Assembly (NCBI GenBank): GCA_051294905.1
Contig: CM119372.1
Coordinates: 4,838,001-4,902,000 of the forward strand
DNA from: Botryllus schlosseri
Taxonomy: Eukaryota
DNA: 64,000 bases
Reading direction: 5' to 3'
Shown here one piece after another: positions 1 to 64,000 of the stretch. How positions within the stretch are numbered: the stretch's first letter is position 1; each line of letters opens with the position of its first letter. The notes under the pieces are model-generated. The model was not told where the DNA came from and ran no database searches. It saw only the letters and a program-made list of their open reading frames with translations. The translations under genes and the position numbers were made by a program.

Positions 1-449
1 CATGGTTGACGAATAAAAGAACTCTCTCTCTCTCTCTCTCTCTCGTACTATAGGCCTACTCGAATCCAGTCCTTATTGTAAATGCTGGACTCGGATTGGA
101 GCATCAGAATCGTTGTGCCCAGCCCTAGTGGTTACATGCTAGCGTAAAGATACAGGCAGGAATGGATTAGATCACTGGCCTATCCTATAAGAGACTGGGT
201 TTTATAATAGCTCCTCATCTCTGTCTCTGAGTGTAATTCAAAGAAGGAAAGATGAAGATGAACGCACGGATCTAAAAGAGGATACATCAGTGGGAGTGCG
301 AGAGGGAGAGGGATTGAAAAGATGTCAGTCGCTAATGAGCAATGAGACTGTCTGATTACAAACGTAACGTGGTGCACATGACAGTTCCAGGCGATGAGCA
401 TCTCAAGTTGCCACGGTGATAACAGTAATAATAATGACACCAATGTACC

Positions 450-690
450 GCTGGACTAATTTACAATTGGACATCAGTAAACTGTAATTTCGATTGATCA
501 TTCGATTCTTGGGTGACTCTGGCCTAGACGACTTCGGCCATATCGGGCCTCCCAGTCTATACCGTGTAAAATATAGTTGAAAAAAAAATGTACTATTGGA
601 CGTGAATGTTTGTGCACATTGCCTATCCCCATAGTCTACTATATTACATGGTTGACGAAAAGAGAATTTCCTCTCTTCTCTCTCTCTTCA
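450..690 (+). repeat. Probable non-LTR retroposon 3' end with a (TC)n tail; a second copy ends at 1-43
   Basis: CATGGTTGACGAA(T)AAAAGA followed by a TC microsatellite occurs at both 1-43 and 647-690. Confidence 0.55.
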
Positions 691-1273
691 TATTTTCAAT
701 TATCTCTATTATAGTTAATTCTGCAATCTAACCTTCATGCATGTGTTGCATAGGAATAACAATTTGGCCTTATTAGTGAAATCGTAAACGTCTATTTCAA
801 TTCGTCCTATCCTTAGGGGCAGGCTTCTCCCCGGATTGTGAGTGTATTTACCTGTTTTACTGTGAATACAGAATATAATAAGGATTCGAAATATCACTAT
901 ATTGGGCACGGTGAAATGTGCATATTCTTTGGAAGACCTTGATTGCACTTCTAGACTGAAAAAGTTACAGCATAACTTCTGTAATTCCTATTCTCAATTT
1001 TCAATCAAAACCCTTGCCAATTCTTGACCCGATGCATTTCTGTGATCCGATCATGTATGCATGGGAATAACAATTCGACTTTACTAATGAATTTAAGTTT
1101 ACATCACTCTCGCCATTTTCCTAAGGGGGCAGGTTGCTCCTCGGATTGTGTGTGTATTTACCAGTTTTACTGCGAATAAATAAGATCAAAGGGACAGTAT
1201 GTATGAAATATGTTTCTACTATCATTGAACAGGCATGACCATATCCTTTCCAGGAGGTATTTCGCGATATTAT

Positions 1274-1717
1274 TAGGGTTGCATTGAAAACAAACGGTGT
1301 TTTAAAACACTTTGTTTAAAACATGTTTTAAACAGTGTTTTAAAAAAAGTCATTTAAAAAAAACAAAATTGTGTTTTTCTTAAGTTGTAAAATTATGCCA
1401 TAATTGTGTAAATACTTTCCAAAAAACATGCTGTATGAGCCTACGGTCAATTACCATCAGGTATAGCCGACGTATATCGATACGGGATGGTTGGAACTCT
1501 AAAAAATAGTCGGTTCAACATTAATAGTACAGATATTTCGTCAAAGGGGCTATATTTACTCTACAGTTTCAATTGTCAATGTCATTCCACTATGACGTCA
1601 CAATTGGATATTCGTGACGTCATGGCTTTTAAAAAACAATTAAAAAACATGTTTTAAATTAGGGTCTTGTTTCAAACATGTTTGTTTTAAATTGATTTTT
1701 GTTTTAAATGCAACCCC
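1274..1717. mobile_element. MITE family A (TAGGGTTGCATTT...AAATGCAACCC; TTTAAAAC subterminal repeats)
   Basis: Terminal inverted repeats; internal sequence shared with copies at ~4400-4630, 32109-32490, ~46080-46445 and 48130-49261. TSD not preserved here. Confidence 0.85.
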
Positions 1718-2784
1718 AAGTGTAACCCAATCCTGGTTTCGGGCATACTCCTGATCAGCAGGCTATTGATCATGTCAGTGCCAAAGTCAAATTAAATCAA
1801 CGTTAGACTTACCTTCAAACATTAGAACAGATGAATAACAACATACATTTAAAATTAATGTGTCATTGTAAAGATATGTCCAATCGCCTACAATCCTTGG
1901 TGTTATTACAGCTGTCGAGCGTACCACTTTGTTACTCCACTTTCAATTGACACTAATAACATTGGTAGATAGACGCAAGATGTAAATAATTATGGATCAA
2001 GGAGGCAACAGAATGCCAATCGTTGCCATATCGACCTGCGTATAGATAGCGAAATCAGCAACGCCCACTCCTAAGTTTTGATATATTACTATATTCGTAA
2101 TGACAATTTGATAGTATGTTGCGTCCATGGCTTTACCGGCCCACGGCATTCCAAGGCACAAGTCCTCTGATTTTAACGTTTGAACCGGCTCAACCCTAGT
2201 CATTTGCATTTTATCACACAGTCAGCCCGAGTTCGAGTAATTCTACGAAAGATCGCGTATAAGCCGAGATCACGATTTTCAGTCACCAATCATCAACGGG
2301 TCATGTTTTGTCATCATGAACTGATAATGTGTCGTAATAGCAGATCTTCCACCGCATAATTGGATTTGAAAGTGCGGGTCGCGTGTTTGAGACCCCAGGC
2401 CTAAACCCTGTCGCGTACCACATGAATTGTGAATGTTCATCATGGCGTGAACAGGTACAGCACTTGCAATGAAATTAGATATCATAGATATATCGTGATC
2501 GTGTTCGATTTCGAAGATTACAGCATTTATAAGTAAAAGTAATAATCGATTATTTTCGAAAAAACTAAAACAATCGTAATCGTAATCGCAAGCGATTGTT
2601 CCGCATAAATTACCGTTGCTTTTCAAGCGCACGATTTACAGTTGCACAAGTACGAGGACTACGACGGAAGCTGGACAAGGAATAGTGTGACAATTATTAC
2701 ATCACACGCATTACATTTTCCCGTCAATTGTGCTGTAACGAATAATCCATACACACTACACAGTCACGCAGTCCGTAGGTAGAC

Positions 2785-3645
2785 CAATGATTCCCGAACT
2801 GTGTGCCGCGGCACATTAGAGAGCCGCCACAGATTCTCAGGTGTGCCGTGACTCTTTTTGTAATTTCAGGAAAGAACTTCATAAATATGTAAAACAAGAC
2901 ATGCTGAGATTCTGGCAAGCATATGCGACTTAAAAGCGCTGTAACTGCTTCATAGTTGATCAATAAGCACATGCAACCATTACAATGAAACCAATTATGG
3001 TATTGCCGATGAGTATAGGGTGTTATGTGTCGCAGCAGATAGTCTTAATTCGTTTTACGCTCTTGGTGAATTAACTGATAAACTCCGCAAAACATGAGAA
3101 CACAGCCTGGAATTCAGCTTGCATTGCAATATTAGTCCTCAGTATCTGTTGCTCCGAATTTAAGATGGGTCGTTAGCCCATTTCCATTTGGAAGCAGTGA
3201 AATAAGCAATTTTTTTGCAGCGAACAGCTCATTGACATACGAAACGTCCCGTTTTTTTTTAAACGCTGTTTCCACAGATAAGATATCGTGGTCTCAATTC
3301 AAATGCTATATCATGATAGGAATAAGAGCAGCCAGAACTTTAATGCCAGTTACATCCGTGCATCCACGCATTCTAGCAGTGAACATAGGTTCTTTGTTTT
3401 GACTGGAATTAAAAGCTGTGCGAGAGAGACTGCTTAGAATTGAAGACGAAATGGTGGTATGTCTGCAACAGTGCAATGTAACGTCGTTTTAGTCGTATAT
3501 CTATCTATGTTCATATAGACAAGCATAGCCGTCGCATTACCACATCAATTCTTTTCGCGAAAAGCAACTTTTTTGCAAGTGTGTCGCGAGTTTTTTTTAT
3601 TTATTTTCTAGTGCGCCAGGAGCCAAAAATGTTTGGGAACCACTG
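2785..3645 (+). mobile_element. Degenerate non-autonomous hAT (Buster/Charlie-like) element with a transposase C-terminal remnant
   Basis: CAATGATTCCC...GGGAACCACTG termini; flanks aggtagac/ccgtagac. 3330-3470 reads AARTLMP...EHRFFVLTGIKS / RERLLRIEDEMVVCL (frameshifted), resembling the Buster dimerisation domain. Confidence 0.65.
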
Positions 3646-4007
3646 CCGTAGACATTTGACCATTGAGAAAATCACAGATTTGCTATACTGCTGATTAGGT
3701 CCGGGCAAAATCTAGTACCTGCGTGATTCGATTCACAATCGACTATTGGGCTTTGAGTCGTGTCGAGTATTCGAGTATAACTCAATATGGCGTCACAGCA
3801 GCATAAGTCATAAGAAAATAATTCCAAATGTGTACCGTCTATTTGACTCAAAGAATACAATGCCAGTTCCACATCACAGCATCAACCACAACAACTATTT
3901 CGTTGCATTTCGTGAAAATGATGTGGATTGCTCAGGAATGTCACAGAAATTTCTTTTCCACTAACGTGCGTATATATTTGTACCACGACCACATAATACA
4001 AAAAATC

Positions 4008-4065
4008 GACCTGGCGTAAATGGCTATTGCAGTCAAAAACACCATGAATACCACAAATAAAAACA
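4008..4065 (+). repeat. 3' tail fragment of the same SINE (or of its partner LINE)
   Basis: CCTGGCGTAAATGGCTAT...AACACCATGAATACCACAAA matches the SINE 3' end. Confidence 0.6.
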
Positions 4066-4399
4066 GCGACGACGACTGAAAAAGATTTGACCGTTGGCTG
4101 TTGAGCGACGGTAACGTAGCCAACTACCGTAACTGTATGGATGCATTTGAAACCATAATAAATTTAAAACAGACAAGTTTAAAACATGGCACTTCTTCAA
4201 AAAATAATTTTGTAATGACGTCACCGATCTTTAATTATGGCGTCATAAAGGATTGCATCTACAATTGGAAATATAGTGTAACTATGTCGACTATGTCTCC
4301 TTTGACGAAAAAGGCTGCCGACGCCTGTCTTGAAAGGACCAAAAATGTCTTTGACCGGGGCTTCATCGTTATGCAGCATTTTACGATCGGCGGCCATCA

Positions 4400-4630
4400 T
4401 CATCATAACATCCATTCAGTGCCGATGATATATCTACCTGCTATAACTGTCGAACCAATGACGATTTCGAGGGTTCCAACCATTCCATATCGTATACGTC
4501 GACTATATCGGGTGCAAATCGTCCGTAGGCTCATACGACATGTTTTTCGAAAGTATTTACACAATTATATCATAAATATACAACTTGAAAAAAAACTTTT
4601 TTATATGTTTTTTTAACTCTGTTTAAATCA
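4400..4630. mobile_element. Partial inverted copy of MITE family A
   Basis: GAGGGTTCCAACCATTCCATATCG...GTAGGCTCATAC...AAAGTATTTACACAATTAT matches the reverse complement of 1400-1500; boundaries approximate. Confidence 0.7.
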
Positions 4631-4639
4631 CTCCGTGTC

Positions 4640-4816
4640 TGATTAGAAGGAACGAAAATCAGTTTATTTTTGTTCGCACCAATTCGCATGGAAGATTATC
4701 GAGTCAGCATCACCATTTTTACTGTTCACACACTCCAGGTGAGCTGAGCGCCTAGCGGGAAATCTGTAGACACCAGTTTTACGATCAAGTCTTTTGTCTG
4801 ACCCGACCGGGGAACC
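4640..4816 (-). mobile_element. SINE remnant with a Meta-domain-like core
   Basis: The - strand reads CCGGTCGGGTCAGACAAAAGACTT...AAAACTGGT...CCCGCTAGGCGCTCAGC, resembling the MetaSINE central domain. Related remnants at ~33648-33890, ~39640-39692 and ~62044-62250. Boundaries approximate. Confidence 0.55.
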
Positions 4817-5095
4817 AGCGATGTAGGGGATGCGGATGCATCACCAAAAGTTTTTGAATTACGGAGCGAATTCGTCGTGAATTGATTTTTATTTTAAGTC
4901 GCGTTGTAATTTTGAATTGATATTCTACAGTCTATACCAGTGTTTCCCAACCTTTTTTCACCCACGTACCACTTCGAGGTTTTATGCAGTGCTCGCGTAC
5001 CACCTACATAATTTACGCGCGCCATAAGTAGTCAAAAATGTTCCCACCATTAATAACGTCATAATCACGTATTTGACCTGTGTGGGTATAATAAC

Positions 5096-6063
5096 TATGG
5101 CGATTTTTTTACCTAATAAATGGAGGATTTTGACCAAAAAAGACTTAATTTGGACCAAATTTTGACCTCACGTTTGCAAATTAGGTGTTATCGCACATGA
5201 TGTTAAAATTGTAGGCTACTACTTATATTAATTTCTTGATGGGAGTCTATGTCCTTACGAAGTAGTGTGGCCTGAGAAAGCGTTTCTGACTTAAAAACTG
5301 GCAAATATTTACATGATAAAACTTTATTTAAATTATATCTGGCCCTATGAAAAATTTCAGTTGTTACACCACGTATTATGGTAGAGGTAATTAAAACTTG
5401 CTGTAGTACAACGAAAGATACCTTCCTACATTCTGGAGTAGAAAGTGTATGTCCTTACAAAGTAGCTTGCCAAGAATGGAGAAAGAGAGTTCAACAGCAG
5501 CAGTTGTTGGCTGACAACACTGAAGTTGTGCGTACACTGCTGGTGACACACCGTGCTGCTTAATTCTGACAATGCTGTCTACATCACAATTTTTCATCAT
5601 GCGCTTCTTGATATAAGAACCATGCAATGCCCAAGCAGTCTTGCTTCAGTTAGTATATTGCGGTACGCTGACCATAGCACCATTTCAAATGTCAACCTAT
5701 TTGTTTCGTTTGACCGTTTATTGTTTGTTTTGTTTTTGGGGTATTCATGGTGTTTGTCGACTACTATGGTCATTTACACCAGGCCGATATTCTTCTAATT
5801 TTCCGTAACTGCCGACTTATAGCACGGCCCACCTCTAGGCGTTTGTAAGACACCGCTGACGCGGATGAGGTGGCGAGGAGGAGCCTATAGGTAAACCTCC
5901 AACACTTAGGTATCGGAATTCGGAAGTCGACCTCGGTCGGACTCGAACCCGCACCCATTGGTGTTGCAGCCGCGGATTATACCACTATGCGCTATCTCGC
6001 CACCCAGTTTAACCGTTTATGATTCACGATGAGCAGAGAATGACATGTCAAAAAATCGCCCAA
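5096..6063 (-). mobile_element. Internally deleted hAT element (family C) with a transposase C-terminal fragment
   Basis: Flanks ataataac/gtaataac (7/8). ORF 5391-5627(-) LQCCQPTTAAVELSFSILGKLL resembles the hAT P-TSA.VERSFS motif. Homologous to 24399-26759. Confidence 0.78.
5722..6011 (-). mobile_element. Full-length tRNA-derived SINE with a (CAAA)n tail
   Basis: On the - strand, A-box-like TAGCGCATAGTGG and B-box GGTTCGAGTCC. TSD ACCGTTTAT (5713-5721, 6012-6020); the empty site is visible at ~26518 in the paralogous host element. Confidence 0.9.
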
Positions 6064-6310
6064 GTAATAACAAATTCTATTAAACTAGGCATTATCAGTC
6101 AGGGTTGATGGGATGCATGGAAATGTTTTTTCACCACTAGTCAAAAACTTTGAACTACCTTCGGTCGATAAAAAACAAAATCTACTCGCGTACCACCTGA
6201 AAGACCTTCGCGTACCACTAGTGGTACGCGTACCACAGGTTGGGAACCACTGGTCTATACCTTTTCCTCACTATTTTAAAATTACATTAAGTGACAAGAA
6301 CACACTATAG

Positions 6311-7177
6311 CAGGGGTGTTCAGCCTTTTTTCTTTTCGTGGCCGCATTTTGATTGCGTGTAATAGCATACGGGTGCATTCCAGCGGACAGTAGTAATGAA
6401 GCACCTGGGGCGCCAAATATATATTTTAAATTGGCTTCTGGGCGACTTCGCATTACGCGTCGCCTTTGTGGAGTTCTGTGGCATCACTGTCTTCTTATGA
6501 AATACCCCACTCATGACAGTTCCTAATTGCAGAAGTAGAATGCTCCCTCCCGCAAGCTTATTATACGCACCGATATCACGAGTATTAATGTTATGAAACG
6601 TATTTGGGATTCGTTGTCTAGTCGCGCGTATTCCGAACATTCTTCGGTAATACTGGTAGTTTCACATATTACCATAAATATTGATCCCTTCTCGACCCAC
6701 GTTATCAGATTTACCACTAGAGCTGATGAAGGGCCATCTTCGAAATTTTTTGGCACATGAAATGATAATGCTAATGAAAATGGGTTGCTATTAATCACTT
6801 TGTTGCATGTTTTTTTTCTTGAACTCCCATCAGAATTCTTGTTTCAGTCAAAATATATATTGAAATCGCCCAAACGTCCCAGAAAAGCTTTCATTCGAGA
6901 GACGCACATGATTCCAAATCGTTATTTCTTTATGGTGGGGTCATTTTCCTCTGTGGTTCGTATTTGTACGGCGGGGCTTAAATTGCAAGGACACTGCTAT
7001 ATTAAAATCCACAAATGGCACTCGCGCGAAGCGCAGAGAAAACTTTCCAGTTGGATACAAATCACTCAAAAATTTGGGAACCATTCGTAAATTCAAATTG
7101 CATGTTGACGGCCGCCAACACACGCTAATTTAGTTATGTGTAGACGGCCTCATACGGCCGCAGGTTGGCCACCCCTG
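6311..7177. mobile_element. hAT-type MITE (CAGGGGTG...CACCCCTG)
   Basis: TIRs; TSD cactatag/cattatag (7/8); internal 6660-6750 is similar to 52800-52890. Confidence 0.82.
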
Positions 7178-9953
7178 CATTATAGCCTACAGCAGGGGTG
7201 GTAAATATACGGTCCGTCGTATATGCAGCCCGCGAAGCAACGCAGAGTAAATGAGAAAATGCTTGTGTTGTACAATCCGTTTCCATCAATGGATTTTAAT
7301 AAGAAATAACTCGCGCTTATAATCTCTCAAGACAGCAAATGTCGTTCTCACTATTACAACTTTTATCTTTTCCAAGTCCCAAGTGTGTATAATGTGCCTC
7401 CAAGGCGAATTGTCGCGTTATGAGTCGACATAGTTGGGCGCGTTGCAATTCCGGGTTCGTTTGTGGTTAACTTGGCAAAAAATGTTTTCGCATCCACAAA
7501 TATTTCCTTCCCCTGCACCTATGATTGAACCCAAAATCTAATAGCTAGCAAGATGTTGGATGCTCTTTACGCCATCTCGTAAATAATATCTATCCAAACG
7601 TTTGTGTGTGTCAATAAACAATACCTCATCGCGATGGACGCAGTTCACGAAATTATAGTCCTGCAAAGTAAGTTGCATACGTACGCGTGGGCTATTATTT
7701 ACATTTTGTTAAAACGCAAGTCTAAGTATTTTCAATGTAGCCTATTTATATGTGAGGTAATTGCATTAGACAACGTGTCTGATGCGTGATAATTGCATAT
7801 TGTGATGTGAACCGACGTCATTTGCTGGTGACTTTGTCGGACCATTATATAATAACATTCCTTTTCTCAGGCAGCGAAATGTCCGTCATAAATCATACCC
7901 GTGCGATTCGTTGGCGTAGATGACGACAGAGGATGAATAGGCCTATAAAAATGGCGGGGATCTTTCTTCGCCATTTTAGACTATTAGTTCATAGCAAACC
8001 TGTTTGAACAGTAATTGAGCAACGGTCGGTATGAAATAACAGTTTTCTGAAATCGACAACGCGCGCGAGTAAAAATTAACGAAATCATCCGTCGAAGGCG
8101 GGGGTTAATGTTCTGATCTGAGCGCCATAACACAGTGCATACAGGAATCCACGTTATATTCACTTCTTGTTGTGATATTGCATGCTGCACAGTGTACATA
8201 TTTCACTAAAATGCTGAAAAACATCGTCAAGCAGAAGAAAACATTACATATTGCGACTTATTATATACATAATTGTTATCCGTCTGAATACACAATACAC
8301 ATTGACTTCGTGCGCCTTAGTAAGATATCGAGTGTTTGCTCGGATTGCACTTGGGAATAAAGTACGACCGGCATCTTTGTCCTGACTGCAGCGGGGCGAG
8401 CTACATGGCAAAACTGGAGAGTGGTGCGAAAATCAAATACCTTGACCGAACACGCGTGCCAGTTTATTATTATCTTCTGTACAAGAAAACAAGATCAGCA
8501 GGTCATAACAATCACTCGGCGAAGACGATGAGATCATGTCTCATTCAAGTTTTCAGCTGATGCATAGTATATAATCCACGCGACTCTCGAAGGCAATCAC
8601 CCAGAACACAAAACGTAGTTTGCAATAACCGAACGGCATAAATCCTTCGATAACATGCGAGAACGGCTATGCATAATATCGTAGTTCAGTATCAGAATCA
8701 GTTTGATAGTAATTTAATCATTATTAAACACAACTAGACTGCTACAGAATGAAAATATAGGAAGGTGTCGAAACAACTTGAAGTAGTCTTTGAAATCGGA
8801 CACTTACCTGGGCCTATAGACGATGTAAATAAGAGTTCAGAAATATATGGGCTTCTCTTTCTGATAACCAAGGGTTTTGGTGAAATTTTTTCGTCGCCAA
8901 TGCTTATTTATATTCCGGAACGCGCTAAATACAGCGATCGTTGACAATATATGCCCACACTGATAAGTGTGTGATGGGCATGCACGATCTTGATAAACAA
9001 TAAACATATTCCAGGGCAGACGCGAAATTTCCAAAAATAAATGTAAGATATGCCGTCACAATGCCATATGATGACGTCACAATATTGGGATCACAGTGGG
9101 CGTCACTGATCTCTCCTTGTCTACGCTACTATAAAATCATATTGTTAGAAATCATTGACACGTAACAATTCATAAATTTAATTCATACTTCGACTATACA
9201 TCGTTCCGGATCGACCATTGAACGAAGCGCAATAAAATTTTCAAGCATTTTGGGCAAATAAAAAAGACGACATTACGAGGTGCCACAAAATTTCGCATCC
9301 ACGGGACCGCGGATTTCTTTTGTCGAAGGCATCACATGAAAGAAATTAATGTATGCGGTCGTTGTATTAACCATACAGTAAAACCATTCAACGGTAAAGC
9401 TCGGAATATCGCCTACTCTTTCGTTTCCACCGTGAAACGCATTGTGCCGTACTCGCCAGGGAAAGGCTCTGCGGCAGTAAAACATATGCAAATAAACGGC
9501 CTCGCATTATATCCTGGTTAGAGATGTGACCCAAGTACCTCGTCGCTTGTCGTAGTCAGGTAGCGAGCTGTGCGTAGCCGTGCGGTCGCGATGACAGTTC
9601 TCGCAAATAAACGGGATTTCGAAAACACCTGACGTGCACCGATGACTTCGTCGGCAGAAGGTTGAGTGCATGAGAAACGTCCAGTCCATCCAAATATAGC
9701 AGCCGCCAATTATGAGTAACGCAGCTGGCAATAAATACGCTAATGCATCTGGATCACTAAATTCGTTATAGGCTACTTCGATTTATTTGGGCTGGAGGAA
9801 ACGGGGCGACTGTCATACAGAGCAGGATAGAGTCATGCCGCAAGCAATGTAAGCCGTCTGTAAAACTAGAAATGCCCAGCAGTAACGACGATTAACCCGT
9901 CTTGTGGCTTAGCCGTAACCGTGAACAGCGTGGAATAGTTATGTTTCACTTAT

Positions 9954-10034
9954 GGGAGCAAACAGCTAGGTAGTTTCAAGTTGTGGAACGTGGCCAGAGA
10001 TCCACACCTGTGACTGCCTGTTTGTCGACCTCCC
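9954..10034 (+). ncRNA. mir-196: miR-196 precursor hairpin; mature 5p about 9967-9988 UAGGUAGUUUCAAGUUGUGGAA
   Basis: 18/22 identity to vertebrate miR-196a (first 12 nt identical). The 3' arm TCCACACCTGTGACTGCCTG (10001-10020) pairs with the 5' arm; basal GGGAG/CTCCC pairing; UG at -14 (9953-9954) and CNNC (CTTC 10040-10043). Confidence 0.92.
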
Positions 10035-10060
10035 GCAAGCTTCTACGACAGGGTATTTAA

Positions 10061-10116
10061 CAGTGTCGAATGGTGATCCAGGGACCAAGTTAGCCCTGGA
10101 TCGTTGTTGACCATGG
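10061..10116 (+). ncRNA. Unassigned pre-miRNA-like hairpin between mir-196 and the mir-10-like hairpin
   Basis: GTCGAATGGTGATCCAGGG pairs with CCCTGGATCGTTGTTGAC (18 bp including four G:U pairs and one bulge), 10-nt loop. The G:U pattern only works on the + strand. Confidence 0.45.
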
Positions 10117-10170
10117 TTGGCGGTATGGTACTAAAGCTTAATGAATTATGGAAGACTATCTATATAGTTA

Positions 10171-10249
10171 GCAATGTTTCGTTTACCCTGTTATGTAAGA
10201 CTTGTGAATAAATGCGCAAGTCTTATCCCCAGGGTGACCGCAATTTTGC
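10171..10249 (+). ncRNA. mir-10: Divergent miR-10-family precursor hairpin; predicted 5p 10184-10206 UACCCUGUUAUGUAAGACUUGUG
   Basis: Same length, first 8 nt and last 5 nt as miR-10a (UACCCUGUAGAUCCGAAUUUGUG); 14/23 identical. Stems TTACCCTG/CAGGGTGA and TAAGACTTGTG/CGCAAGTCTTA with an 8-nt loop; about 200 nt from mir-196. Confidence 0.68.
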
Positions 10250-11698
10250 GTTAGCTCGCCTGAAACCGGTACGCAAAGCTTAAAAAAGTACATGACTGTG
10301 CAATACACTATTTCTGTTTTGCTCTATCTCGTAGACCCCTAATTTCCGCTACTCAAATGCTAAAAATTGTAGAATATACGATTAGCTGATGCATAAGTAA
10401 ATATATAGGGGGGAATGTTGGTATATATCTGTATCCGATAGTGTATTATTATTACTTGTCGAGAACTCCTTATTTCAGATTTTCTGAGAGAAAAGAATAC
10501 CACGAGTTGGTTGATGGATGATTCAATATATGATCGCGAGATGTGCGTCCCTCACCAATGCTACAACGCGATTCCTCAATTGCGCATGTATAGACCAAAT
10601 GGATGCTTGAAATTGATTTGACAGGAGTGAGTTTATTTGATGTAAACGCCATCGCTGATGGAAAACGGGTAGAGGTATTTTACCATGCGCTGGTTTCAGA
10701 AAAAGGAGGTGGACCAGTTGAAAGATGCCAGCTCCAGAAGACTACTTACTCATCATCAAGACTTGGCAATGTGAATTGAAATTTCAACGCGTGATCGTGT
10801 GCTAGACTTCGTGAACTTTGTTGCTGTAAGCCGCGCAATACAAAAGTTATGGAATACACAAGTTTACTTTTTTCCAATACCTCTGGTCTTCAAATTCAAA
10901 GCTTCGATAATAGCTGGCCTTTCTGTCATGCATTCTTCAGCAACGTAAGGCGTGTCGGAATGGGTCATAATGGAGTAGTTAAGATTTTATTGCCTTCGCG
11001 CTTACAGTTGCAAGCGTTTGATGAGCCGTTTGTCCCAACAAGGGGGACAATTAAATGAAACAATTAGACAGTCGTCTTTTGAAGTTCGTGATAACAAGCC
11101 GTAACGCAGTTCTCCGCTGAATACAGTGCAGTATAGATACGTAGCTATTGTACCGACGTTTTAATCGCCTATCCGAAATGACCCCACGGTTGTTAAAATT
11201 GCTGGCGGTTTGCATTTGGCAGAAGATCAAACGAAACAGCCAATTCGATCAATATGTTAACCGCGCAATCCGCATTACTATTCATTGCGCGCAGCATGGT
11301 AGGCGGAACGCCCAGGCGTCACAAGAGACTGTAGAATCGCTTACTGTCTTTTCAATATACATTCGTTAAGGTACCTCCTAACAACATGCAGTATCACACG
11401 ACAAATGCACATTTAAATGTAATGTATTTCTTGAAGATTTTTCGTATCACATAAAATCATAAAGATTTGAGAGGAAAATATATATAAAAAAAGGAAAACG
11501 TCGTTAAAAAGTACGTTGATATATGGCTCTTGAGTGCGTTGCGTTACGTTGACACGCGTGTTTGTGAGTGGCATCGGACAGAATTCATTATCTTACGTCG
11601 TTTCGGCTTTCGAGTTCAACTCCCTCATGGTTTTATAGTCAGCGGTATGTTTTCAGGTATTCCGCAGCCCGATTATAAAAGGTCGCAGATATTTTCAA

Positions 11699-13597
11699 TC
11701 AGGTGTCCCCTTCTTCTTCTTCGTTATCATCCGACTTCTTATCAGCCGACGGCTGCTCTCTTAATTTCATTCGTTTCTTCTTCATCCTCCTGTTTTGAAA
11801 CCATATCTTGACCTGCCTGTCGTTAAGAAACACCCGCTTGGCAATTTGCAGTCTGTTGCGAGAAAGAAAAACACCCAGCGTTACTCATACGTAAACAAGT
11901 CCGCTAAGGAGTCGAATACTTACCGCAGCTCCCGACTTATGAATTCGTTGGCCAGGAATTCTTTTTCGAGCTCCTGCAGTTGAAATTTGGTGTACGGCTT
12001 CCGCCTTTTCCTGGTCGTTAGCGTGTGAGAATGGTGAAAATGAGAGGGGGTTATACTGATTGGACTGTACGAGAGATGGGAAGGGTAGTGCGTCTGACTG
12101 AAGCTCATCATATCCGGAGCTGTAACGAGGAACATCACACATCACTTTTTGGCACTACAGCGCCCAAACAGTTTTTTTCTTACCTGGAGGCATGTGCGAT
12201 ATATTGTAATCCACCGGCGAGTACGTTTGGGTTTGAGGAGGGTTGTGGAATGCAGGTTTTTGTGGGTGAGGGTAAGTCCCGTGAAATGCAGTAGGCGGGT
12301 ATTGATATGGGATTCTCTGGGCGTAGGGAGACGGATAGGCGGATGAGTGCGGTTCGAACGGGTTGCCGAAGCCAGGCCGTCCGTAGCTGCTTGCGAAATT
12401 CCCCTTTGGATCAAATAAATGACTACCTGCACAAGCGAAAATAAACATTATGACCCATCTCAATCTAAACATGTTTATGTGACCACCAAACCTACCGAAT
12501 GCTTGACTTTCGTATCCCATTGGCGCTCCCTGATAGGGTTGTTGTGTTACTCTAGAGTCGGCAATCTTCTTGTCGTATGGATGCACAGATGAATAACCAT
12601 TAGTGGACTCGGGGTGACCTGGAATCATTGGAAGTAGAGGGCACTTTCCTAAATAGCGGTCTCTCGAAGACGTACCCTGTCTAGAATAATGAATGTCATG
12701 GTCCGCGTTTTCTGACGTCATCTCATCGGCGCATCTGGTTTCGGAATATTCACTTTTGGGGGCGGATGCCGTATTCTCGGCGTGGTTGCGAAAATCTGAT
12801 TTCATAAAAGCCCGATCTTCTGCGGGTACTGAATTGCGTGCTAGCGAGGCTGAGTCGTTTCCCGGCAGCCCCCCTTGATATCCGAACGGCGACTGGGTGG
12901 TATGTGACACGTGGTACGGAGACCTGTCGTTTGAAACAGTTTTAACGGCGTACCGCGAACAGTCGCCAGGATTGCTTAAAAATATGTCCGATTCGGAGTC
13001 GGATTTTTGACACTGTAGCGCGCCGTCCGGACTCCGGTGCGAAGTGCCTGAATTTTGATTCGCTTCAGACTGATCGTTAAGGATTGAGTAGGTTTGCTGC
13101 GGTTGTCCGTCTACAGCCACTATTTCCGAGTCAGAGCACGATATCGTCCTTTGCTGCATGTGGTGTACCAAATTGAGAGGCTGACTGGATTCCGTTAACT
13201 CTGAATTCGCCCGTTCAATATCGGCCAACGATTGCAATCCGTAACGCTTCATGGGCGAGTATCCATTTTTCGGACTATCGTGATTCGCCGGCAGCCTCGG
13301 TCCGTATCCATATTTTGTAGAATCGCCAGTATCCGGGCACCGTCTGTGAGATCGAATTTCATTTTTTGCAACAATCGCTTCCCTCGAAGACCCGACTAAG
13401 CACGGTTCCTTAACAGGGTCCTGGACTTGCGCGGCGTACTGATACGGTCCCCCTGTTACTCCAGGCGCTGCGAAATATTCTCCCTTACCGCTCAATGTGC
13501 TCGGCCTCCAAGACTCAGACACGCATAGTGATATAGGCGCCTGGGACGTGCAGTATAAAGGGTCATAACCGCTACTGTATCCCATAAAAGTCGACAT
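11699..13597 (-). CDS. Hox12: Posterior (Abd-B class) Hox transcription factor, ascidian Hox12 type; 4 exons: 13597-12496, 12426-12184, 12119-11924, 11852-11699; 564 aa
   Basis: The spliced frame gives the homeodomain [60 protein letters not shown]. Three GT-AG introns (69, 64, 71 nt; donors GTAGGT, GTAAGA, GTAAGT) have compatible phases 1, 1, 2. Total 1695 nt ending in TGA. The NEFISRE and RRMKKKR signatures fit PG12-like/ascidian Hox12 (from memory, not from a tree). Confidence 0.9.
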
Positions 13598-16500
13598 AGT
13601 TTATGAAATTAGCTCTTTTCTGCTTCAATTTTAGTTTTGTTTTAAGACCCGCAAAGCAGTAAACCGCGGAATAACGATATTCGGCAACGTATATGGTTAG
13701 TTCTGAACACAGAAAAATCAGACCAGTAGAATAGCAGTAAATATTTAGCGCTCAATAAAATGGCCTTATGTTACCTCACAAACCGCCAACAAAGGCGCTG
13801 CTCGCGCTCTAACTGAAATCACTCCTCAATGTTATTTTCCGAAGCCGCCTGCTACCTTAGAGTACAATCATCTGATAATTTCATTCCTTCAGACTGGCAT
13901 TGCTACGATCAAGAAGGTGTTTGTCGTTACACAGCACCAGTCATATGCCGACAGCGGTGCTTGCTCGATGGACACGGCAAACAAAACAAAATGGACATCG
14001 CGCCCAATATAGGCGATCGCGTAAATGCGTATTGTTTCGCCCGTGATTTCGCAAATGGAGAGGAACAATTAACGAAAAAGAAGAAAGAAAAATTACCCAC
14101 GAGCTACCTCTCGGGCAAGCCACAAACTTGAAAGTACCGACGAAAACTCCTTGCATTATTCGGAGCAGAGTCTTCATCATCCGTGCTACAGATCTCTGAA
14201 GGCGGTTGTTAGAAACGATGCCCGTTTTGTGTATTTTGAATAACCCTATTTGATTAATACAGTCTTCTATGTCACTGTTTCGAACGGAAAGCGGCTAGAC
14301 AAAGTATCGCTTGCTTCCTCGATGGTAAATTATATTCCTAGAAGCAATCGCCCTACACTCAAGCACAAATGTTGCTGTAAAATGTGCACTCATGTTTCGA
14401 GAAAACGTGATCATCGCATCATCTCAGAGCCCCCTGTCGGAATTTCCATTAGTTACCGTTTTAACTTAACTAGGCGTGCACGTCATAAAAACACATAGAC
14501 GATTGGTAAAAATATAACAGCCATGACCTTACGGCCTGGTCATAGATGAGTATACCTCGGTGCTCGGTACATATTCTACATTCGTCATATTGATTCAGGA
14601 TTGAGTAGTCAGTGGTAGAAATTGCCTTGTAAGCCAAGGTAAATTTGAGCTGTTTGTGACAAGACTGCGGTCTTGAACATCCGCTCGGGGAATTCGGACC
14701 TATTTTGCGTGCGATTTATGACGTTACGACTTCTCCTGTCCTTTTCAAAATTACGTAATAAAGTAGTTGTTAAAAAGTTATTACATATGACGTACCGTTT
14801 TAGACTATACATTTGATACTACATCCCAAACCAAAAGATACGGCCATGCCTAGCACGTTGCTCAGAGCCAGTATTCTAAGCATGGGTTAGCCTCGACCTA
14901 AATTTGCGTCTGCATCTGTTACAATTAAAGATTTCGACAGTGCGCGAATATCATATTCAACCTCAAGTCATAATGAATATTCGTTGTTCTATCAATATTC
15001 AATATCACATACAAGGCCAATAAAATACAATAAGCTTTCATCAACTGCTTTGAACTCGTCGCATAAAACAATTAGATGTCGGTGCGATCAATGACATTTA
15101 CAGGCAAATCGACTGTTGATTCCCACGATACCAAAATCAAGCTCGCACGTGTCAAGATGACTTACTCTACAAATCAAATCTGACGAAAATATTGGCTGTC
15201 TCCTAAAAATTCTCTCCCTGAATCCCGCCATTAGTGACTTGATATCTATAGGGGAGGTTTGGACTTGAAGCGAAAGGTGAACTCTGCAGTACCGTCGGCC
15301 GTACGACTGCCATAAAAGAAATAGTTAGTTGCGTCACGTTAAGAATATTTCAGAAATTCAGCCTTGGATGCGTAGCCCCGGAACACGCGAAATCATCAAG
15401 TTAATCAAATGGAGACGAATGTCAAACGGAAATACTTCCGCTGTCTATAAAGTAAACTGAGGCCGCAAGAGATAAATGCGAACGCCCAGAATATATCTAC
15501 TTAAAAATTACAGTGAAGAGCTCGCCTGACGCATTCCAGAGTAACTAACAAATCGAAAATCTTCGGAGGAATATCTGTATCCAACTATCCATGCACTGGC
15601 TGCCATGCTATTTCAATCTGCAAAGTCAACCAGTGTATATCTAGTGTTGGAAATTACAGCCTTGTGACAGCCATAAATCTGTTCGGTGTTGGGAAGATAT
15701 TCGTAATAGACGGCAAACTAGTGAGGAAGAGCAAGCAAACGTTATTGCAAATATTGACTAATTATTTCGGTGACGCTGATGCAGAGACAGAATGTATCTC
15801 TCAATACGATCAAAATACGGCCCGGAAAATATCATTCTCGTTATTTTACGGCTTAATGAAGTAGTCACGAGGAAACGGGATGAGCAAACTACGCGGATGA
15901 AAGAACAAGTCCTCCACAGCTACATGACAAGCGTTGATCCGCGGAGGATTATTAAAAGGATTATGAAAACTGTTAGCTTTGCAATAAATTTCCACATCCG
16001 CACGCTGTCTGTCACGGAATTTTGAAATGATCCGTAAACATTCACGAGAATAGCATACCCGACTCGTCCGTTACATACCACACAACACCTTTCACCCGCC
16101 TATAAAATATATTACATTGTGAATAAAATACGCCGGGAATATATAAACATATAGGCTACTTCCGTCCACACAGTTTCGTCCTATTTAATCAACCGGACAG
16201 AGAACATGAAGGTATAACCACTGGCACAATAGAACGCCATAAATTCTCGTCGGTCGGGCAGAATACATAAAAACACAGGACGTCGCGCGGGGCCATTAAT
16301 TACACCGTCGCTGTGTCTAATTATGGATGCTAAAACGCATTCATTAATCACATTAGCTGATGTTTGCCCGTCACTTGTAAAGCTACATAACACATTAAGT
16401 ACGTGGGGTTGAATGCAAGAATACCATAGTGTTCAAATGAAATTTACATTTCTTTCTTCATGCACTTTTCTGCGTGGTTGAAAGACTTGTAGCTGTGTTA

Positions 16501-19500
16501 TTTTCACGGCACGCAGTTCAACGCGCCAGAAGAAATTCATGCTATCCGCGAAGCGTTCAGACAAAAGCGTTCGGAACGCACAAAGATAACCAAACACACA
16601 CATTGGAAGACCGATATCTCCAACGGTCGTTACACCGATCGGGAACAATAAACACCCAAAACGTCCGATTTTACGACCTATGGAAGAGTTACTATTGCTT
16701 TTTTATTCTCGCACGGAGCTCCCTCCCCATTGCGATTATTATTGTATTTTAAACTCTTTTCTCTAGTTCAAAGGGATCGTATAATATCGGCGAGGCAACG
16801 AAGAGCGGACGGATGCGAAGGAAGGCAATAAACTCAATGGTCATAGAAATTTCGGCGATTTCACTCTTTGATCCTCCGACACGGAAGAGTACAGGCACAC
16901 AGGGATTGGCCAAAATGGAGAATAGAGTTCAGTGCGTTGTGCAGTCAATAAGATTGGTAAAAGATGCAGTAATGGTAGTCCGTAATTGTTCGGAGCGAGG
17001 CCCAGAGACAGATCATTGATCCGATGTAGTTCTTTAAAACACTGTTCTTTGTTAGATTTATGTGGGTTAGTGTGTCTTGAATCTCGAGCTAATAGAGATG
17101 CAACGGGCCCAACAAATCGGCGCCGCATTGCTTGTTTACATTTTTAACAATTTGATTGAAACGGCAATCAGCTCGCGGCAAGTATAGCAAGGTCATATTG
17201 ACTCAATCAAAGTCGCGATAATTTTACCTTTTTTCGAACTGGCGACGCTCCCTTGTGAATCAAGTCTCATTAATTAATGTTATTTGTCTTTTCTTTGCGG
17301 TTATTTCATAGTTTGCATAGCATAATGGCCTGTCTTGCACGTTAAATGATAAACTGTGCAAACTTGTTCGAAACACAATCACTCTGTTGGTGGTCCACTC
17401 TTTTTATATACATGTGTATAATTTTGATGGCGTTAGGAGTCCATGACCATAAATTGTTTATGGCGGCGTATAAATGTATGTTTTGGTTGAATGAGGTACG
17501 AGTTAATTTTAAAGTTACTCATTATCGTTTTCAAGTATTATGACCAATAGCTGTTTAATTCAAGTTATTTTACGATTCGGGGGCTCGGTTTCGTGATTGG
17601 AAGTAAATTAATTGTTTGGTACACACTGGCGGTGTTTAGCTGGCTTTCACGGATGACAAGCCGCAGAAGACATTATTACGTTAACCTATCGATGACATGA
17701 AGATAATTGATCAGACGCAGTGAAAAATACTATTAGCGGTTGGACTACACAAATTCGCCAAACAAAGTATACGTTACGCGTTTGTGGGGCATGACTTGAA
17801 AATTCTGATCAATTTCGTCTTACCGAGATATAATAAGGCCTTAAGTGTTCTTTCGTAATTATGACTAAATTCAATGTTATGACGATCAGCCTGGGTGGTG
17901 TACTAGTTGCAGAATATCATTTGGGGCACGTTGTGTCACGGAAACGCAATATCAATCCTGAACCGGGTAAGATTCGCCCATTCAAAACATATTCCACGGT
18001 CTCATTTCGTTCGAAAATAAGTGAAATTGTCGAGGTTGAACTAATTTGATCGTGCCTTACCCACGCGTATCGATCCGACGATACGAGCAATTATGTATTT
18101 GATGGATGGCGGAAAAGGGCAAGGCGAACCCGGGCGAATGACTCGCGATTTGGTTTGTTTCTTTACAAAACGGTATTTTACGAAATACTAATTTTTGGAC
18201 CTATTATGTTGCGATCGAGTGAATGATTTTTCAAGGTGCTTTACTATCGTACCGGATGTTTCGTGCCTCGTGTTTGCTGAGAAAGGGTAATGGTTTGCGA
18301 AAGGATTAGATTCATATCTTTTTCAACAGCACCCAATGCATACCGGTTGAAAGAAAATCCTTTTAGGAGATGTATCACACCAGCGTTAGGACTGGTTAAG
18401 CCTTGATTGTATTCCGATACTCTACGAGAAGACGTCTTGGGCTGCGTTTGGATGGGAACAATTTACGTGAAATTTTCCGCTGACTTCATATCGCAGCTGT
18501 ATATTCAGTTGTTTAGTATCATGACGCGAATATTCAAAAGACATTCTATCAGTTTATCATCAATACTTTCGGAAGACGAGACCTAGAAGAGTCGCAAGTT
18601 TAGTTTAGTGCGCGATATTGACCAAGAGACGAAGTTCTAATAGTATTTCACGATCGCTCCGACTTGAATTATATATATTTGTGACATTAGGCATTAACTG
18701 CGAACAGCGCTTTTAGAATACATAGTACGAATAGACAATGAGAACGGCCATTTTGCTTGTGTACGTGAATGAAACAACGATGGCGCGCTCACAGGTAAAG
18801 TTGTCGATAGCATGGGCAATGGACATCAACAGTTTTAGTTCTAAATAAAATAAATACACAGTTTTGTCGTCACTTCGTTAACCAGATAAGTTGTTATAGC
18901 TTCGCATAAAAAATAAGTAAAATAACTAATTTTATAGATAATAAAGTTATGTGCTACAGTTTTATATGAGCAACAAAATTACAGTAATGTATATTACTAG
19001 GTATTAAAAGAAGTGACATGGATGTAATATTAACTCGTATACTATTTTCCATTTTGGCATATTCGAAACTTTATTCAATCGGTATATAGATACACAAATG
19101 TGCAACGTTTGGGAGGCATCTTTCTCCTCCAGTAAAAACATGTAACGGAAACAACAATATCATTATTGCTTGTCTATATAGTCAAGGACTTATGAAATCG
19201 GTGACTATAAATCGCGCTTATATTAAGGTAGGTGGCGTATTCGCTCTCATAACTTTTTATTCGCTACAAATATCGGGAGTAAAATACTGAGATCGTGCAA
19301 GGACGTGTAGGCTTGAATCATTGGAAGCTGTGTAGTGCGCATTTAACAGCCACATTTAATTTTCACGACGTAATCAAGAGTAAGCAACATGCGCCTATGT
19401 GTTATTCATAGATAGTATATATGAATGCTGTATATTTTGATGGAAATATTTATATCTTAATGTGGTTGACAGTAATAAGTGATCTTTTCTGGGCGACGAA

Positions 19501-19689
19501 TGGTTTATATACGACGTACATTAGCAATATCTGATGACAAATGTAATATTTCTGGTTGCAAAGATTGGATCAGTATTATAGTGTCGTGCTTATAAAATAT
19601 AAAGTTATGCAATGACATTTTAATGGCATTTCATTCCTTAAATTATTCCATTTGTTATAAACCAACGTCATAACTAGGAGCGGCTATAC

Positions 19690-20060
19690 CAGTGGTTCCC
19701 AACGTGGGCGATATCGCCCCCAGGGGGCGATTTGGCGGTCTAGGGGGGCGAAAATGACAAAGAGGGCGATAGGGGGGCGAAAATGGACAAAGGGGGCGAC
19801 AGGGGGCGAAAATAGCGAAGGGGGCGATGACGCGGTAAAACGGCTATATTGGAGTCAAATTTTAGTCAACCCACCAAAATTTAGTTGCAAAAGTGTAAAA
19901 TTCGACATCGAGCCGAAAAGTTGACCTTTTATTTTTTTAGTCAACCCGCCGGTGATTACAGTTTGTATGCCCATTTTTCGGTTCACAAAATGAGGGGGGC
20001 GATGATCGATGTCGAGCTTGAAAAAGGGGGCGATGAGTCGAAAAAGGTTGGGAACCTCTG
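19690..20060. mobile_element. hAT-type MITE with many AGGGGGCGA subterminal repeats
   Basis: CAGTGGTTCCCAAC...GTTGGGAACCTCTG termini; exact TSD GGCTATAC. Confidence 0.92.
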
Positions 20061-20299
20061 GGCTATACGATAACATATTCTCCCACACAACTTCCCCGAC
20101 TGCTGAATGCAAATCCGTAATATGTTATATTTCAAAGACACCCACAAAATATTCTCAAACCAAAACCCCTCCTCGACACGGCAGCTCAAGTTAAAGTATA
20201 AATATGACGGGTATCTTAACTTACAGTAATTATTCTTGAAGGGAGTCTGTATAACTACAAGCCGGGTTTCTGAAGAAAGCCACCGGGGACTTATTAGAG

Positions 20300-21146
20300 C
20301 AGGGGCGGTCAATCCGTGGCCCGCGAGAAGGTTTTAAGTGGCCCGATTGGTAAGTCTCGAAATTAGTTATATTATCAAAAATTAAATTACCAAAACCAAA
20401 TAACCAAAATTTGATTAGCCTGACCGCGAAATTTGGGATTTTGATGAATAAAATATCAGTTCCGACGCATTGGCATAGCCAGGGGCCAGACACATTTTTA
20501 GTAGATAGCCGTATATGACCAATCATAAAGTACAATATTTCACATATTAGCCGAAATCTTCGATATTTATAAGTCCAAGAGCCGGATAATCCTGTCCTCG
20601 CCAGATGAGCCCAGCGGTGCGCAGAGGCGACGCGGAATAATGTTATGCAAGTAACATTATTATCGACAGAGTTCATTCATTAACTTTGAATAAGTTTCGC
20701 GACGCTCGCGGCTAGGTCGTGTATGCACAGTTGCACACTGAGTCTTCATATCATAATTGTTATTGATTTTTATGCGTATTAATATAAGAATTGTTTTCCC
20801 CGTTACCTAAACCGAGGTCGACTTCAGAATTCCTATACCTAAGTGTTGGAGGATTATCTAGGCTCCTCCTCGCCATCTCATCCGCGTAAGTGGTGTCTTA
20901 CAAAAAGCCTAGAAGTGGGCCGTGCTATAAGTCGGCAGTTATGAAAAAATGAAGATAACGGCCTGGTGTAAATGACGATAGTAGTCGACAAGCACCATAA
21001 ATACCACAACAGCAAACAAACAACCGTTACCTAATTCATTTCGCTCCTATCGGAAGACTCAAAATAGGACGTCAACATTCAAGTGGCCCGTACAATGGTT
21101 CGTAAATCTCATGTGACCCTTTGGCCGAAAAGGTTTGCCACCCCTG
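20300..21146. mobile_element. hAT-type MITE family B-related copy carrying a SINE insertion
   Basis: CAGGGG...CCCCTG termini; exact TSD TATTAGAG; internal similarity to 27352-28052 and 31887-33106. Confidence 0.9.
20811..21023 (+). mobile_element. 5'-truncated copy of the same tRNA-derived SINE
   Basis: Matches the body of 5722-6011; 11-bp TSD CCGTTACCTAA (20800-20810, 21024-21034); empty site at ~33009. Confidence 0.9.
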
Positions 21147-22366
21147 TATTAGAGAAAGACCTGTGCGGGATACACAATTTCGAAATAATCAGCAGGGAGC
21201 CATTTGCTATGTCATTTTGGCTATGGATATTTATGCAGACGTATTCAAGTGCATACAAAACGAAAGGTTCGATTGTACTCGATTTGTTTATTGATTTGTT
21301 ATGCTTCTCTCTGCCTAAATAGGAATTTGTCTTCACCACGCCCAGCGCGACGCACATTGTTCATTACTTGGGCAAGTTTTTGTTGCAGTTAAATCCATGA
21401 AAAGTTGCATTTATTTTTCACAAAAGTTGCAGTAAAAAGTTGCATTTATTTTTTCACAAAAGTTGCACTAAAAGACCACATTTTGGTCGGTTGACAAAAA
21501 CAGTGTCAACTTCCCAGTTCCACTCCCGAAATACAGTTTTCCATCCACATTCTCCATTCCACTCCATTCTCCACAAAACAGATGGATGATATTATAGATG
21601 CTTATTTAATGTTTACATTACAAGAAGGTGTGGGGCTTCAAATGCCGGAAAGGATCATATAACATCCTTAATATATACTTGTGTCTCATTCAGTTAATCT
21701 GTGTTGTCACATTGACGCCTGAAATGTGCAATACCGCCGGATTGTTTTCCCGCAATTTTCTGCCAACGTGCCTTTCATTAACCGGTCTTTCTTCGGCTCG
21801 CGATACGATTTTAATTTCAACTTCAGTTGAAATGTTCTCTTTTGGGCATGACGACTTGCTAGGTCCAGACTCAATAGTTTCGCAATCAGTATACCCCGCG
21901 GCCTGTTTCTCCTTGCATCTATATTAATATCAGGCTATAGTAGTATTTAAAAACTGTGATGATACTTATACGGAACATTGTATGGATTCCTATGGTGGAT
22001 TTTTTTGGAGCACATAGTCGGTCTGAACATTAAATATACAGCGCAGAGGAAGAGTTCGATCAGGGTTTCTTAAAAACGATCTGGTCGGAATCGGGGTAGC
22101 ATCTTTTTAATTCCATTGATAGCTCAAGTAACCCGTTACCTATCTGACATGTCCAAAAAGTTTTTCCGGTTCAAAGCAGGTCTGCCAAGTTCAGGCTCAT
22201 AGTTTTGAACTGTGGTCGGGTTGGACAGAACTAAACCAGTCCGCTTTTATCTATGCTGCGGAATATCTGGTATTTACCACATTTAGTAAGGAAGACTAAC
22301 GCGTAATCTCGCAATTGTTTTGTATGGATTCAGAATTAACAAAATATGTGCAAATAAGTATCGAAA

Positions 22367-22652
22367 ATGAATATGATGGAAGCTCCGTCTGGTGGTCCAG
22401 GAGGATATTTCTTATCCCACCCGAGCCAGTTATTTTACCATCAGACTCAAAACATGGCCTCCAACCCGTTAATTTCGTTTCATCATGGAGGACAGAACTC
22501 GCCGATGCCGGGATCTTCCACGCCCGTGCAGAACGCCCTTTATCAACAAGCAATGCAACCGCAATACCATCAACAGATGCCCTTTCATCCGTCACATCCT
22601 CATCACGGATCGGGGCCACCGGATCCAATGCAGGGACAACTGACAGGGATGG
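22367..22652 (+). CDS. Hox13: Hox13-type gene, first coding exon (Pro/Gln/His/Gly-rich N-terminus MNMMEAPSGG...QLTGM)
   Basis: Low-complexity transcription-factor-like ORF ending in a consensus donor G|GTGAGT (phase 1) that is phase-compatible with the acceptor TTTTGCAG at 34698. Linkage across the ~12 kb intron is inferred. Confidence 0.75.
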
Positions 22653-23494
22653 GTGAGTCATCCACATTTGTGTGATAGACGTTGATTGGAGACTGATCGC
22701 AAAATGCCTATTTCGAATGTGCTGAACAGTGAATATGCTATTAAGGAAGTATAAGATGGGGTGAAGTTGTGTTTGTCAATTGCATGGAAAAATTCCACTT
22801 TCCTGAGCCGTCAACATCAGCCATAAAAAATTACGAGTCAGTTTCAAGTCGCCAAGTAATCGGTGTAGATAAAAATCGCCGTGTCTTTCATATGTTCGGG
22901 TTGTTTTCGAGACGCTGGTGTGACCTGTGAGAGCGTCCAATTTCATTCATTCAATGATTTTGCGTTTGCTGAACCTCCATTGTTCTATCACAAATAAATT
23001 GACCACAAACGAAGTGATTGGAGCTCACAGCTTTCGTTGTCGTAAACTAGTATAGCATAGTACATTGTCGTAGTAGTCGTACTAGCAGGAAAGTAATATA
23101 ATAGCAAAGTATCTATCTCTGTTCTATAGACTGGTCATTGGTACCCGGTACCTACCTTTGTATCTTAACCATACCTCTTGTATGATTTAAATTGAATTCG
23201 AATATAGTTTATATCACTCGTCAACCATTGGCGCAAACTTAAATTGTATCACATGGATATGTAATTGGGTAGTAAGCGCATCATATCAATTCGTTTCAAC
23301 TATCTGAAGTTTCGTCTTCTATTCTCTATTCAGGCGGATAACTATATACGTAGGGTAGGCCTATACACTTACTTGCGTAGTTTTGCAATTCTACGCATGC
23401 GTGACCTATACAATTCCTTTTTGCAAGTCTATATAATTCTATGTGCTGTCCTCGACGGCGAATGCAATGACTTAATCATACCTCGTACTTCAAA

Positions 23495-23630
23495 AAGACA
23501 ACTTGACCTGAATTGCGACTTGACTCGAGTCACCTCCAAAAATCAAGTGACTGACTTGACTTGAGTCAAAATATACAATGACTCGAGATGACTTGATGTG
23601 ACTTGAAGAAAGTGACTTATCCCAACACTG
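23495..23630. repeat. Right end of a DNA transposon with GACTT/GAGTC subterminal repeats ending CCCAACACTG
   Basis: Repeated TGACTT motifs and a CAGTG-type terminus; left end not resolved. Confidence 0.55.
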
Positions 23631-24622
23631 TCACCTGGTGACTTGACTGTGTTTGGCTCATTCCGATCGACAATGGCATGGGTAGCTAAGATAATATTGT
23701 ACCTGGAAGGGTAACTGAATTGATTCGGACATCCATAAAATTACAATTTCTGTTGGACGCTTTGAAAGATATAGAACGTTATCAGAATATGATCTACGAG
23801 CAATGATACGCGATAAATTTCGCTATAAAGCACATTATAAAATGCTCTGACTGTAGTTATTCTTAACTGTAGTAAAATATATATATTATGATTTAGTTGG
23901 TAAAATTAGACTATCCTCGCAGTCAGGGCTTCGGAGTCGGAGCCGGAGCAAGGAGCCGGAGCCCCGCAGCCAAGCATTTTCAGCGGAGCCAGAGCTAGAG
24001 CCGGAGCTCTCCATAAAATTCAAGAGGAGCCGGAGCTGGAGCCGGTTCTATGAACAGTAGCTCCGGCGCTGATGTATTTCATAAGATGCTATGCTTTTAC
24101 TGGTGACTGAATTCACATAATTTTCAAAAAAATTAAGAATTGTTGCCTCGTTGGCACCACCGTCTCTAACTATTACTATTATTATATTATTAACCAGTAA
24201 CCTTGTTTATACACGGGCGCCAAACCTGGGTAGGCTGGAGTTACCACGCTTATTCCATAATTGCTGTATTAGGTATACCCTCAAATTCGTAACCAGCACA
24301 CACCGATGGCCAATTGTGTGGTTTGAAAAATATTGAAAACCACGCATGTCACAAAACGAGATTGATGCTAATGTGAGATGAGCTATATATCTTATTAGTA
24401 GGGCGTTTTTTTTACCTAAAAAAGGAAAATTTTGACCTAAAAATCAAAATTTTGACTTTTTTTGGCCTAAACAAACTGAATTTAGACGAAATTTTGACCT
24501 ATGGTATGCAAATTAGGTGTTTTCCCACATAATGTTAAAATTGTACCACTTATCTTCGTTTCTGATTGGAACTGGCTGTACTAACGAAGTAGTTTGGCCC
24601 TATGAAGAATTCCAGTGGTTAC

Positions 24623-26183
24623 CAGAGTTGGATCAATTACAATATTTTAATTCAATTACAATTACAATTACAATTACTCAATGCTAAAAATATCAAATTA
24701 CACTTACAATTACTGTTAAACATGTAATTAATTACAATTATAATTACAATGACAATTACTTTTAAACAGGTAATTGATTCAGTAAAGAGGCGTTCTTTGA
24801 CAACCGTAGCGACGTAATTAGCAACAATCTCAAGCTATTCATGTTTCATTCCTGATATTTAGAATACCACTTAATTAAAAAAAAAAACTCGAACGTATTC
24901 GAACTATTCCTAATCATGAGTACTGTAAACAACAAGCACAGAAAAATGTTTCAAGCGACTGTTAAGAACCAAAGGTTTGAGCGACTAACAGCGAATAGGC
25001 TACAGGACAGTCAATGAATGTAATCAAACGATTAGGCTACTCAGAGCTGAGTCAGGATAGTGAAATGTAATTGGTAAGGCGTTAGCGATAACGATGATAC
25101 CGATAAGGTGCGTAAAATTGAAATAAATGCAAAAGCAAAGAACCTCCTGATAACTAAGAATTACAATATTTTGGTTCGCATTTACATTTTCACTTGCTCG
25201 GAAACTGTTAGATTGCATTTGATGAACATTAGGGTGTGAAAAGTTTCTGGCCCCAGTAAATTTGGCTAAGATTGGAGGTAAGATTGGGATAACATCTCTA
25301 CAAATGCGTGATCAAGTTTGATGAAGCCTTGGTTGGACACTTGAATTTTTTTGCTATTGTTGCAACAAGCCTCGGTACTGGTCAGAGATTTAAAAAAAAC
25401 TTAGACCGTGGTGTAGAAAATGGTTCAGCACAGGTTTCAGAAGAGTTTATTTGCTGTTCATCCATTTTTGAAATATTAAGATTTAGTTTAGCCCACTGGT
25501 TCTCTAACTTTTTTAGACACGCCCCCCTTTATGACAGTGGATATTTCGTGCCCCCCTTATTGTCATAGCACACAATGAAACCAGAAAGTTAGAAATCCTT
25601 ACATATAGTTTGATGGTATGGAAGGTTATGACCGTTGATGAGAGAATTCTCCCATACGAAATTCAGACTATACACCGAGCAATAACCATAAAACGGAGGT
25701 GAATCGGGCCAAGCGCGGAAAAGAATTCAGTTTACTGGAGCGTCGCGCCCCGTCCAGATGCTTTCACGCCGCCCAAGGGAGCACGCCTCCAGTTTGAGAA
25801 CCACTGGTTAAGCCTATATTGTAATTCACAAAGTTTTCTGTTGCTACTGAAGTATGGGAAACAGTTTCGCGTGACTGAATTATCTAGTTATAATGCAGCA
25901 CGCATAGAACACCAATGTAAATAGGCTAATTATTACACGTGGTGACTGTTTACTAAGGCCTTAAGCCCCTCGTCGTTACCCGGGTTCGTACCGGATTTTC
26001 ACTGGTGCGACGAATAATTGATTGATTAAATGATTATTTTATGTTGTGATTGTCAGGTTTCCATGATAATGTAATTGAGATTGTAATTGAGCAAAATTTT
26101 GATCAAATAACAATTACAATTACATGAAAAAATGTAATTTATTACATTAAGCTCAATTACAAATTACAATTGATCCAACTCTG
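24623..26183. mobile_element. hAT-type element with (CAATTA)n subterminal arrays
   Basis: TIR CAGAGTTGGATCAATT/AATTGATCCAACTCTG; exact TSD GTGGTTAC. Confidence 0.92.
25494..25806. mobile_element. Small hAT-type MITE, innermost of the stack
   Basis: CACTGGTTCTC...GAGAACCACTG termini; TSD gtttagcc/gttaagcc (7/8). Confidence 0.8.
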
Positions 26184-27234
26184 GTGGTTACAATACGTAT
26201 TATGGTAGAAATAATTAAACATTTTTGTAGTACAACGAGAGATATTTTCCTACATTCTTGGGTAGAAAGTGCATGTCCTTACTAAGAAGCTTGCCAAGGA
26301 CGTTCAACAGCAGCAGTTGCTGGCTGACAACACTCAAGTTGTGCGTACACTGCTGGTGACACACCGTGTTGCTTCATTCTGACAATGTTGTCTACATCAC
26401 AATTTTTCATCATGCGCTTATTAATATAAGAATGATGCAATGCCCAAGAAGTCTTACTTCAGTTAGGATATTGCGGTACGTTGACCATAACACCATGTCT
26501 ACCTATTTGTTTTATTTGACCGTTTATGATTCACAATGATCAGACAATTAGCTGTTTAGAACGGTAGGTCTATAAAGTAGGCTACAAGCTGTAAAATATC
26601 AAATGATAAGTTCACCGTCAGTGCAAAATCTACGATACAAATGAAATGCAGAAGTCAAAAAATCTTTGACTTTATGAACAGTTTTGACAAATTTTGACCT
26701 AACGCTACAATTTTGACAAAATTATGACAAATTTTGACATGTCAAAATAAACCGCCCTACTAGTTAGTAATGAATGAGACCATTCATTCAAGTGCACAAT
26801 CGTTTACTCCAGTATCGATTTGCGAATGTAAATAGGGAAATGCATCGAAGCAGCCCAGATCGCTATTATAGTCCGCATAGCTTACAATTGTCTCGATGCG
26901 GACTAGTCAATGCAGTGTCCGAACCCTGCCCTGGTGTTGAATATAAGAGGGCAATTAGTGATTGGATGCGGGCTTTCCAATTTCTAATCATCAATTTTGA
27001 GTATTCATTCTTGTCTGCTTGATACACTCCTATTCTTGAATTATTGCGCAATGTCACTTGCGTGCTTGTAGTATTATTGGTTAGTGACTTTACAGTGCAG
27101 GACGTTGAATTAAGTTCTTAAATATTGATGCACCACCAGTTTGTCAGGGGCACTAATTTTGAGTTTATTCGATTCGTTTGAAGGGAACCTTCTATACTCC
27201 ACTATACTTGATCGACGACGGACGGACTGGTAAC

Positions 27235-29514
27235 CAGGGATTGGGAGCAGCCGTAAATTTGCATTGCTCCAGCTCCGGCCCCGGAGCTTTTTTCTATCAT
27301 ACACTAGCTCCGGCTCCGGCTCTGTAAACTATCGAAGGTGTCTGTCTATATCAGGGGTGGGCAACCCGCGGCCTGCGGGCCATATATGGCCCGGGAGAAG
27401 GTTTTGAGCAACCCGCGAGCTAATTTCCCATTATAGTATCGAAATCCTGTTATATTATCGAAATTGAATTGCTCAGATTGTGAACTTGCAAGGCCAACCA
27501 AAAATATGATTAGTCTGGTCGCGACACTTGGGATGATGATGACTAAAATATCAGTTCCGACGCATTTGCAGATCCAGGGTCCAGCCACATTTTTAGTAAA
27601 TCGTCGTACATTACAATAAACTAAAAGAGTAGTAAAATGTTTCTTCACGCTTCGCGTGTTTAATTGTCACACGATTTCTTGCTTTGTAGCCTACTCTCTC
27701 CTGAAAATGAAAAAACGCCTGATTTAGCCGATTGAGTCTAACTATATTCGCAATTACGAGAGAAAGTATTTTCGCGTTTGCGCTCGCAGAAAGATCGTCG
27801 AGGATGAAATGTAGGCACAAAATGATTGTCGTATATTAGCGGAAATCATCGATATTGATATGTCCAGATGCCGAATAGTCCTGTTCTTGCAAACTGAGCC
27901 CAGCGGGCGGTATACAGTCGACCCACAATATACCCAAGTAATAATAATATTACCTTGGAAATTTTTACGCGTCTGGCGCGGCTAGTGGGCAGCGCACTCG
28001 TTCGTCAATTTCATGTGCATGGCCCTTTAGCCGAAAAGGCTGGCCACCCCTGGTCTATATCGATTACTTATTTACCCGAAGGTTAGTTATCTATAGTAAT
28101 CTAGAGTCTGTCAGCCGTCAGTAACATCGGGTGCAACAACGAAGACGTAGGTGCCGCCGTGTCGGCTTGTGGCGTCATAGTGAATACTTCTCAATTGTCG
28201 ATATCATCATAGTTGCACTAAAACGCACTTTACTCCATGCCATTGCTGTGTACAGTATGAAAATTCTGGTGCGGCGTTTTAACACTGGCACTGTACTCGT
28301 TAACATTAAGCCATACAGCTCAATCCAATCTTTAAATAAGCGATAATTATTCAACTGTAACTGTAGTAAGAGCAATCTGGGCGGACATCACGACCTGATC
28401 AATAGAAATTCGATTTGTACCAAATGGCCAATGGTTTGACGTTCGATATTGGTGCACTCGTTACCAGTCCATCCGGTGTCGATCAAGTTTATCGAAATAT
28501 AATATTTTCCCGTTGAAACAAATCAAATAATCGAATCGAACACTGTGCCATGCACATTGCGCCATGCCCATAACGAATTAAACTATGCAGTATGCACATT
28601 GCACATTTACAAATCACAGTGCGCGATAATCCGGGAATACTAGAGATTAAGCAGACATGAAGAAGGAATTTACGAAACAGATGATTACAAATTGGAAATC
28701 GCGTATCAAATCAGTAATTTGTCTCCAACATAAAATACCATAAGGTCCTGACATCGCATTGAGTAGCTCGCCCCGCGACAATTGTTCGCTGAGTGTAACG
28801 GCGTTTTGGGCTACTCTTCTGCCATCCCCTATTCACGCTCGAAAATCCTTACTGGAGTGAATGACGATCATGCGCAGTAATGAATTCCAATTCGCGTGCA
28901 TAATTGCATACTCAATAACTGTCCAATTTCGCCCACCGATTAAAGAACTATCACGAAAGAACGAGTATTTGGTCATCCGATTCATAGCAACGATGAGATG
29001 GAATTTCTCGGCTCGCGCTCGTTATATCGACATGTGCAACGAAATAACGTTTTTATCCTCTCTCCCGTTTCGCGTAATACATAGTGATCATTATTTTCGA
29101 ACCGTACAATTGGCCAACAAGGTTGTGCTGATGATGAAATTGCGGGTATGCCGAATACCACAATATTCACGGGCATATCTAGCAAAACGAGGTTCGGCAC
29201 TGATATATGAAAATTGAGCATTTAACATATGAATGCTTTGCTGTTAAATCCCAAAGAACATGGTTAGTCGGAAAAGGTCGCGTTAAAGAGGAAAAGATTC
29301 ATAATTTCGCGAAGGCCTGCTGTTGAATTATGTGAACTCAGCAGATATGGTTGTTGCATATATAATAGCATCTTATGAAATATGTCGGAGCCGGAGCTAC
29401 CCCTCAAATAACTAGCTCCAGCTCTGGCTCCGGTTGAATTTTATGTAGAGCTCCGGCTCCGGTCCCAGCTCCGGTAAAAATGCACGGCTCCGGGGCTCCG
29501 GCTCCAAAGCCCTG
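27235..29514. mobile_element. Second family E copy, inverted, inside the first
   Basis: CAGGGATTGGGAGC...GCTCCAAAGCCCTG termini; exact TSD CTGGTAAC (27227-27234, 29515-29522). Confidence 0.88.
27352..28052. mobile_element. hAT-type MITE family B
   Basis: CAGGGGTGG...CCACCCCTG TIRs; exact TSD GTCTATAT. Confidence 0.92.
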
Positions 29515-30304
29515 CTGGTAACGACCGCACAAATATCTAATCTGAAGCCATTCGATATATTTGGTAAATAGTGGCTTTTTGTTGATAAGGTCGCGACATG
29601 CGCTCATTTCTGCAGTTACATCTGAACAAATGGCACCATTTCAAGATTAAATCGGACTGTATCGCTTGATATTAACGAGCGCAGAACTGGTATTAAAACA
29701 TCACGTCACTGTTTTAATGCTGTACAATGTACAATGTACATACAATAATGGGGTAAATTGCGTTCTCGTGCGGCTATGACGTCATCGACAGACGGCACGA
29801 AGTAATTATCACGTCACATGTCTTATATATACCTCCACGAAATGATGGTTCCTTGCGACGGCTACAACCGAAGATAGTTGTCGGAGCTGGAGCAGCGGTA
29901 TCAATGAGCTCCGGAGCATGGAGCCGGAGCTGATTCATCAGAGAAGAGAGCTCCGGAGCCAGAGCTGGAGCAGTTCAAAATTTACGACTGCTCCAAAGCC
30001 CTTCTCGCAGTCCCTCATTTCGGTTAAGAGATGTTCAATTGTTCATTCAAGTCGAATGGAGCAGGTGGTGGTTAGACAATTTCAATCCCTATTCCCTTCC
30101 CACTCACAATCGGAGCCGCGACCGCTGTACTCACGCCATTAACAGCATTGTCCACTTGGTTGTCGCGTTTGCTTTACGCAGACACCAGACAATTAATAAG
30201 TTCAATCTACACATAAATTTGCGAGACATGATCAACAGAATATTACCGTACACCGTAAGATGGCGCAGTCAGATACTTTATAATGTTGTACGTTGTACCG
30301 CAAG

Positions 30305-30810
30305 TAGGGCTGGGCAAAATCGAGTACCTGAGTGATTCAATTCTGAATCATGTATTACGCTTCGAGTCGAGTATTCGAGTATCACTCATTATGACGTCAC
30401 ACCGTAATGTACTATGTCAAAGTTCAAATATGTACCTTTTATGTCACGACAAAGAGCAATGCCTGTTATCCGTCACAGTAAAGATACTATGGTATTTTTT
30501 CGACCATACCGATTTCACTACACTTCTTGACAATGTTGTGGGATGATGATGACTTCGAAAATGTGTTATTCCCAGTAACGTCCGTACCTTTGTACTGTCT
30601 CGTATGCTGCGACATGGCCAATCAAGGTATCAAGGCTTCCTTAGTGGAAAATAGTATCAAAACTATAAATCTCGTTAGTAAATTAACTTTCAGTTGCGAG
30701 GAGCGTATAATTTCAGTACTCGAAAAAATCGTCTTTGACTACTCGTCTCGAATCATGAAAATTATTACTCGATTCAGATTCGAGTACTCGAATCATTGTG
30801 CCCAGCCCTA
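30305..30810. mobile_element. hAT-type MITE (TAGGGCTGGGCA...TGCCCAGCCCTA; CGAGTA/TACTCG repeats)
   Basis: Perfect TIR and exact TSD ACCGCAAG; related termini at ~50-127 and ~3696-3790. Confidence 0.92.
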
Positions 30811-31886
30811 ACCGCAAGCAGTCGTAGTCGTACTATAGAGTTGTACCAAGCTCGACTGACATAATTTCATGTCTCAACACAATGTACATTCGACCGTGCC
30901 ACTCACTTGCAGTGAAACCAATTTGTCGTCGGAATTTCCACCAGGTCTGCAACATTATGTGTGGCATGAGCAACGGCGTGCACATTTCAGAAGTAGCCTA
31001 GCAGTGAAACCTACATTAATTCGTCATAGCAGAGCAAGCAATAGTTGTTGTTATTGATTGCATGGCGTTTGGTCGCGGCCTTGTCATCTTCCGCGTGATA
31101 AGACATGGAACTTGGTAGCTGCTATGGTTTTATGGTGACTTGCAAAAGCAAAACCTGTTTTTCATCTTGAGTTTAGTAAGGCAATAAATACACGCAGCAT
31201 GGCTTTTTAGACAAAACTTTTATACTTTAGTAGTAGTAATGAGGGGCGGATCGACAACTTTCCTAGTCCGACTCCGATCCTGTTTCTTTAAAACGGAATC
31301 CGGATTCAATCTGACGGTACCAAAAGAGTCTGAATCCGGCTCCGAACAAAAATGAAGCAATCTTTCCAATATCCACTACGGATTTGGCTAAATGTTGCAC
31401 ACTACTCCCCTGTAGCCTACTCCGGCCGTAGCATTAAAAGTACGAATCCAGCTCCAGCCAAATAAAATCTGGCGGATATCTAGTCCACGGACAATCCATT
31501 CCCCGCACTACTAAGCAGGGGTATTATAGTGCCGACCTGCATCTGCATCGGACATGACCCCGCATCTCAGAGGTGTCTCAGCGGTTGAACATACCACCAT
31601 AATAGTTAGCTTTACAAGTTGAAAACCAGTTATAGTACAATACCAGTGAATTCGAAGGTCCCTGGCATATTATCCCGATACATTACCGTCAAAAACCGTG
31701 ACTAATTTTTTATTGTTGAAGAGAAAATTGAAAACGCACATCTGGCGCTTATCACCTCTAACGTCCGCCGTGGAAACGTTCAGTGTTAAATTGTATCAAA
31801 TTAACTGGATATTGATAGGTGAAATAAAAGAATTGTTGGTAAAGCGAACTCGGCAAGTGTTGGTGGAATTTCAGGTCGCACTAAAA

Positions 31887-33106
31887 CAACCTATTGCTCC
31901 GCGCGCCAAATGTGACCCGCGAAGCAATTCTCGACACTAGTTATAATATCAAAATAATAAATTAGCAATGCGATTTATTGTGAACTTGGAAGGCCAACCA
32001 AAAATTTAATTAGCTTGACCGCGAAATTTGGGATGTTGATGACTAAAATATCAGCTCCGACATGTTGGCGTAGCCAGGTCCCAGCTACATTTCCGTACGT
32101 CTTCGTACTAGGGTTGCATTTAAAACAAAATTCAATTTAAAACAAACATGTTTAAAACAAGGCCCTAATTTAAAATATTGTTTTTAAGCCATGGCGTCAC
32201 GAATATTAAGCTGCGACGTCATAGTGGATTGTCATTGACAATTGAAAATATAGGGTAAATATAGCTCCTTTGACGAAATATCTGTAATATTAATGTTGAA
32301 CCGACTATTTTTCGGGTTCCAGCCATCCCATATCGATATACGTAGGCTATATTGGGTGGCATAATTGTCCGTAGGCTCAGACGACAGGTTTTTTGGAAAG
32401 TAGTTACATAATTATGGCAATACAACTTTAACAAAACACATTTTTATAAAGGTCTTTGTTTAAAACACTGTTTGTTTCAATACAAACCTACTTCGTACGT
32501 GACCGTAAAGAAGAATATTCCGTGGCAGATTTATTTGACTTGGTATTTTTGTTAGCACTTCGCACGATTTATTGTCACTCGTTTTTTTTTTCTTTTAGTA
32601 TTGGTGCCCCTACTGATAATTAAAATTCAAAAACTGCATCCAATTCACAGAATTCAGTCTAACTATATTCACAAATCGCAATTATAAGAAAAGGAGTCGT
32701 CCAACATGCGACTACGCGCCTGCACTCGCAGAAAGGTCGTCGGCGATAAAACCTTTGCACAAAATGATAGACGCATGTTCGCCGAAGTCTGCGATATTGA
32801 TAAGTCCAAGCGCCGAATAATCCTGTCCTTGCCAAATGAGCTCAGCGATATACAGAGGCGCCGCGCAATATCTGCAAGTAGCATTATTATTGACTGAATT
32901 CATTCATTACCTTTGAAAAGATTTTGCGCTTCGCGCGGCTAGAACATGAATCCACTCATAGTTTTCACGATATATTTTAATGCATAATAAAATAGATCTT
33001 GTTTTCAACGTTACCTAATCCGGTTCGCTCCTATCTCTTCAAGTGGCCCACGCAATGGTTCGTAAATGTCAGGTGGCCCTTTGGCCGAAAAGGTTGGTCA
33101 CCCCTG
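31887..33106. mobile_element. hAT-type MITE family B-related copy with a damaged left TIR
   Basis: Right end AGGTTGGTCACCCCTG; CACTAAAA on both flanks (31879-31886, 33107-33114). Confidence 0.8.
32109..32490. mobile_element. MITE family A copy nested in a family B element
   Basis: TAGGGTTGCA...AAACCTA termini; exact 8-bp TSD CTTCGTAC (32101-32108, 32491-32498). Confidence 0.9.
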
Positions 33107-33647
33107 CACTAAAAGGTGGCATGTTGTAACTTGTAAATTCAATTTCAGACAATAATCAAACAAATGATCGATGGTGTTCGTATTTTCGGAATGCGAAGAT
33201 AAATTTTCACCATTTCGGTAACGGGAAATGAATCACCCGAAATTGTATGTTGCATCATCAAATGCGATTCACGCAATAATGTTCGGATAAAAGGCGAAGA
33301 ATTATGACGTCATACTGGCGATATCTGCGCATTGACGATAACCATGTTTGTACGAAAAGCTTCGGGAAGAAATATGAATACATTATTCAAATGTGTCATG
33401 AAGTTCTGTACTCCAAAGCGGCTTTTTGTACCGATTTATGAAACCTTTGTTTTGACTCCGCGTCTTAACTTCTCAGTATTCGTTATGTAACACGGTCCTA
33501 ATGCAGCCTACTTCGTGATCGACGTCCGCACACCAGATATTGGGCGCTTTTTCCTCGAATGGTAGAGAAGCTATGCTAACCAACGTATAAGAGTTTAACA
33601 GGAGTGCACTTGTGTCCCGGAACCTGTCCGTCAATGCACCAACCCGA

Positions 33648-33890
33648 CAAGATGGCGTATTGGTGGCTTCTTGATCGGTAAGACCTGAGTTCAATCTCCG
33701 GCAGGGTCAGACCGTGGCTTCACTGCTTGGCATTGAACATTCCGAGATGGCATCTAGGCTTGGTGGGGTGGTGCAAGACTTAGAAAGCCTAACAAGGCTA
33801 TCCACGCCTTCCTTGTCCACGTCCAGCCGCATATATAAGCTACATCACGCTCTCTGGTATGTATATGAGCAATGAACATGTACGTACTCA
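33648..33890 (+). mobile_element. Degenerate tRNA-head SINE with a Meta-like core
   Basis: TGGCGTATTGG A-box-like and GAGTTCAATCTCC B-box-like motifs, then GGCAGGGTCAGACC...CTGCTTGGCATTGAACATT. Confidence 0.5.
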
Positions 33891-34698
33891 TTGTACATCA
33901 GGAGTCGGTGTTCTGCAAAACATCAAGAACGAAGATAGAAAACTATGTCGCTTCTGCTGTGATTCCTAAAGGATCTCAATGCCCAAACATGCTAAATTAA
34001 GGATCAAAGTTGAATCAAGACGGGTTCAATTTGATTCGACGTCTCATAAATCTCTGCTGATCGCGGTTGTTTAGTTCCAACCTTAATTAGCAATTTAGGA
34101 CACACGCGTTAGCCAACTGAGATGAAGTGGCCATGAATCGCGTTACTATAAAGCACAAAGACAAATAAAAGACTACACTAAATTAAATCGATATTAGGCG
34201 TGACTGTTTAAAGAAATGTTGTAATGTTCAGACTCATATTTACCACACCAACATACCTCGCCATGGTCTACAGAAGAACTTATACCATAGCGCGGCGCGA
34301 CGATTAAACACGTGCTTGGTGTCGCGTACCAATAAAAATCCTGTCAATATCTTGATTCGGTTACGACTGTGTGTCCTCGCGGAAAGCCGCTTTAATGTCG
34401 GTGAGGCAGCCTTTTAACAGAGACTGTTAAATTTAACAACTGAATTTTGTAATAAAATCGGCGTAATGCGTGCAGAAACATCATGAGATCTGTCGCTGGG
34501 CACGGTAATAAATTGTTATACGAGCTCTCAGTTGCGCCAATTTCGGCAGAGTGCGGGACAAGTCCGTTTGCGTCGATCTGTCCAAGTGTCCATCATATTA
34601 TGTCTTGTAGACATATTGTTTCATGCTGAACATTTTCAAAATTATGACCAAAGCAGATCATAAGTGCAATCTCATCCTTCAGCAACAGCATTTTGCAG

Positions 34699-35009
34699 GA
34701 TATTTACAACACCACCTTCCTCACACCCACACGCACCACCGCGCGCCGTCTTACGGGGTCCTCCATCCGCCGCACGGCCACCAACAACTTCACACCGCGC
34801 ACCACCAAAGGAAGAAGCGGCAGCCGTACACCAAGTCGCAGATTGCGCGCCTAGAGAAAGAATATAAGATGAACAACTTCATCACCAGGCAGAAACGAGA
34901 GGAAATATCGCGGGACCTGAAACTCACCGACCGGCAAGTGAAGATTTGGTTTCAGAATCGACGCGTTAAGGATAAGAAATTGCGGCAACGGGAAATTAGA
35001 GAAAATCAG
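34699..35009 (+). CDS. Hox13: Hox13-type gene, homeobox exon
   Basis: His-rich linker, then [61 protein letters not shown]20 and V54 (WFQNRRVK) are PG13 hallmarks. Bounded by TTTTGCAG and CAG|GTGTGC (phase 0). Confidence 0.93.
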
Positions 35010-36139
35010 GTGTGCTGGACATTTCTGTGTTAGCTAATACATCACTGTACAGTGTACAGAATTAGCCTGCATATATAGATCGAGAGTAACACAAGATCGT
35101 AAAGCATGGGTTCTTAAACTATTGGTCGCGAAGGGTATACTTTTGGGTGGCGACCGCACCAGAGCGATCTTATAATATATATGTAATATTTGCTGAATTT
35201 ATTACAACAACAAATGTTTGTACGTTTCTAAGGTAACTGCCGTGGGTAACCTACTATAGCCAATAAGCGAGACACGCAGAAAAGTGATTGCGGCAATACA
35301 GCTTGATACTGAAAATGTACCGACCCTATTTGTATTAAGCAAATTGGTTCGATGTACTGATAAGATTTGTCAGACATTGGTGTCCCCCTTCAGGTAGACT
35401 AATGGACAGGGTCAACTGAAAATCGGTATAAATGACGCGGAATAATCCGGACGTTCGAGAGGATTTTCCTTATTTTTAGTCAACACCAAATCAGTATCGT
35501 AAAAATGTGGGTAGTCCTGGGGTCGAGCCAAAGTGGTGAGAGTTTTAGTCAACACACCAACATTCCCGGTAAATATATCAAAATCAGCTGTTTTTAATTT
35601 CGGCAAACCGAATGAATGAATGAATTTTAAAACTCCTATCGGGATTTCATAATATGGTAACCCTAGTGTTCCCGAAATGGTATAATTTTGGCGGGTTATA
35701 ATCGGGTAGGGAGAGGGAGGAAGAGAGCGGCTAATAACTGAAGCACCTCATATTTTTAATTATTTTTGACTTTTCAGAAATTAAACTATCTGTATTGTCA
35801 ATTGTGTAAGAACAGTAGATTCCTATAGTATCGATTAACAACGTCGGATACCGTGTAACGTGCGTCAACGGAACTATTAGACACAGGCATTTTTGGGTCG
35901 ACCTTTTCCTCCCCGGGACACATGACGATGTGAAGTTTTGGCTAGCATACGCCTTGGCAAAGTGCGTTGCCAAAAAGACCGGCGATCAAACCTTGGTCTG
36001 AAATGACCGTCGCTGGCTGACCGAAACCTTCCATATTGATATGCTCGGTCGTCGAAATAGTCGGCACCAAATAGTCCCGTCCTTGCAATCGGAGCGTCGC
36101 GGTGCCTTCGCGGCCCGCACAGGAAAATAATGCAATGCA

Positions 36140-36290
36140 AATCAGTTCAGTTCGGTATATCAGCAATTTTTATCAGTTCAATACACCACAAAAATTGCGA
36201 TACAATGAAAAGACAGGAAGGTGTCGAAACGACTTGGAGTAGTCTTTGGAATCAGACACCCACCTTGGCCAAGGCGATGTAAACAGGAGG
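36140..36290 (-). repeat. Dispersed repeat, probable LINE 3' end; second copy at ~8685-8835
   Basis: Shared AGGAAGGTGTCGAAAC.ACTTG.AGTAGTCTTTG.AATC.GACAC...CGATGTAAA, preceded by a TCAGT/TTCAG-like microsatellite tail. Confidence 0.6.
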
Positions 36291-36680
36291 CATGCACATT
36301 GCACACTGAATGAAAAGTAAAAGAGAAAAGTATAGAAAAGGCAAGCAACAAAAAATCAATTTGAAATCACGCGTGTCACATATGTTTCATAGAACTGTGT
36401 TGTGTAAGGCCTACCGAAGTAAGCAACATAATTACCTGATACGTCTACCAATAGATCAGAAACATAGAACCTAACGGAGTTGTACCACGTCGTTTTGTGG
36501 AGATTTATGAGAATCCATATCTCACGATTAGTTCAGTGCGAGTATAGTGCCTGCTAAACATTGCGAATATGTTCGGAACCGAAAATCGATCCTATGTTGC
36601 TACTCATGGATAGTCAGTCCGCACAACAATGCAATATGAGTTTGATATTTCCGTTTCATTATCCGAATATTATTCGACAG

Positions 36681-36863
36681 ACGAACGGATATCCACCACA
36701 GCCGTCGAGTTCTCCGTTAGAACAACATCAGCTCCGCCCGATGTCGCCAATACCTCAAGTACCAATGCCTTTGGACCAACGCCATCTCGCGTCCGCGAAT
36801 AGCAACACTTTACTATCCCAAATCGCCAGGGACTATTCCATGGTTCCTCCAAGAATTGCTTGA
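36681..36863 (+). CDS. Hox13: Hox13-type gene, probable terminal coding exon (TNGYPPQPSSS...PPRIA*); full protein 259 aa
   Basis: Acceptor TATTCGACAG at 36671-36680 is phase 0 and in frame with a Pro/Gln/Ser-rich ORF ending TGA at 36863. Confidence 0.7.
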   Translation, partial: TNGYPPQPSSSPLEQHQLRPMSPIPQVPMPLDQRHLASANSNTLLSQIARDYSMVPPRIA

Positions 36864-37848
36864 CGTCCACGATATTTATGAGGAATTCGAATAACGCAGG
36901 TCAGCGGATAGCCTGGATCCCCGCCCCAGTTAAACGCCTGGTGCATATCCCAAGGATGTAAAACGACATTGCATTGCATAGAAATATCGGGAAAAAACTA
37001 TTGCGTTTCATATGTTCCAGTTATCATCTTGCTTTTTTGCACTACTCATCCCAATAATTATGTTCCGTACGTGTGTTCGCGCCGATTAGGTGCTTCAGGG
37101 GCATGTATGCGCACAATACTGATACACGAACTCTAAATACACGGAAAAGAATATGTGAAGTCTCTGGACGGAAGTATTTCTTTGAATATCATGCCCGCTA
37201 TGCAACGAAATACTGAACATGCAAAAGGCGATGTGGCGTGCACTTCGTAACGTACGAAATGCGAAGTCATTACGACTGTGCTTTCATTATGCCTACATTA
37301 CCGTGACTTCAAAAATCATTGCGTACTCAGATCCCCAGTATACATGACCTCACATTTATTAATTAATTGTTCAGTAATTAGCCTTGCCATAGATGGCTAC
37401 TGACATATAAGACATGGTTTGAAAGGGCTGTACCCTTAAAGCCGCGACTCAGATAATATCGGGACAAGATCCGTCTATAACTTTCGCGATGTTTTAACAG
37501 TCGCTATAAATATACGGTAATAATCGTTGGCAGCCTGGCCTAAACGCGACGCAGTTTCGTAAACTAAGCGCGGTGCAGTCACGCAGTTAAAGTATTATAC
37601 AATGTAAAACAATATGCGGCATAATTATCGGCGAAAAGAGTGTGCATTCACACCGAAACGGTGGTACACGAAAACATAAGAGGCGTCTGTCCAATATTTC
37701 ACCGGAAGTGTTAGCGAGTGATCAGCATTTTCTCATGTGTGTGTTTCAACTCAATTATTTGAGCGAATGAATACATTCAATCGCTAGCCTAGCTCCTTCA
37801 GCCAATTCATAGAAAAAATGGTTCTGATTGATTCATGGCGCAAAGCAT

Positions 37849-38105
37849 CAGGGTTCTCGAACTAAAATTTGTTCGCAGGTCAATATCTAAGTTTTTGATG
37901 AAGTCGCGGGGAGCAGTATCAATAATAACGGTTTCAATGTTTTAACAAGTAGGCCTTATTTGACGGGACCCCGCAGAATGACATCCCTCGCCCGGCGTGA
38001 AAATGTGATTTACTACGTAGCACGAAAAAAAAAATATTTTAAAATATTTTAATAAAATTTTTGTTGTACTTCCTTTCGATGTGGGCCGCGTGTTTGAGAC
38101 CGCTA
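37849..38105. mobile_element. Degenerate short MITE related to 52194-53377
   Basis: CAGGGTTCTCGAACT...GGGCCGCGTGTTTGAGACC termini; a similar right end occurs at ~2375-2397. Confidence 0.55.
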
Positions 38106-41100
38106 ACGTAAAGCAGTGTTTTAAATCCCACGTGGCTTGCCTTGTCTATAATGTTCCTTGGTGCTCCATTTTTGCTTATTCTAATTCGTCAAGCATCAAT
38201 TGGATCAACATATAGACTTTGATCAACACCACAGTATATAATTCCGAAGTAGGTTCTGTTTTTGGTGCGTAACATCTTTCGGGTTTGAATACACAGTGTG
38301 TATTACACACTCTGTTCGCAAATAGTATACAGACAGAATCGTTGACTAAACCAGAAATTATGCAGGCACATCTCATATAGCGAGAAATTCAAAGTATTTG
38401 AAGAGCTTCTTGGAGGTGCATATCTTGAACAAGCGATATACAAAATACAATGTTCTCTTCATTTCTCTATAAGTTGCAGACGATTACCGAAAATATCCGG
38501 TTCATTTAAATATGAATATACTATTCAATCAAAATTAACGGTTGTATATGCTAAAAACAGAAGACGGAGAATTACAATAGCAAATCCAATCTAGGACCAA
38601 CATTCCAAAATAATACGTGATAGGTACACGTAAAAATTACACACGTAATATCACGCACACAGTTCCAGCCGTACGGTATGAATTTTTTTTATTAATTTGT
38701 AAATTTCAGCATCTAAAATCCGCACCGCAATCAGTACTTCAAAAGCGAAGCGTGGATTGAAAGAGCTATCGCAATATGCCGGTTCAGTCGCGCCGCGGCG
38801 AGAAGGTGACGCCGAAAACCTGCCGGGATGCGTTCGCCGAGACTCCATTTTGTCTGCCACGGCACATCCGGCGAAGCCCGCGTCTCCGCGACTGACGCGG
38901 GATCGGCGAGATTTGATTGCGTTTAATAACGGTAGATTACCGCCGAGTTTCGAAAGAATTTGCGCGGCCAATATATCATTTTGTGGCGTAATGACGAGCT
39001 TCGCGCGGATCTTGGAAGCGACGGCGTCGCGCCGGTCAAATATCTTCAAGACGCGGGGAGGTACGGGAAAACGTTCGAGTATCGGTTATGAGGACTTTGG
39101 CCGGACAGTGTAGCGAACCAAGCTAATTATGTTTTCAAATATTAAAAAAAAATTTCCTTTGTCACATAATACCAGTATACATCACCCTTGTCGATTTTAA
39201 CGCGAAGCATTCTCTTATGACACAAACACGGTATGTTTCATTTGATTCAAGGCAAATATGGCGCAATCTCGTAAAGCGAAAAATTGTTTTTACCCCACGC
39301 GCTGTTCAATTTCACATTCTAACTTCTACATTCTAACTGTGACTTAATTGCGACTGTGAACCACGTTTCGATCTTTCGTACGTAATCAAGTACAAATGAA
39401 CACGAGCTCGATGTAACTGCAAAAGATCCATGCTCAATATCATGGAATAGCCCCGTGAGTGATCTCCATACAATAAGAAGATAGTGCATTGTTGTAGGCA
39501 CCGTGACCGTCACGTAGGCGAAGGAACAGTTGGGTTATCGTGTCAGTACGACCATTTTCTTCTCAACGTCAGCACGGTGTGCCGAGCTGCAAGCGGGGAG
39601 GTTATGGACACCGGTTTGGAATGAATGTCATCATCCTAACCTGATTGGGGTCTTGGGATCTAGAAGCACACACTCTACCGCTACGCCATCTAGTCGAAAA
39701 CACGCAACGCCCTCTAATGATTCTGTTGTATCAATCCCAAAGGAGCTAGAATGGTATCAGGGCAGTGGATCAGTCAGCATGACCAACTTGTGAGACTGGA
39801 AACCTAAATCCGAATTGGTTGACATTCAATTAATAACATTCGACTCCTTGATTGTATTTCGACGCCGGCCGTTATCACACCGCATGCAAGCGTCGACGAT
39901 GAACGTGATATATTCGCGACGCCAATTCTCTTCACCAAACGATATCAATATTGATGTGCAACCTTGATAAATCAGTCCGCCGGCTCGTCGGTGCGTAAAA
40001 ATAGGCGAATTTTCGATCAGTGTCAGGAATATTTGTGTGAATCATAAAAACGGATCAGATAACGTCGACCAAAGCCTGGAAAATCATGGCACGATTATAT
40101 TTCATCTATATTCGATGGCTTCTATTAAGTTACTCACTGGGTATGGTCGTCAGGTTACGGTGACGTCAAGTGGAACTTGTACACGCGAACGGAGACTTTG
40201 GATAAGCCGATGCACTCGAACTGAACCTCGATCTGTGTAATACACGGCTCGTCTCCTGGTACGAATTTTATAGACGAGGTTGCCGTGCACACATGCGGCA
40301 GGGGAGCTTTAATGCACGCGTTATCATATAGGTTATATTCTCGATATTATTGGCGAATTTAATTACATTAGGTTATACGAAAGCAGTGTATATTTTCATG
40401 GGTTCCGATATATAGGCTGCAAACGGCCCTCTTTGCTATTGTACGGACCGAATTATAACAAAACCAAATATTGAAAACGCGATGAGAAAATATCGAATGA
40501 CCTTCACATAAAAACGGACCAAAACGCACAATTGATGAAAAATTCCCGGCACGCGCGGAGCGATGATTCTCAGGAAACCCAACACCTTCCACGCTAGCAA
40601 TATTCCGTAACTATTCAACGGCACAATATTATCTGATGCTACAAATCGTTTACGCGCGTAAAATGCCCATACGTTCATTGATTGTACGAAAAAGACATGA
40701 TTTTACAACAAAAGACAATTATTTTCCGTTGCCAGCACGGAGCGATTACTATATGGCGAGTTCAAAAGGTTAATGTTTCCACTTGGATGCAAAGTTGCTC
40801 GTTACTGATCCATCAGGTACGACGGTAATTTTCGTCGACCGAATCCAATAACTGCCCTTGAAATACCAATTGTGGGTTATCACACTGTATATATGAAAAT
40901 AGGCAAAGTTCGTAAAGCTATTCACGAAGCGTTCCAACCACGGGATCTATAGTACGTAGTGTGTATGAATGTAGAGACTGGTCGTGAACAATTAGGTTAA
41001 TTGTCGCTAGTGGGCAGGCAGTCACGCGAGTGGCAATTAAGCAAATGTTAAGTGCTAATCTGGTGTGGCGGTCAGGCAGGGACAGATCTAACCACATGAA

Positions 41101-44100
41101 ACTTGAAGGATGCGAATCCATGTATGCCAGAAGTCCAGACAAAGGAGTCGCGAGATAATGAATTATCAACTGCAGAAAATCAAGTTGCGTGATTGAAAAT
41201 GCGAAGTTAGCGGACTTTCTTTCCCGGCAATATTGCATCGACAGTGTATGTCGAAGTTGTGTAGCTGGGCAGCGTATAGATAGATAATATAAAGCGTCAT
41301 GGCGCACTGAGATATCCATCTATGTGGCTTGTATGCGACAAGCGATAGCAATAAACAAGAGACGATGACCAATTAAAACTCGTGGCTACGACGTCACAAT
41401 CAAAAGGTCACAAGATGGCACCATAATTGTTCGTCAAAATATTTTCTCGCTACAAGCCGTTCGAAATTCCTTTGGCGATAATTAATTGCCTTTTCCGTAT
41501 ACCGACTGTGGGCAGTTTTTCTGCTCCGCGAATACGCGAGTGTGCCGTAAATATATACGCGGTGTAGATATGGATAGATACGATAATATGTATTCGTGAA
41601 AATATTAACCATACCCATGTACCTTCCGCAAACGTTGTGGGTACTAAGATACGATCGAGTTGGTATTCCGACAAATGATAATTATAGAAGCAACACAAAT
41701 CTGATTCGACCTAATATCAAGATTAATGTAAAGGTATTTTATCAAACATATATGAAGAGATGACGCCTATACATCAATATTGATGTAGATCTTGTGCTTT
41801 CACTAATTTCTTGTTTACACCTCCGGATATACTGCGTTAATGTATGGACGTTGGACATTCGCCAGCGCTAGTCAAATGGAATTCGTGATCAGCAGTGCTA
41901 AGCGATTTCGTCATCTAAAAGGTATCCATAGTGCAGAAATAACCCCGTAACAAATCATTAATATCTATAAATTATCGCTTGACCTTACGCAAGCTACTGT
42001 GTATAGTTAATTATGTATTTTGAGAATTCTATTCTCCTCATGCGCGATCTGAGGCGTTGATACGGCCGACAGCACGGTGAGCAGTTCAGAAATAGTCACC
42101 GTTCCCGATTGTAACTATATTATTGACTTTTTGACATAATGTCGCAGTCGCAAACCTTATCCCTGGATGATGACTCCTCTTATCAAGATATGGAGACTGG
42201 AGACGAAGCACATTTTGGGCAGGTCTCTTTTGAAGTCGAACTTTCGCGAGGGAAGTGATTTTCGTCGGCATCCACCAAAGTGTAGGTATTATTGCGGTAT
42301 TCGTTCCTTTTCCACCATTAGATCGGGTTCTCCGCGTCGGCGAAGATCAAACGAGGAGCCCTAAGGCCAGGCTTACATTTAAAAAAAGCACGCGAACTAT
42401 ATCGCTTCGGGTGGAAGTTGGCGAAAAATATATTTTCATATGTCGGACAAAGCGACCCGTGGGTTCAGGCGCACTTAATAATTTCTTGAATGGATTACGG
42501 GGAGTGTATTTAACGGCTTTCAAAGGAAACTCCTTCTCGGTCTGTGGTCATAAAGACCGACTGATACCCAGGATCGCCCACGTGAAACGCAAAAACAGAA
42601 CGACTCACCCCGAAACGAACAATGGCAAGTTTAAACCTAAATTGTACGAGGGAACATAGAGACTACAAGACCCATTCCCCGTTCGTGTGTCGTATAACAA
42701 ACACCATGAATGCCGTCGACGTCCTCAAGGTAGTTCTGCTATACATTCGAATCAACATAAATGCAATGTCTTTGTGGCGGTTTATTTGTGACTTTGCGCT
42801 ATGAATCGTGATGCCATCTCAGTATATTTCCCTAATCCCGCTACATCTCGAAAAGATTGAATTTAAATGAGATCGCTTAGTAAGGAGAGTATATCGTTGT
42901 CTGTAATGTACGTACCCGTACCAGAGTGTTGGAAATTTCAATATAAGACGTGTACGAATTTTGTTCAAAGTGGGAACTTCCAAGTTGCTAGTCTGTATAC
43001 TTGTAGGCCTACGACAAATTAGATAATAATATGTGGACGTTCAAATCCCTCCTATAAACCTTCTAACTAAGACATAGTCGATTTATCCGCATTGCTATCG
43101 ACAACACCCCCCTGGTGGGGGAAATATCTTGGATTAACAGAGGATATATTGGAACAGGTCTGGTTTTGTTGTTGTAGTTGTTGTTTTGGTATAAATGGTG
43201 CTTCGAAATCAATTGTCAACTGGTAATTTCATACCAACCTTATTTTTTTTATAATTCCGGAGCAGCTGCGGGCAGCGAACTTTAGTTAGAGTTTTTTTGT
43301 TTGTAAAGTACCGTTTCGTGTCTCGATGCAGTTCTGAAACCGACGTGAGCCACGTGGCGTTCTACCACGATTCGCAGACATTTCGCAGATATAGAGAGCT
43401 AGGTTCAAAACTCATAAAGTTACGGACATATCAATCATACACGATTTAATTATAAATGGCAGTGGATGCAACAGCGAGTATAGTAAAGCAATAAAGCTCC
43501 ACCAAATCATAACCGAATGACAATGCCAAAATACAGACGGACTCATTGCCTTATGTCACCACAAAGATATTCCGACGAAGTCTCAACATGATCATACTTG
43601 CATCTGAGTCTACACCAGGCCTACTCAGGATGTGTTTAGTAGGACACCAGTCTGCTAAGTGTTTGCGAGTTAATTTTATGAGGTATTTGTCGATTGTTTG
43701 GACTATACATGTATGTGCCCGTGCCCGCTGTAATTCTTGTCAACAATTCATTGCAAACGAATCGCATCACTGCATGTATAAGATCACGTAAATGACGAAC
43801 TAAGTAACGGCAAGGTAAGGTACTATCTTCACAATTGAAGTGCTCATAAAGTCCCGCAGAACATGCGAGAAAGATAGTAATTATCGTGAAGTGGCGATGC
43901 TGTTATTTCGCTTGGGATCAAGTTTCCACTTATATTCCGGCGAAACGACAGAATTCGAAAATATGATGAAACGCGGAACAGATTCAAAAATTTTGTTATT
44001 CCTTATCAACATGCTGTTAGAGAAGCTATATGGAAAAGTCAGTCTTTCGTTTATAAATAAAGCTTCTTGGACTAATCACGAATCGGGCCGATTTTACTAA

Positions 44101-46079
44101 TGTCATTCTGTGATGTGTCATATGTTGTATATAGAGAGATCGCACATTTTAGGGGTGAACAGATATTAGGAAAGTTGACCATAATGACCTCCGATATATA
44201 CATGATAAATATGTGATGGAATATAATACTTGAACAGCATCATATTTCACTGATACTTTGTCAAACCGATTGCCATTTGATATTTCTATTGCAGTAGACG
44301 AATAAAATAATGGTCAAGTAATAGTCTGTAGTCTACAAAAATGCCATTACATACACTGGATTACAGAGCCACTTATGAATTGCGGTGTTTATTCGGTAGC
44401 AGGACTAATAATTGATGCACATAATAATGTACTAATGCGCAATAATCGCAGGTAACGAAACGCAGAATGCCACAACATATCGCAATCGCAGAGGAAACAC
44501 CCACTAAGAAAACTGTTAATTTTCTTAATTGTGTATCAACAATATAATGCTATTATAGGCGTAATTACTGGTAGAAGATCGACAGAAGATATCTTCAATC
44601 GTTACCTGCAGAGCGTAAATGAGGTGGCCATTTTGCTCGTGAGCGTCAGAAAAAATGGGATTATATCTCGCGAACCGACACCTCAAATTACTGTCGAGCG
44701 AAAAGACACGTTTCATTGTAAAGTCACGCGTTTTGAGGACAATTCTTTATCGCGATCCGTCGTTGTAAAGTGACTACAGACTCATATAACACTGGATAAA
44801 TATTGTTATTTAAGACTGTTGTTAATACACCAATAAGGTGCTATGACTGTGGTTGCATAAGCATACGAACGACACGGCCACGGACACGAGATATGCAGAT
44901 CGACAAAAGTATACGGGATTTATTGATTAAAGAACATTAGGAGTTTCTCTAATAATTATCAGAGATATTACCACAGATTCGTCAACGTGTTTACAGATTG
45001 TTCCAGAAATAATGTCATACAGAAAATGGCTTTCGTCTAGGATATTATATCTGAATAATATAGGACTACAGTGTTGAGCCGTATCGCCGGTGCATATATA
45101 GTTTCAGGCATCGGGACTATAGCGAGTAACACATAACTTTTACGTGTTCATCCATTCACCCAACATAATCCGGAATACCATTTTACCACGAAAAGTAGTT
45201 CATAAGGATCACGCGCTGGTCACACACGTAGATGCTGCTACCGACGAATTATCGCTTCATCCCGATAACCGCCCTTGCGAAATCCGGACAATTCAGAAGA
45301 ACTATGCAAATTTCAGCATGTACGGTGGTGACAATTGCCGCCAAGAATGATACAATGAATCATATAGTTGTGGATATTCCACAAGTGAATGTGAAGTAGA
45401 ATTGGTTTTCTAATCTCCACACGTGCTATAATTTTGCCATCAATGTTGGGAGCGTATAGGGGAACGCCTACGTTTAATCCCATATGCAGTGATTCAGGGT
45501 CAGGCCACGCCATATAACATTATTCATTACCGGCGCTGTGGTAATGTGCCCTTAAGGCTGATGCAGTATCATACGAAGATGCCTAATCCCATTCAGAATC
45601 TGCTGCATTACGCATGTAAGAGGTTGTAATCCGTATAGATACGAACCTGCCAGAAAGACTTTTAACTCGGAAACGTACGTCTGCGCTTACGGTGATGATG
45701 ATACGTTCGCGTATCAAGAGGCTAAATGAGATTTGCAAGAGAGCGCTTTGATGTGATTTTTCACAGACTCCGCAGAGTCAAAATATCTGAGGCGTCCGCG
45801 AGCATCGTTGGCGCCATGATTATTGACCACGAAAATATCGGCTTGTCATTTTCAATTCATGTCAGACGTCACGAACCGTTCAGTGTTGAGAGGGTTAATA
45901 CTGGATATGCTGCTCCACGGATAAAGTATATCTATATTTATATTGTTACTGTCCCCGCCACGTAATCCTCGTGGAAAAGGCGAACCTAGGCCGCAGGAAG
46001 GCTTTCTCAAGGTTAAACCAGACTACTATGAAGGTTGTGTCACCATATATTTAGTTACAACAGCAAATGCATCCCTACA

Positions 46080-46445
46080 GGAATGCCCTTGTTTAAAACA
46101 TGTTTTTGTTGTTGTTGTTTTTGTGTTTTTTTTCAAGTCATGACGTCACAAATATTCAATTGTGACGCCATAGTGGATTGACATTGACACTTGGAAATAT
46201 ACGGAAAATATAGCTCCTTTGACAAAATATCTGTACTATTGCTGTTGAACCGACTATTTTGAGGGTTCCAACCATCCCATATCGATTTACATCGGCTGTA
46301 TCGGGTGGTAATTGTCCGAAGGCTCATACAACATGTTTTGTGGAAAGTATTTACACAATTATGGCATAATTTTACAACTTGAAAAAACACAATTTTGTTT
46401 TAAACCAAATGTTTTAAAACACCGTTTGTTTTAAATGCATCCCTA
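46080..46445. mobile_element. MITE family A copy (left end rearranged)
   Basis: Internal match to family A; right TIR TTTAAATGCATCCCTA; an extra TIR-like AAATGCATCCCTA at 46065-46077. Confidence 0.8.
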
Positions 46446-48129
46446 AATGAACATGTCTAGTGGTTTTGGTAACATATAGCATATGACAATACTGCTTATA
46501 GCCTACATCAGACTTGTATTGTCCCTATTTTATGGCAAACGCATGGAAATAAGTAACATATACATGGCGAAGTGGGATTCTTGAGTAGTCAAGTTATCTC
46601 ATGATGAAAACAAGCAGTTATCTTCTTTTGGATATGCACCGATCAGGATACTTGAACTGAAGCGCGGTAATAATATACAGTCCACATTCGAATCGCATCG
46701 TTCGAAATCATCAACAGTGTTACAAAAAGAACCTAAACTCCATCCTTGAACCAAACAATCCACTTTGACAGTGTTGGAAAAACGTATGGAATGAACTGCA
46801 ATTTCTACAAATAAATATATGATTCATCACGCCTGCTTTAACCATATTTTATATAAAACAAAAATGAAATTCACATGTATCTATTTTACGACCACTTTGC
46901 AACAACTCGCATTGGCATATACACGCCGCTGCGAATAATGGGATTATGCAAAAATGTATGTAAGTGGGAGACAGTGTTAATTTAATTGACTCCTAATTAA
47001 TCACCCCCATCCATAGGGTTTCGGTATAACGAACCAATTTTATTCACGATTCTAATAACCCATTCGATGGAACACCGCAGTCTGTGATTCACCTGCCCGA
47101 GTCTATTCTCTGATATTGAAGTGTTACAATATAAAAGCAATAAGGAACGGTAGAAGGTCACAATACAACGAGATCCCGACATATGTTATAGACATCGTCC
47201 AAGGCCTACGAATAAAATAAGATAATCCGTCAGCTATCATTTCTAATGGAAAGTGCACGTTTAGATTTATATTAATCCAATAAAGGATACGAGGTGCCTC
47301 CTAGCTTTACCTCCCTAATTTTAGAATTTCACTTTGGCGCCTTTAAAACTTATTTTACTGCTCACATTGTTCCAGCTGTACTTGAACGAAATAATTAGTC
47401 TCATCAATCGCGATATTAGGTGTAAGTTGTTCGACATTCCTTGTGGTGCGCTGATGAGATCTTGGACGCGATTCGAGCGCGAAAGTATACCCGTCTCATG
47501 TGTCTGGCGTCAAAATTACGGTTCATCTATGATTCTACACTCTGGCCACTTGTTTTAATTATTGCGATCGCAAGATAATAGTTGTGGAACGCAATCGGTA
47601 GAGGAAATGGGACTGGTGCCGCCAACACAGCGTTGCAAAAATCGGTGTCGCGAAAATGATTGAATTCATAAAGATTTTCGAAGAATAGGAATACGCTGCC
47701 AACGCGCCAGGGCGGTATCAGCATTGACATTTCCAACAAGAGGGTATAGAAAATAATTAGCAATATTGTGATGTAGGCTGGTGATATCTCGAATGCATCA
47801 AGTTATGATTGCTTTAGATCACTGCTTACTAACCTATTTTTCGCTCCCTGTTTGTTCTAGACTGGGGAAGTAAATATAATTGCAATAATAGAAATCAATC
47901 TCAATGTATTTATAACTGACGAGTCGAAAACATGCGCCAAAAACAGTTGTGTAAGCAATGTACGGACGGCTCGAGGCACTGTCCTAAAATAACCTGATTA
48001 AACTCGGACCCGAAGTATGAGAAATATTCGTTTCTTGGAGTCCAATTTTCGAGCTAATATACAAGTAATTCTGCTTCGCAAATCATTCTGAACATGTCCA
48101 CCGCATTCAAAATTTACCACTCGATCAAT

Positions 48130-49261
48130 TAGGGTTGCATTTGAAACAAACGGTGTTTTAAAAAATCAATTGAAAACCAACATGTTTTAAACAGTGTTTT
48201 AGTGTTTTAAACAGAGGCCTTAAATTTTTTCTAAGTTGTAAAATTATGCCACAATTGTGTAAATCAGGGGTGGCCAACCTTTTCGGCTAAAGGGCCACAT
48301 TCAATTGATGAACTTGTGCGCGGACCACCAGCCGCGCCATGCGCGTAAAGTTTTCAAAGTTTATAAATGAACTAGGTCAATACTATTATTACTCGAGTAT
48401 ATCACGGGTCTGCTGTATACCGGCGCTGGGCACAGTTCGAAAGGACGGGGCTAATCGGCATCTGGACATATCGATAACGAAGGGTTTCGGTAATATGCGA
48501 CAATCATTTTGTGCCTATACATTTCATCGTCGACGATCTTTCTACGAGCGCAAACGCGAATTGGGAATATAGTTAGACTCAATCTGGTAAATTGGGTGTT
48601 TTTTCATTTTCAGCAGGGGGCAGGTTACCAAGCAAGAAATCGAGTGACAATTAAACACGCGAATCGTTAAGAACAATTTTACTACCATTTTAGTTTATTG
48701 TCATGTACGACGATTTACTAAAAGCGTGACTGGACCCTAGACCTGCAAATGCGTCGGAACTGATATCTTACAGTCATCAACATCCTAAGTGTCGCGGCCA
48801 GACTGATCAAATTTTTGGTTGGCCTTGCAAGTTCACAATACGAGCAGTTCATTTTCGATAATATAATAAATTTAGGAACTTACCTCGCGGGCCACTCAAA
48901 ACCTTCTAGCGGGCCGCATATGGCCCGCGGGCCACGGGTTGGCCACCCCTGGTGTAAATACTTTCGAAAAAAACAAGTTGTATGAGCCCACGGACAATTA
49001 CCATCCGATTTAGCTGACGTATATCGATATGGGATGGTTGGAACCCTCAGAATAGTCGGTTCAATAGTTATAGTCCAGATATTTCTTCAAAGAAGCTATA
49101 TTTACCCTATATTTTCAATTGTCAATATCAAAACATCATAACGCCACAACTGAGTATTCGTGACGTCATGGCTTAAAAACACACTAAAAAATGTTTTAAA
49201 ATAAGGGCCCTGTTTTAAACATGTTTGATTTTTATTGATTTTTGTTTTAAATGCATCCCTA
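48130..49261. mobile_element. MITE family A copy split by a family B insertion
   Basis: TIRs intact; exact TSD CGATCAAT (48122-48129, 49262-49269). Confidence 0.92.
48265..48951. mobile_element. hAT-type MITE family B (CAGGGGTGGCCAAC...GTTGGCCACCCCTG)
   Basis: Perfect TIRs and exact TSD GTGTAAAT; reverse-complement homolog of 27352-28052. Confidence 0.93.
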
Positions 49262-49999
49262 CGATCAATACGAATCCTTTATTTTCTTGATTCCATCCCC
49301 ATTTACGCTTTTTCAAATACGACTGTATAATTCCGCCAGCAGCGGCATCGCAGACAAAACAACTTCGGTATGCCCTTAATTGTCTTTATAATGTCATTAG
49401 CATTACAATATTATTAAGACTATACATGAATTTATTCAATACAATTATCGTTTGGATGAGACTATAGCGGAGGCTTCTCTGTAATGAATACGAACCATAA
49501 TGATCGCCAAATTTTAAGTTATTTTCTGACTTTTCATCCCATTTCGATTATTGAAATGCTCATTTAGCCTTGAAGGCTCAAGATTTGAATTTGCCAACAA
49601 ACCCGACGTAGATAAATTGAAAAGTATCTGAGTACCCCTGTTATAGATTGGTGACACATACACACATGTTGGTTGCATTAAAAAAAATTGTTTTTCAAAA
49701 CCTGTTTTCAGTGGTCATCAGACCATTTGTGGGTCTTTTGCTTCTTGTTATGCGACATAAATCCACTGGGTGAGTTTTGAGACATGACATCAAATGACAG
49801 AACTCCATTTGGGGATGCGATTTCGTCAAGTATTGTTTATGGCCCGAAAATGTCATACTTTGGTATCGCTGGACAACGAACAAAGGTCGCATAATTATGA
49901 GGACGAAAAATTATAAACAGTATATTAAGGACTCGAGATAATTCCACGCTTATATTTCATTGAAAGTATACTTAAAATCGCTAATTTTACTCGACCAGA

Positions 50000-50581
50000 T
50001 TGAAGCGATCACAGCGTATCCGACCTAGAAAATGTCCTGTTTATTTGCATCTTCCTTGGATTGGGAAAGTGTCCAACAGGTTTGAAAAACAAATTAAATC
50101 GTCAGTGAGCCATTGTTTTTCACAAGTAGAACCACAGATAATCTTCATGACGAAATCTCTGATGCCTGCAACGCAAAAGGATGTCCTACCTGCGACAAAT
50201 CAAAGCAACATAATATATGAATACACGTGCCGATGTGACAGTCGGTATGTAGGTCGCACGTCTCAGCGCTTGCAGCAAAGAATTCGCCAGCATGTCCCAC
50301 GGCAAATTAGAATAAATAATGTTTCTCCAACTCCTTCATCGCAGTCTGTTGACACACTGCGTGATTATGATCAAGTTACTGCTTGTAATTCGGCTATTGG
50401 ACAGCATCTCTTATCCCATCCAGAATGTGCTGGTCATTACAATGACAGTCAATTTTCTATACTCGCTCGTGGCCGTTCTCTTTTTCATTTAAAGGTCCTG
50501 GAATCTACGATCATAAAGCTACGAAAGCCGATTCTCTGTCGCCAGAAGGAACGCCTCTACACTCTTGGAATATTTCATTAA
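50000..50581 (+). mobile_element. 5'-truncated Penelope-like retroelement: RT thumb/linker remnant plus GIY-YIG endonuclease ORF
   Basis: Uninterrupted 193-codon frame with VYLHLPWIG, KD.LP, NIIYEYTCRCDSRYVGRTSQRLQQRIRQH, SAIGQHL and LESTIIKLRKPILC motifs typical of the PLE GIY-YIG domain; no true start codon. Confidence 0.88.
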
Positions 50582-50754
50582 TGTTATGTGTTGTGTTTTC
50601 GGTTATTTGTAACCGAATATGTACTCGTTAACGTTTGTTTTGTACCGTTACTACCGTATCTAGCCCGTCTACTAGTTGTTTGTTTTTGTTATTATTACGT
50701 CATACAGACAAAATAGTTCTTACATTTCGAATTTGATTCACCCCATCACTAACG

Positions 50755-50794
50755 TTCGCTACTGATGAGAGTTAGTCGAAAAGCTTTTAGCGAA
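50755..50794 (+). ncRNA. Minimal type-I hammerhead ribozyme in the 3' repeat region of the Penelope-like element
   Basis: Stem I TTCGCTA/TAGCGAA, core CTGATGA, 2-bp stem II GA-gttag-TC, GAAA, palindromic stem III (A)AGCT(T), UH, then an overlapping AATAAA at 50793-50798. Confidence 0.8.
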
Positions 50795-52193
50795 TAAATT
50801 AACAATATGAAGTTATTGTTTCGCGATAATATAGTTCAGATGAATTATATATTACATAATATAATATACGCATTCCTTAGTAAAACTGTTTTTATAACTC
50901 CATTTTACTGCTATATTGTTATTTATTACATACGAACTCAATTTATCGCACTTGCTAAACAATAGATAATGTAGTTAGCAACTTCTATTCTGTTAAAATC
51001 CTTTAAAATTGCATTCTCTAACGGGAAAATAGAAAAATAATCCATATTGATGTGTATCCATCAAGTGAGGATGCGATTGGTGTCGAATTATGCACGATAA
51101 ATTCCAAACCGCATTTTTATCAAAACCGGTGCAAGTTCAAAATAATCATACGCTTCACAAGAATCCTAAGATATAGTGAAGTGTGACAATTCAGGTTCGG
51201 CAGTATTTTAGTGCACCAGGTGATCAGATAAATATATTCAAATATAACGATCTTCGGTGCCCAGTCTAAATCGCCGTCTATCGTCTAAAATTGTTATACA
51301 TCTGATATAATTCTAAGCGCACAGCATGAAGAGGTACAGCACCGATACGATGCGTCATAGCCGATAATTTAGAATTACTTCAGATAACAATAACATCGAC
51401 GTGTGAATATATACAAACAGAAGAGGGTAAAGCCGATCAAATGATATGTCAAAGGCCGCCATTTTCAAGATCTTAAAACAAGTTCATGTTGTCGGAAATT
51501 CACAGAAAGGCAATACTTCTATATTAAAAGCGTGAAAAGTGATTTTTGAAGTTCGACTTTGATGTTTGCAAGCGAGATTTATTCCTAAAATGAGAAGAGA
51601 TAAAATGACAAATATGCCCAAACAATCATAGTATTCCTTATTCGGTATGCGACCTATATGGCGTTTTATCTCGAGCTATGAAGGTATATACAAGTCTGCA
51701 TCGCAAGCCGATGGGATTCTCCTCTGTCTAATTACAAGTTGTAACCACATGGTGAACTTGTGAAAGTAGCAATTAGGATGCTAAAATCGATGTGAGTCGA
51801 ATGCCTTCGGTTCATTTGTATCTATCGACGTGTTGCGGTTGAACTTGTTCCGTTCCGACGGTACCAATTAAGAATATTCTTGGTCGCACTCAGTCATGAT
51901 ATGTTGGAAGATATTCGCGTACCAACAGAGACATTTTGTTTCGCGAGTAAAATAAAAACAAGAACGGATAAATTGGAAGTAATCAATGAGCATTGAGCAA
52001 CCTGCTCTGTGGTTGGAGTGAAATTTGGGAAATTCACAACCGTAGACTTGATTTTGGCGGTTCAAGGAAAGATACTTTAATCCACATACACCACTCTGGC
52101 GCTAGGCTTTTCTCAGATTGTGCAGTGTTTAAATTGGGAGGTGATGACGACGTTGACAATCCCACAACTTGCGTAAAGGTTGACCATCTAGTC

Positions 52194-53377
52194 CAGGGGT
52201 CGCCAACTCAAAATAGGTCGCGGGCCACTTTTCCAAATTCCTGGAGGCCGCGGGCCGCATGACATCAATATCGATATAAAAGTAGGCAACGCAGTTCAAC
52301 AACCACGTCTGATAACTCTACGTTATTACAACGCTGTGCTTTCTAACATAGGCGACGGTTATAGTCACCACAAAAGAACTAATATTTTATTGAACAAACA
52401 CAAATACAACAAAAAGTATCATGATCATCAATGTCATTATATTTTGGACTATGAGCTGTACACGATACCTGACAATGACAACACTCTTTAGCCGCTAAAA
52501 CGGGGGTGGCCAACATTTTTGTAATTCACGGCCGCATTTCGCGTACTCATGTAGCCTGCGGCGACATACCGGTGGTTAGTCGTGATAAACTAGCTGGGGC
52601 CAAATACCCACGTTATCATGTCCATGTCCATTGCCGGTACACTCCGAACTAATCTATATGCACATATCGGCTGACTATGCGCACCAAATCGTTAGTAGTT
52701 TTGTTGTAAAGAGCCACAGAGAACCAATCTGTAGTCGCGCGAAGCGCGAAAAAATTTTCATGTTCATGAGTGAATTTCGTCAATAAATATTAGTATAGTT
52801 TCACATATCACTATAAAATATTTATCCTTTCTCGGCCAATGTGATCAGATTCCCAGATACAGCTGATGCAGGGGGTATCTGCGAAAACTTAGGGTTGTTA
52901 TTACAAGTGTCGACAGCCGCATAATATTCCTTCTACTGCTGCAGATTGGCCACCCATGGATTGAAGAATCAATATTGGGGTTAGCTATACACGGTAGGCC
53001 TACTTGCTAGACAACTATCTCTTCGTAAAGCATGGTCTTTTGGAGCGCCCGAAGTCGTTTTGCAGGCTTCTCGGTCTTGGCAGTGGTGGGCCATTGCACG
53101 TCAAGGCAATATGCCCATTCGTACCAGCAAATTCTTCATCCATGGAATGATATTACCATGCCGAAGCCGTATCAACTAGTGAGTAATAGTAATAGTGGGC
53201 ACATAGAATGGCTCACATTGAAAAACAACAACATTATGTTTCAACTGAAATCAATTTTAGCGTTTCAACATGATTTACTAAGCGTTTTTCTGAATTTTTT
53301 TCAAATCAGGTCGCGGGCCGCAAAATAGGACCTCGCGGGCCGCATGCGGCCCGCGGGCCGCGTGTTGGAGACCCCTG
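52194..53377. mobile_element. hAT-type MITE (CAGGGGTC...GACCCCTG; GCGGGCC repeats) with a nested element at ~52501-52958
   Basis: TIRs and exact TSD ATCTAGTC; the inner CGGGGGTGGCCAA...TTGGCCACCCATG segment is related to 6311-7177. Confidence 0.9.
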
Positions 53378-56300
53378 ATCTAGTCGGTGTTTTCTGCCAC
53401 ATACCATGGTTACTTGTCAGGTCTAACATTGTGTCAAGGCAACCTTGTATGCTGGCAGGCTTGAGTAAAGCAATATTATGACACTTTCAAGGTAGTGAGA
53501 CTGTACTCGTAAGTTAAATCGGTTGGTTTGCTAAACATGATACGCATCCTACACTTCCCGGTGCTAATTGCTCGTGCGATTGTAGGTAGATGTGTCGGAA
53601 GCTTGCAAAAGTACGGCGACTCTCGGTGAAGACAAATCTATCGGATTTTCGTTTTCGTGTGAGAGTAATTGGCAGTTTGGTTAAGTTATCCGGCGTTCTG
53701 GATGTGACGTCGAGTCGAAGCGGTTGGCAACATATATTCAGCCTTAATTGAGGTTAATTACGTCACTCGGCCAAATTAGTCAGTCTAATTCCGAAAACCC
53801 AGGAAAGGACCTCGATATTATTACATACAAGCGAAACGTCGAAGGGATCATAAATTGTCGACTGCAGTAATGGCTGAACTAGTCTGCTATAAGCCCACGG
53901 TATATATTGTTGGTTCCAAATGGCTCATTCGACTAAACGCTGCTTTCCTTCGAAACCTGTTGTGGCCCTGTACAATATACTAGCCACAGATGACTGCTAT
54001 ATTACAAATTTCCCTATGGAGCCTTGGATTTCAATTTATATATATTTTCTCATAAAATTTATTCTTAAAAATATTAAGTATGCCAATAAACGTCTCGACA
54101 TCTCTAAACCGTTCGCATATGCTCACTAAGTATGAATCAATGTAATTGCCACTATGCTTGCCCATAAGATATGCAATGGATCACCAAAAAGTAAGTGAAT
54201 CAAACAGAACCGGGACTGTCTTTCATGAACTCATCTCATGAACTTTCATGAATATCATCGAATGGTGTGCAGCGAACGTTACGCAAATGCGCATATTTAT
54301 GGAAACGGTAAATTAAAATTATTTACATGTATTTGTTAATGTATTCTTTATATAGTGATGTATAGATTATCATAACACACTGTAACCAACACAAATTTAT
54401 CAGACAGTGATACCGCAAGTTTTCACCAGAAAGTTATATTGATGGTTCCAGACGATTATGTCTAGAAAATGATCCAAGACCAAAATTATCTATTTACATT
54501 CACAGTCCTTATTATGGTAATGATTAATTCTATAGTGTGGTGCGTTGATTACGTGAATTGGGTAGCGCACTGGATTTAAGTTACACTCGAGATTAACCTA
54601 TTACATCCACTCAAAGGACAACATTGAATTGGGTCCCGATTTATGAGCTGTGTTTACGGTAATCTACCTTGCCAAAAGTCACTGATATTCTCACTTGTAT
54701 TCTGTTAACTCCATGATGGATATTGAATGTTCCGGAAAGTTGACGTAAATTAAATCATGACCGCGATCAAATTTACAACTCATACGTGGGCCATGCGCAC
54801 TACGCATTGACGAATTCCGGATGATTAAGCTGATTTTCATTTGGTTTTTAAACTCCACGCCTTAAACTGGCGCATGATTTGCATTCGCCAGACGCGACAG
54901 TTGGGACACTTCCGTGAAAACTCACGTAACGTATTAACGGGATCCATGAGTCAACCGTTTGGGTGTAGTTCGGCCCTTCATTTCTCGAACGATGATTCAA
55001 AATGATATCTGTATATGACGGCCGTCAACATCGCGCGCTGAAATCCTTTGAAGATAATGGCGGAGAGTTGTCGGGCGGACAATGTCTTAAGATAAGATCT
55101 GCAGCTCGTAAGGTGTCACGACAATTTCTCGTGATGGCAATTGATGATTGCTCTGATATTCGAGGATTCGTGGGCCGCGAAAGTTGCACCGAACGCAATG
55201 TTATCGGGAACGACAGGGGAGAATAAGTCTTGAAATTCCCGACAACAGAAAGAAGGGATTTCGTGGCATCATATTTTGACTCTCGCCAGTTGCATGTATA
55301 TGCATTGTGTAAATACATGGACACGGTCTTAAAAACATCAGTACGATATGAAATTTTGAAAATGAAAATCTGACAGGACTTGAGAATCGCGGACAGAAAG
55401 TATCGATCCCAATTCGATCCGGAAACTCGGGCTTCTCCGTCATACACCGCTGGAGAGTATTGAGAGGAATTTTGAATGATATTTCGTTTGATCCGTGACC
55501 CGAGGGCACGCAGTGACAAGACAAGTAATCGCAAGTAGCTCGCAACGAGCGCGGGACATGTACGAGAAGAAGAACGAGGAAAAACACTTGAGCCCGGACG
55601 AATAAGAAAAATATTGAGAAAACTATTTCAAGTCAAGTACCAATGTTTGATGGAGGATGTAGCATTCTATCATAGGATCCATCTGCACAATTGACGCGGG
55701 ATGTAAATGAAATTGTTCAATCTCTTTTTCGCCAGAGGGAACGGGATTGGAAAAACAAATAATGACGACGAAACATTAACGAAGTGGGGTGTTAGCTACG
55801 GCGTTCTGAGGTGTCTTGTATATGCAACACACGAACGTGCTCAAAGTCTACACATCATGTGTGAAACAGGTGGAGTAGGAAAAATCAGAAATTAAATCGT
55901 GCTACCGACGAACAGACGTTATATTCAATAATCCGCGACACAGCAATTGCGCGATAGTTGGAGAATGATGGGATTTGTCAGGTATGCGAACATATGCGGT
56001 TGAGCGACACGACGGGTACACCTGCAAGCTTGTCGAGGTGGGATCAAAGTGTTATGAAGTGAGATCTGTTTTGAGATGATGGTATTTACCCCAGCCGACT
56101 AAAAATGAGTGCAAAGTGAAGCGAAGTGTAAACGCGCTCCCATTCGGCGTATATTTTACGGTCGTCAGCTTGTGACGAGTGTGAGTGTACAGATGCTGGA
56201 TGTTATAGCAACAGTTAGTACGGTGTATTCAATTTTTGTAGACTTGGGAGAAAATTGATGCAGGGTATCAGTCAAATATATTTGACAGATTGGTGATATA

Positions 56301-58425
56301 ATGGGTTCAAGAGAATATCGTAGGTACGCAAGCGTGTCCGTGCAGTCAGCATGAACACCGTTTGGTTATCCAATTCCTCTTGCCAGTGACTATATCCATT
56401 TTGTAAGGCATATGAATTATGGATGTATTTGATGTTATTACACCGTGTTCTGTGGTTGTAACTAACCTGCGCTAGCGCTTCTTGGGCTAAACTTCCAAGA
56501 ATCCAAAGTATCTTTTAGGTATCACCTGACAGAAATGAAATCCTATAGAATTGTGATGCAGAGAATGTAAGACTTTGCACAGGAGCGAAGCTCGTGAAGT
56601 TTACTTCAGGCAAAAGATCTCAACACGACAGTGTGGAGAGAAGAAACTTTAGAAAGACGGTTACGAGCCGAATCGTATTAGAGGAAGACACGCGATAGCG
56701 CCGTGTGCAAATGCGACGCCGTATCAGCTATTCCGAAATACGAATATATCCCTTGCATACGCCCCGCCAAATTTTCTTATTTACACGGCCAAGGTTAACA
56801 GCAGAAAATTTGCCGACGCGTTCAGCCATTTTGTTTCAGATGCTCGAGAAAGAAGCAGTGAATCATTCAGCCCTTCAGGCAAATCGCCATTTTTAGATCA
56901 GGACGTAGGTGACGCATGAGAGTACTCATAAGATTTTGAATTCGTATGAGAGAGGACATATAGAAATAAACTTATCGACTCTGCAGGTATGAACACAAGC
57001 GCTGTTCCGCAACGTCTAAAATGTTTGTTTGTTTTCAGAAATTTTTAGCATTGATACATCTAAGTATACACTCGAATATCGGTTAATTGATATTGTTGTA
57101 TCGACAGCCAGGTTTCATTTGTGGAAAGAGGAAATACGGAGGGATCCGTGACAGTTTCAATACTCTAAGAAATGGTGATGGTGAGTTTTTTTCCGTAATT
57201 AGAAGTTATTGAAACGTAATTTACTATTGCATGTAGCTGAATAAAATTATTGCTTACCGCATAAACAATGTATTCCGACCGCAAGTATAGTGTCTCAATT
57301 GAACGCACGGGTAATTGGAAATAAATATAGGCTACGTATGTGCGGGCTGAACGTTGAACGATCTCAGAGCTGGTAATTGCTCGCGGATTCCTGCATTATC
57401 ATCACAAGCTGCTCATAAATCATGGGTTAATCAAGTGCATATTTCCGATAACGTTACCCGGCGCGTGCTCAATGTTGAACCTAGCAACGTGTACCATATA
57501 AAACATGCATCAAATGTAGTTATGCGAATGTGATGCGGTGCATTCTAATATTTTGGGATGTTTCCTTGTTGCGTGCAGTCGCCTCGTAACTTTTATTTAT
57601 GAGCTTCGGATATCGGAATAAAAAGACGGAGTTTACTGTGTCTGTTCGGCATTGGCGTGTCGTCTGCCCTCATTATTTTGATTAATAACATAATTAGAAA
57701 TTTTATTGCGATCGCTGTGGTTAACTGCCCAGGAATTTTTAATTGACCATGCCATTACAAGCCGCAAGAAAAGCAAAGTTCGTTACTAATATTGTATGTT
57801 GTAGCGATGTCGAGATATGGAATTTGGTAAATAAACAAGATGTTAGATATTATTATCACTAAGGTGAGCATCTTTGTAAACTCAGTGTCGGCACTTTTGA
57901 TCGTACATAGTACGGTGGTTATCGGTGAGAAAGATACGGCACACTATCCTTCATTGATCATGGAACATTTCCTTTCGCCCGGGGCTATCGCGTCGACAGT
58001 TAGAACAAGTGCCTCGCAAGGGGCGGGTCGATCATGTTCCACTGCCGTGTTTGTTTTGACATAGAAACGTCTGATGATTACCATGATTCGCGACGCACAG
58101 GTCTTATCAATGTCATCTACTAGTTATACATTCAAAAAAATAAATACTGATCGACCGCAAAGCGGAGATCCAGTTAATGTTAAATTTTCATAGCGACAGT
58201 AAACTTCGTTATTGTCATTACTAAGCTCTGTTAGCCATCAATCTTACTACTATTACATTATATTTTGACGCGTACCATGCTTGGTTTTCGAACTACACGT
58301 TACAAGTCAGCAAAGGTCAAAAGCTCCTATTAATATCTCCGCGCGGACGCGTCGGCGCACAATACGTAGAGACACTTCACGTGCTTATTGGAAATGCATT
58401 GATTTTTCAGCACACCGAGAGTCAA

Positions 58426-58834
58426 ATGAGTGCTTACAGTTACGGCTACGATTCTGGCGCAGCTGCCGCCGCTGCGTCTGGATACTTTGGAAACCCAAGA
58501 GGCGCGTCAAGTTTTGGTAACGTCGCAGGAGGATACAATGGGCCGGCGTCGACCTACATGCCACACTACGCCTCATCCCAAAGCATCGCGGGACAAGGAC
58601 CGCCGATTGGTGCTTCAGCTGGGGGCAGTCCCATCGGGCACGGAGGACCACCGTCTCAAAACCTTCACCACGCTACGGGGTATGCGGGAGGCCCACCGCC
58701 TCACTCCCTTGGCTCGCCAAGTGGTGGGGGGTTCCACGGGTTAGCTTATGGCAGCCCCGGACACACTTACGGCAGCATTATGAACCAATATTCCAACTGT
58801 GGCGGACTGGGGGATGCGGTTGTACTCCATCAAG
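58426..58834 (+). CDS. First or early coding exon of a third plus-strand transcription-factor-like gene (MSAYSYGYDSGAAAAAASGYFG...), possibly Hox10; remainder not found in the window
   Basis: GC-rich ORF with Gly/Ser/Tyr/His/poly-Ala composition typical of Hox N-termini. Acceptor TTTTTCAG lies 15 nt upstream of the ATG; donor CAAG|GTGCGT is phase 1. Identity is inferred from position only. Confidence 0.65.
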
Positions 58835-60843
58835 GTGCGTTTATGATTATTGTTTTTGAGGATTTGTAAACAGGGTATGGTGATACCTGCATTTGTAGTT
58901 TATAGCTGAAATAATATGTTCATACTTATAACCAGATGCTTTTCGAGATGTCACTAATCAATCATCTCTAAATGTAATTCACAGAGATGTCAATGCGACA
59001 AAGAGTGGGTTTCATTCACCAATGTACGATCATCTAATTCACAATAGTTTTTATAAGTGTTCAAGGTAATAGCGACATATGGCTAATATTCATGATTCAT
59101 TACACAGTTGAAATTTTATACAACGCACAAGATATGTGTATTGGATGTTGACAGGCTCAGTTAGTTATAACGTTATGTAAGACAAAAGACGGTGTATCAA
59201 GGAATTTTAACGGAAACACGATATGCATATCTATGCAATATAATATATAGTATAATCGGCATACGACGTCCATATCTGATACTAAACCGCACTATACCTC
59301 ATTAAAACGAGCGGATATTTGTGTTTCAAATTATGAAAACACCTCGCATAAGCGACTAACATTTATAGCCATAGCGTAGACCGCAGTGAATGTATGCCAA
59401 CCAAAAAATATCACGTACGGGGACACTATGGTGATGTAGTCACACTATCCGGGATCGTAAAGCTGGACATTTATTTTTCTGGGTGTATGATAACTCGTAA
59501 ATATACAATGTGCACCAGCAAATCTATTTCATCGAAATTATATTTTATACTATTATTTTCACGTATAACTACGTTGGTTACTACTGCCTAATTCATACGT
59601 AAAATCTTCTCAAGTAACTGGAAAACTCAATAATCATTTTTATTGTCCGGGCAACCGTTTCGGTGCGTAAAGGATGCAAATTCGCAAAATGCGCCTCCAA
59701 TCTATGTTTAGGAGGACCTCGATTGGTCATTTCAAAACCAATTTATCACTTCGCGATGTTTAATGTAAAGTCCCGATTTTATATTGACACTCGCGTGTCT
59801 ATAATTACTATTTACATACGGTCATGAAGATAGCGGAGTATGTCGATGATAATTACAAATCGTAATTATGGATAATACCGCAAATTTGAAGAAAACATTG
59901 TTTATTTAATAGTGTCGATCTGGAGAAGCCTTAGTATGATAATGAGATACTTTTGTAAGTGTGATCACCTATAGAGGCGAATTAAACAATTCTTTAAATT
60001 GCGCAAATCCCTATCATTTTCGCTACTCATCGTATATTTCACAAAACTATAGGTTGATCACCATATATACCTAGCACTTCGAACACGTCGATTATCCGCG
60101 ATCCTTTTGACAGAGATACTTTATGGAAATTCCGTACAAAACCGAATGTATTATCTACATACCATGGCCAAGTCTTCATGTTTTTTCGTGTATCGTGTGT
60201 AACAACAACTCAGGTTATTTTTTTCACTTTAATATAGAACCGTGATCTTTAAAGTACTTGAGATGTTTCAGTGCCAAGGTTACTCACTACCGATATCTGT
60301 CCGTGAGGATTTGTATGTGAACGGCATGTCTCCCAGCAGGCGAAATACAAGTGGATTAATGTGTCTCCTTGAAGTTAGAATGCGTTCGTCTTCAACAGTG
60401 ATAGTGTATATGTCATGTTAGAAATATAGAAAGACAGTTGCCTCGTCTGATTAATTGCGTCCTTGATACACGTATGGTAACTTGACCTCAAACGCGCCTT
60501 GTCTGTCGAATAAGTAAAGAGGCGTGTGGATACTTTTCCAACGAGATATACTGATTCACCTTCCTGTGAATCCGTTTATGGATAAAGCACCTTATCGAGA
60601 TATACGCTGATAACTATCTGACTGTAACGCTGTATCCCGGAGTCTCATAGTTTGAGGGATTATTTATTGGTACATTTTGCCATTTATTTTAAAAAAAAAT
60701 ACAGAATTGCTCAGTAAATGGTTTGTCCGAAAAATAAGGTATCAATTCCGAATATATTTTCTAATTTAGCTAGCTGATCGATTGGTTTCTAATTTTGGAA
60801 ATCAATTTCTCTAATGTACCCTACATCACACAAGTGATGTAAA

Positions 60844-60962
60844 TCCAACCCTAACCTACCCCTAACCCGTAATTAACCCACATGCTCATGTGTCGCATGC
60901 CAAATTGTCGCATGCCGAAGTCTCGCATGCTGTAATGTCGCATGCTCATATGTCCACGGACC
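60844..60962. repeat. CCCTAA-like motifs followed by about five 15-bp tandem units (TGTCGCATGC-N5); probable transposon terminus
   Basis: CGCATGC/CATGC recurs with 15-nt period from ~60880 to ~60950. Confidence 0.65.
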
Positions 60963-63900
60963 TTTCGTATACAACGATTTTGAGAAAGCATGCATAGGAA
61001 AGAGAACTCAACTCAAATCCGAGAAAGTCACTCGTGGGATCGTTTTGATAGTGCTGAATATATATTCTTGCTTTTATCTGAAGCAACGCTCATTACGTGA
61101 TGACGGCATTCATATAATAATCGGGTGATGAACATTTGAATCACGTAAGTCCGAAAAGCGAGAAAATTGGAAACATCACTTGGCGAACTATGGACGCCAG
61201 ACTACTCCTTCCTAATTTTAAACTTCATTGTGGCATTGCATTCATTTCAACATCACACTTGTATATGACGTTTATTCATTTTTAAATATGTAAAATAAAA
61301 TATACAGCTGCGGACTCGTTTACAGCACGGTATACACCATGCCTTCTGCATGCTGTTGGATGAGAAATTATACGTCCTTACTGATATAGGTTCATTCATA
61401 TGTGTGTCAAGGTCAGGTCATAATTAGTATTCTATAAAGCGGGGTAAAAAGACTTCTCTATACTGATATAGACATGTGGAAGGCCCTGCTTCACACGATA
61501 TATGCAGAGGAGTGTGTTATTGGTGCGAAATGACCCTCAGTGGAAGCTTCACGACAGTGCATAATGTGTGTCAGCGACATAGCAGCATGCGAACTGTCAT
61601 CATTGATTTAGTCTTAAATTCATTCCAAATCAGTTAACATATAAAGTCGGACATTTCAGTCATGTGTTGCATTATGAAAATAATTCCAGTGAGATCACGC
61701 AGATATGGGGGCTTTGTCCTTAAAAAGGAAGCCGCTTTGAAAAGGCGTTAACGCAAATCCAGTGGCCTCTTTACCTAGATCTGGCGCGGTGCGCTGTGTT
61801 CACCGAGGTCGAAACTTTCTTAATTGCTTTAGTAAACAACTATGGCGATGGTTATATACTGATGTGTCCCTATTACTCATTGCAAATTCAGAGGGTGCGC
61901 TCGTGCGTTTAACTCATTAATATCACCCCATAAGCACCGCCGTCATTTGATACCACTTCAGCACCCAAACCTTTATCACTTTAGACCTCGGCATAATTTC
62001 ACAAAGTTCAGAGATTTATGGTTTTACGGAATAAATTTGATGTTGGAGCGTCCGGCTTCTGGATCGATAGTACGGGGATTCAATTGCGGTCCCGGCCAGA
62101 CCAAAGACTGAATCCCGAAGCTCGTCAAACTGAATCCACGGATTACCCGAATATCGTGGAGAGGGGGAATTTGTTGTTCTGTCTTGATAACTTGACAGCT
62201 TCTTCACATCTCCAGCGTCCAAGCACCTCGATGGTGCAGACGAGAATCAAAATGCCTTCCTCATTAGACAATACTGAACACGCGCGCCATGATCGGTCAG
62301 CATATATTTGGGCCATGCATCACACGAACATGGTCCTACATGCATAGTCCTCGCCATTATGAAACAAAGTTTCTTGACACGGGATGTACGAGCCACCAAC
62401 AGGCGCATATGAAGCCTGTGACGCCGTTTAGAGCAAATGCGGAAATATGGTACGTCATTTGCGGTTGGCTGATATGGAAAAGTGAATGATGCGGCGTCTC
62501 ATTAAATCAATTAAATTACGATACTTGTACGCTATGGTCGAGCTTAATTCGTAACGCCATTTTTCATTGAAATAATTAAGGAGTCCGTCGCTATTGTGAC
62601 ACCGGTATATTTAGGAATTTATCTCAGAGTAAAACACATTGGTGAACTCATGATCTGAATCAGATCCGCGAAAGCGGTATCCAACAAAGGCCTGGTACGA
62701 ACATGGCCCGTGTTGTACGTCGGCTGCATCGGAATCATAAACAAGATGGATCGCACATAACGTACTTCCGTATAATGCAGGGTGCACATTAACCCGTTAA
62801 TTCTTTTAAACTGTCGGCATATAACCTCCCCCAGAAGCTACAAACGAATTCAATTCAATCGACGATAGTATATTGAAAATTTCTCGGCACGAATTTGTCA
62901 TCGTCCGGTAGTTATTGTAACATTCGGTTGACCGTAACGTACAACAAATTCCATTCATGTTTGTTCGAATGTAGCAAAGGATCTGAATGTCGGGGGGATC
63001 GATTCCCAAGACAGCAAACTGCAGACATGGGGCGGAAATATTAACAACCAAAATATCATATTTTCCCGTTAATTACTCGTTACTATAACCCGAGATATTT
63101 ACGATAGCCCCCCACAAAATATTACTATGTGGGTGATTCAGGTCAATAAGCAAGACCCAACGATAATGCTAGCGTGTGAAAGTTGAAATCGCGCTCACAG
63201 TCTCAATATAGCGGCGTTCGTGTTACAAATATTCGTCCGGTAATAACAGGTTTATTAAGCTCCGTGACATAGGGATGAGTCCGTTCCTATGACTACACGC
63301 TTCCTATACGGGCAGCAACGTACGAGCGAGTGAGTGTAATCCAGTGTCTCTGTCACTTCCATTATGAACTTCGCAGTATTGAAATTATAGAACAACCTGC
63401 TCACGTAGGAAGAAACGATCTTTAGTAATGGTAAAGCAGTATGGCGTGAGAACAACTACAACGCCGTCAGAGCGTCCCGCAACGATAATGTAGACGCCCA
63501 GGCAAGATTACTAAACCTTGTCAGCCTCGACATAGGTGTGCTCGTGACATATGTGAAAACGCATTCGTTTTGCGTTACATATGCACAAAGATACACGTCC
63601 GCCATTTTGAATCGCGTTCCCAAACTCTTCGCGAAATACAGTTGTATTCTATGTTGAGGGTATTTCAATTCAAAACGCTATGCATCCTTGAACTAGTCGA
63701 AAATGCGTCATGGCCATCTGTTATTCCCTTTATCCTTTGAGAACCACGATCTGACAGATGATAAATCTCGGGCCTGCATAGATTGCGACAATTTCTCAAA
63801 TAAGGACATCATGAAAGTCAAATCAATTGTCCTGAAGATGATAGATTTTGAATTGCGTAATGCGTAAGAAAAATTACAGTGTGTTGGTTATCTTCACAAA

Positions 63901-64000
63901 TATCTGGCGGACGAAATTTGATACTTTGATTGCTATTCTTCAGATCGAAGCTATCGGAGTGTAGCAGGTCATAGGACATAATTGCATGTGTGCGCGATTC

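Follow-up and report, generated by a model that had tools for sequence, protein, structure and literature searches.

What is a hairpin with the first letters of miR-10 doing beside mir-196 and posterior Hox genes, and how did the two come to lie together? In vertebrate Hox clusters, mir-10 lies between Hox4 and Hox5 and mir-196 between Hox9 and Hox10, and we know of no vertebrate mir-196 with a miR-10-like neighbor. In the window (the whole stretch of DNA analyzed, 64 kb), mir-196 and a hairpin starting with UACCCUGU form a tight pair on the plus strand adjoining posterior Hox genes. Judged from its sequence and arrangement, this locus is probably (at roughly three chances in four) the orthologue, in a tunicate outside Ciona, of the Ciona mir-196/mir-2278 pair. 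Established for the window are the presence of the hairpins, the sequence identity they show, their occurrence once in the genome, and linkage to Hox genes, while processing of both miRNAs is documented by published small-RNA reads from Ciona and would, by analogy, take place here as well.

Hairpins and Hox neighbors in the window

An earlier note on this DNA had proposed three plus-strand hairpins at 9954..10249, here called H1, H2, and H3 (Table 1). All three were recovered at these coordinates with non-random folding, and the fold of the whole region (9940–10260), which the same note had called for, reached −111.1 kcal/mol compared with −86.8 ± 4.6 for shuffled sequences (z −5.2; equaled by none of 100 shuffles). 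H1 (9950–10036) folds at −33.1 kcal/mol (z −3.3; one of 200 shuffles as good) into a single unbranched stem spanning 9954–10034 with the mature sequence in its 5′ arm, and H3 (10165–10255) folds at −35.5 kcal/mol (z −6.9; none of 200 shuffles) into one unbranched stem of 29 bp. In both, the predicted structure places the expected 5p start 13 nt above the base of the stem. The spacer between H2 and H3 (10105–10175) is unstructured (z −0.1; 82 of 200 shuffles as good). Gaps of 30 nt (10035–10064) and 59 nt (10112–10170) come close to the spacing of about 25–55 nt originally given, and 161 nt separate the 3p end of H1 from the 5p start of H3. Ranked by folding energy among 12,784 windows of 90 nt on both strands of the 64 kb, H3 comes 47th, H1 102nd, and H2 179th; these are strong hairpins, though not unique ones within the window. 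The 495.5-Mb genome holds one copy of the cluster.

Table 1. Positions of the hairpins, their predicted arms, and neighboring features in the window
Feature	Position	Strand	Remarks
H1, mir-196 primary hairpin	9954..10034	+	Basal stem GGGAG/CUCCC; assigned by Rfam match, fold, and 5p arm identity
H1 predicted arms	5p 9967–9986(88); 3p ~10001–10022	+	5p arm UAGGUAGUUUCAAGUUGUGG
8-mer ACAGGGTA	10048..10055	+	Between H1 and H2; perfect complement of nt 1–8 of the H3 5p arm
H2, short hairpin	10065..10111	+	10-nt loop; probably not a canonical miRNA
H3, miRNA-like hairpin	10171..10249	+	Putative orthologue of Ciona mir-2278
H3 predicted arms	5p 10184–10206, or from 10183 if cut as in Ciona; 3p ~10217–10238	+	
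Posterior Hox gene (presumed Hox12-like)	11699..13597	−	Convergent with the miRNA cluster; ends ~1.45 kb from H3; nearest Hox gene
Exons of the presumed Hox12-like gene	1: 13597 to ~12182; 2: 11923–12030; 3: 11702–11854	−	Exon 2, N-terminal half of homeodomain; exon 3, C-terminal half; stop 11699–11701
Homeobox exon of second posterior Hox gene (presumed Hox13-like)	34611..35033	+	Same strand as the miRNAs, ~24.5 kb downstream
ACAGGGT, candidate target site	35406..35412	+	Would pair with the H3 5p seed as a 7mer-m8 site, given an arm start at 10184

On sequence grounds, H1 is mir-196, which agrees with the near-identity to miR-196 first noticed. Of 21 positions in its 5p arm aligned with the Rfam mir-196 consensus, 18 agree, with all of positions 1–12 among them (counted by eye on the alignment), and the arm is identical to miR-196 at 19 of 20 nt both as sequenced in C. 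intestinalis and C. savignyi and as predicted in Halocynthia. The Rfam model RF00256 gives 22.7 bits over 9958–10029 (E 0.02 when 801 nt were searched, E 2.87 for the whole genome), below its gathering score of 55.4, and a scan of the entire 64-kb window at Rfam gathering scores listed nothing. As in vertebrate mir-196, the 5p arm of H1 holds the mature sequence, and Abd-B-class Hox genes are its neighbors. The loop and the mature sequence toward its 3′ end differ from the vertebrate form, and the Hox gene closest to H1 runs on the other strand. A second RF00256 match in the genome, at C2:4446438-4446506 (34.5 bits), was rejected as a long inverted repeat; its arms fall in a dispersed repeat for which 90 matches were counted. 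A metagenome scan for mir-196 returned four loci, three of them without a hairpin. The fourth (L007) folds well (−31.3 kcal/mol) and is identical over 21 nt of the H1 5p arm, with no resemblance to the window beyond those mature 21 nt. Within 1,500 nt on each side of it, neither ACCCTGT nor an H3-type hairpin was present, and therefore the pairing of mir-196 with H3 is either not universal or was lost in the organism carrying this locus.

The third hairpin does have a 5p arm (10184–10206) that begins with UACCCUGU and terminates in UUGUG, as had been claimed, and in this start, this end, and its Hox linkage it resembles mir-10 (RF00104) and the wider miR-10 family (mir-57, mir-993, mir-1991, mir-100). 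The middle of the arm, however, is unrelated to mir-10, and H3 cannot be recognized as a mir-10 precursor: RF00104 was not listed at E ≤ 10 in either an 801-nt or a 101-nt search. The best miRNA family in Rfam was mir-57, at a non-significant 12.3 bits (E 3.2; gathering score 44), in an alignment anchored on UACCCUG/CAGGGUGA. Canonical miR-10 fits the pattern TACCCTGT-N10-TTGTG. This pattern, which a diverged mir-10 copy would escape, has nine matches genome-wide; one of them lies in a hairpin, namely the single-copy H3, and the other eight do not. An RF00104 scan of the genome found no canonical mir-10 elsewhere among the 60 candidates scored out of 45,133, a coverage that does not demonstrate absence.

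The description of the neighborhood as posterior also held, with Pfam and PDB matches placing two Abd-B-class homeobox genes on the flanks; H3 is accordingly posterior in position rather than in the Hox4/Hox5 interval of mir-10. In the nearer gene, which we take to be Hox12-like, Pfam Homeodomain matches both halves of the homeodomain (E 5.5e-5 and 2.9e-9), the best PDB matches are Hox-C9, Hox-A13, and Abd-B, and a protein search with exon 1 returned no relatives. The farther gene, presumably Hox13-like, matches Pfam Homeodomain at E 1.7e-20, with Abd-B, Hox-A9, Hox-B13, and Hox-C9 as its best natural PDB matches. Coverage of positions 9000–12000 by raw RNA runs was sparse: one run (X24) gave 44 reads, of which 41 lay only partly on the stretch and none covered 9909–10211, and another (X21) gave 0 reads. 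DNA contigs from runs labeled organism B/C had 0 differences from the window over 9917–10171 and 10120–10270 and 2 over 10171–10785; being near-exact, they come from the same or a near-identical genome and are uninformative on conservation.

The counterpart in Ciona

In C. intestinalis, mir-196 maps to Scaffold_81:252622..252674(-) and mir-2278 to 252341..252397(-), downstream of it with 224 nt between the two (Hendrix 2010, PMC2884542). Both hairpins were sequenced as small RNAs, mostly from adults, with 9,373 5p reads for mir-196 (C. intestinalis) and 919 for mir-2278, and the stage profiles of their commonest reads run parallel: 108/87/76/156/82/7711 for mir-196 and 7/0/7/1/4/514 for mir-2278 in egg, larva, early embryo, gastrula, late embryo, and adult, respectively (PMC2884542). 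As in the window, these are two same-strand hairpins 160–225 nt apart, with mir-196 first. H3 and mir-2278 match in location (both follow mir-196 within ~250 nt on its strand) and in their 5p start; compared by eye, both arms carry UACCCUGU and then UAAG, reading UUACCCUGUUAUGUAAGACUUGUG in the window, CUACCCUGUCUUUAAGCUG in C. intestinalis, and CTACCCTGTATTTACGCTG in C. savignyi, for which the source flags conservation of the mir-2278 5p arm (PMC2884542).

The two loci also differ. Position 11 of the miR-196 5p arm is A in Ciona and C in H1; beyond the first 9 nt and UAAG, the arms of mir-2278 and H3 are very different; and the base preceding UACCCUGU is U in the window and C in Ciona. In Ciona, ~98% of mir-2278 5p reads start one base upstream (CUACCCUG...), with ~14 reads starting at the U (PMC2884542). 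The letters ACCCUGU would occupy positions 2–8 if the H3 arm starts at its predicted end, 10184; since the dominant Ciona reads begin one base upstream, the likely dominant 5′ end of H3 may, other than in mir-10, be shifted likewise, and its working seed may be UACCCUG rather than the ACCCUGU of miR-10.

The linkage is in print for Ciona. Heimberg and McGlinn (2012, PMC3394115) place miR-196 and the miR-10-family miR-4069 of Ciona upstream of posterior Hox genes, and describe miR-4069 as possibly seed-shifted and unique to C. intestinalis. From position and sequence class (miR-10 family, Hox-embedded, beside miR-196), we infer that mir-2278 of Hendrix is cin-mir-4069 of miRBase. The window locus, together with the conservation in C. 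savignyi, would then argue otherwise than for a miRNA unique to C. intestinalis. In the openly accessible literature searched, we found no paper on a miR-196/miR-4069 linkage outside Ciona, and only PMC3394115 discusses the linkage; a survey of Halocynthia lists no miR-4069 homologue, and "acccugu" is absent from its supplements. What is new is the presence of the linkage in a second, non-Ciona tunicate genome. The locus overturns nothing and adds a further case to a layout known from Ciona. It extends pairing of the mir-196/miR-4069 type past the genus Ciona, and on this evidence the pair would be conserved at the posterior Hox loci of tunicates, not a Ciona oddity. It also supplies coordinates at which three points can be examined: delivery of two different seeds to posterior tissues by one transcript, a possible origin of the second miRNA as a diverged miR-10, and any function that H2 may have.

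As the orthologue of the Ciona pair, the locus would be expressed as a single plus-strand primary transcript carrying H1 and H3. Drosha would cut each stem ~12–13 nt above its base, and Dicer would release miR-196-5p from 9967 and a 5p miRNA containing UACCCUGU from 10183 or 10184. Both would enter Argonaute and repress mRNAs by seed pairing, with posterior Hox transcripts plausible among the putative targets. Counting against orthology are the sub-gathering Rfam score of H1 and the non-significant Rfam matches of H3, the metagenome locus that has no H3, the Halocynthia survey with no miR-4069 listed, the two Hox 3′UTRs of the window free of miR-196 7-mer sites, the opposite strand of the nearest Hox gene, and an equation of mir-2278 with cin-mir-4069 drawn from position and sequence class.

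Origin of the third hairpin

If H3 is more than a chance hairpin, its miR-10-like start could be inherited, acquired independently, or brought in from elsewhere. Chance, whether for H3 or for the entire cluster, is very improbable as an explanation: 46 windows of 90 nt in the same 64 kb do rank above H3, folding as well or better, but the same pair, with the same spacing and strand, has been sequenced as small RNAs in Ciona, the z score of H3 is −6.9, and the locus occurs once in the genome and is no repeat. The earlier note had suggested that the canonical Hox4/5 mir-10 was relocated beside mir-196 during break-up of the tunicate Hox cluster. The identical seed region, the failure of the anchored pattern to find a canonical mir-10 in the genome, and the dispersal of tunicate Hox clusters (PMC3394115; Woltering & Durston 2008) fit this view. 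Against it, the precursor of H3 is not mir-10-like, and there is no sign of an anterior segment joined here, both neighboring Hox genes being of the Abd-B class. A relocation is also unnecessary, in that amphioxus has miR-10 copies both between Hox5 and Hox6 and between Hox9 and Hox10 according to PMC3394115, and the posterior copy is a simpler source; we regard relocation as unlikely. The other suggestion of that note, that the layout records how mir-196 arose, found no footing in the sequences: the resemblance of H1 to H3 does not exceed that of shuffled sequences, which match or beat the observed score in 1,902 of 5,000 cases for the 5p arms and 1,427 of 5,000 for the hairpins, and these scores lend no support to an origin of mir-196 by duplication of H3.

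Descent from a posterior copy of the amphioxus kind is possible, though we hold it tentatively: H3 would be the diverged survivor of an ancestral chordate posterior mir-10 paralogue, beside which mir-196 arose or settled, and tunicates would never truly have lost their Hox-linked MIR-10 gene. Beyond the amphioxus copies, the family membership and possible seed shift of Ciona miR-4069 speak for it, as do the UACCCUGU and terminal UUGUG retained in H3, the lack of a second hairpin in the genome fitting the anchored pattern, and the fact that mir-57, the sole miRNA family offered by Rfam (though not significantly, at E 3.2), is named as a miR-10 family member in PMC3394115. An 8-nt start and a 5-nt end are, however, scant evidence of homology, the precursor has no similarity to Rfam mir-10, the dominant Ciona reads yield a seed unlike that of miR-10, and the RF00104 scan, with 60 of 45,133 candidates scored, does not show mir-10 to be absent from the genome. 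In a different account, also possible but uncertain, H3 would be a tunicate-specific miRNA born de novo within the pri-mir-196 transcript, with a miR-10-like start that is convergent or coincidental. The absence of an Rfam mir-10 match and the strong divergence of H3 and Ciona mir-2278 past the first 8–9 nt are in line with such a birth; mir-10 was reported as not identified in Ciona, where the hairpin downstream of mir-196 received a novel number, mir-2278 (Hendrix 2010, PMC2884542), and miR-10 has been described as lost from tunicates (Woltering & Durston 2008). Yet an exact 8-mer of the start of the best-known Hox miRNA, inside a Hox cluster, would be a large coincidence, and this 8-mer is invariant in three species while the remaining arm drifts, so that the conserved part is the miR-10-like part.

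A broader and more speculative proposal, which we consider rather doubtful, is that the pair is an ancient bicistron, tunicate-wide and possibly ancestral to Olfactores, with H3 as a seed-shifted descendant of the amphioxus-type Hox9/Hox10 mir-10 paralogue. In that case, tunicates would have kept their Hox-linked MIR-10 gene throughout, mir-196 would have been born next to a mir-10 copy that vertebrates later lost, and H2, like the ACAGGGUA 8-mer lying between the hairpins, would be a leftover of such a history or a regulator in it.

The middle hairpin and candidate targets

H2 is a genuine, non-random stem of the plus strand, and to this extent the unassigned middle hairpin of the earlier note stands, although a stem of 15–18 bp is not what a miRNA precursor would show. 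The uninterrupted stem has 15 bp (10069–10083 with 10094–10108; 11 Watson-Crick and four G.U pairs), to which three pairs past a 1-nt bulge bring 18 bp. The fold (10060–10112) reaches −21.1 kcal/mol (z −3.3; none of 200 shuffles as good), and no other stem of 15 bp or more closed by a loop of 3–12 nt occurs on the two strands of the 64-kb window, compared with a mean of 0.1 per strand in 20 block shuffles. Because of its four G.U pairs, the 15-bp stem is specific to the plus strand; the minus strand of the region folds more weakly (−19.4) and pairs differently. This strand specificity fits a plus-strand RNA containing all three elements.

Canonical animal pri-miRNA stems span about three helical turns, roughly 33–35 bp including the lower stem. 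H2 falls short of this length, and its flanks fold independently; it is too short for a canonical pre-miRNA and is probably no canonical miRNA. In the proposed transcript, H2 would be a real stem too short to serve as a canonical Microprocessor substrate; a structural spacer, or an element in decay, is likelier than another miRNA. That it is instead a third, non-canonical small-RNA precursor, such as a short-stem hairpin processed with the help of its neighbors, seems improbable to us. Its non-random, strand-specific fold and its position between two good hairpins are compatible with such a role, but it has 18 bp at most and no lower stem, it matches no Rfam family, and the table of 380 Ciona loci has no miRNA starts in 2522xx, 2524xx–2525xx, or 2527xx–2528xx, that is, between or beside the two Ciona loci. 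Where the window has H2, the visible flank in Ciona has a 6-bp stem and an outer 5-bp stem, 111 nt of the interval lying beyond the part displayed in the source.

Several assignments for H2 and its surroundings were rejected. The Rfam family mir-619 is sub-threshold (E 7.8). A SNORD113 C/D-box snoRNA at 10097–10163 reaches 20.3 bits where the gathering score is 36, with UGUUGA aligned to the C-box consensus UGAUGA. A shared origin of H2 with H3 is not indicated by an alignment score no higher than those of shuffles, nor one with H1, where 128 of 5,000 shuffles reach the score, which is not significant across five comparisons.

Candidate targets were sought among the Hox genes of the window. 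Neither of the two Hox 3′UTRs contains a 7-mer site for miR-196. An 8-mer candidate site lies in a coding exon of the presumed Hox12-like gene (12673–12680, minus strand). The candidate site for the H3 5p arm (Table 1) lies ~375 nt past the open-frame stop of the presumed Hox13-like gene and ahead of an ATTAAA at 35780, where, by our own arithmetic, ~0.05 such 7mer-m8 sites are expected by chance per roughly 750 nt.

The hairpin cluster and its flanking Hox genes

The cluster region (9940-10260) folded at -111.1 kcal/mol, compared with -86.8 +/- 4.6 kcal/mol in shuffles (z -5.2; 0/100 shuffles as good), and resolved into three plus-strand hairpins, bearing out the placement made in the earlier note from sequence alone: H1 (mir-196), H2 (a short middle hairpin) and H3 (with a miR-10-like 5p start). 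The spacer between H2 and H3 has no structure (z -0.1). Based on folding-energy ranks among 12,784 90-nt windows on both strands (H3 47th, H1 102nd, H2 179th), these are strong hairpins, yet not unique within the window. The 321-nt cluster has a single occurrence in the 495.5-Mb assembly and is therefore no repeat. Elsewhere, 90-nt windows folding as well as or better than H1-H3 reached -36 to -43.5 kcal/mol, some of them as single long stems. An Rfam scan of the whole window detected no family at gathering score.

Features of the window, with folding statistics or annotation
Feature	Position	Strand	Details
H1	stem 9954-10034	+	folded 9950-10036: -33.1 kcal/mol, z -3.3, 1/200 shuffles as good
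H2	stem 10065-10111	+	folded 10060-10112: -21.1 kcal/mol, z -3.3, 0/200 shuffles as good
H3	stem 10171-10249	+	folded 10165-10255: -35.5 kcal/mol, z -6.9, 0/200 shuffles as good
Posterior Hox gene	11699-13597	-	exon 1 13597 to ~12182; stop 11699-11701
Second posterior homeobox exon	34611-35033	+	homeobox match
Strong-folding windows	7111-7250; 29881-30010; 38801-38910; 53271-53410; 58651-58760		90-nt fold scan
Strong-folding windows	29381-29530; 31861-31960; 48871-48970	-	90-nt fold scan

The neighboring genes are posterior Hox genes, as the note had read them, both with Abd-B/Hox9/Hox13 as best matches among solved structures; by their signatures, we provisionally label the minus-strand gene Hox12-like and the plus-strand gene Hox13-like. 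They lie head to head, pointing apart, with ~21 kb between, and the minus-strand gene is convergent with the cluster, ending ~1.45 kb from H3. Its homeodomain is split over 11923-12030 and 11702-11854 by a 68-nt intron (11855-11922) after ~30 residues, and a protein search with its exon 1 (481 residues) found no detectable relatives. Pfam detected no other domain at cut-off in 10 further open frames; in a 198-residue frame on the plus strand (49985-50578), GIY-YIG scored weakly (20.1 bits, E 7.8e-4; cut-off 22.6), and that frame may be a mobile-element remnant.

Identity of H1 and the Ciona counterpart of H3

The Rfam mir-196 model aligned end to end with 9958-10029 at 22.7 bits (E 0.02, 801-nt search), below its gathering score of 55.4 bits. 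The mature 5p arm of H1, UAGGUAGUUUCAAGUUGUGG (9967-9986), has one mismatch to C. intestinalis miR-196, UAGGUAGUUUAAAGUUGUGG, which is represented by 9,373 5p reads and is exactly equal in the C. savignyi column (Hendrix et al. 2010 supplements, PMC2884542), and one to the predicted Halocynthia roretzi miR-196. Since the arm equals none of these three, the window belongs to another species; this and the synteny described below point to a tunicate. Judged on sequence, H1 is mir-196, in keeping with the near-identity first noticed, and the mature-arm match outweighs the Rfam score as evidence. A C2 locus of the same genome (G000:C2:4446377-4446567), ~400 kb upstream of the window, was rejected as mir-196. 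This site, which contains UAGGUAGU...GUUGUUG, forms a long inverted repeat, and the sequence of its arms is repetitive, dispersed over the genome with 90 matches. The mir-196 model gave it 34.5 bits, above the score of the true locus, and such mimicry is a trap for automated annotation.

The observation holds and its interpretation is partly borne out; the window locus is a new instance of an arrangement known from Ciona. Ciona mir-2278 (Scaffold_81:252341..252397(-)) lies on the same strand as mir-196 (252622..252674(-)), 224 nt downstream, with 913 reads of its 5p arm CUACCCUGUCUUUAAGCUG and 6 of its 3p arm; in C. savignyi the 5p arm reads CTACCCTGTATTTACGCTG and is marked conserved, and the mir-196 and mir-2278 read profiles are parallel and adult-dominated (Hendrix et al. 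2010 supplements and read tables, PMC2884542). By eye, the H3 5p arm, UUACCCUGUUAUGUAAGACUUGUG, carries the invariant UACCCUGU followed by UAAG, both common to mir-2278, and starts 161 nt downstream of the H1 3p arm. We infer that mir-2278 is cin-mir-4069; passages of a review assign miR-4069 to the miR-10 family, as a Hox-embedded miRNA "unique to Ciona intestinalis", and place both it and Ciona miR-196 upstream of posterior Hox genes (Heimberg & McGlinn 2012, PMC3394115). Thus the arrangement, whose novelty the earlier note left unverified, stands, but its Ciona linkage is already in print in those passages; with the window, the published mir-196/miR-4069 linkage extends to a second tunicate that is more distantly related. 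Based on Ciona and the usual behavior of tightly linked same-strand miRNAs, H1 and H3 are probably processed and co-transcribed in Botryllus schlosseri; two RNA sequencing runs contributed no usable reads across the cluster. A Halocynthia survey lists no miR-4069 homologue. A metagenome locus (contig Ga0210059_1007131) also folds well into a hairpin resembling mir-196 (1486-1570, -31.3 kcal/mol): its 5p arm shares 21 identical nt with that of H1, and beyond these it has no similarity to the window. ACCCTGT is absent from the 1,500 nt to each side of it, so the mir-196/H3 pairing may be non-universal.

Relation of H3 to mir-10 and its origin

The miR-10-like start claimed for the third hairpin holds, but the Rfam mir-10 model gave no match to H3 at E <= 10 in 801-nt and 101-nt searches. 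The sole miRNA family offered by Rfam was mir-57 (12.3 bits, E 3.2, not significant; gathering score 44), aligned on UACCCUG/CAGGGUGA and counted in the miR-10 family in passages of the review (PMC3394115). Nearly all Ciona mir-2278 5p reads start one base upstream (CUACCCUG...) and ~14 at U (PMC2884542); the functional seed in Ciona may thus be UACCCUG, a difference termed possible seed shifting in the same review passages (PMC3394115). Cleavage 12 nt from the base of the stem, as in Ciona, would put the H3 5p start at 10183, and cleavage at 13 nt, as in H1, would put it at 10184. The anchor TACCCTGT-N10-TTGTG, which we take canonical miR-10 to fit, has nine genome-wide matches, and since H3 alone is in a hairpin, unchanged mir-10 seems absent from the B. 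schlosseri genome; the Rfam mir-10 genome scan, with 60 of 45,133 candidates scored and no hit among them, carries no weight on this point. This seeming absence fits statements in parts of the literature that Ciona and tunicates lack mir-10 (Hendrix et al. 2010, PMC2884542; Woltering & Durston 2008).

Amphioxus miR-10 copies are placed between Hox5/6 and between Hox9/10 in passages of the review (PMC3394115), and given this posterior copy, a retained posterior mir-10 paralogue is a simpler source of H3 than translocation during tunicate cluster break-up, by which the pair had been proposed to be joined. Retention of such a paralogue and de novo birth of H3 are about equally likely. The other suggestion, that this arrangement reflects how mir-196 arose, gains no support as an origin by duplication: H1 resembles H3 no better than shuffled sequences do, and shuffles reached or beat the score in 1902/5000 cases for the 5p arms and 1427/5000 for the hairpins.

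The middle hairpin and candidate target sites

H2 has an uninterrupted 15-bp stem (10069-10083 with 10094-10108; 11 Watson-Crick and 4 G.U pairs), specific to plus-strand RNA because of the G.U pairs. Neither strand of the 64-kb window holds another stem of at least 15 bp with a loop of 3-12 nt (block shuffles, 0.1 per strand). Including three pairs beyond a bulge, the stem reaches 18 bp, too short for canonical Drosha/Dicer processing, and lacks a lower stem. Rfam gave nothing above threshold for the H2 region, and the Ciona table holds no miRNA between or beside mir-196 and mir-2278 at the coordinate prefixes searched (PMC2884542). We regard H2 as a genuine RNA structure inside the presumed common transcript, and consider it very unlikely to be a third miRNA.

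Two sites match the seed of the H3 5p arm and are weak candidate targets; each could be chance. The 7-mer ACAGGGT at 35406-35412 (+) falls in what is likely the 3'UTR of the plus-strand gene, and the 8-mer ACAGGGTA at 12673-12680 (-) falls in the coding exon of the minus-strand Hox gene. No miR-196 7-mer site was found in the 3'UTR of either gene. Between 10048 and 10235 there are five copies of CCCTG or CAGGG. ACAGGGTA, exactly complementary to nucleotides 1-8 of the H3 5p arm, is also present between H1 and H2 (10048-10055, plus strand), inside the presumed primary transcript, where it may offer an alternative pairing partner, serve as a self-target site or be left over from a local duplication.

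Follow-up and report, generated by a model that had tools for sequence, protein, structure and literature searches.

We report a 79-nt hairpin in the ascidian Botryllus schlosseri that is probably a genuine microRNA gene, orthologous to Ciona mir-4069, of a strongly diverged miR-10 lineage, and kept in the posterior Hox region beside mir-196. The precursor lies at 10171–10249 (+) of the 64,000-nt stretch of DNA analyzed here (the window), and is supported by its fold, its single-copy status, and its standing as the best hairpin among the genome-wide matches to a miR-10-like pattern. Its sequence reads, in order, GCAATGTTTCGTT-TACCCTGTTATGTAAGACTTGTG-AATAAATG-CGCAAGTCTTATCCCCAGGGTGAC-CGCAATTTTGC, where TACCCTGTTATGTAAGACTTGTG is the 5′ arm at 10184–10206. 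The predicted 5p mature arm at these positions (+), read off the sequence, is UACCCUGUUAUGUAAGACUUGUG, whose nt 1–8 and 16–23 equal those of bfl-miR-10c/bbe-miR-10b; the predicted star strand, the 3p arm CGCAAGUCUUAUCCCCAGGGUGAC at 10215–10238 (+), is paired with the 5p arm in both the MFE and the centroid structure.

Fold, uniqueness, and model searches

RNA folding of the plus strand at 10171–10249 gives one hairpin, with an energy of −34.1 kcal/mol (z −6.99) that none of 200 shuffled sequences equaled. A 9-pair lower stem at the base leads into an 8-pair block (UUACCCUG / CAGGGUGA); above a small internal loop, 12 further pairs make up the upper stem, which is capped by a loop of 8 nt. In the upper stem, the 3′-arm CGCAAGTCTTA pairs with the 5′-arm TAAGACTTGTG without a break. 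The octamer UACCCUGU occupies index 14–21 of a hairpin with ∼35 nt per side, at the depth below the loop expected for a MIR-10 family 5′ arm. The three bases preceding ACCCUGU are all U, and the true 5′ end of the 5p arm could lie at 10183 or 10182, both U. With 30 nt of flank on either side, the upper two-thirds of the fold are kept and the lower stem loses to other local pairings, so that the basal stem, needed by Drosha, is not secure.

The minus strand of the same interval, at −24.4 kcal/mol (z −4.81), is likewise more stable than its shuffles, which would suit a functional product from that strand, an antisense microRNA of the kind exemplified by Drosophila iab-4/iab-8, or else from the 3′ arm, with the miR-10-like arm as passenger. 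The neighboring Hox gene lies on the minus strand with its stop ∼1.45 kb away, and antisense miRs are reported, in the excerpted text of PMC2884542, to be common in Ciona. We nevertheless hold this reading to be very improbable: the fold of the minus strand falls short by 9.7 kcal/mol, because four G·U pairs form on the plus strand only; 913 of 919 reads at the Ciona counterpart come from the 5p arm, on the mir-196 strand; and the conserved blocks sit on the plus-strand 5′ arm.

The 79-mer is single copy in the 495.5-Mb genome (219 contigs). The loose pattern TACCCTGT-N8-12-TTGTG occurs there 59 times, as against 66 for the reversed control, which is chance level. Folding of all 59 matches placed 10171–10249 best by far at −34.1 kcal/mol; the second (−26.6) belongs to a multicopy repeat family, and the others reach −23.9 or weaker. 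None of the other 58 matches forms a comparable hairpin, and one candidate among these pattern matches, TACCCTGTAGACATATCTTGTG (L008), was set aside as having neither a hairpin nor an Rfam match. The tighter pattern TACCCTGT-N7-GACTTGTG occurs once in the genome and not at all in the control. Within the window, 18 hairpin clusters have 24 or more pairs and a stability of −28 kcal/mol or better, G+C-rich palindromic repeats for the most part; the hairpin at 10171–10249 has the most pairs (29) among the 18.

Some of these counts would also accommodate an inverted repeat, arisen by chance or with some other function (such as part of a regulatory element or of the neighboring minus-strand Hox gene's 3′ region), that bears the 8-mer TACCCTGT by coincidence and is no microRNA: the loose pattern is at chance level genome-wide, stable hairpins are not rare at 18 clusters per 64 kb, and the lower stem is unstable in longer context. 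We consider this improbable, since Ciona expresses a 5p-biased small RNA at the equivalent place by mir-196 that has been sequenced in C. savignyi as well, none of the 59 pattern matches but 10171–10249 folds well, the motif is well placed on the 5′ arm with ∼35 nt per side as suits a pri-miRNA, and the G·U pairs favor the mir-196 strand.

That similarity searches would miss such a gene was part of the original prediction, and they do. At gathering score, Rfam gave no match anywhere in the window, and the Rfam mir-10 model (RF00104) did not match the hairpin at E ≤ 10, even when searched on a 91-nt stretch. The sole miRNA-family match on that stretch was to mir-57, a nematode relative of miR-10, with nonsignificant scores for both the plus strand (12.3 bits, E 2.9) and the minus (12.5 bits, E 2.6). 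Other Rfam matches at E ≤ 10 were a weak mir-196, a SNORD113-like match (E 0.28), and nonsignificant thermometer and FourU matches. We regard the RF00104 score as a detection criterion and not as a biological definition of the MIR-10 family. Searched over the whole genome at E ≤ 10, RF00104 gave no match, with 60 of ∼45,133 candidates scored; a let-7 positive control run by the same procedure gave six matches at five loci, with four let-7 hairpins clustered on one contig. A canonical anterior mir-10 copy therefore appears to be absent from the genome, as judged from 60 of ∼45,133 candidates. A mitochondrial COX1 match, by which the ascidian mitochondrial genetic code could have been recognized, was sought in the assembly and none was found. 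The genome contains an exact 22/22 match to csa-miR-1497 (control 0), a family dated, in the excerpted text of PMC5831862, to the origin of Tunicata.

Among the sequencing runs, contigs from run X6 equal the window sequence across the hairpin without difference, and contigs from run X12 end at 10164 and restart at 10309, with the hairpin stretch falling between. From the poly(A) RNA-seq run X24, 19 reads (15 of them partial) were placed from ∼6% of the run, none over 10171–10245; no read was placed from RNA run X21.

The mir-196 neighbor and Hox surroundings

Just upstream, at 9958–10029 (+), lies a mir-196 hairpin whose mature sequence, UAGGUAGUUUCAAGUUGUGG, starts at 9967. It matches Rfam RF00256 at 22.7 bits (E 0.015), which lies below the gathering score of 55.4, folds with its flanks at −35.2 kcal/mol, and has no second exact copy in the genome. 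The mature sequence is 1 nt off the Ciona and 1 nt off the Halocynthia miR-196, and its 3′ end, GUUGUGG, is as in both; the end of the Rfam consensus is GUUGUUGG. Both Botryllus microRNAs, mir-196 and the miR-10-like one, differ from their counterparts in two Ciona species. The two hairpins are separated by a 141-nt spacer at 10030–10170 (+) and presumably share a primary transcript, judging by distance and common strand; their 5p starts (9967 and 10184, both +) are 217 nt apart. The variants in run X12, four substitutions and one 4-nt insertion, all fall inside the spacer, at 10046–10095.

A mir-196 tandem duplicate was considered as the origin of the miR-10-like hairpin. By eye, the 5p arms of both have the form UA..GU..AAG..UUGUG, and new microRNAs frequently originate by local duplication within clusters. 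The alignment similarity is not, however, above that of shuffles: equally high scores were reached by 1902 of 5000 shuffles when the 5p arms were compared, by 700 of 5000 when the comparison ran from nt 9 onward, and by 206 of 2000 with the hairpins taken whole. We rejected this candidate origin.

A metagenome scan for the mature mir-196 sequence gave three loci, two of which (L010 and L011) are not hairpins. The third, on contig L012, is a genuine mir-196 hairpin with an identical mature sequence; L012 has only repeat-like pieces in common with the Botryllus genome, and neither TACCCTG nor a hairpin occurs within 1.5 kb on either side of its mir-196. Given a mir-196 with no such neighbor, either the pairing of mir-196 with a miR-10-like gene is not universal, or the L012 organism has lost it.

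Both hairpins are in posterior Hox territory. The gene at 11699–13600 (−), recognized by translation, has a first-exon ORF at 12155–13600 and a homeodomain split by an intron (∼11929–12033 and 11702–11854), with the stop just below 11702. The N-terminal half of the homeodomain has its best matches in Abd-B, HoxC9, HoxA13/B13, and HoxA9; the C-terminal half resembles Antp/Ftz and HoxC9/A9 more than Hox13, for which reason we call the gene Hox9/10-type. A search for homologues of its 481-aa first exon found none. The miR-10-like hairpin is ∼1.45 kb past the stop of this gene, on the opposite strand, and is thus convergent with it. A second Hox gene of posterior class is represented by its homeodomain exon at 34782–35009 (+, the microRNA strand; Pfam Homeodomain, E 1.7e-20), with best natural PDB matches in Abd-B, HoxC9/A9, and HoxB13/A13. 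We describe the homeodomains of the window as Hox9/10-type and Hox13-like.

By this arrangement, mir-196 and the miR-10-like hairpin, 141 nt apart on the plus strand, would be transcribed as one primary transcript, from which Drosha/DGCR8 and then Dicer would free a ∼22-nt duplex. The 5′ arm would be the one loaded into Argonaute, being favored by its U start and weakly paired 5′ end (U-A, U·G, A-U) while the 5′ end of 3p is held in loop-adjacent G-C pairs; we carry 5p dominance over from the Ciona orthologue (913 versus 6 reads). The loaded arm would repress through a miR-10-type seed: ACCCUGU for a 5′ end at 10184, UACCCUG for one placed a nucleotide upstream as in Ciona. By analogy with miR-10 and miR-196, Hox mRNAs are plausible targets. 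Counts of seed sites in the window show no enrichment: ACAGGGT occurs 7 times versus 4.71 expected, CAGGGTA 5 versus 3.93, and ACTACCT 5 versus 3.71; the 4 occurrences of ACAGGGTA, for which 1.18 are expected, include the hairpin's own, and are not counted as enrichment. Candidate target sites include an 8-mer at 12673–12680 (−), within the coding exon of the neighboring Hox9/10-type gene, and a 7-mer at 35406–35412 (+), ∼400 nt after the homeodomain exon at 34782–35009.

Correspondence to Ciona mir-4069

The corresponding Ciona locus is already catalogued, and a link between it and miR-10 has been published (PMC3394115). In the supplements of Hendrix 2010 (PMC2884542), Ciona mir-196 is placed at Scaffold_81:252622-252674(−) and “mir-2278” at 252341-252397(−), which puts their 5p starts (252674 and 252397, both −) ∼277 nt apart. 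The “mir-2278” 5p arm, CUACCCUGUCUUUAAGCUG, has 913 reads versus 6 for 3p, and is marked as conserved in C. savignyi with the sequence CTACCCTGTATTTACGCTG (PMC2884542). We equate “mir-2278” with miRBase mir-4069, because csa-miR-4069 is given as CUACCCUGUAUUUACGCUGUGU in supplement 1 of PMC5831862. According to excerpts of a 2012 review (PMC3394115), miR-4069 is in the miR-10 family, possibly seed-shifted, and is located, together with miR-196, on the upstream side of the posterior Hox genes; the review calls miR-4069 unique to C. intestinalis.

The sequence features of mir-4069, a 5′ arm of (C)UACCCUGU with a U-rich/UAAG stretch and a complementary 3′ arm, and its position are both found in the Botryllus hairpin. 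In the 5′ arm the two genes have in common UACCCUGU, the U-rich stretch, UAAG/UACG, and CU(U)G.G; in the 3′ arm, they have AG.CUUA...C.GGG in common. A by-hand comparison of the Botryllus and C. intestinalis hairpins on the published Ciona fold, thus between two species and made with no alignment program, finds eight upper-stem pairs identical and two changed on both sides (G·U to U-A and U·G to A-U). The Botryllus upper stem has two complete base pairs more than that of Ciona mir-4069, and its loop is 8 nt versus a larger one in Ciona. The contention that the 3′ arm pairs with the rewritten center, as by compensatory change, is thereby upheld, through 12 unbroken pairs and the 2 two-sided pair changes of this manual, two-species comparison. 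Being a match to the catalogued Ciona mir-4069, the hairpin is probably a real gene, yet no new kind of gene. The claim of a divergent miR-10-like gene stands as to a hairpin beside mir-196 in a tunicate; the gene is not new, Ciona mir-4069 having already been placed in the miR-10 family.

The register of the seed requires caution. At least 842 of the 913 Ciona 5p reads start one nucleotide upstream, at C-UACCCUGU, with at least 14 at U and at least 2 at A (PMC2884542). Because this main Ciona 5′ end gives the seed UACCCUG, the seed in actual use may differ from that of miR-10. The original prediction had itself named a shifted seed as telling against it, and such a shift is partly present, in Ciona. 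The nucleotide that precedes UACCCUGU is U in Botryllus and C in both Ciona species.

Beyond Ciona, mir-4069 was not found in the available portions of the literature that names miR-4069, all of which is on Ciona (including, by title, C. robusta). The supplements of the Halocynthia and Didemnum papers hold no mir-4069-like entry, the matches in Didemnum being rRNA alignments; the methods of those studies would probably have missed such a gene. No literature linking “Mir-10-P1” and Ciona was found, and the available portions of the MirGeneDB 2.0 paper do not mention mir-4069; MirGeneDB may already name Ciona mir-4069 as a Mir-10 paralogue.

Evidence for miR-10 descent and comparison with known Hox microRNAs

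In amphioxus, the Hox scaffold Bf_V2_12 carries three miR-10-type genes, all on the plus strand: miR-10a (UACCCUGUAGAUCCGAAUUUGU) at 933,250, bfl-miR-10b (AACCCUGUGGAUCCGAUCUUGUGU) at 883,016, and bfl-miR-10c, equal to bbe-miR-10b (UACCCUGUAGAUCCGGACUUGUG), at 795,194 (PMC2728532 supplement). The Botryllus arm, UACCCUGU-UAUGUAA-GACUUGUG, is identical to bfl-miR-10c at nt 1–8 and 16–23, in equal length and register, for 16/23 identities by hand count, compared to 14/23 for miR-10a and 13/23 for bfl-miR-10b. This identity at both ends supports true miR-10 descent. The octamer GACTTGTG is expected ∼1.6 times per 128,000 positions, or ∼1e-5 per position, and rough arithmetic puts its chance of matching, after about ten comparators and registers, at ∼1e-3 or less. 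Part of the common 3′ UGUG may, however, reflect something other than ancestry, since a terminal UGUG by the loop is a possible general processing motif. As neither Ciona species keeps the 3′ block, the Botryllus sequence adds evidence that Ciona does not offer. Of the features of the MIR-10 family, the hairpin shows a (U/A)ACCCUGU-type 5′ arm and similarity beyond the seed (nt 16–23); it lacks a covariance-model score, and it is not at the canonical site, which is on the Hox strand and flanked by Hox4 and Hox5.

The gene could instead be a real microRNA and the orthologue of mir-4069 without descending from miR-10: tunicate-specific, arisen de novo or as the mir-196 tandem duplicate considered above, with a miR-10-like seed acquired by chance or by selection on shared Hox target sites. 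The central 7 nt (9–15) have no relation to those of any miR-10 sequence compared, the Rfam mir-10 model gives no score, the dominant Ciona seed is shifted by one nucleotide, and local duplication in clusters is a frequent route to new microRNAs. We judge this unlikely, if still deserving of some weight, for the 8-nt 5′ and 8-nt 3′ blocks in the miR-10c register would be hard to reach by convergence, the 3′ 8-mer having a probability of ∼1e-5 per position, and the gene lies in a Hox cluster, where miR-10 paralogues are known (in excerpts of PMC3394115); its duplicate version has against it also a similarity to mir-196 not above shuffles.

With descent from miR-10 as the favored reading, we turn to which copy is involved. 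Within a cluster, transcription of the Hox genes, and of miR-10 with these, runs in the posterior-to-anterior direction. Having the lowest plus-strand coordinate of the three amphioxus genes, bfl-miR-10c would be the most posterior copy; we infer, from coordinate order and not from Hox coordinates, that it is the one between Hox9 and Hox10. Excerpts of PMC3394115 place extra amphioxus miR-10 copies between Hox5/6 and Hox9/10, and describe miR-196 as conserved among Olfactores, so that amphioxus is said to lack mir-196. Because the Botryllus hairpin is beside posterior-class Hox genes, its position fits the posterior amphioxus paralogue and not the canonical copy. The original prediction had invoked relocation to account in part for an apparent loss; this is not supported. 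A copy is already present between Hox9 and Hox10 in amphioxus (in excerpts of PMC3394115), the hairpin adjoins a Hox9/10-type gene, and its identity to miR-10c is 16/23. If the miR-10c placement is right, the tunicate gene occupies a site that was already home to a chordate miR-10 paralogue, and no relocation need be supposed. On the same three grounds, it is more likely that the hairpin comes from a posterior miR-10 paralogue that stayed put; the canonical anterior copy seems truly absent, with 60 of ∼45,133 RF00104 candidates scored and let-7 as the positive control.

A broader history can be put forward tentatively, as a possibility that we would not yet favor over its negation: that tunicates kept the posterior Hox miR-10, with mir-4069 the orthologue of bfl-mir-10c. 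The posterior copy of the chordate ancestor would have come to lie beside a new mir-196 in the tunicate–vertebrate ancestor, after which vertebrates would have lost the posterior copy and tunicates the anterior one. If true, the Botryllus sequence, less diverged and with an intact 3′ octamer, is the link that exposes such a history, and the question of whether mir-196 arose at the very same locus is reopened. In keeping with the original prediction, miR-10 is described as lost or not found in tunicates, in excerpts of PMC2148072, PMC2884542, and PMC2728532, and tunicate loss of miR-10 has been used to link Hox-cluster break-up with the loss of Hox-embedded microRNAs (in the excerpted text of PMC2148072). 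That example of loss would be weakened by a gene clearly derived from miR-10 and kept next to mir-196 in a second ascidian lineage, one outside Ciona. Such a gene would date mir-4069 to at least the common ancestor of Botryllus and Ciona, and would yield a testable scenario for the evolution of posterior Hox microRNAs in chordates. More generally, where genomes evolve fast and covariance models overlook old microRNA families, these can be retrieved through seed plus synteny. The added value of the Botryllus copy is its intact miR-10c-like 3′ half and a wider phylogenetic spread.

Compared to known systems, the Botryllus hairpin resembles canonical mir-10 (RF00104; zebrafish miR-10a, UACCCUGUAGAUCCGAAUUUGUG, excerpted from PMC2148072) in its first 8 nt and 3′ UUGUG, in a 5′ arm product, and in linkage to a Hox cluster; the positions of identity are nt 1–8, 17, and 19–23, or 14/23, just as first claimed. 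It differs from canonical mir-10 in not lying between Hox4 and Hox5, in its rewritten central region, in having no Rfam score, and in its uncertain seed register. With mir-196 (RF00256) it shares a posterior Hox location, a strand, and a 5p arm ending in UUGUG(G), but not the seed, which in mir-196 is AGGUAGU. Like bfl-mir-10c, it has a 23-nt 5p arm and, as that gene lies on a Hox scaffold, a Hox setting; nt 9–15, UAUGUAA in Botryllus and AGAUCCG in bfl-miR-10c, have nothing in common, and the amphioxus gene has no mir-196 neighbor. Ciona mir-4069, like the Botryllus hairpin, lies a few hundred nucleotides downstream of mir-196, on the same strand and near posterior Hox genes; outside the 8-mer, the two differ in sequence, and the 3′ octamer GACUUGUG that has been lost from Ciona mir-4069 is kept in Botryllus.

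Sites complementary to the miR-10-like RNA

In the window, sites complementary to nt 1–8 of the predicted miR-10-like RNA number 4, against 1.18 expected, with the hairpin itself accounting for one of the four. A perfect complement of these eight nucleotides, the 8-mer ACAGGGTA, occurs at 10048–10055 (+) in the spacer between the mir-196 and miR-10-like hairpins, and may be a chance occurrence. The site falls within the presumed primary transcript itself. The same spacer gives a weak match to a SNORD113-like C/D-box RNA (10097–10163, +; 20.3 bits, E 0.28), which is probably noise.

Two seed-match sites lie at Hox genes: the neighbouring Hox9/10-type gene carries one within its coding exon (12673–12680, −), and the other falls ∼400 nt 3′ of the exon that encodes the homeodomain of the second posterior Hox gene (35406–35412, +); we regard both as no more than candidate targets of the miR-10-like RNA. 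The homeodomain of the minus-strand Hox9/10-type gene is split after about residue 30 by a short intron (11854–11929, −), and a pyrimidine tract and CAG precede the downstream exon.

Probable repeats and a possible mobile-element trace

An ORF at 49985–50581 (+) has a weak match to GIY-YIG nucleases (E 7.8e-4, below the Pfam cut-off), and may belong to a mobile element, Penelope-like or of another type, within the Hox region. Very stable, G+C-rich palindromes based on GGCCCGCGGGCC recur at 27356–27435, 48876–48955, and 53301–53385, and look like a dispersed repeat family.

mir-196 and let-7 beyond the window

A genuine mir-196 hairpin was found at positions 1491–1570 of Ga0210059_1007131, a 17.8-kb metagenome contig of eukaryotic source, and its mature sequence is identical to that of the mir-196 in the window; no miR-10-like hairpin lies within 1.5 kb of it. 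A palindromic repeat at 2350–2426 of this contig is also present at several places in the B. schlosseri genome, with 76–90% identity.

In the source assembly, four let-7 hairpins spanning <900 nt were retrieved on contig 9 (17372761–17373655, −) and a single one on contig 11 (13146872–13146939, +), all with scores of 32–46 bits, below the Rfam gathering threshold. A multi-copy let-7 cluster has been described in Ciona (PMC6943042), which the contig-9 group resembles.
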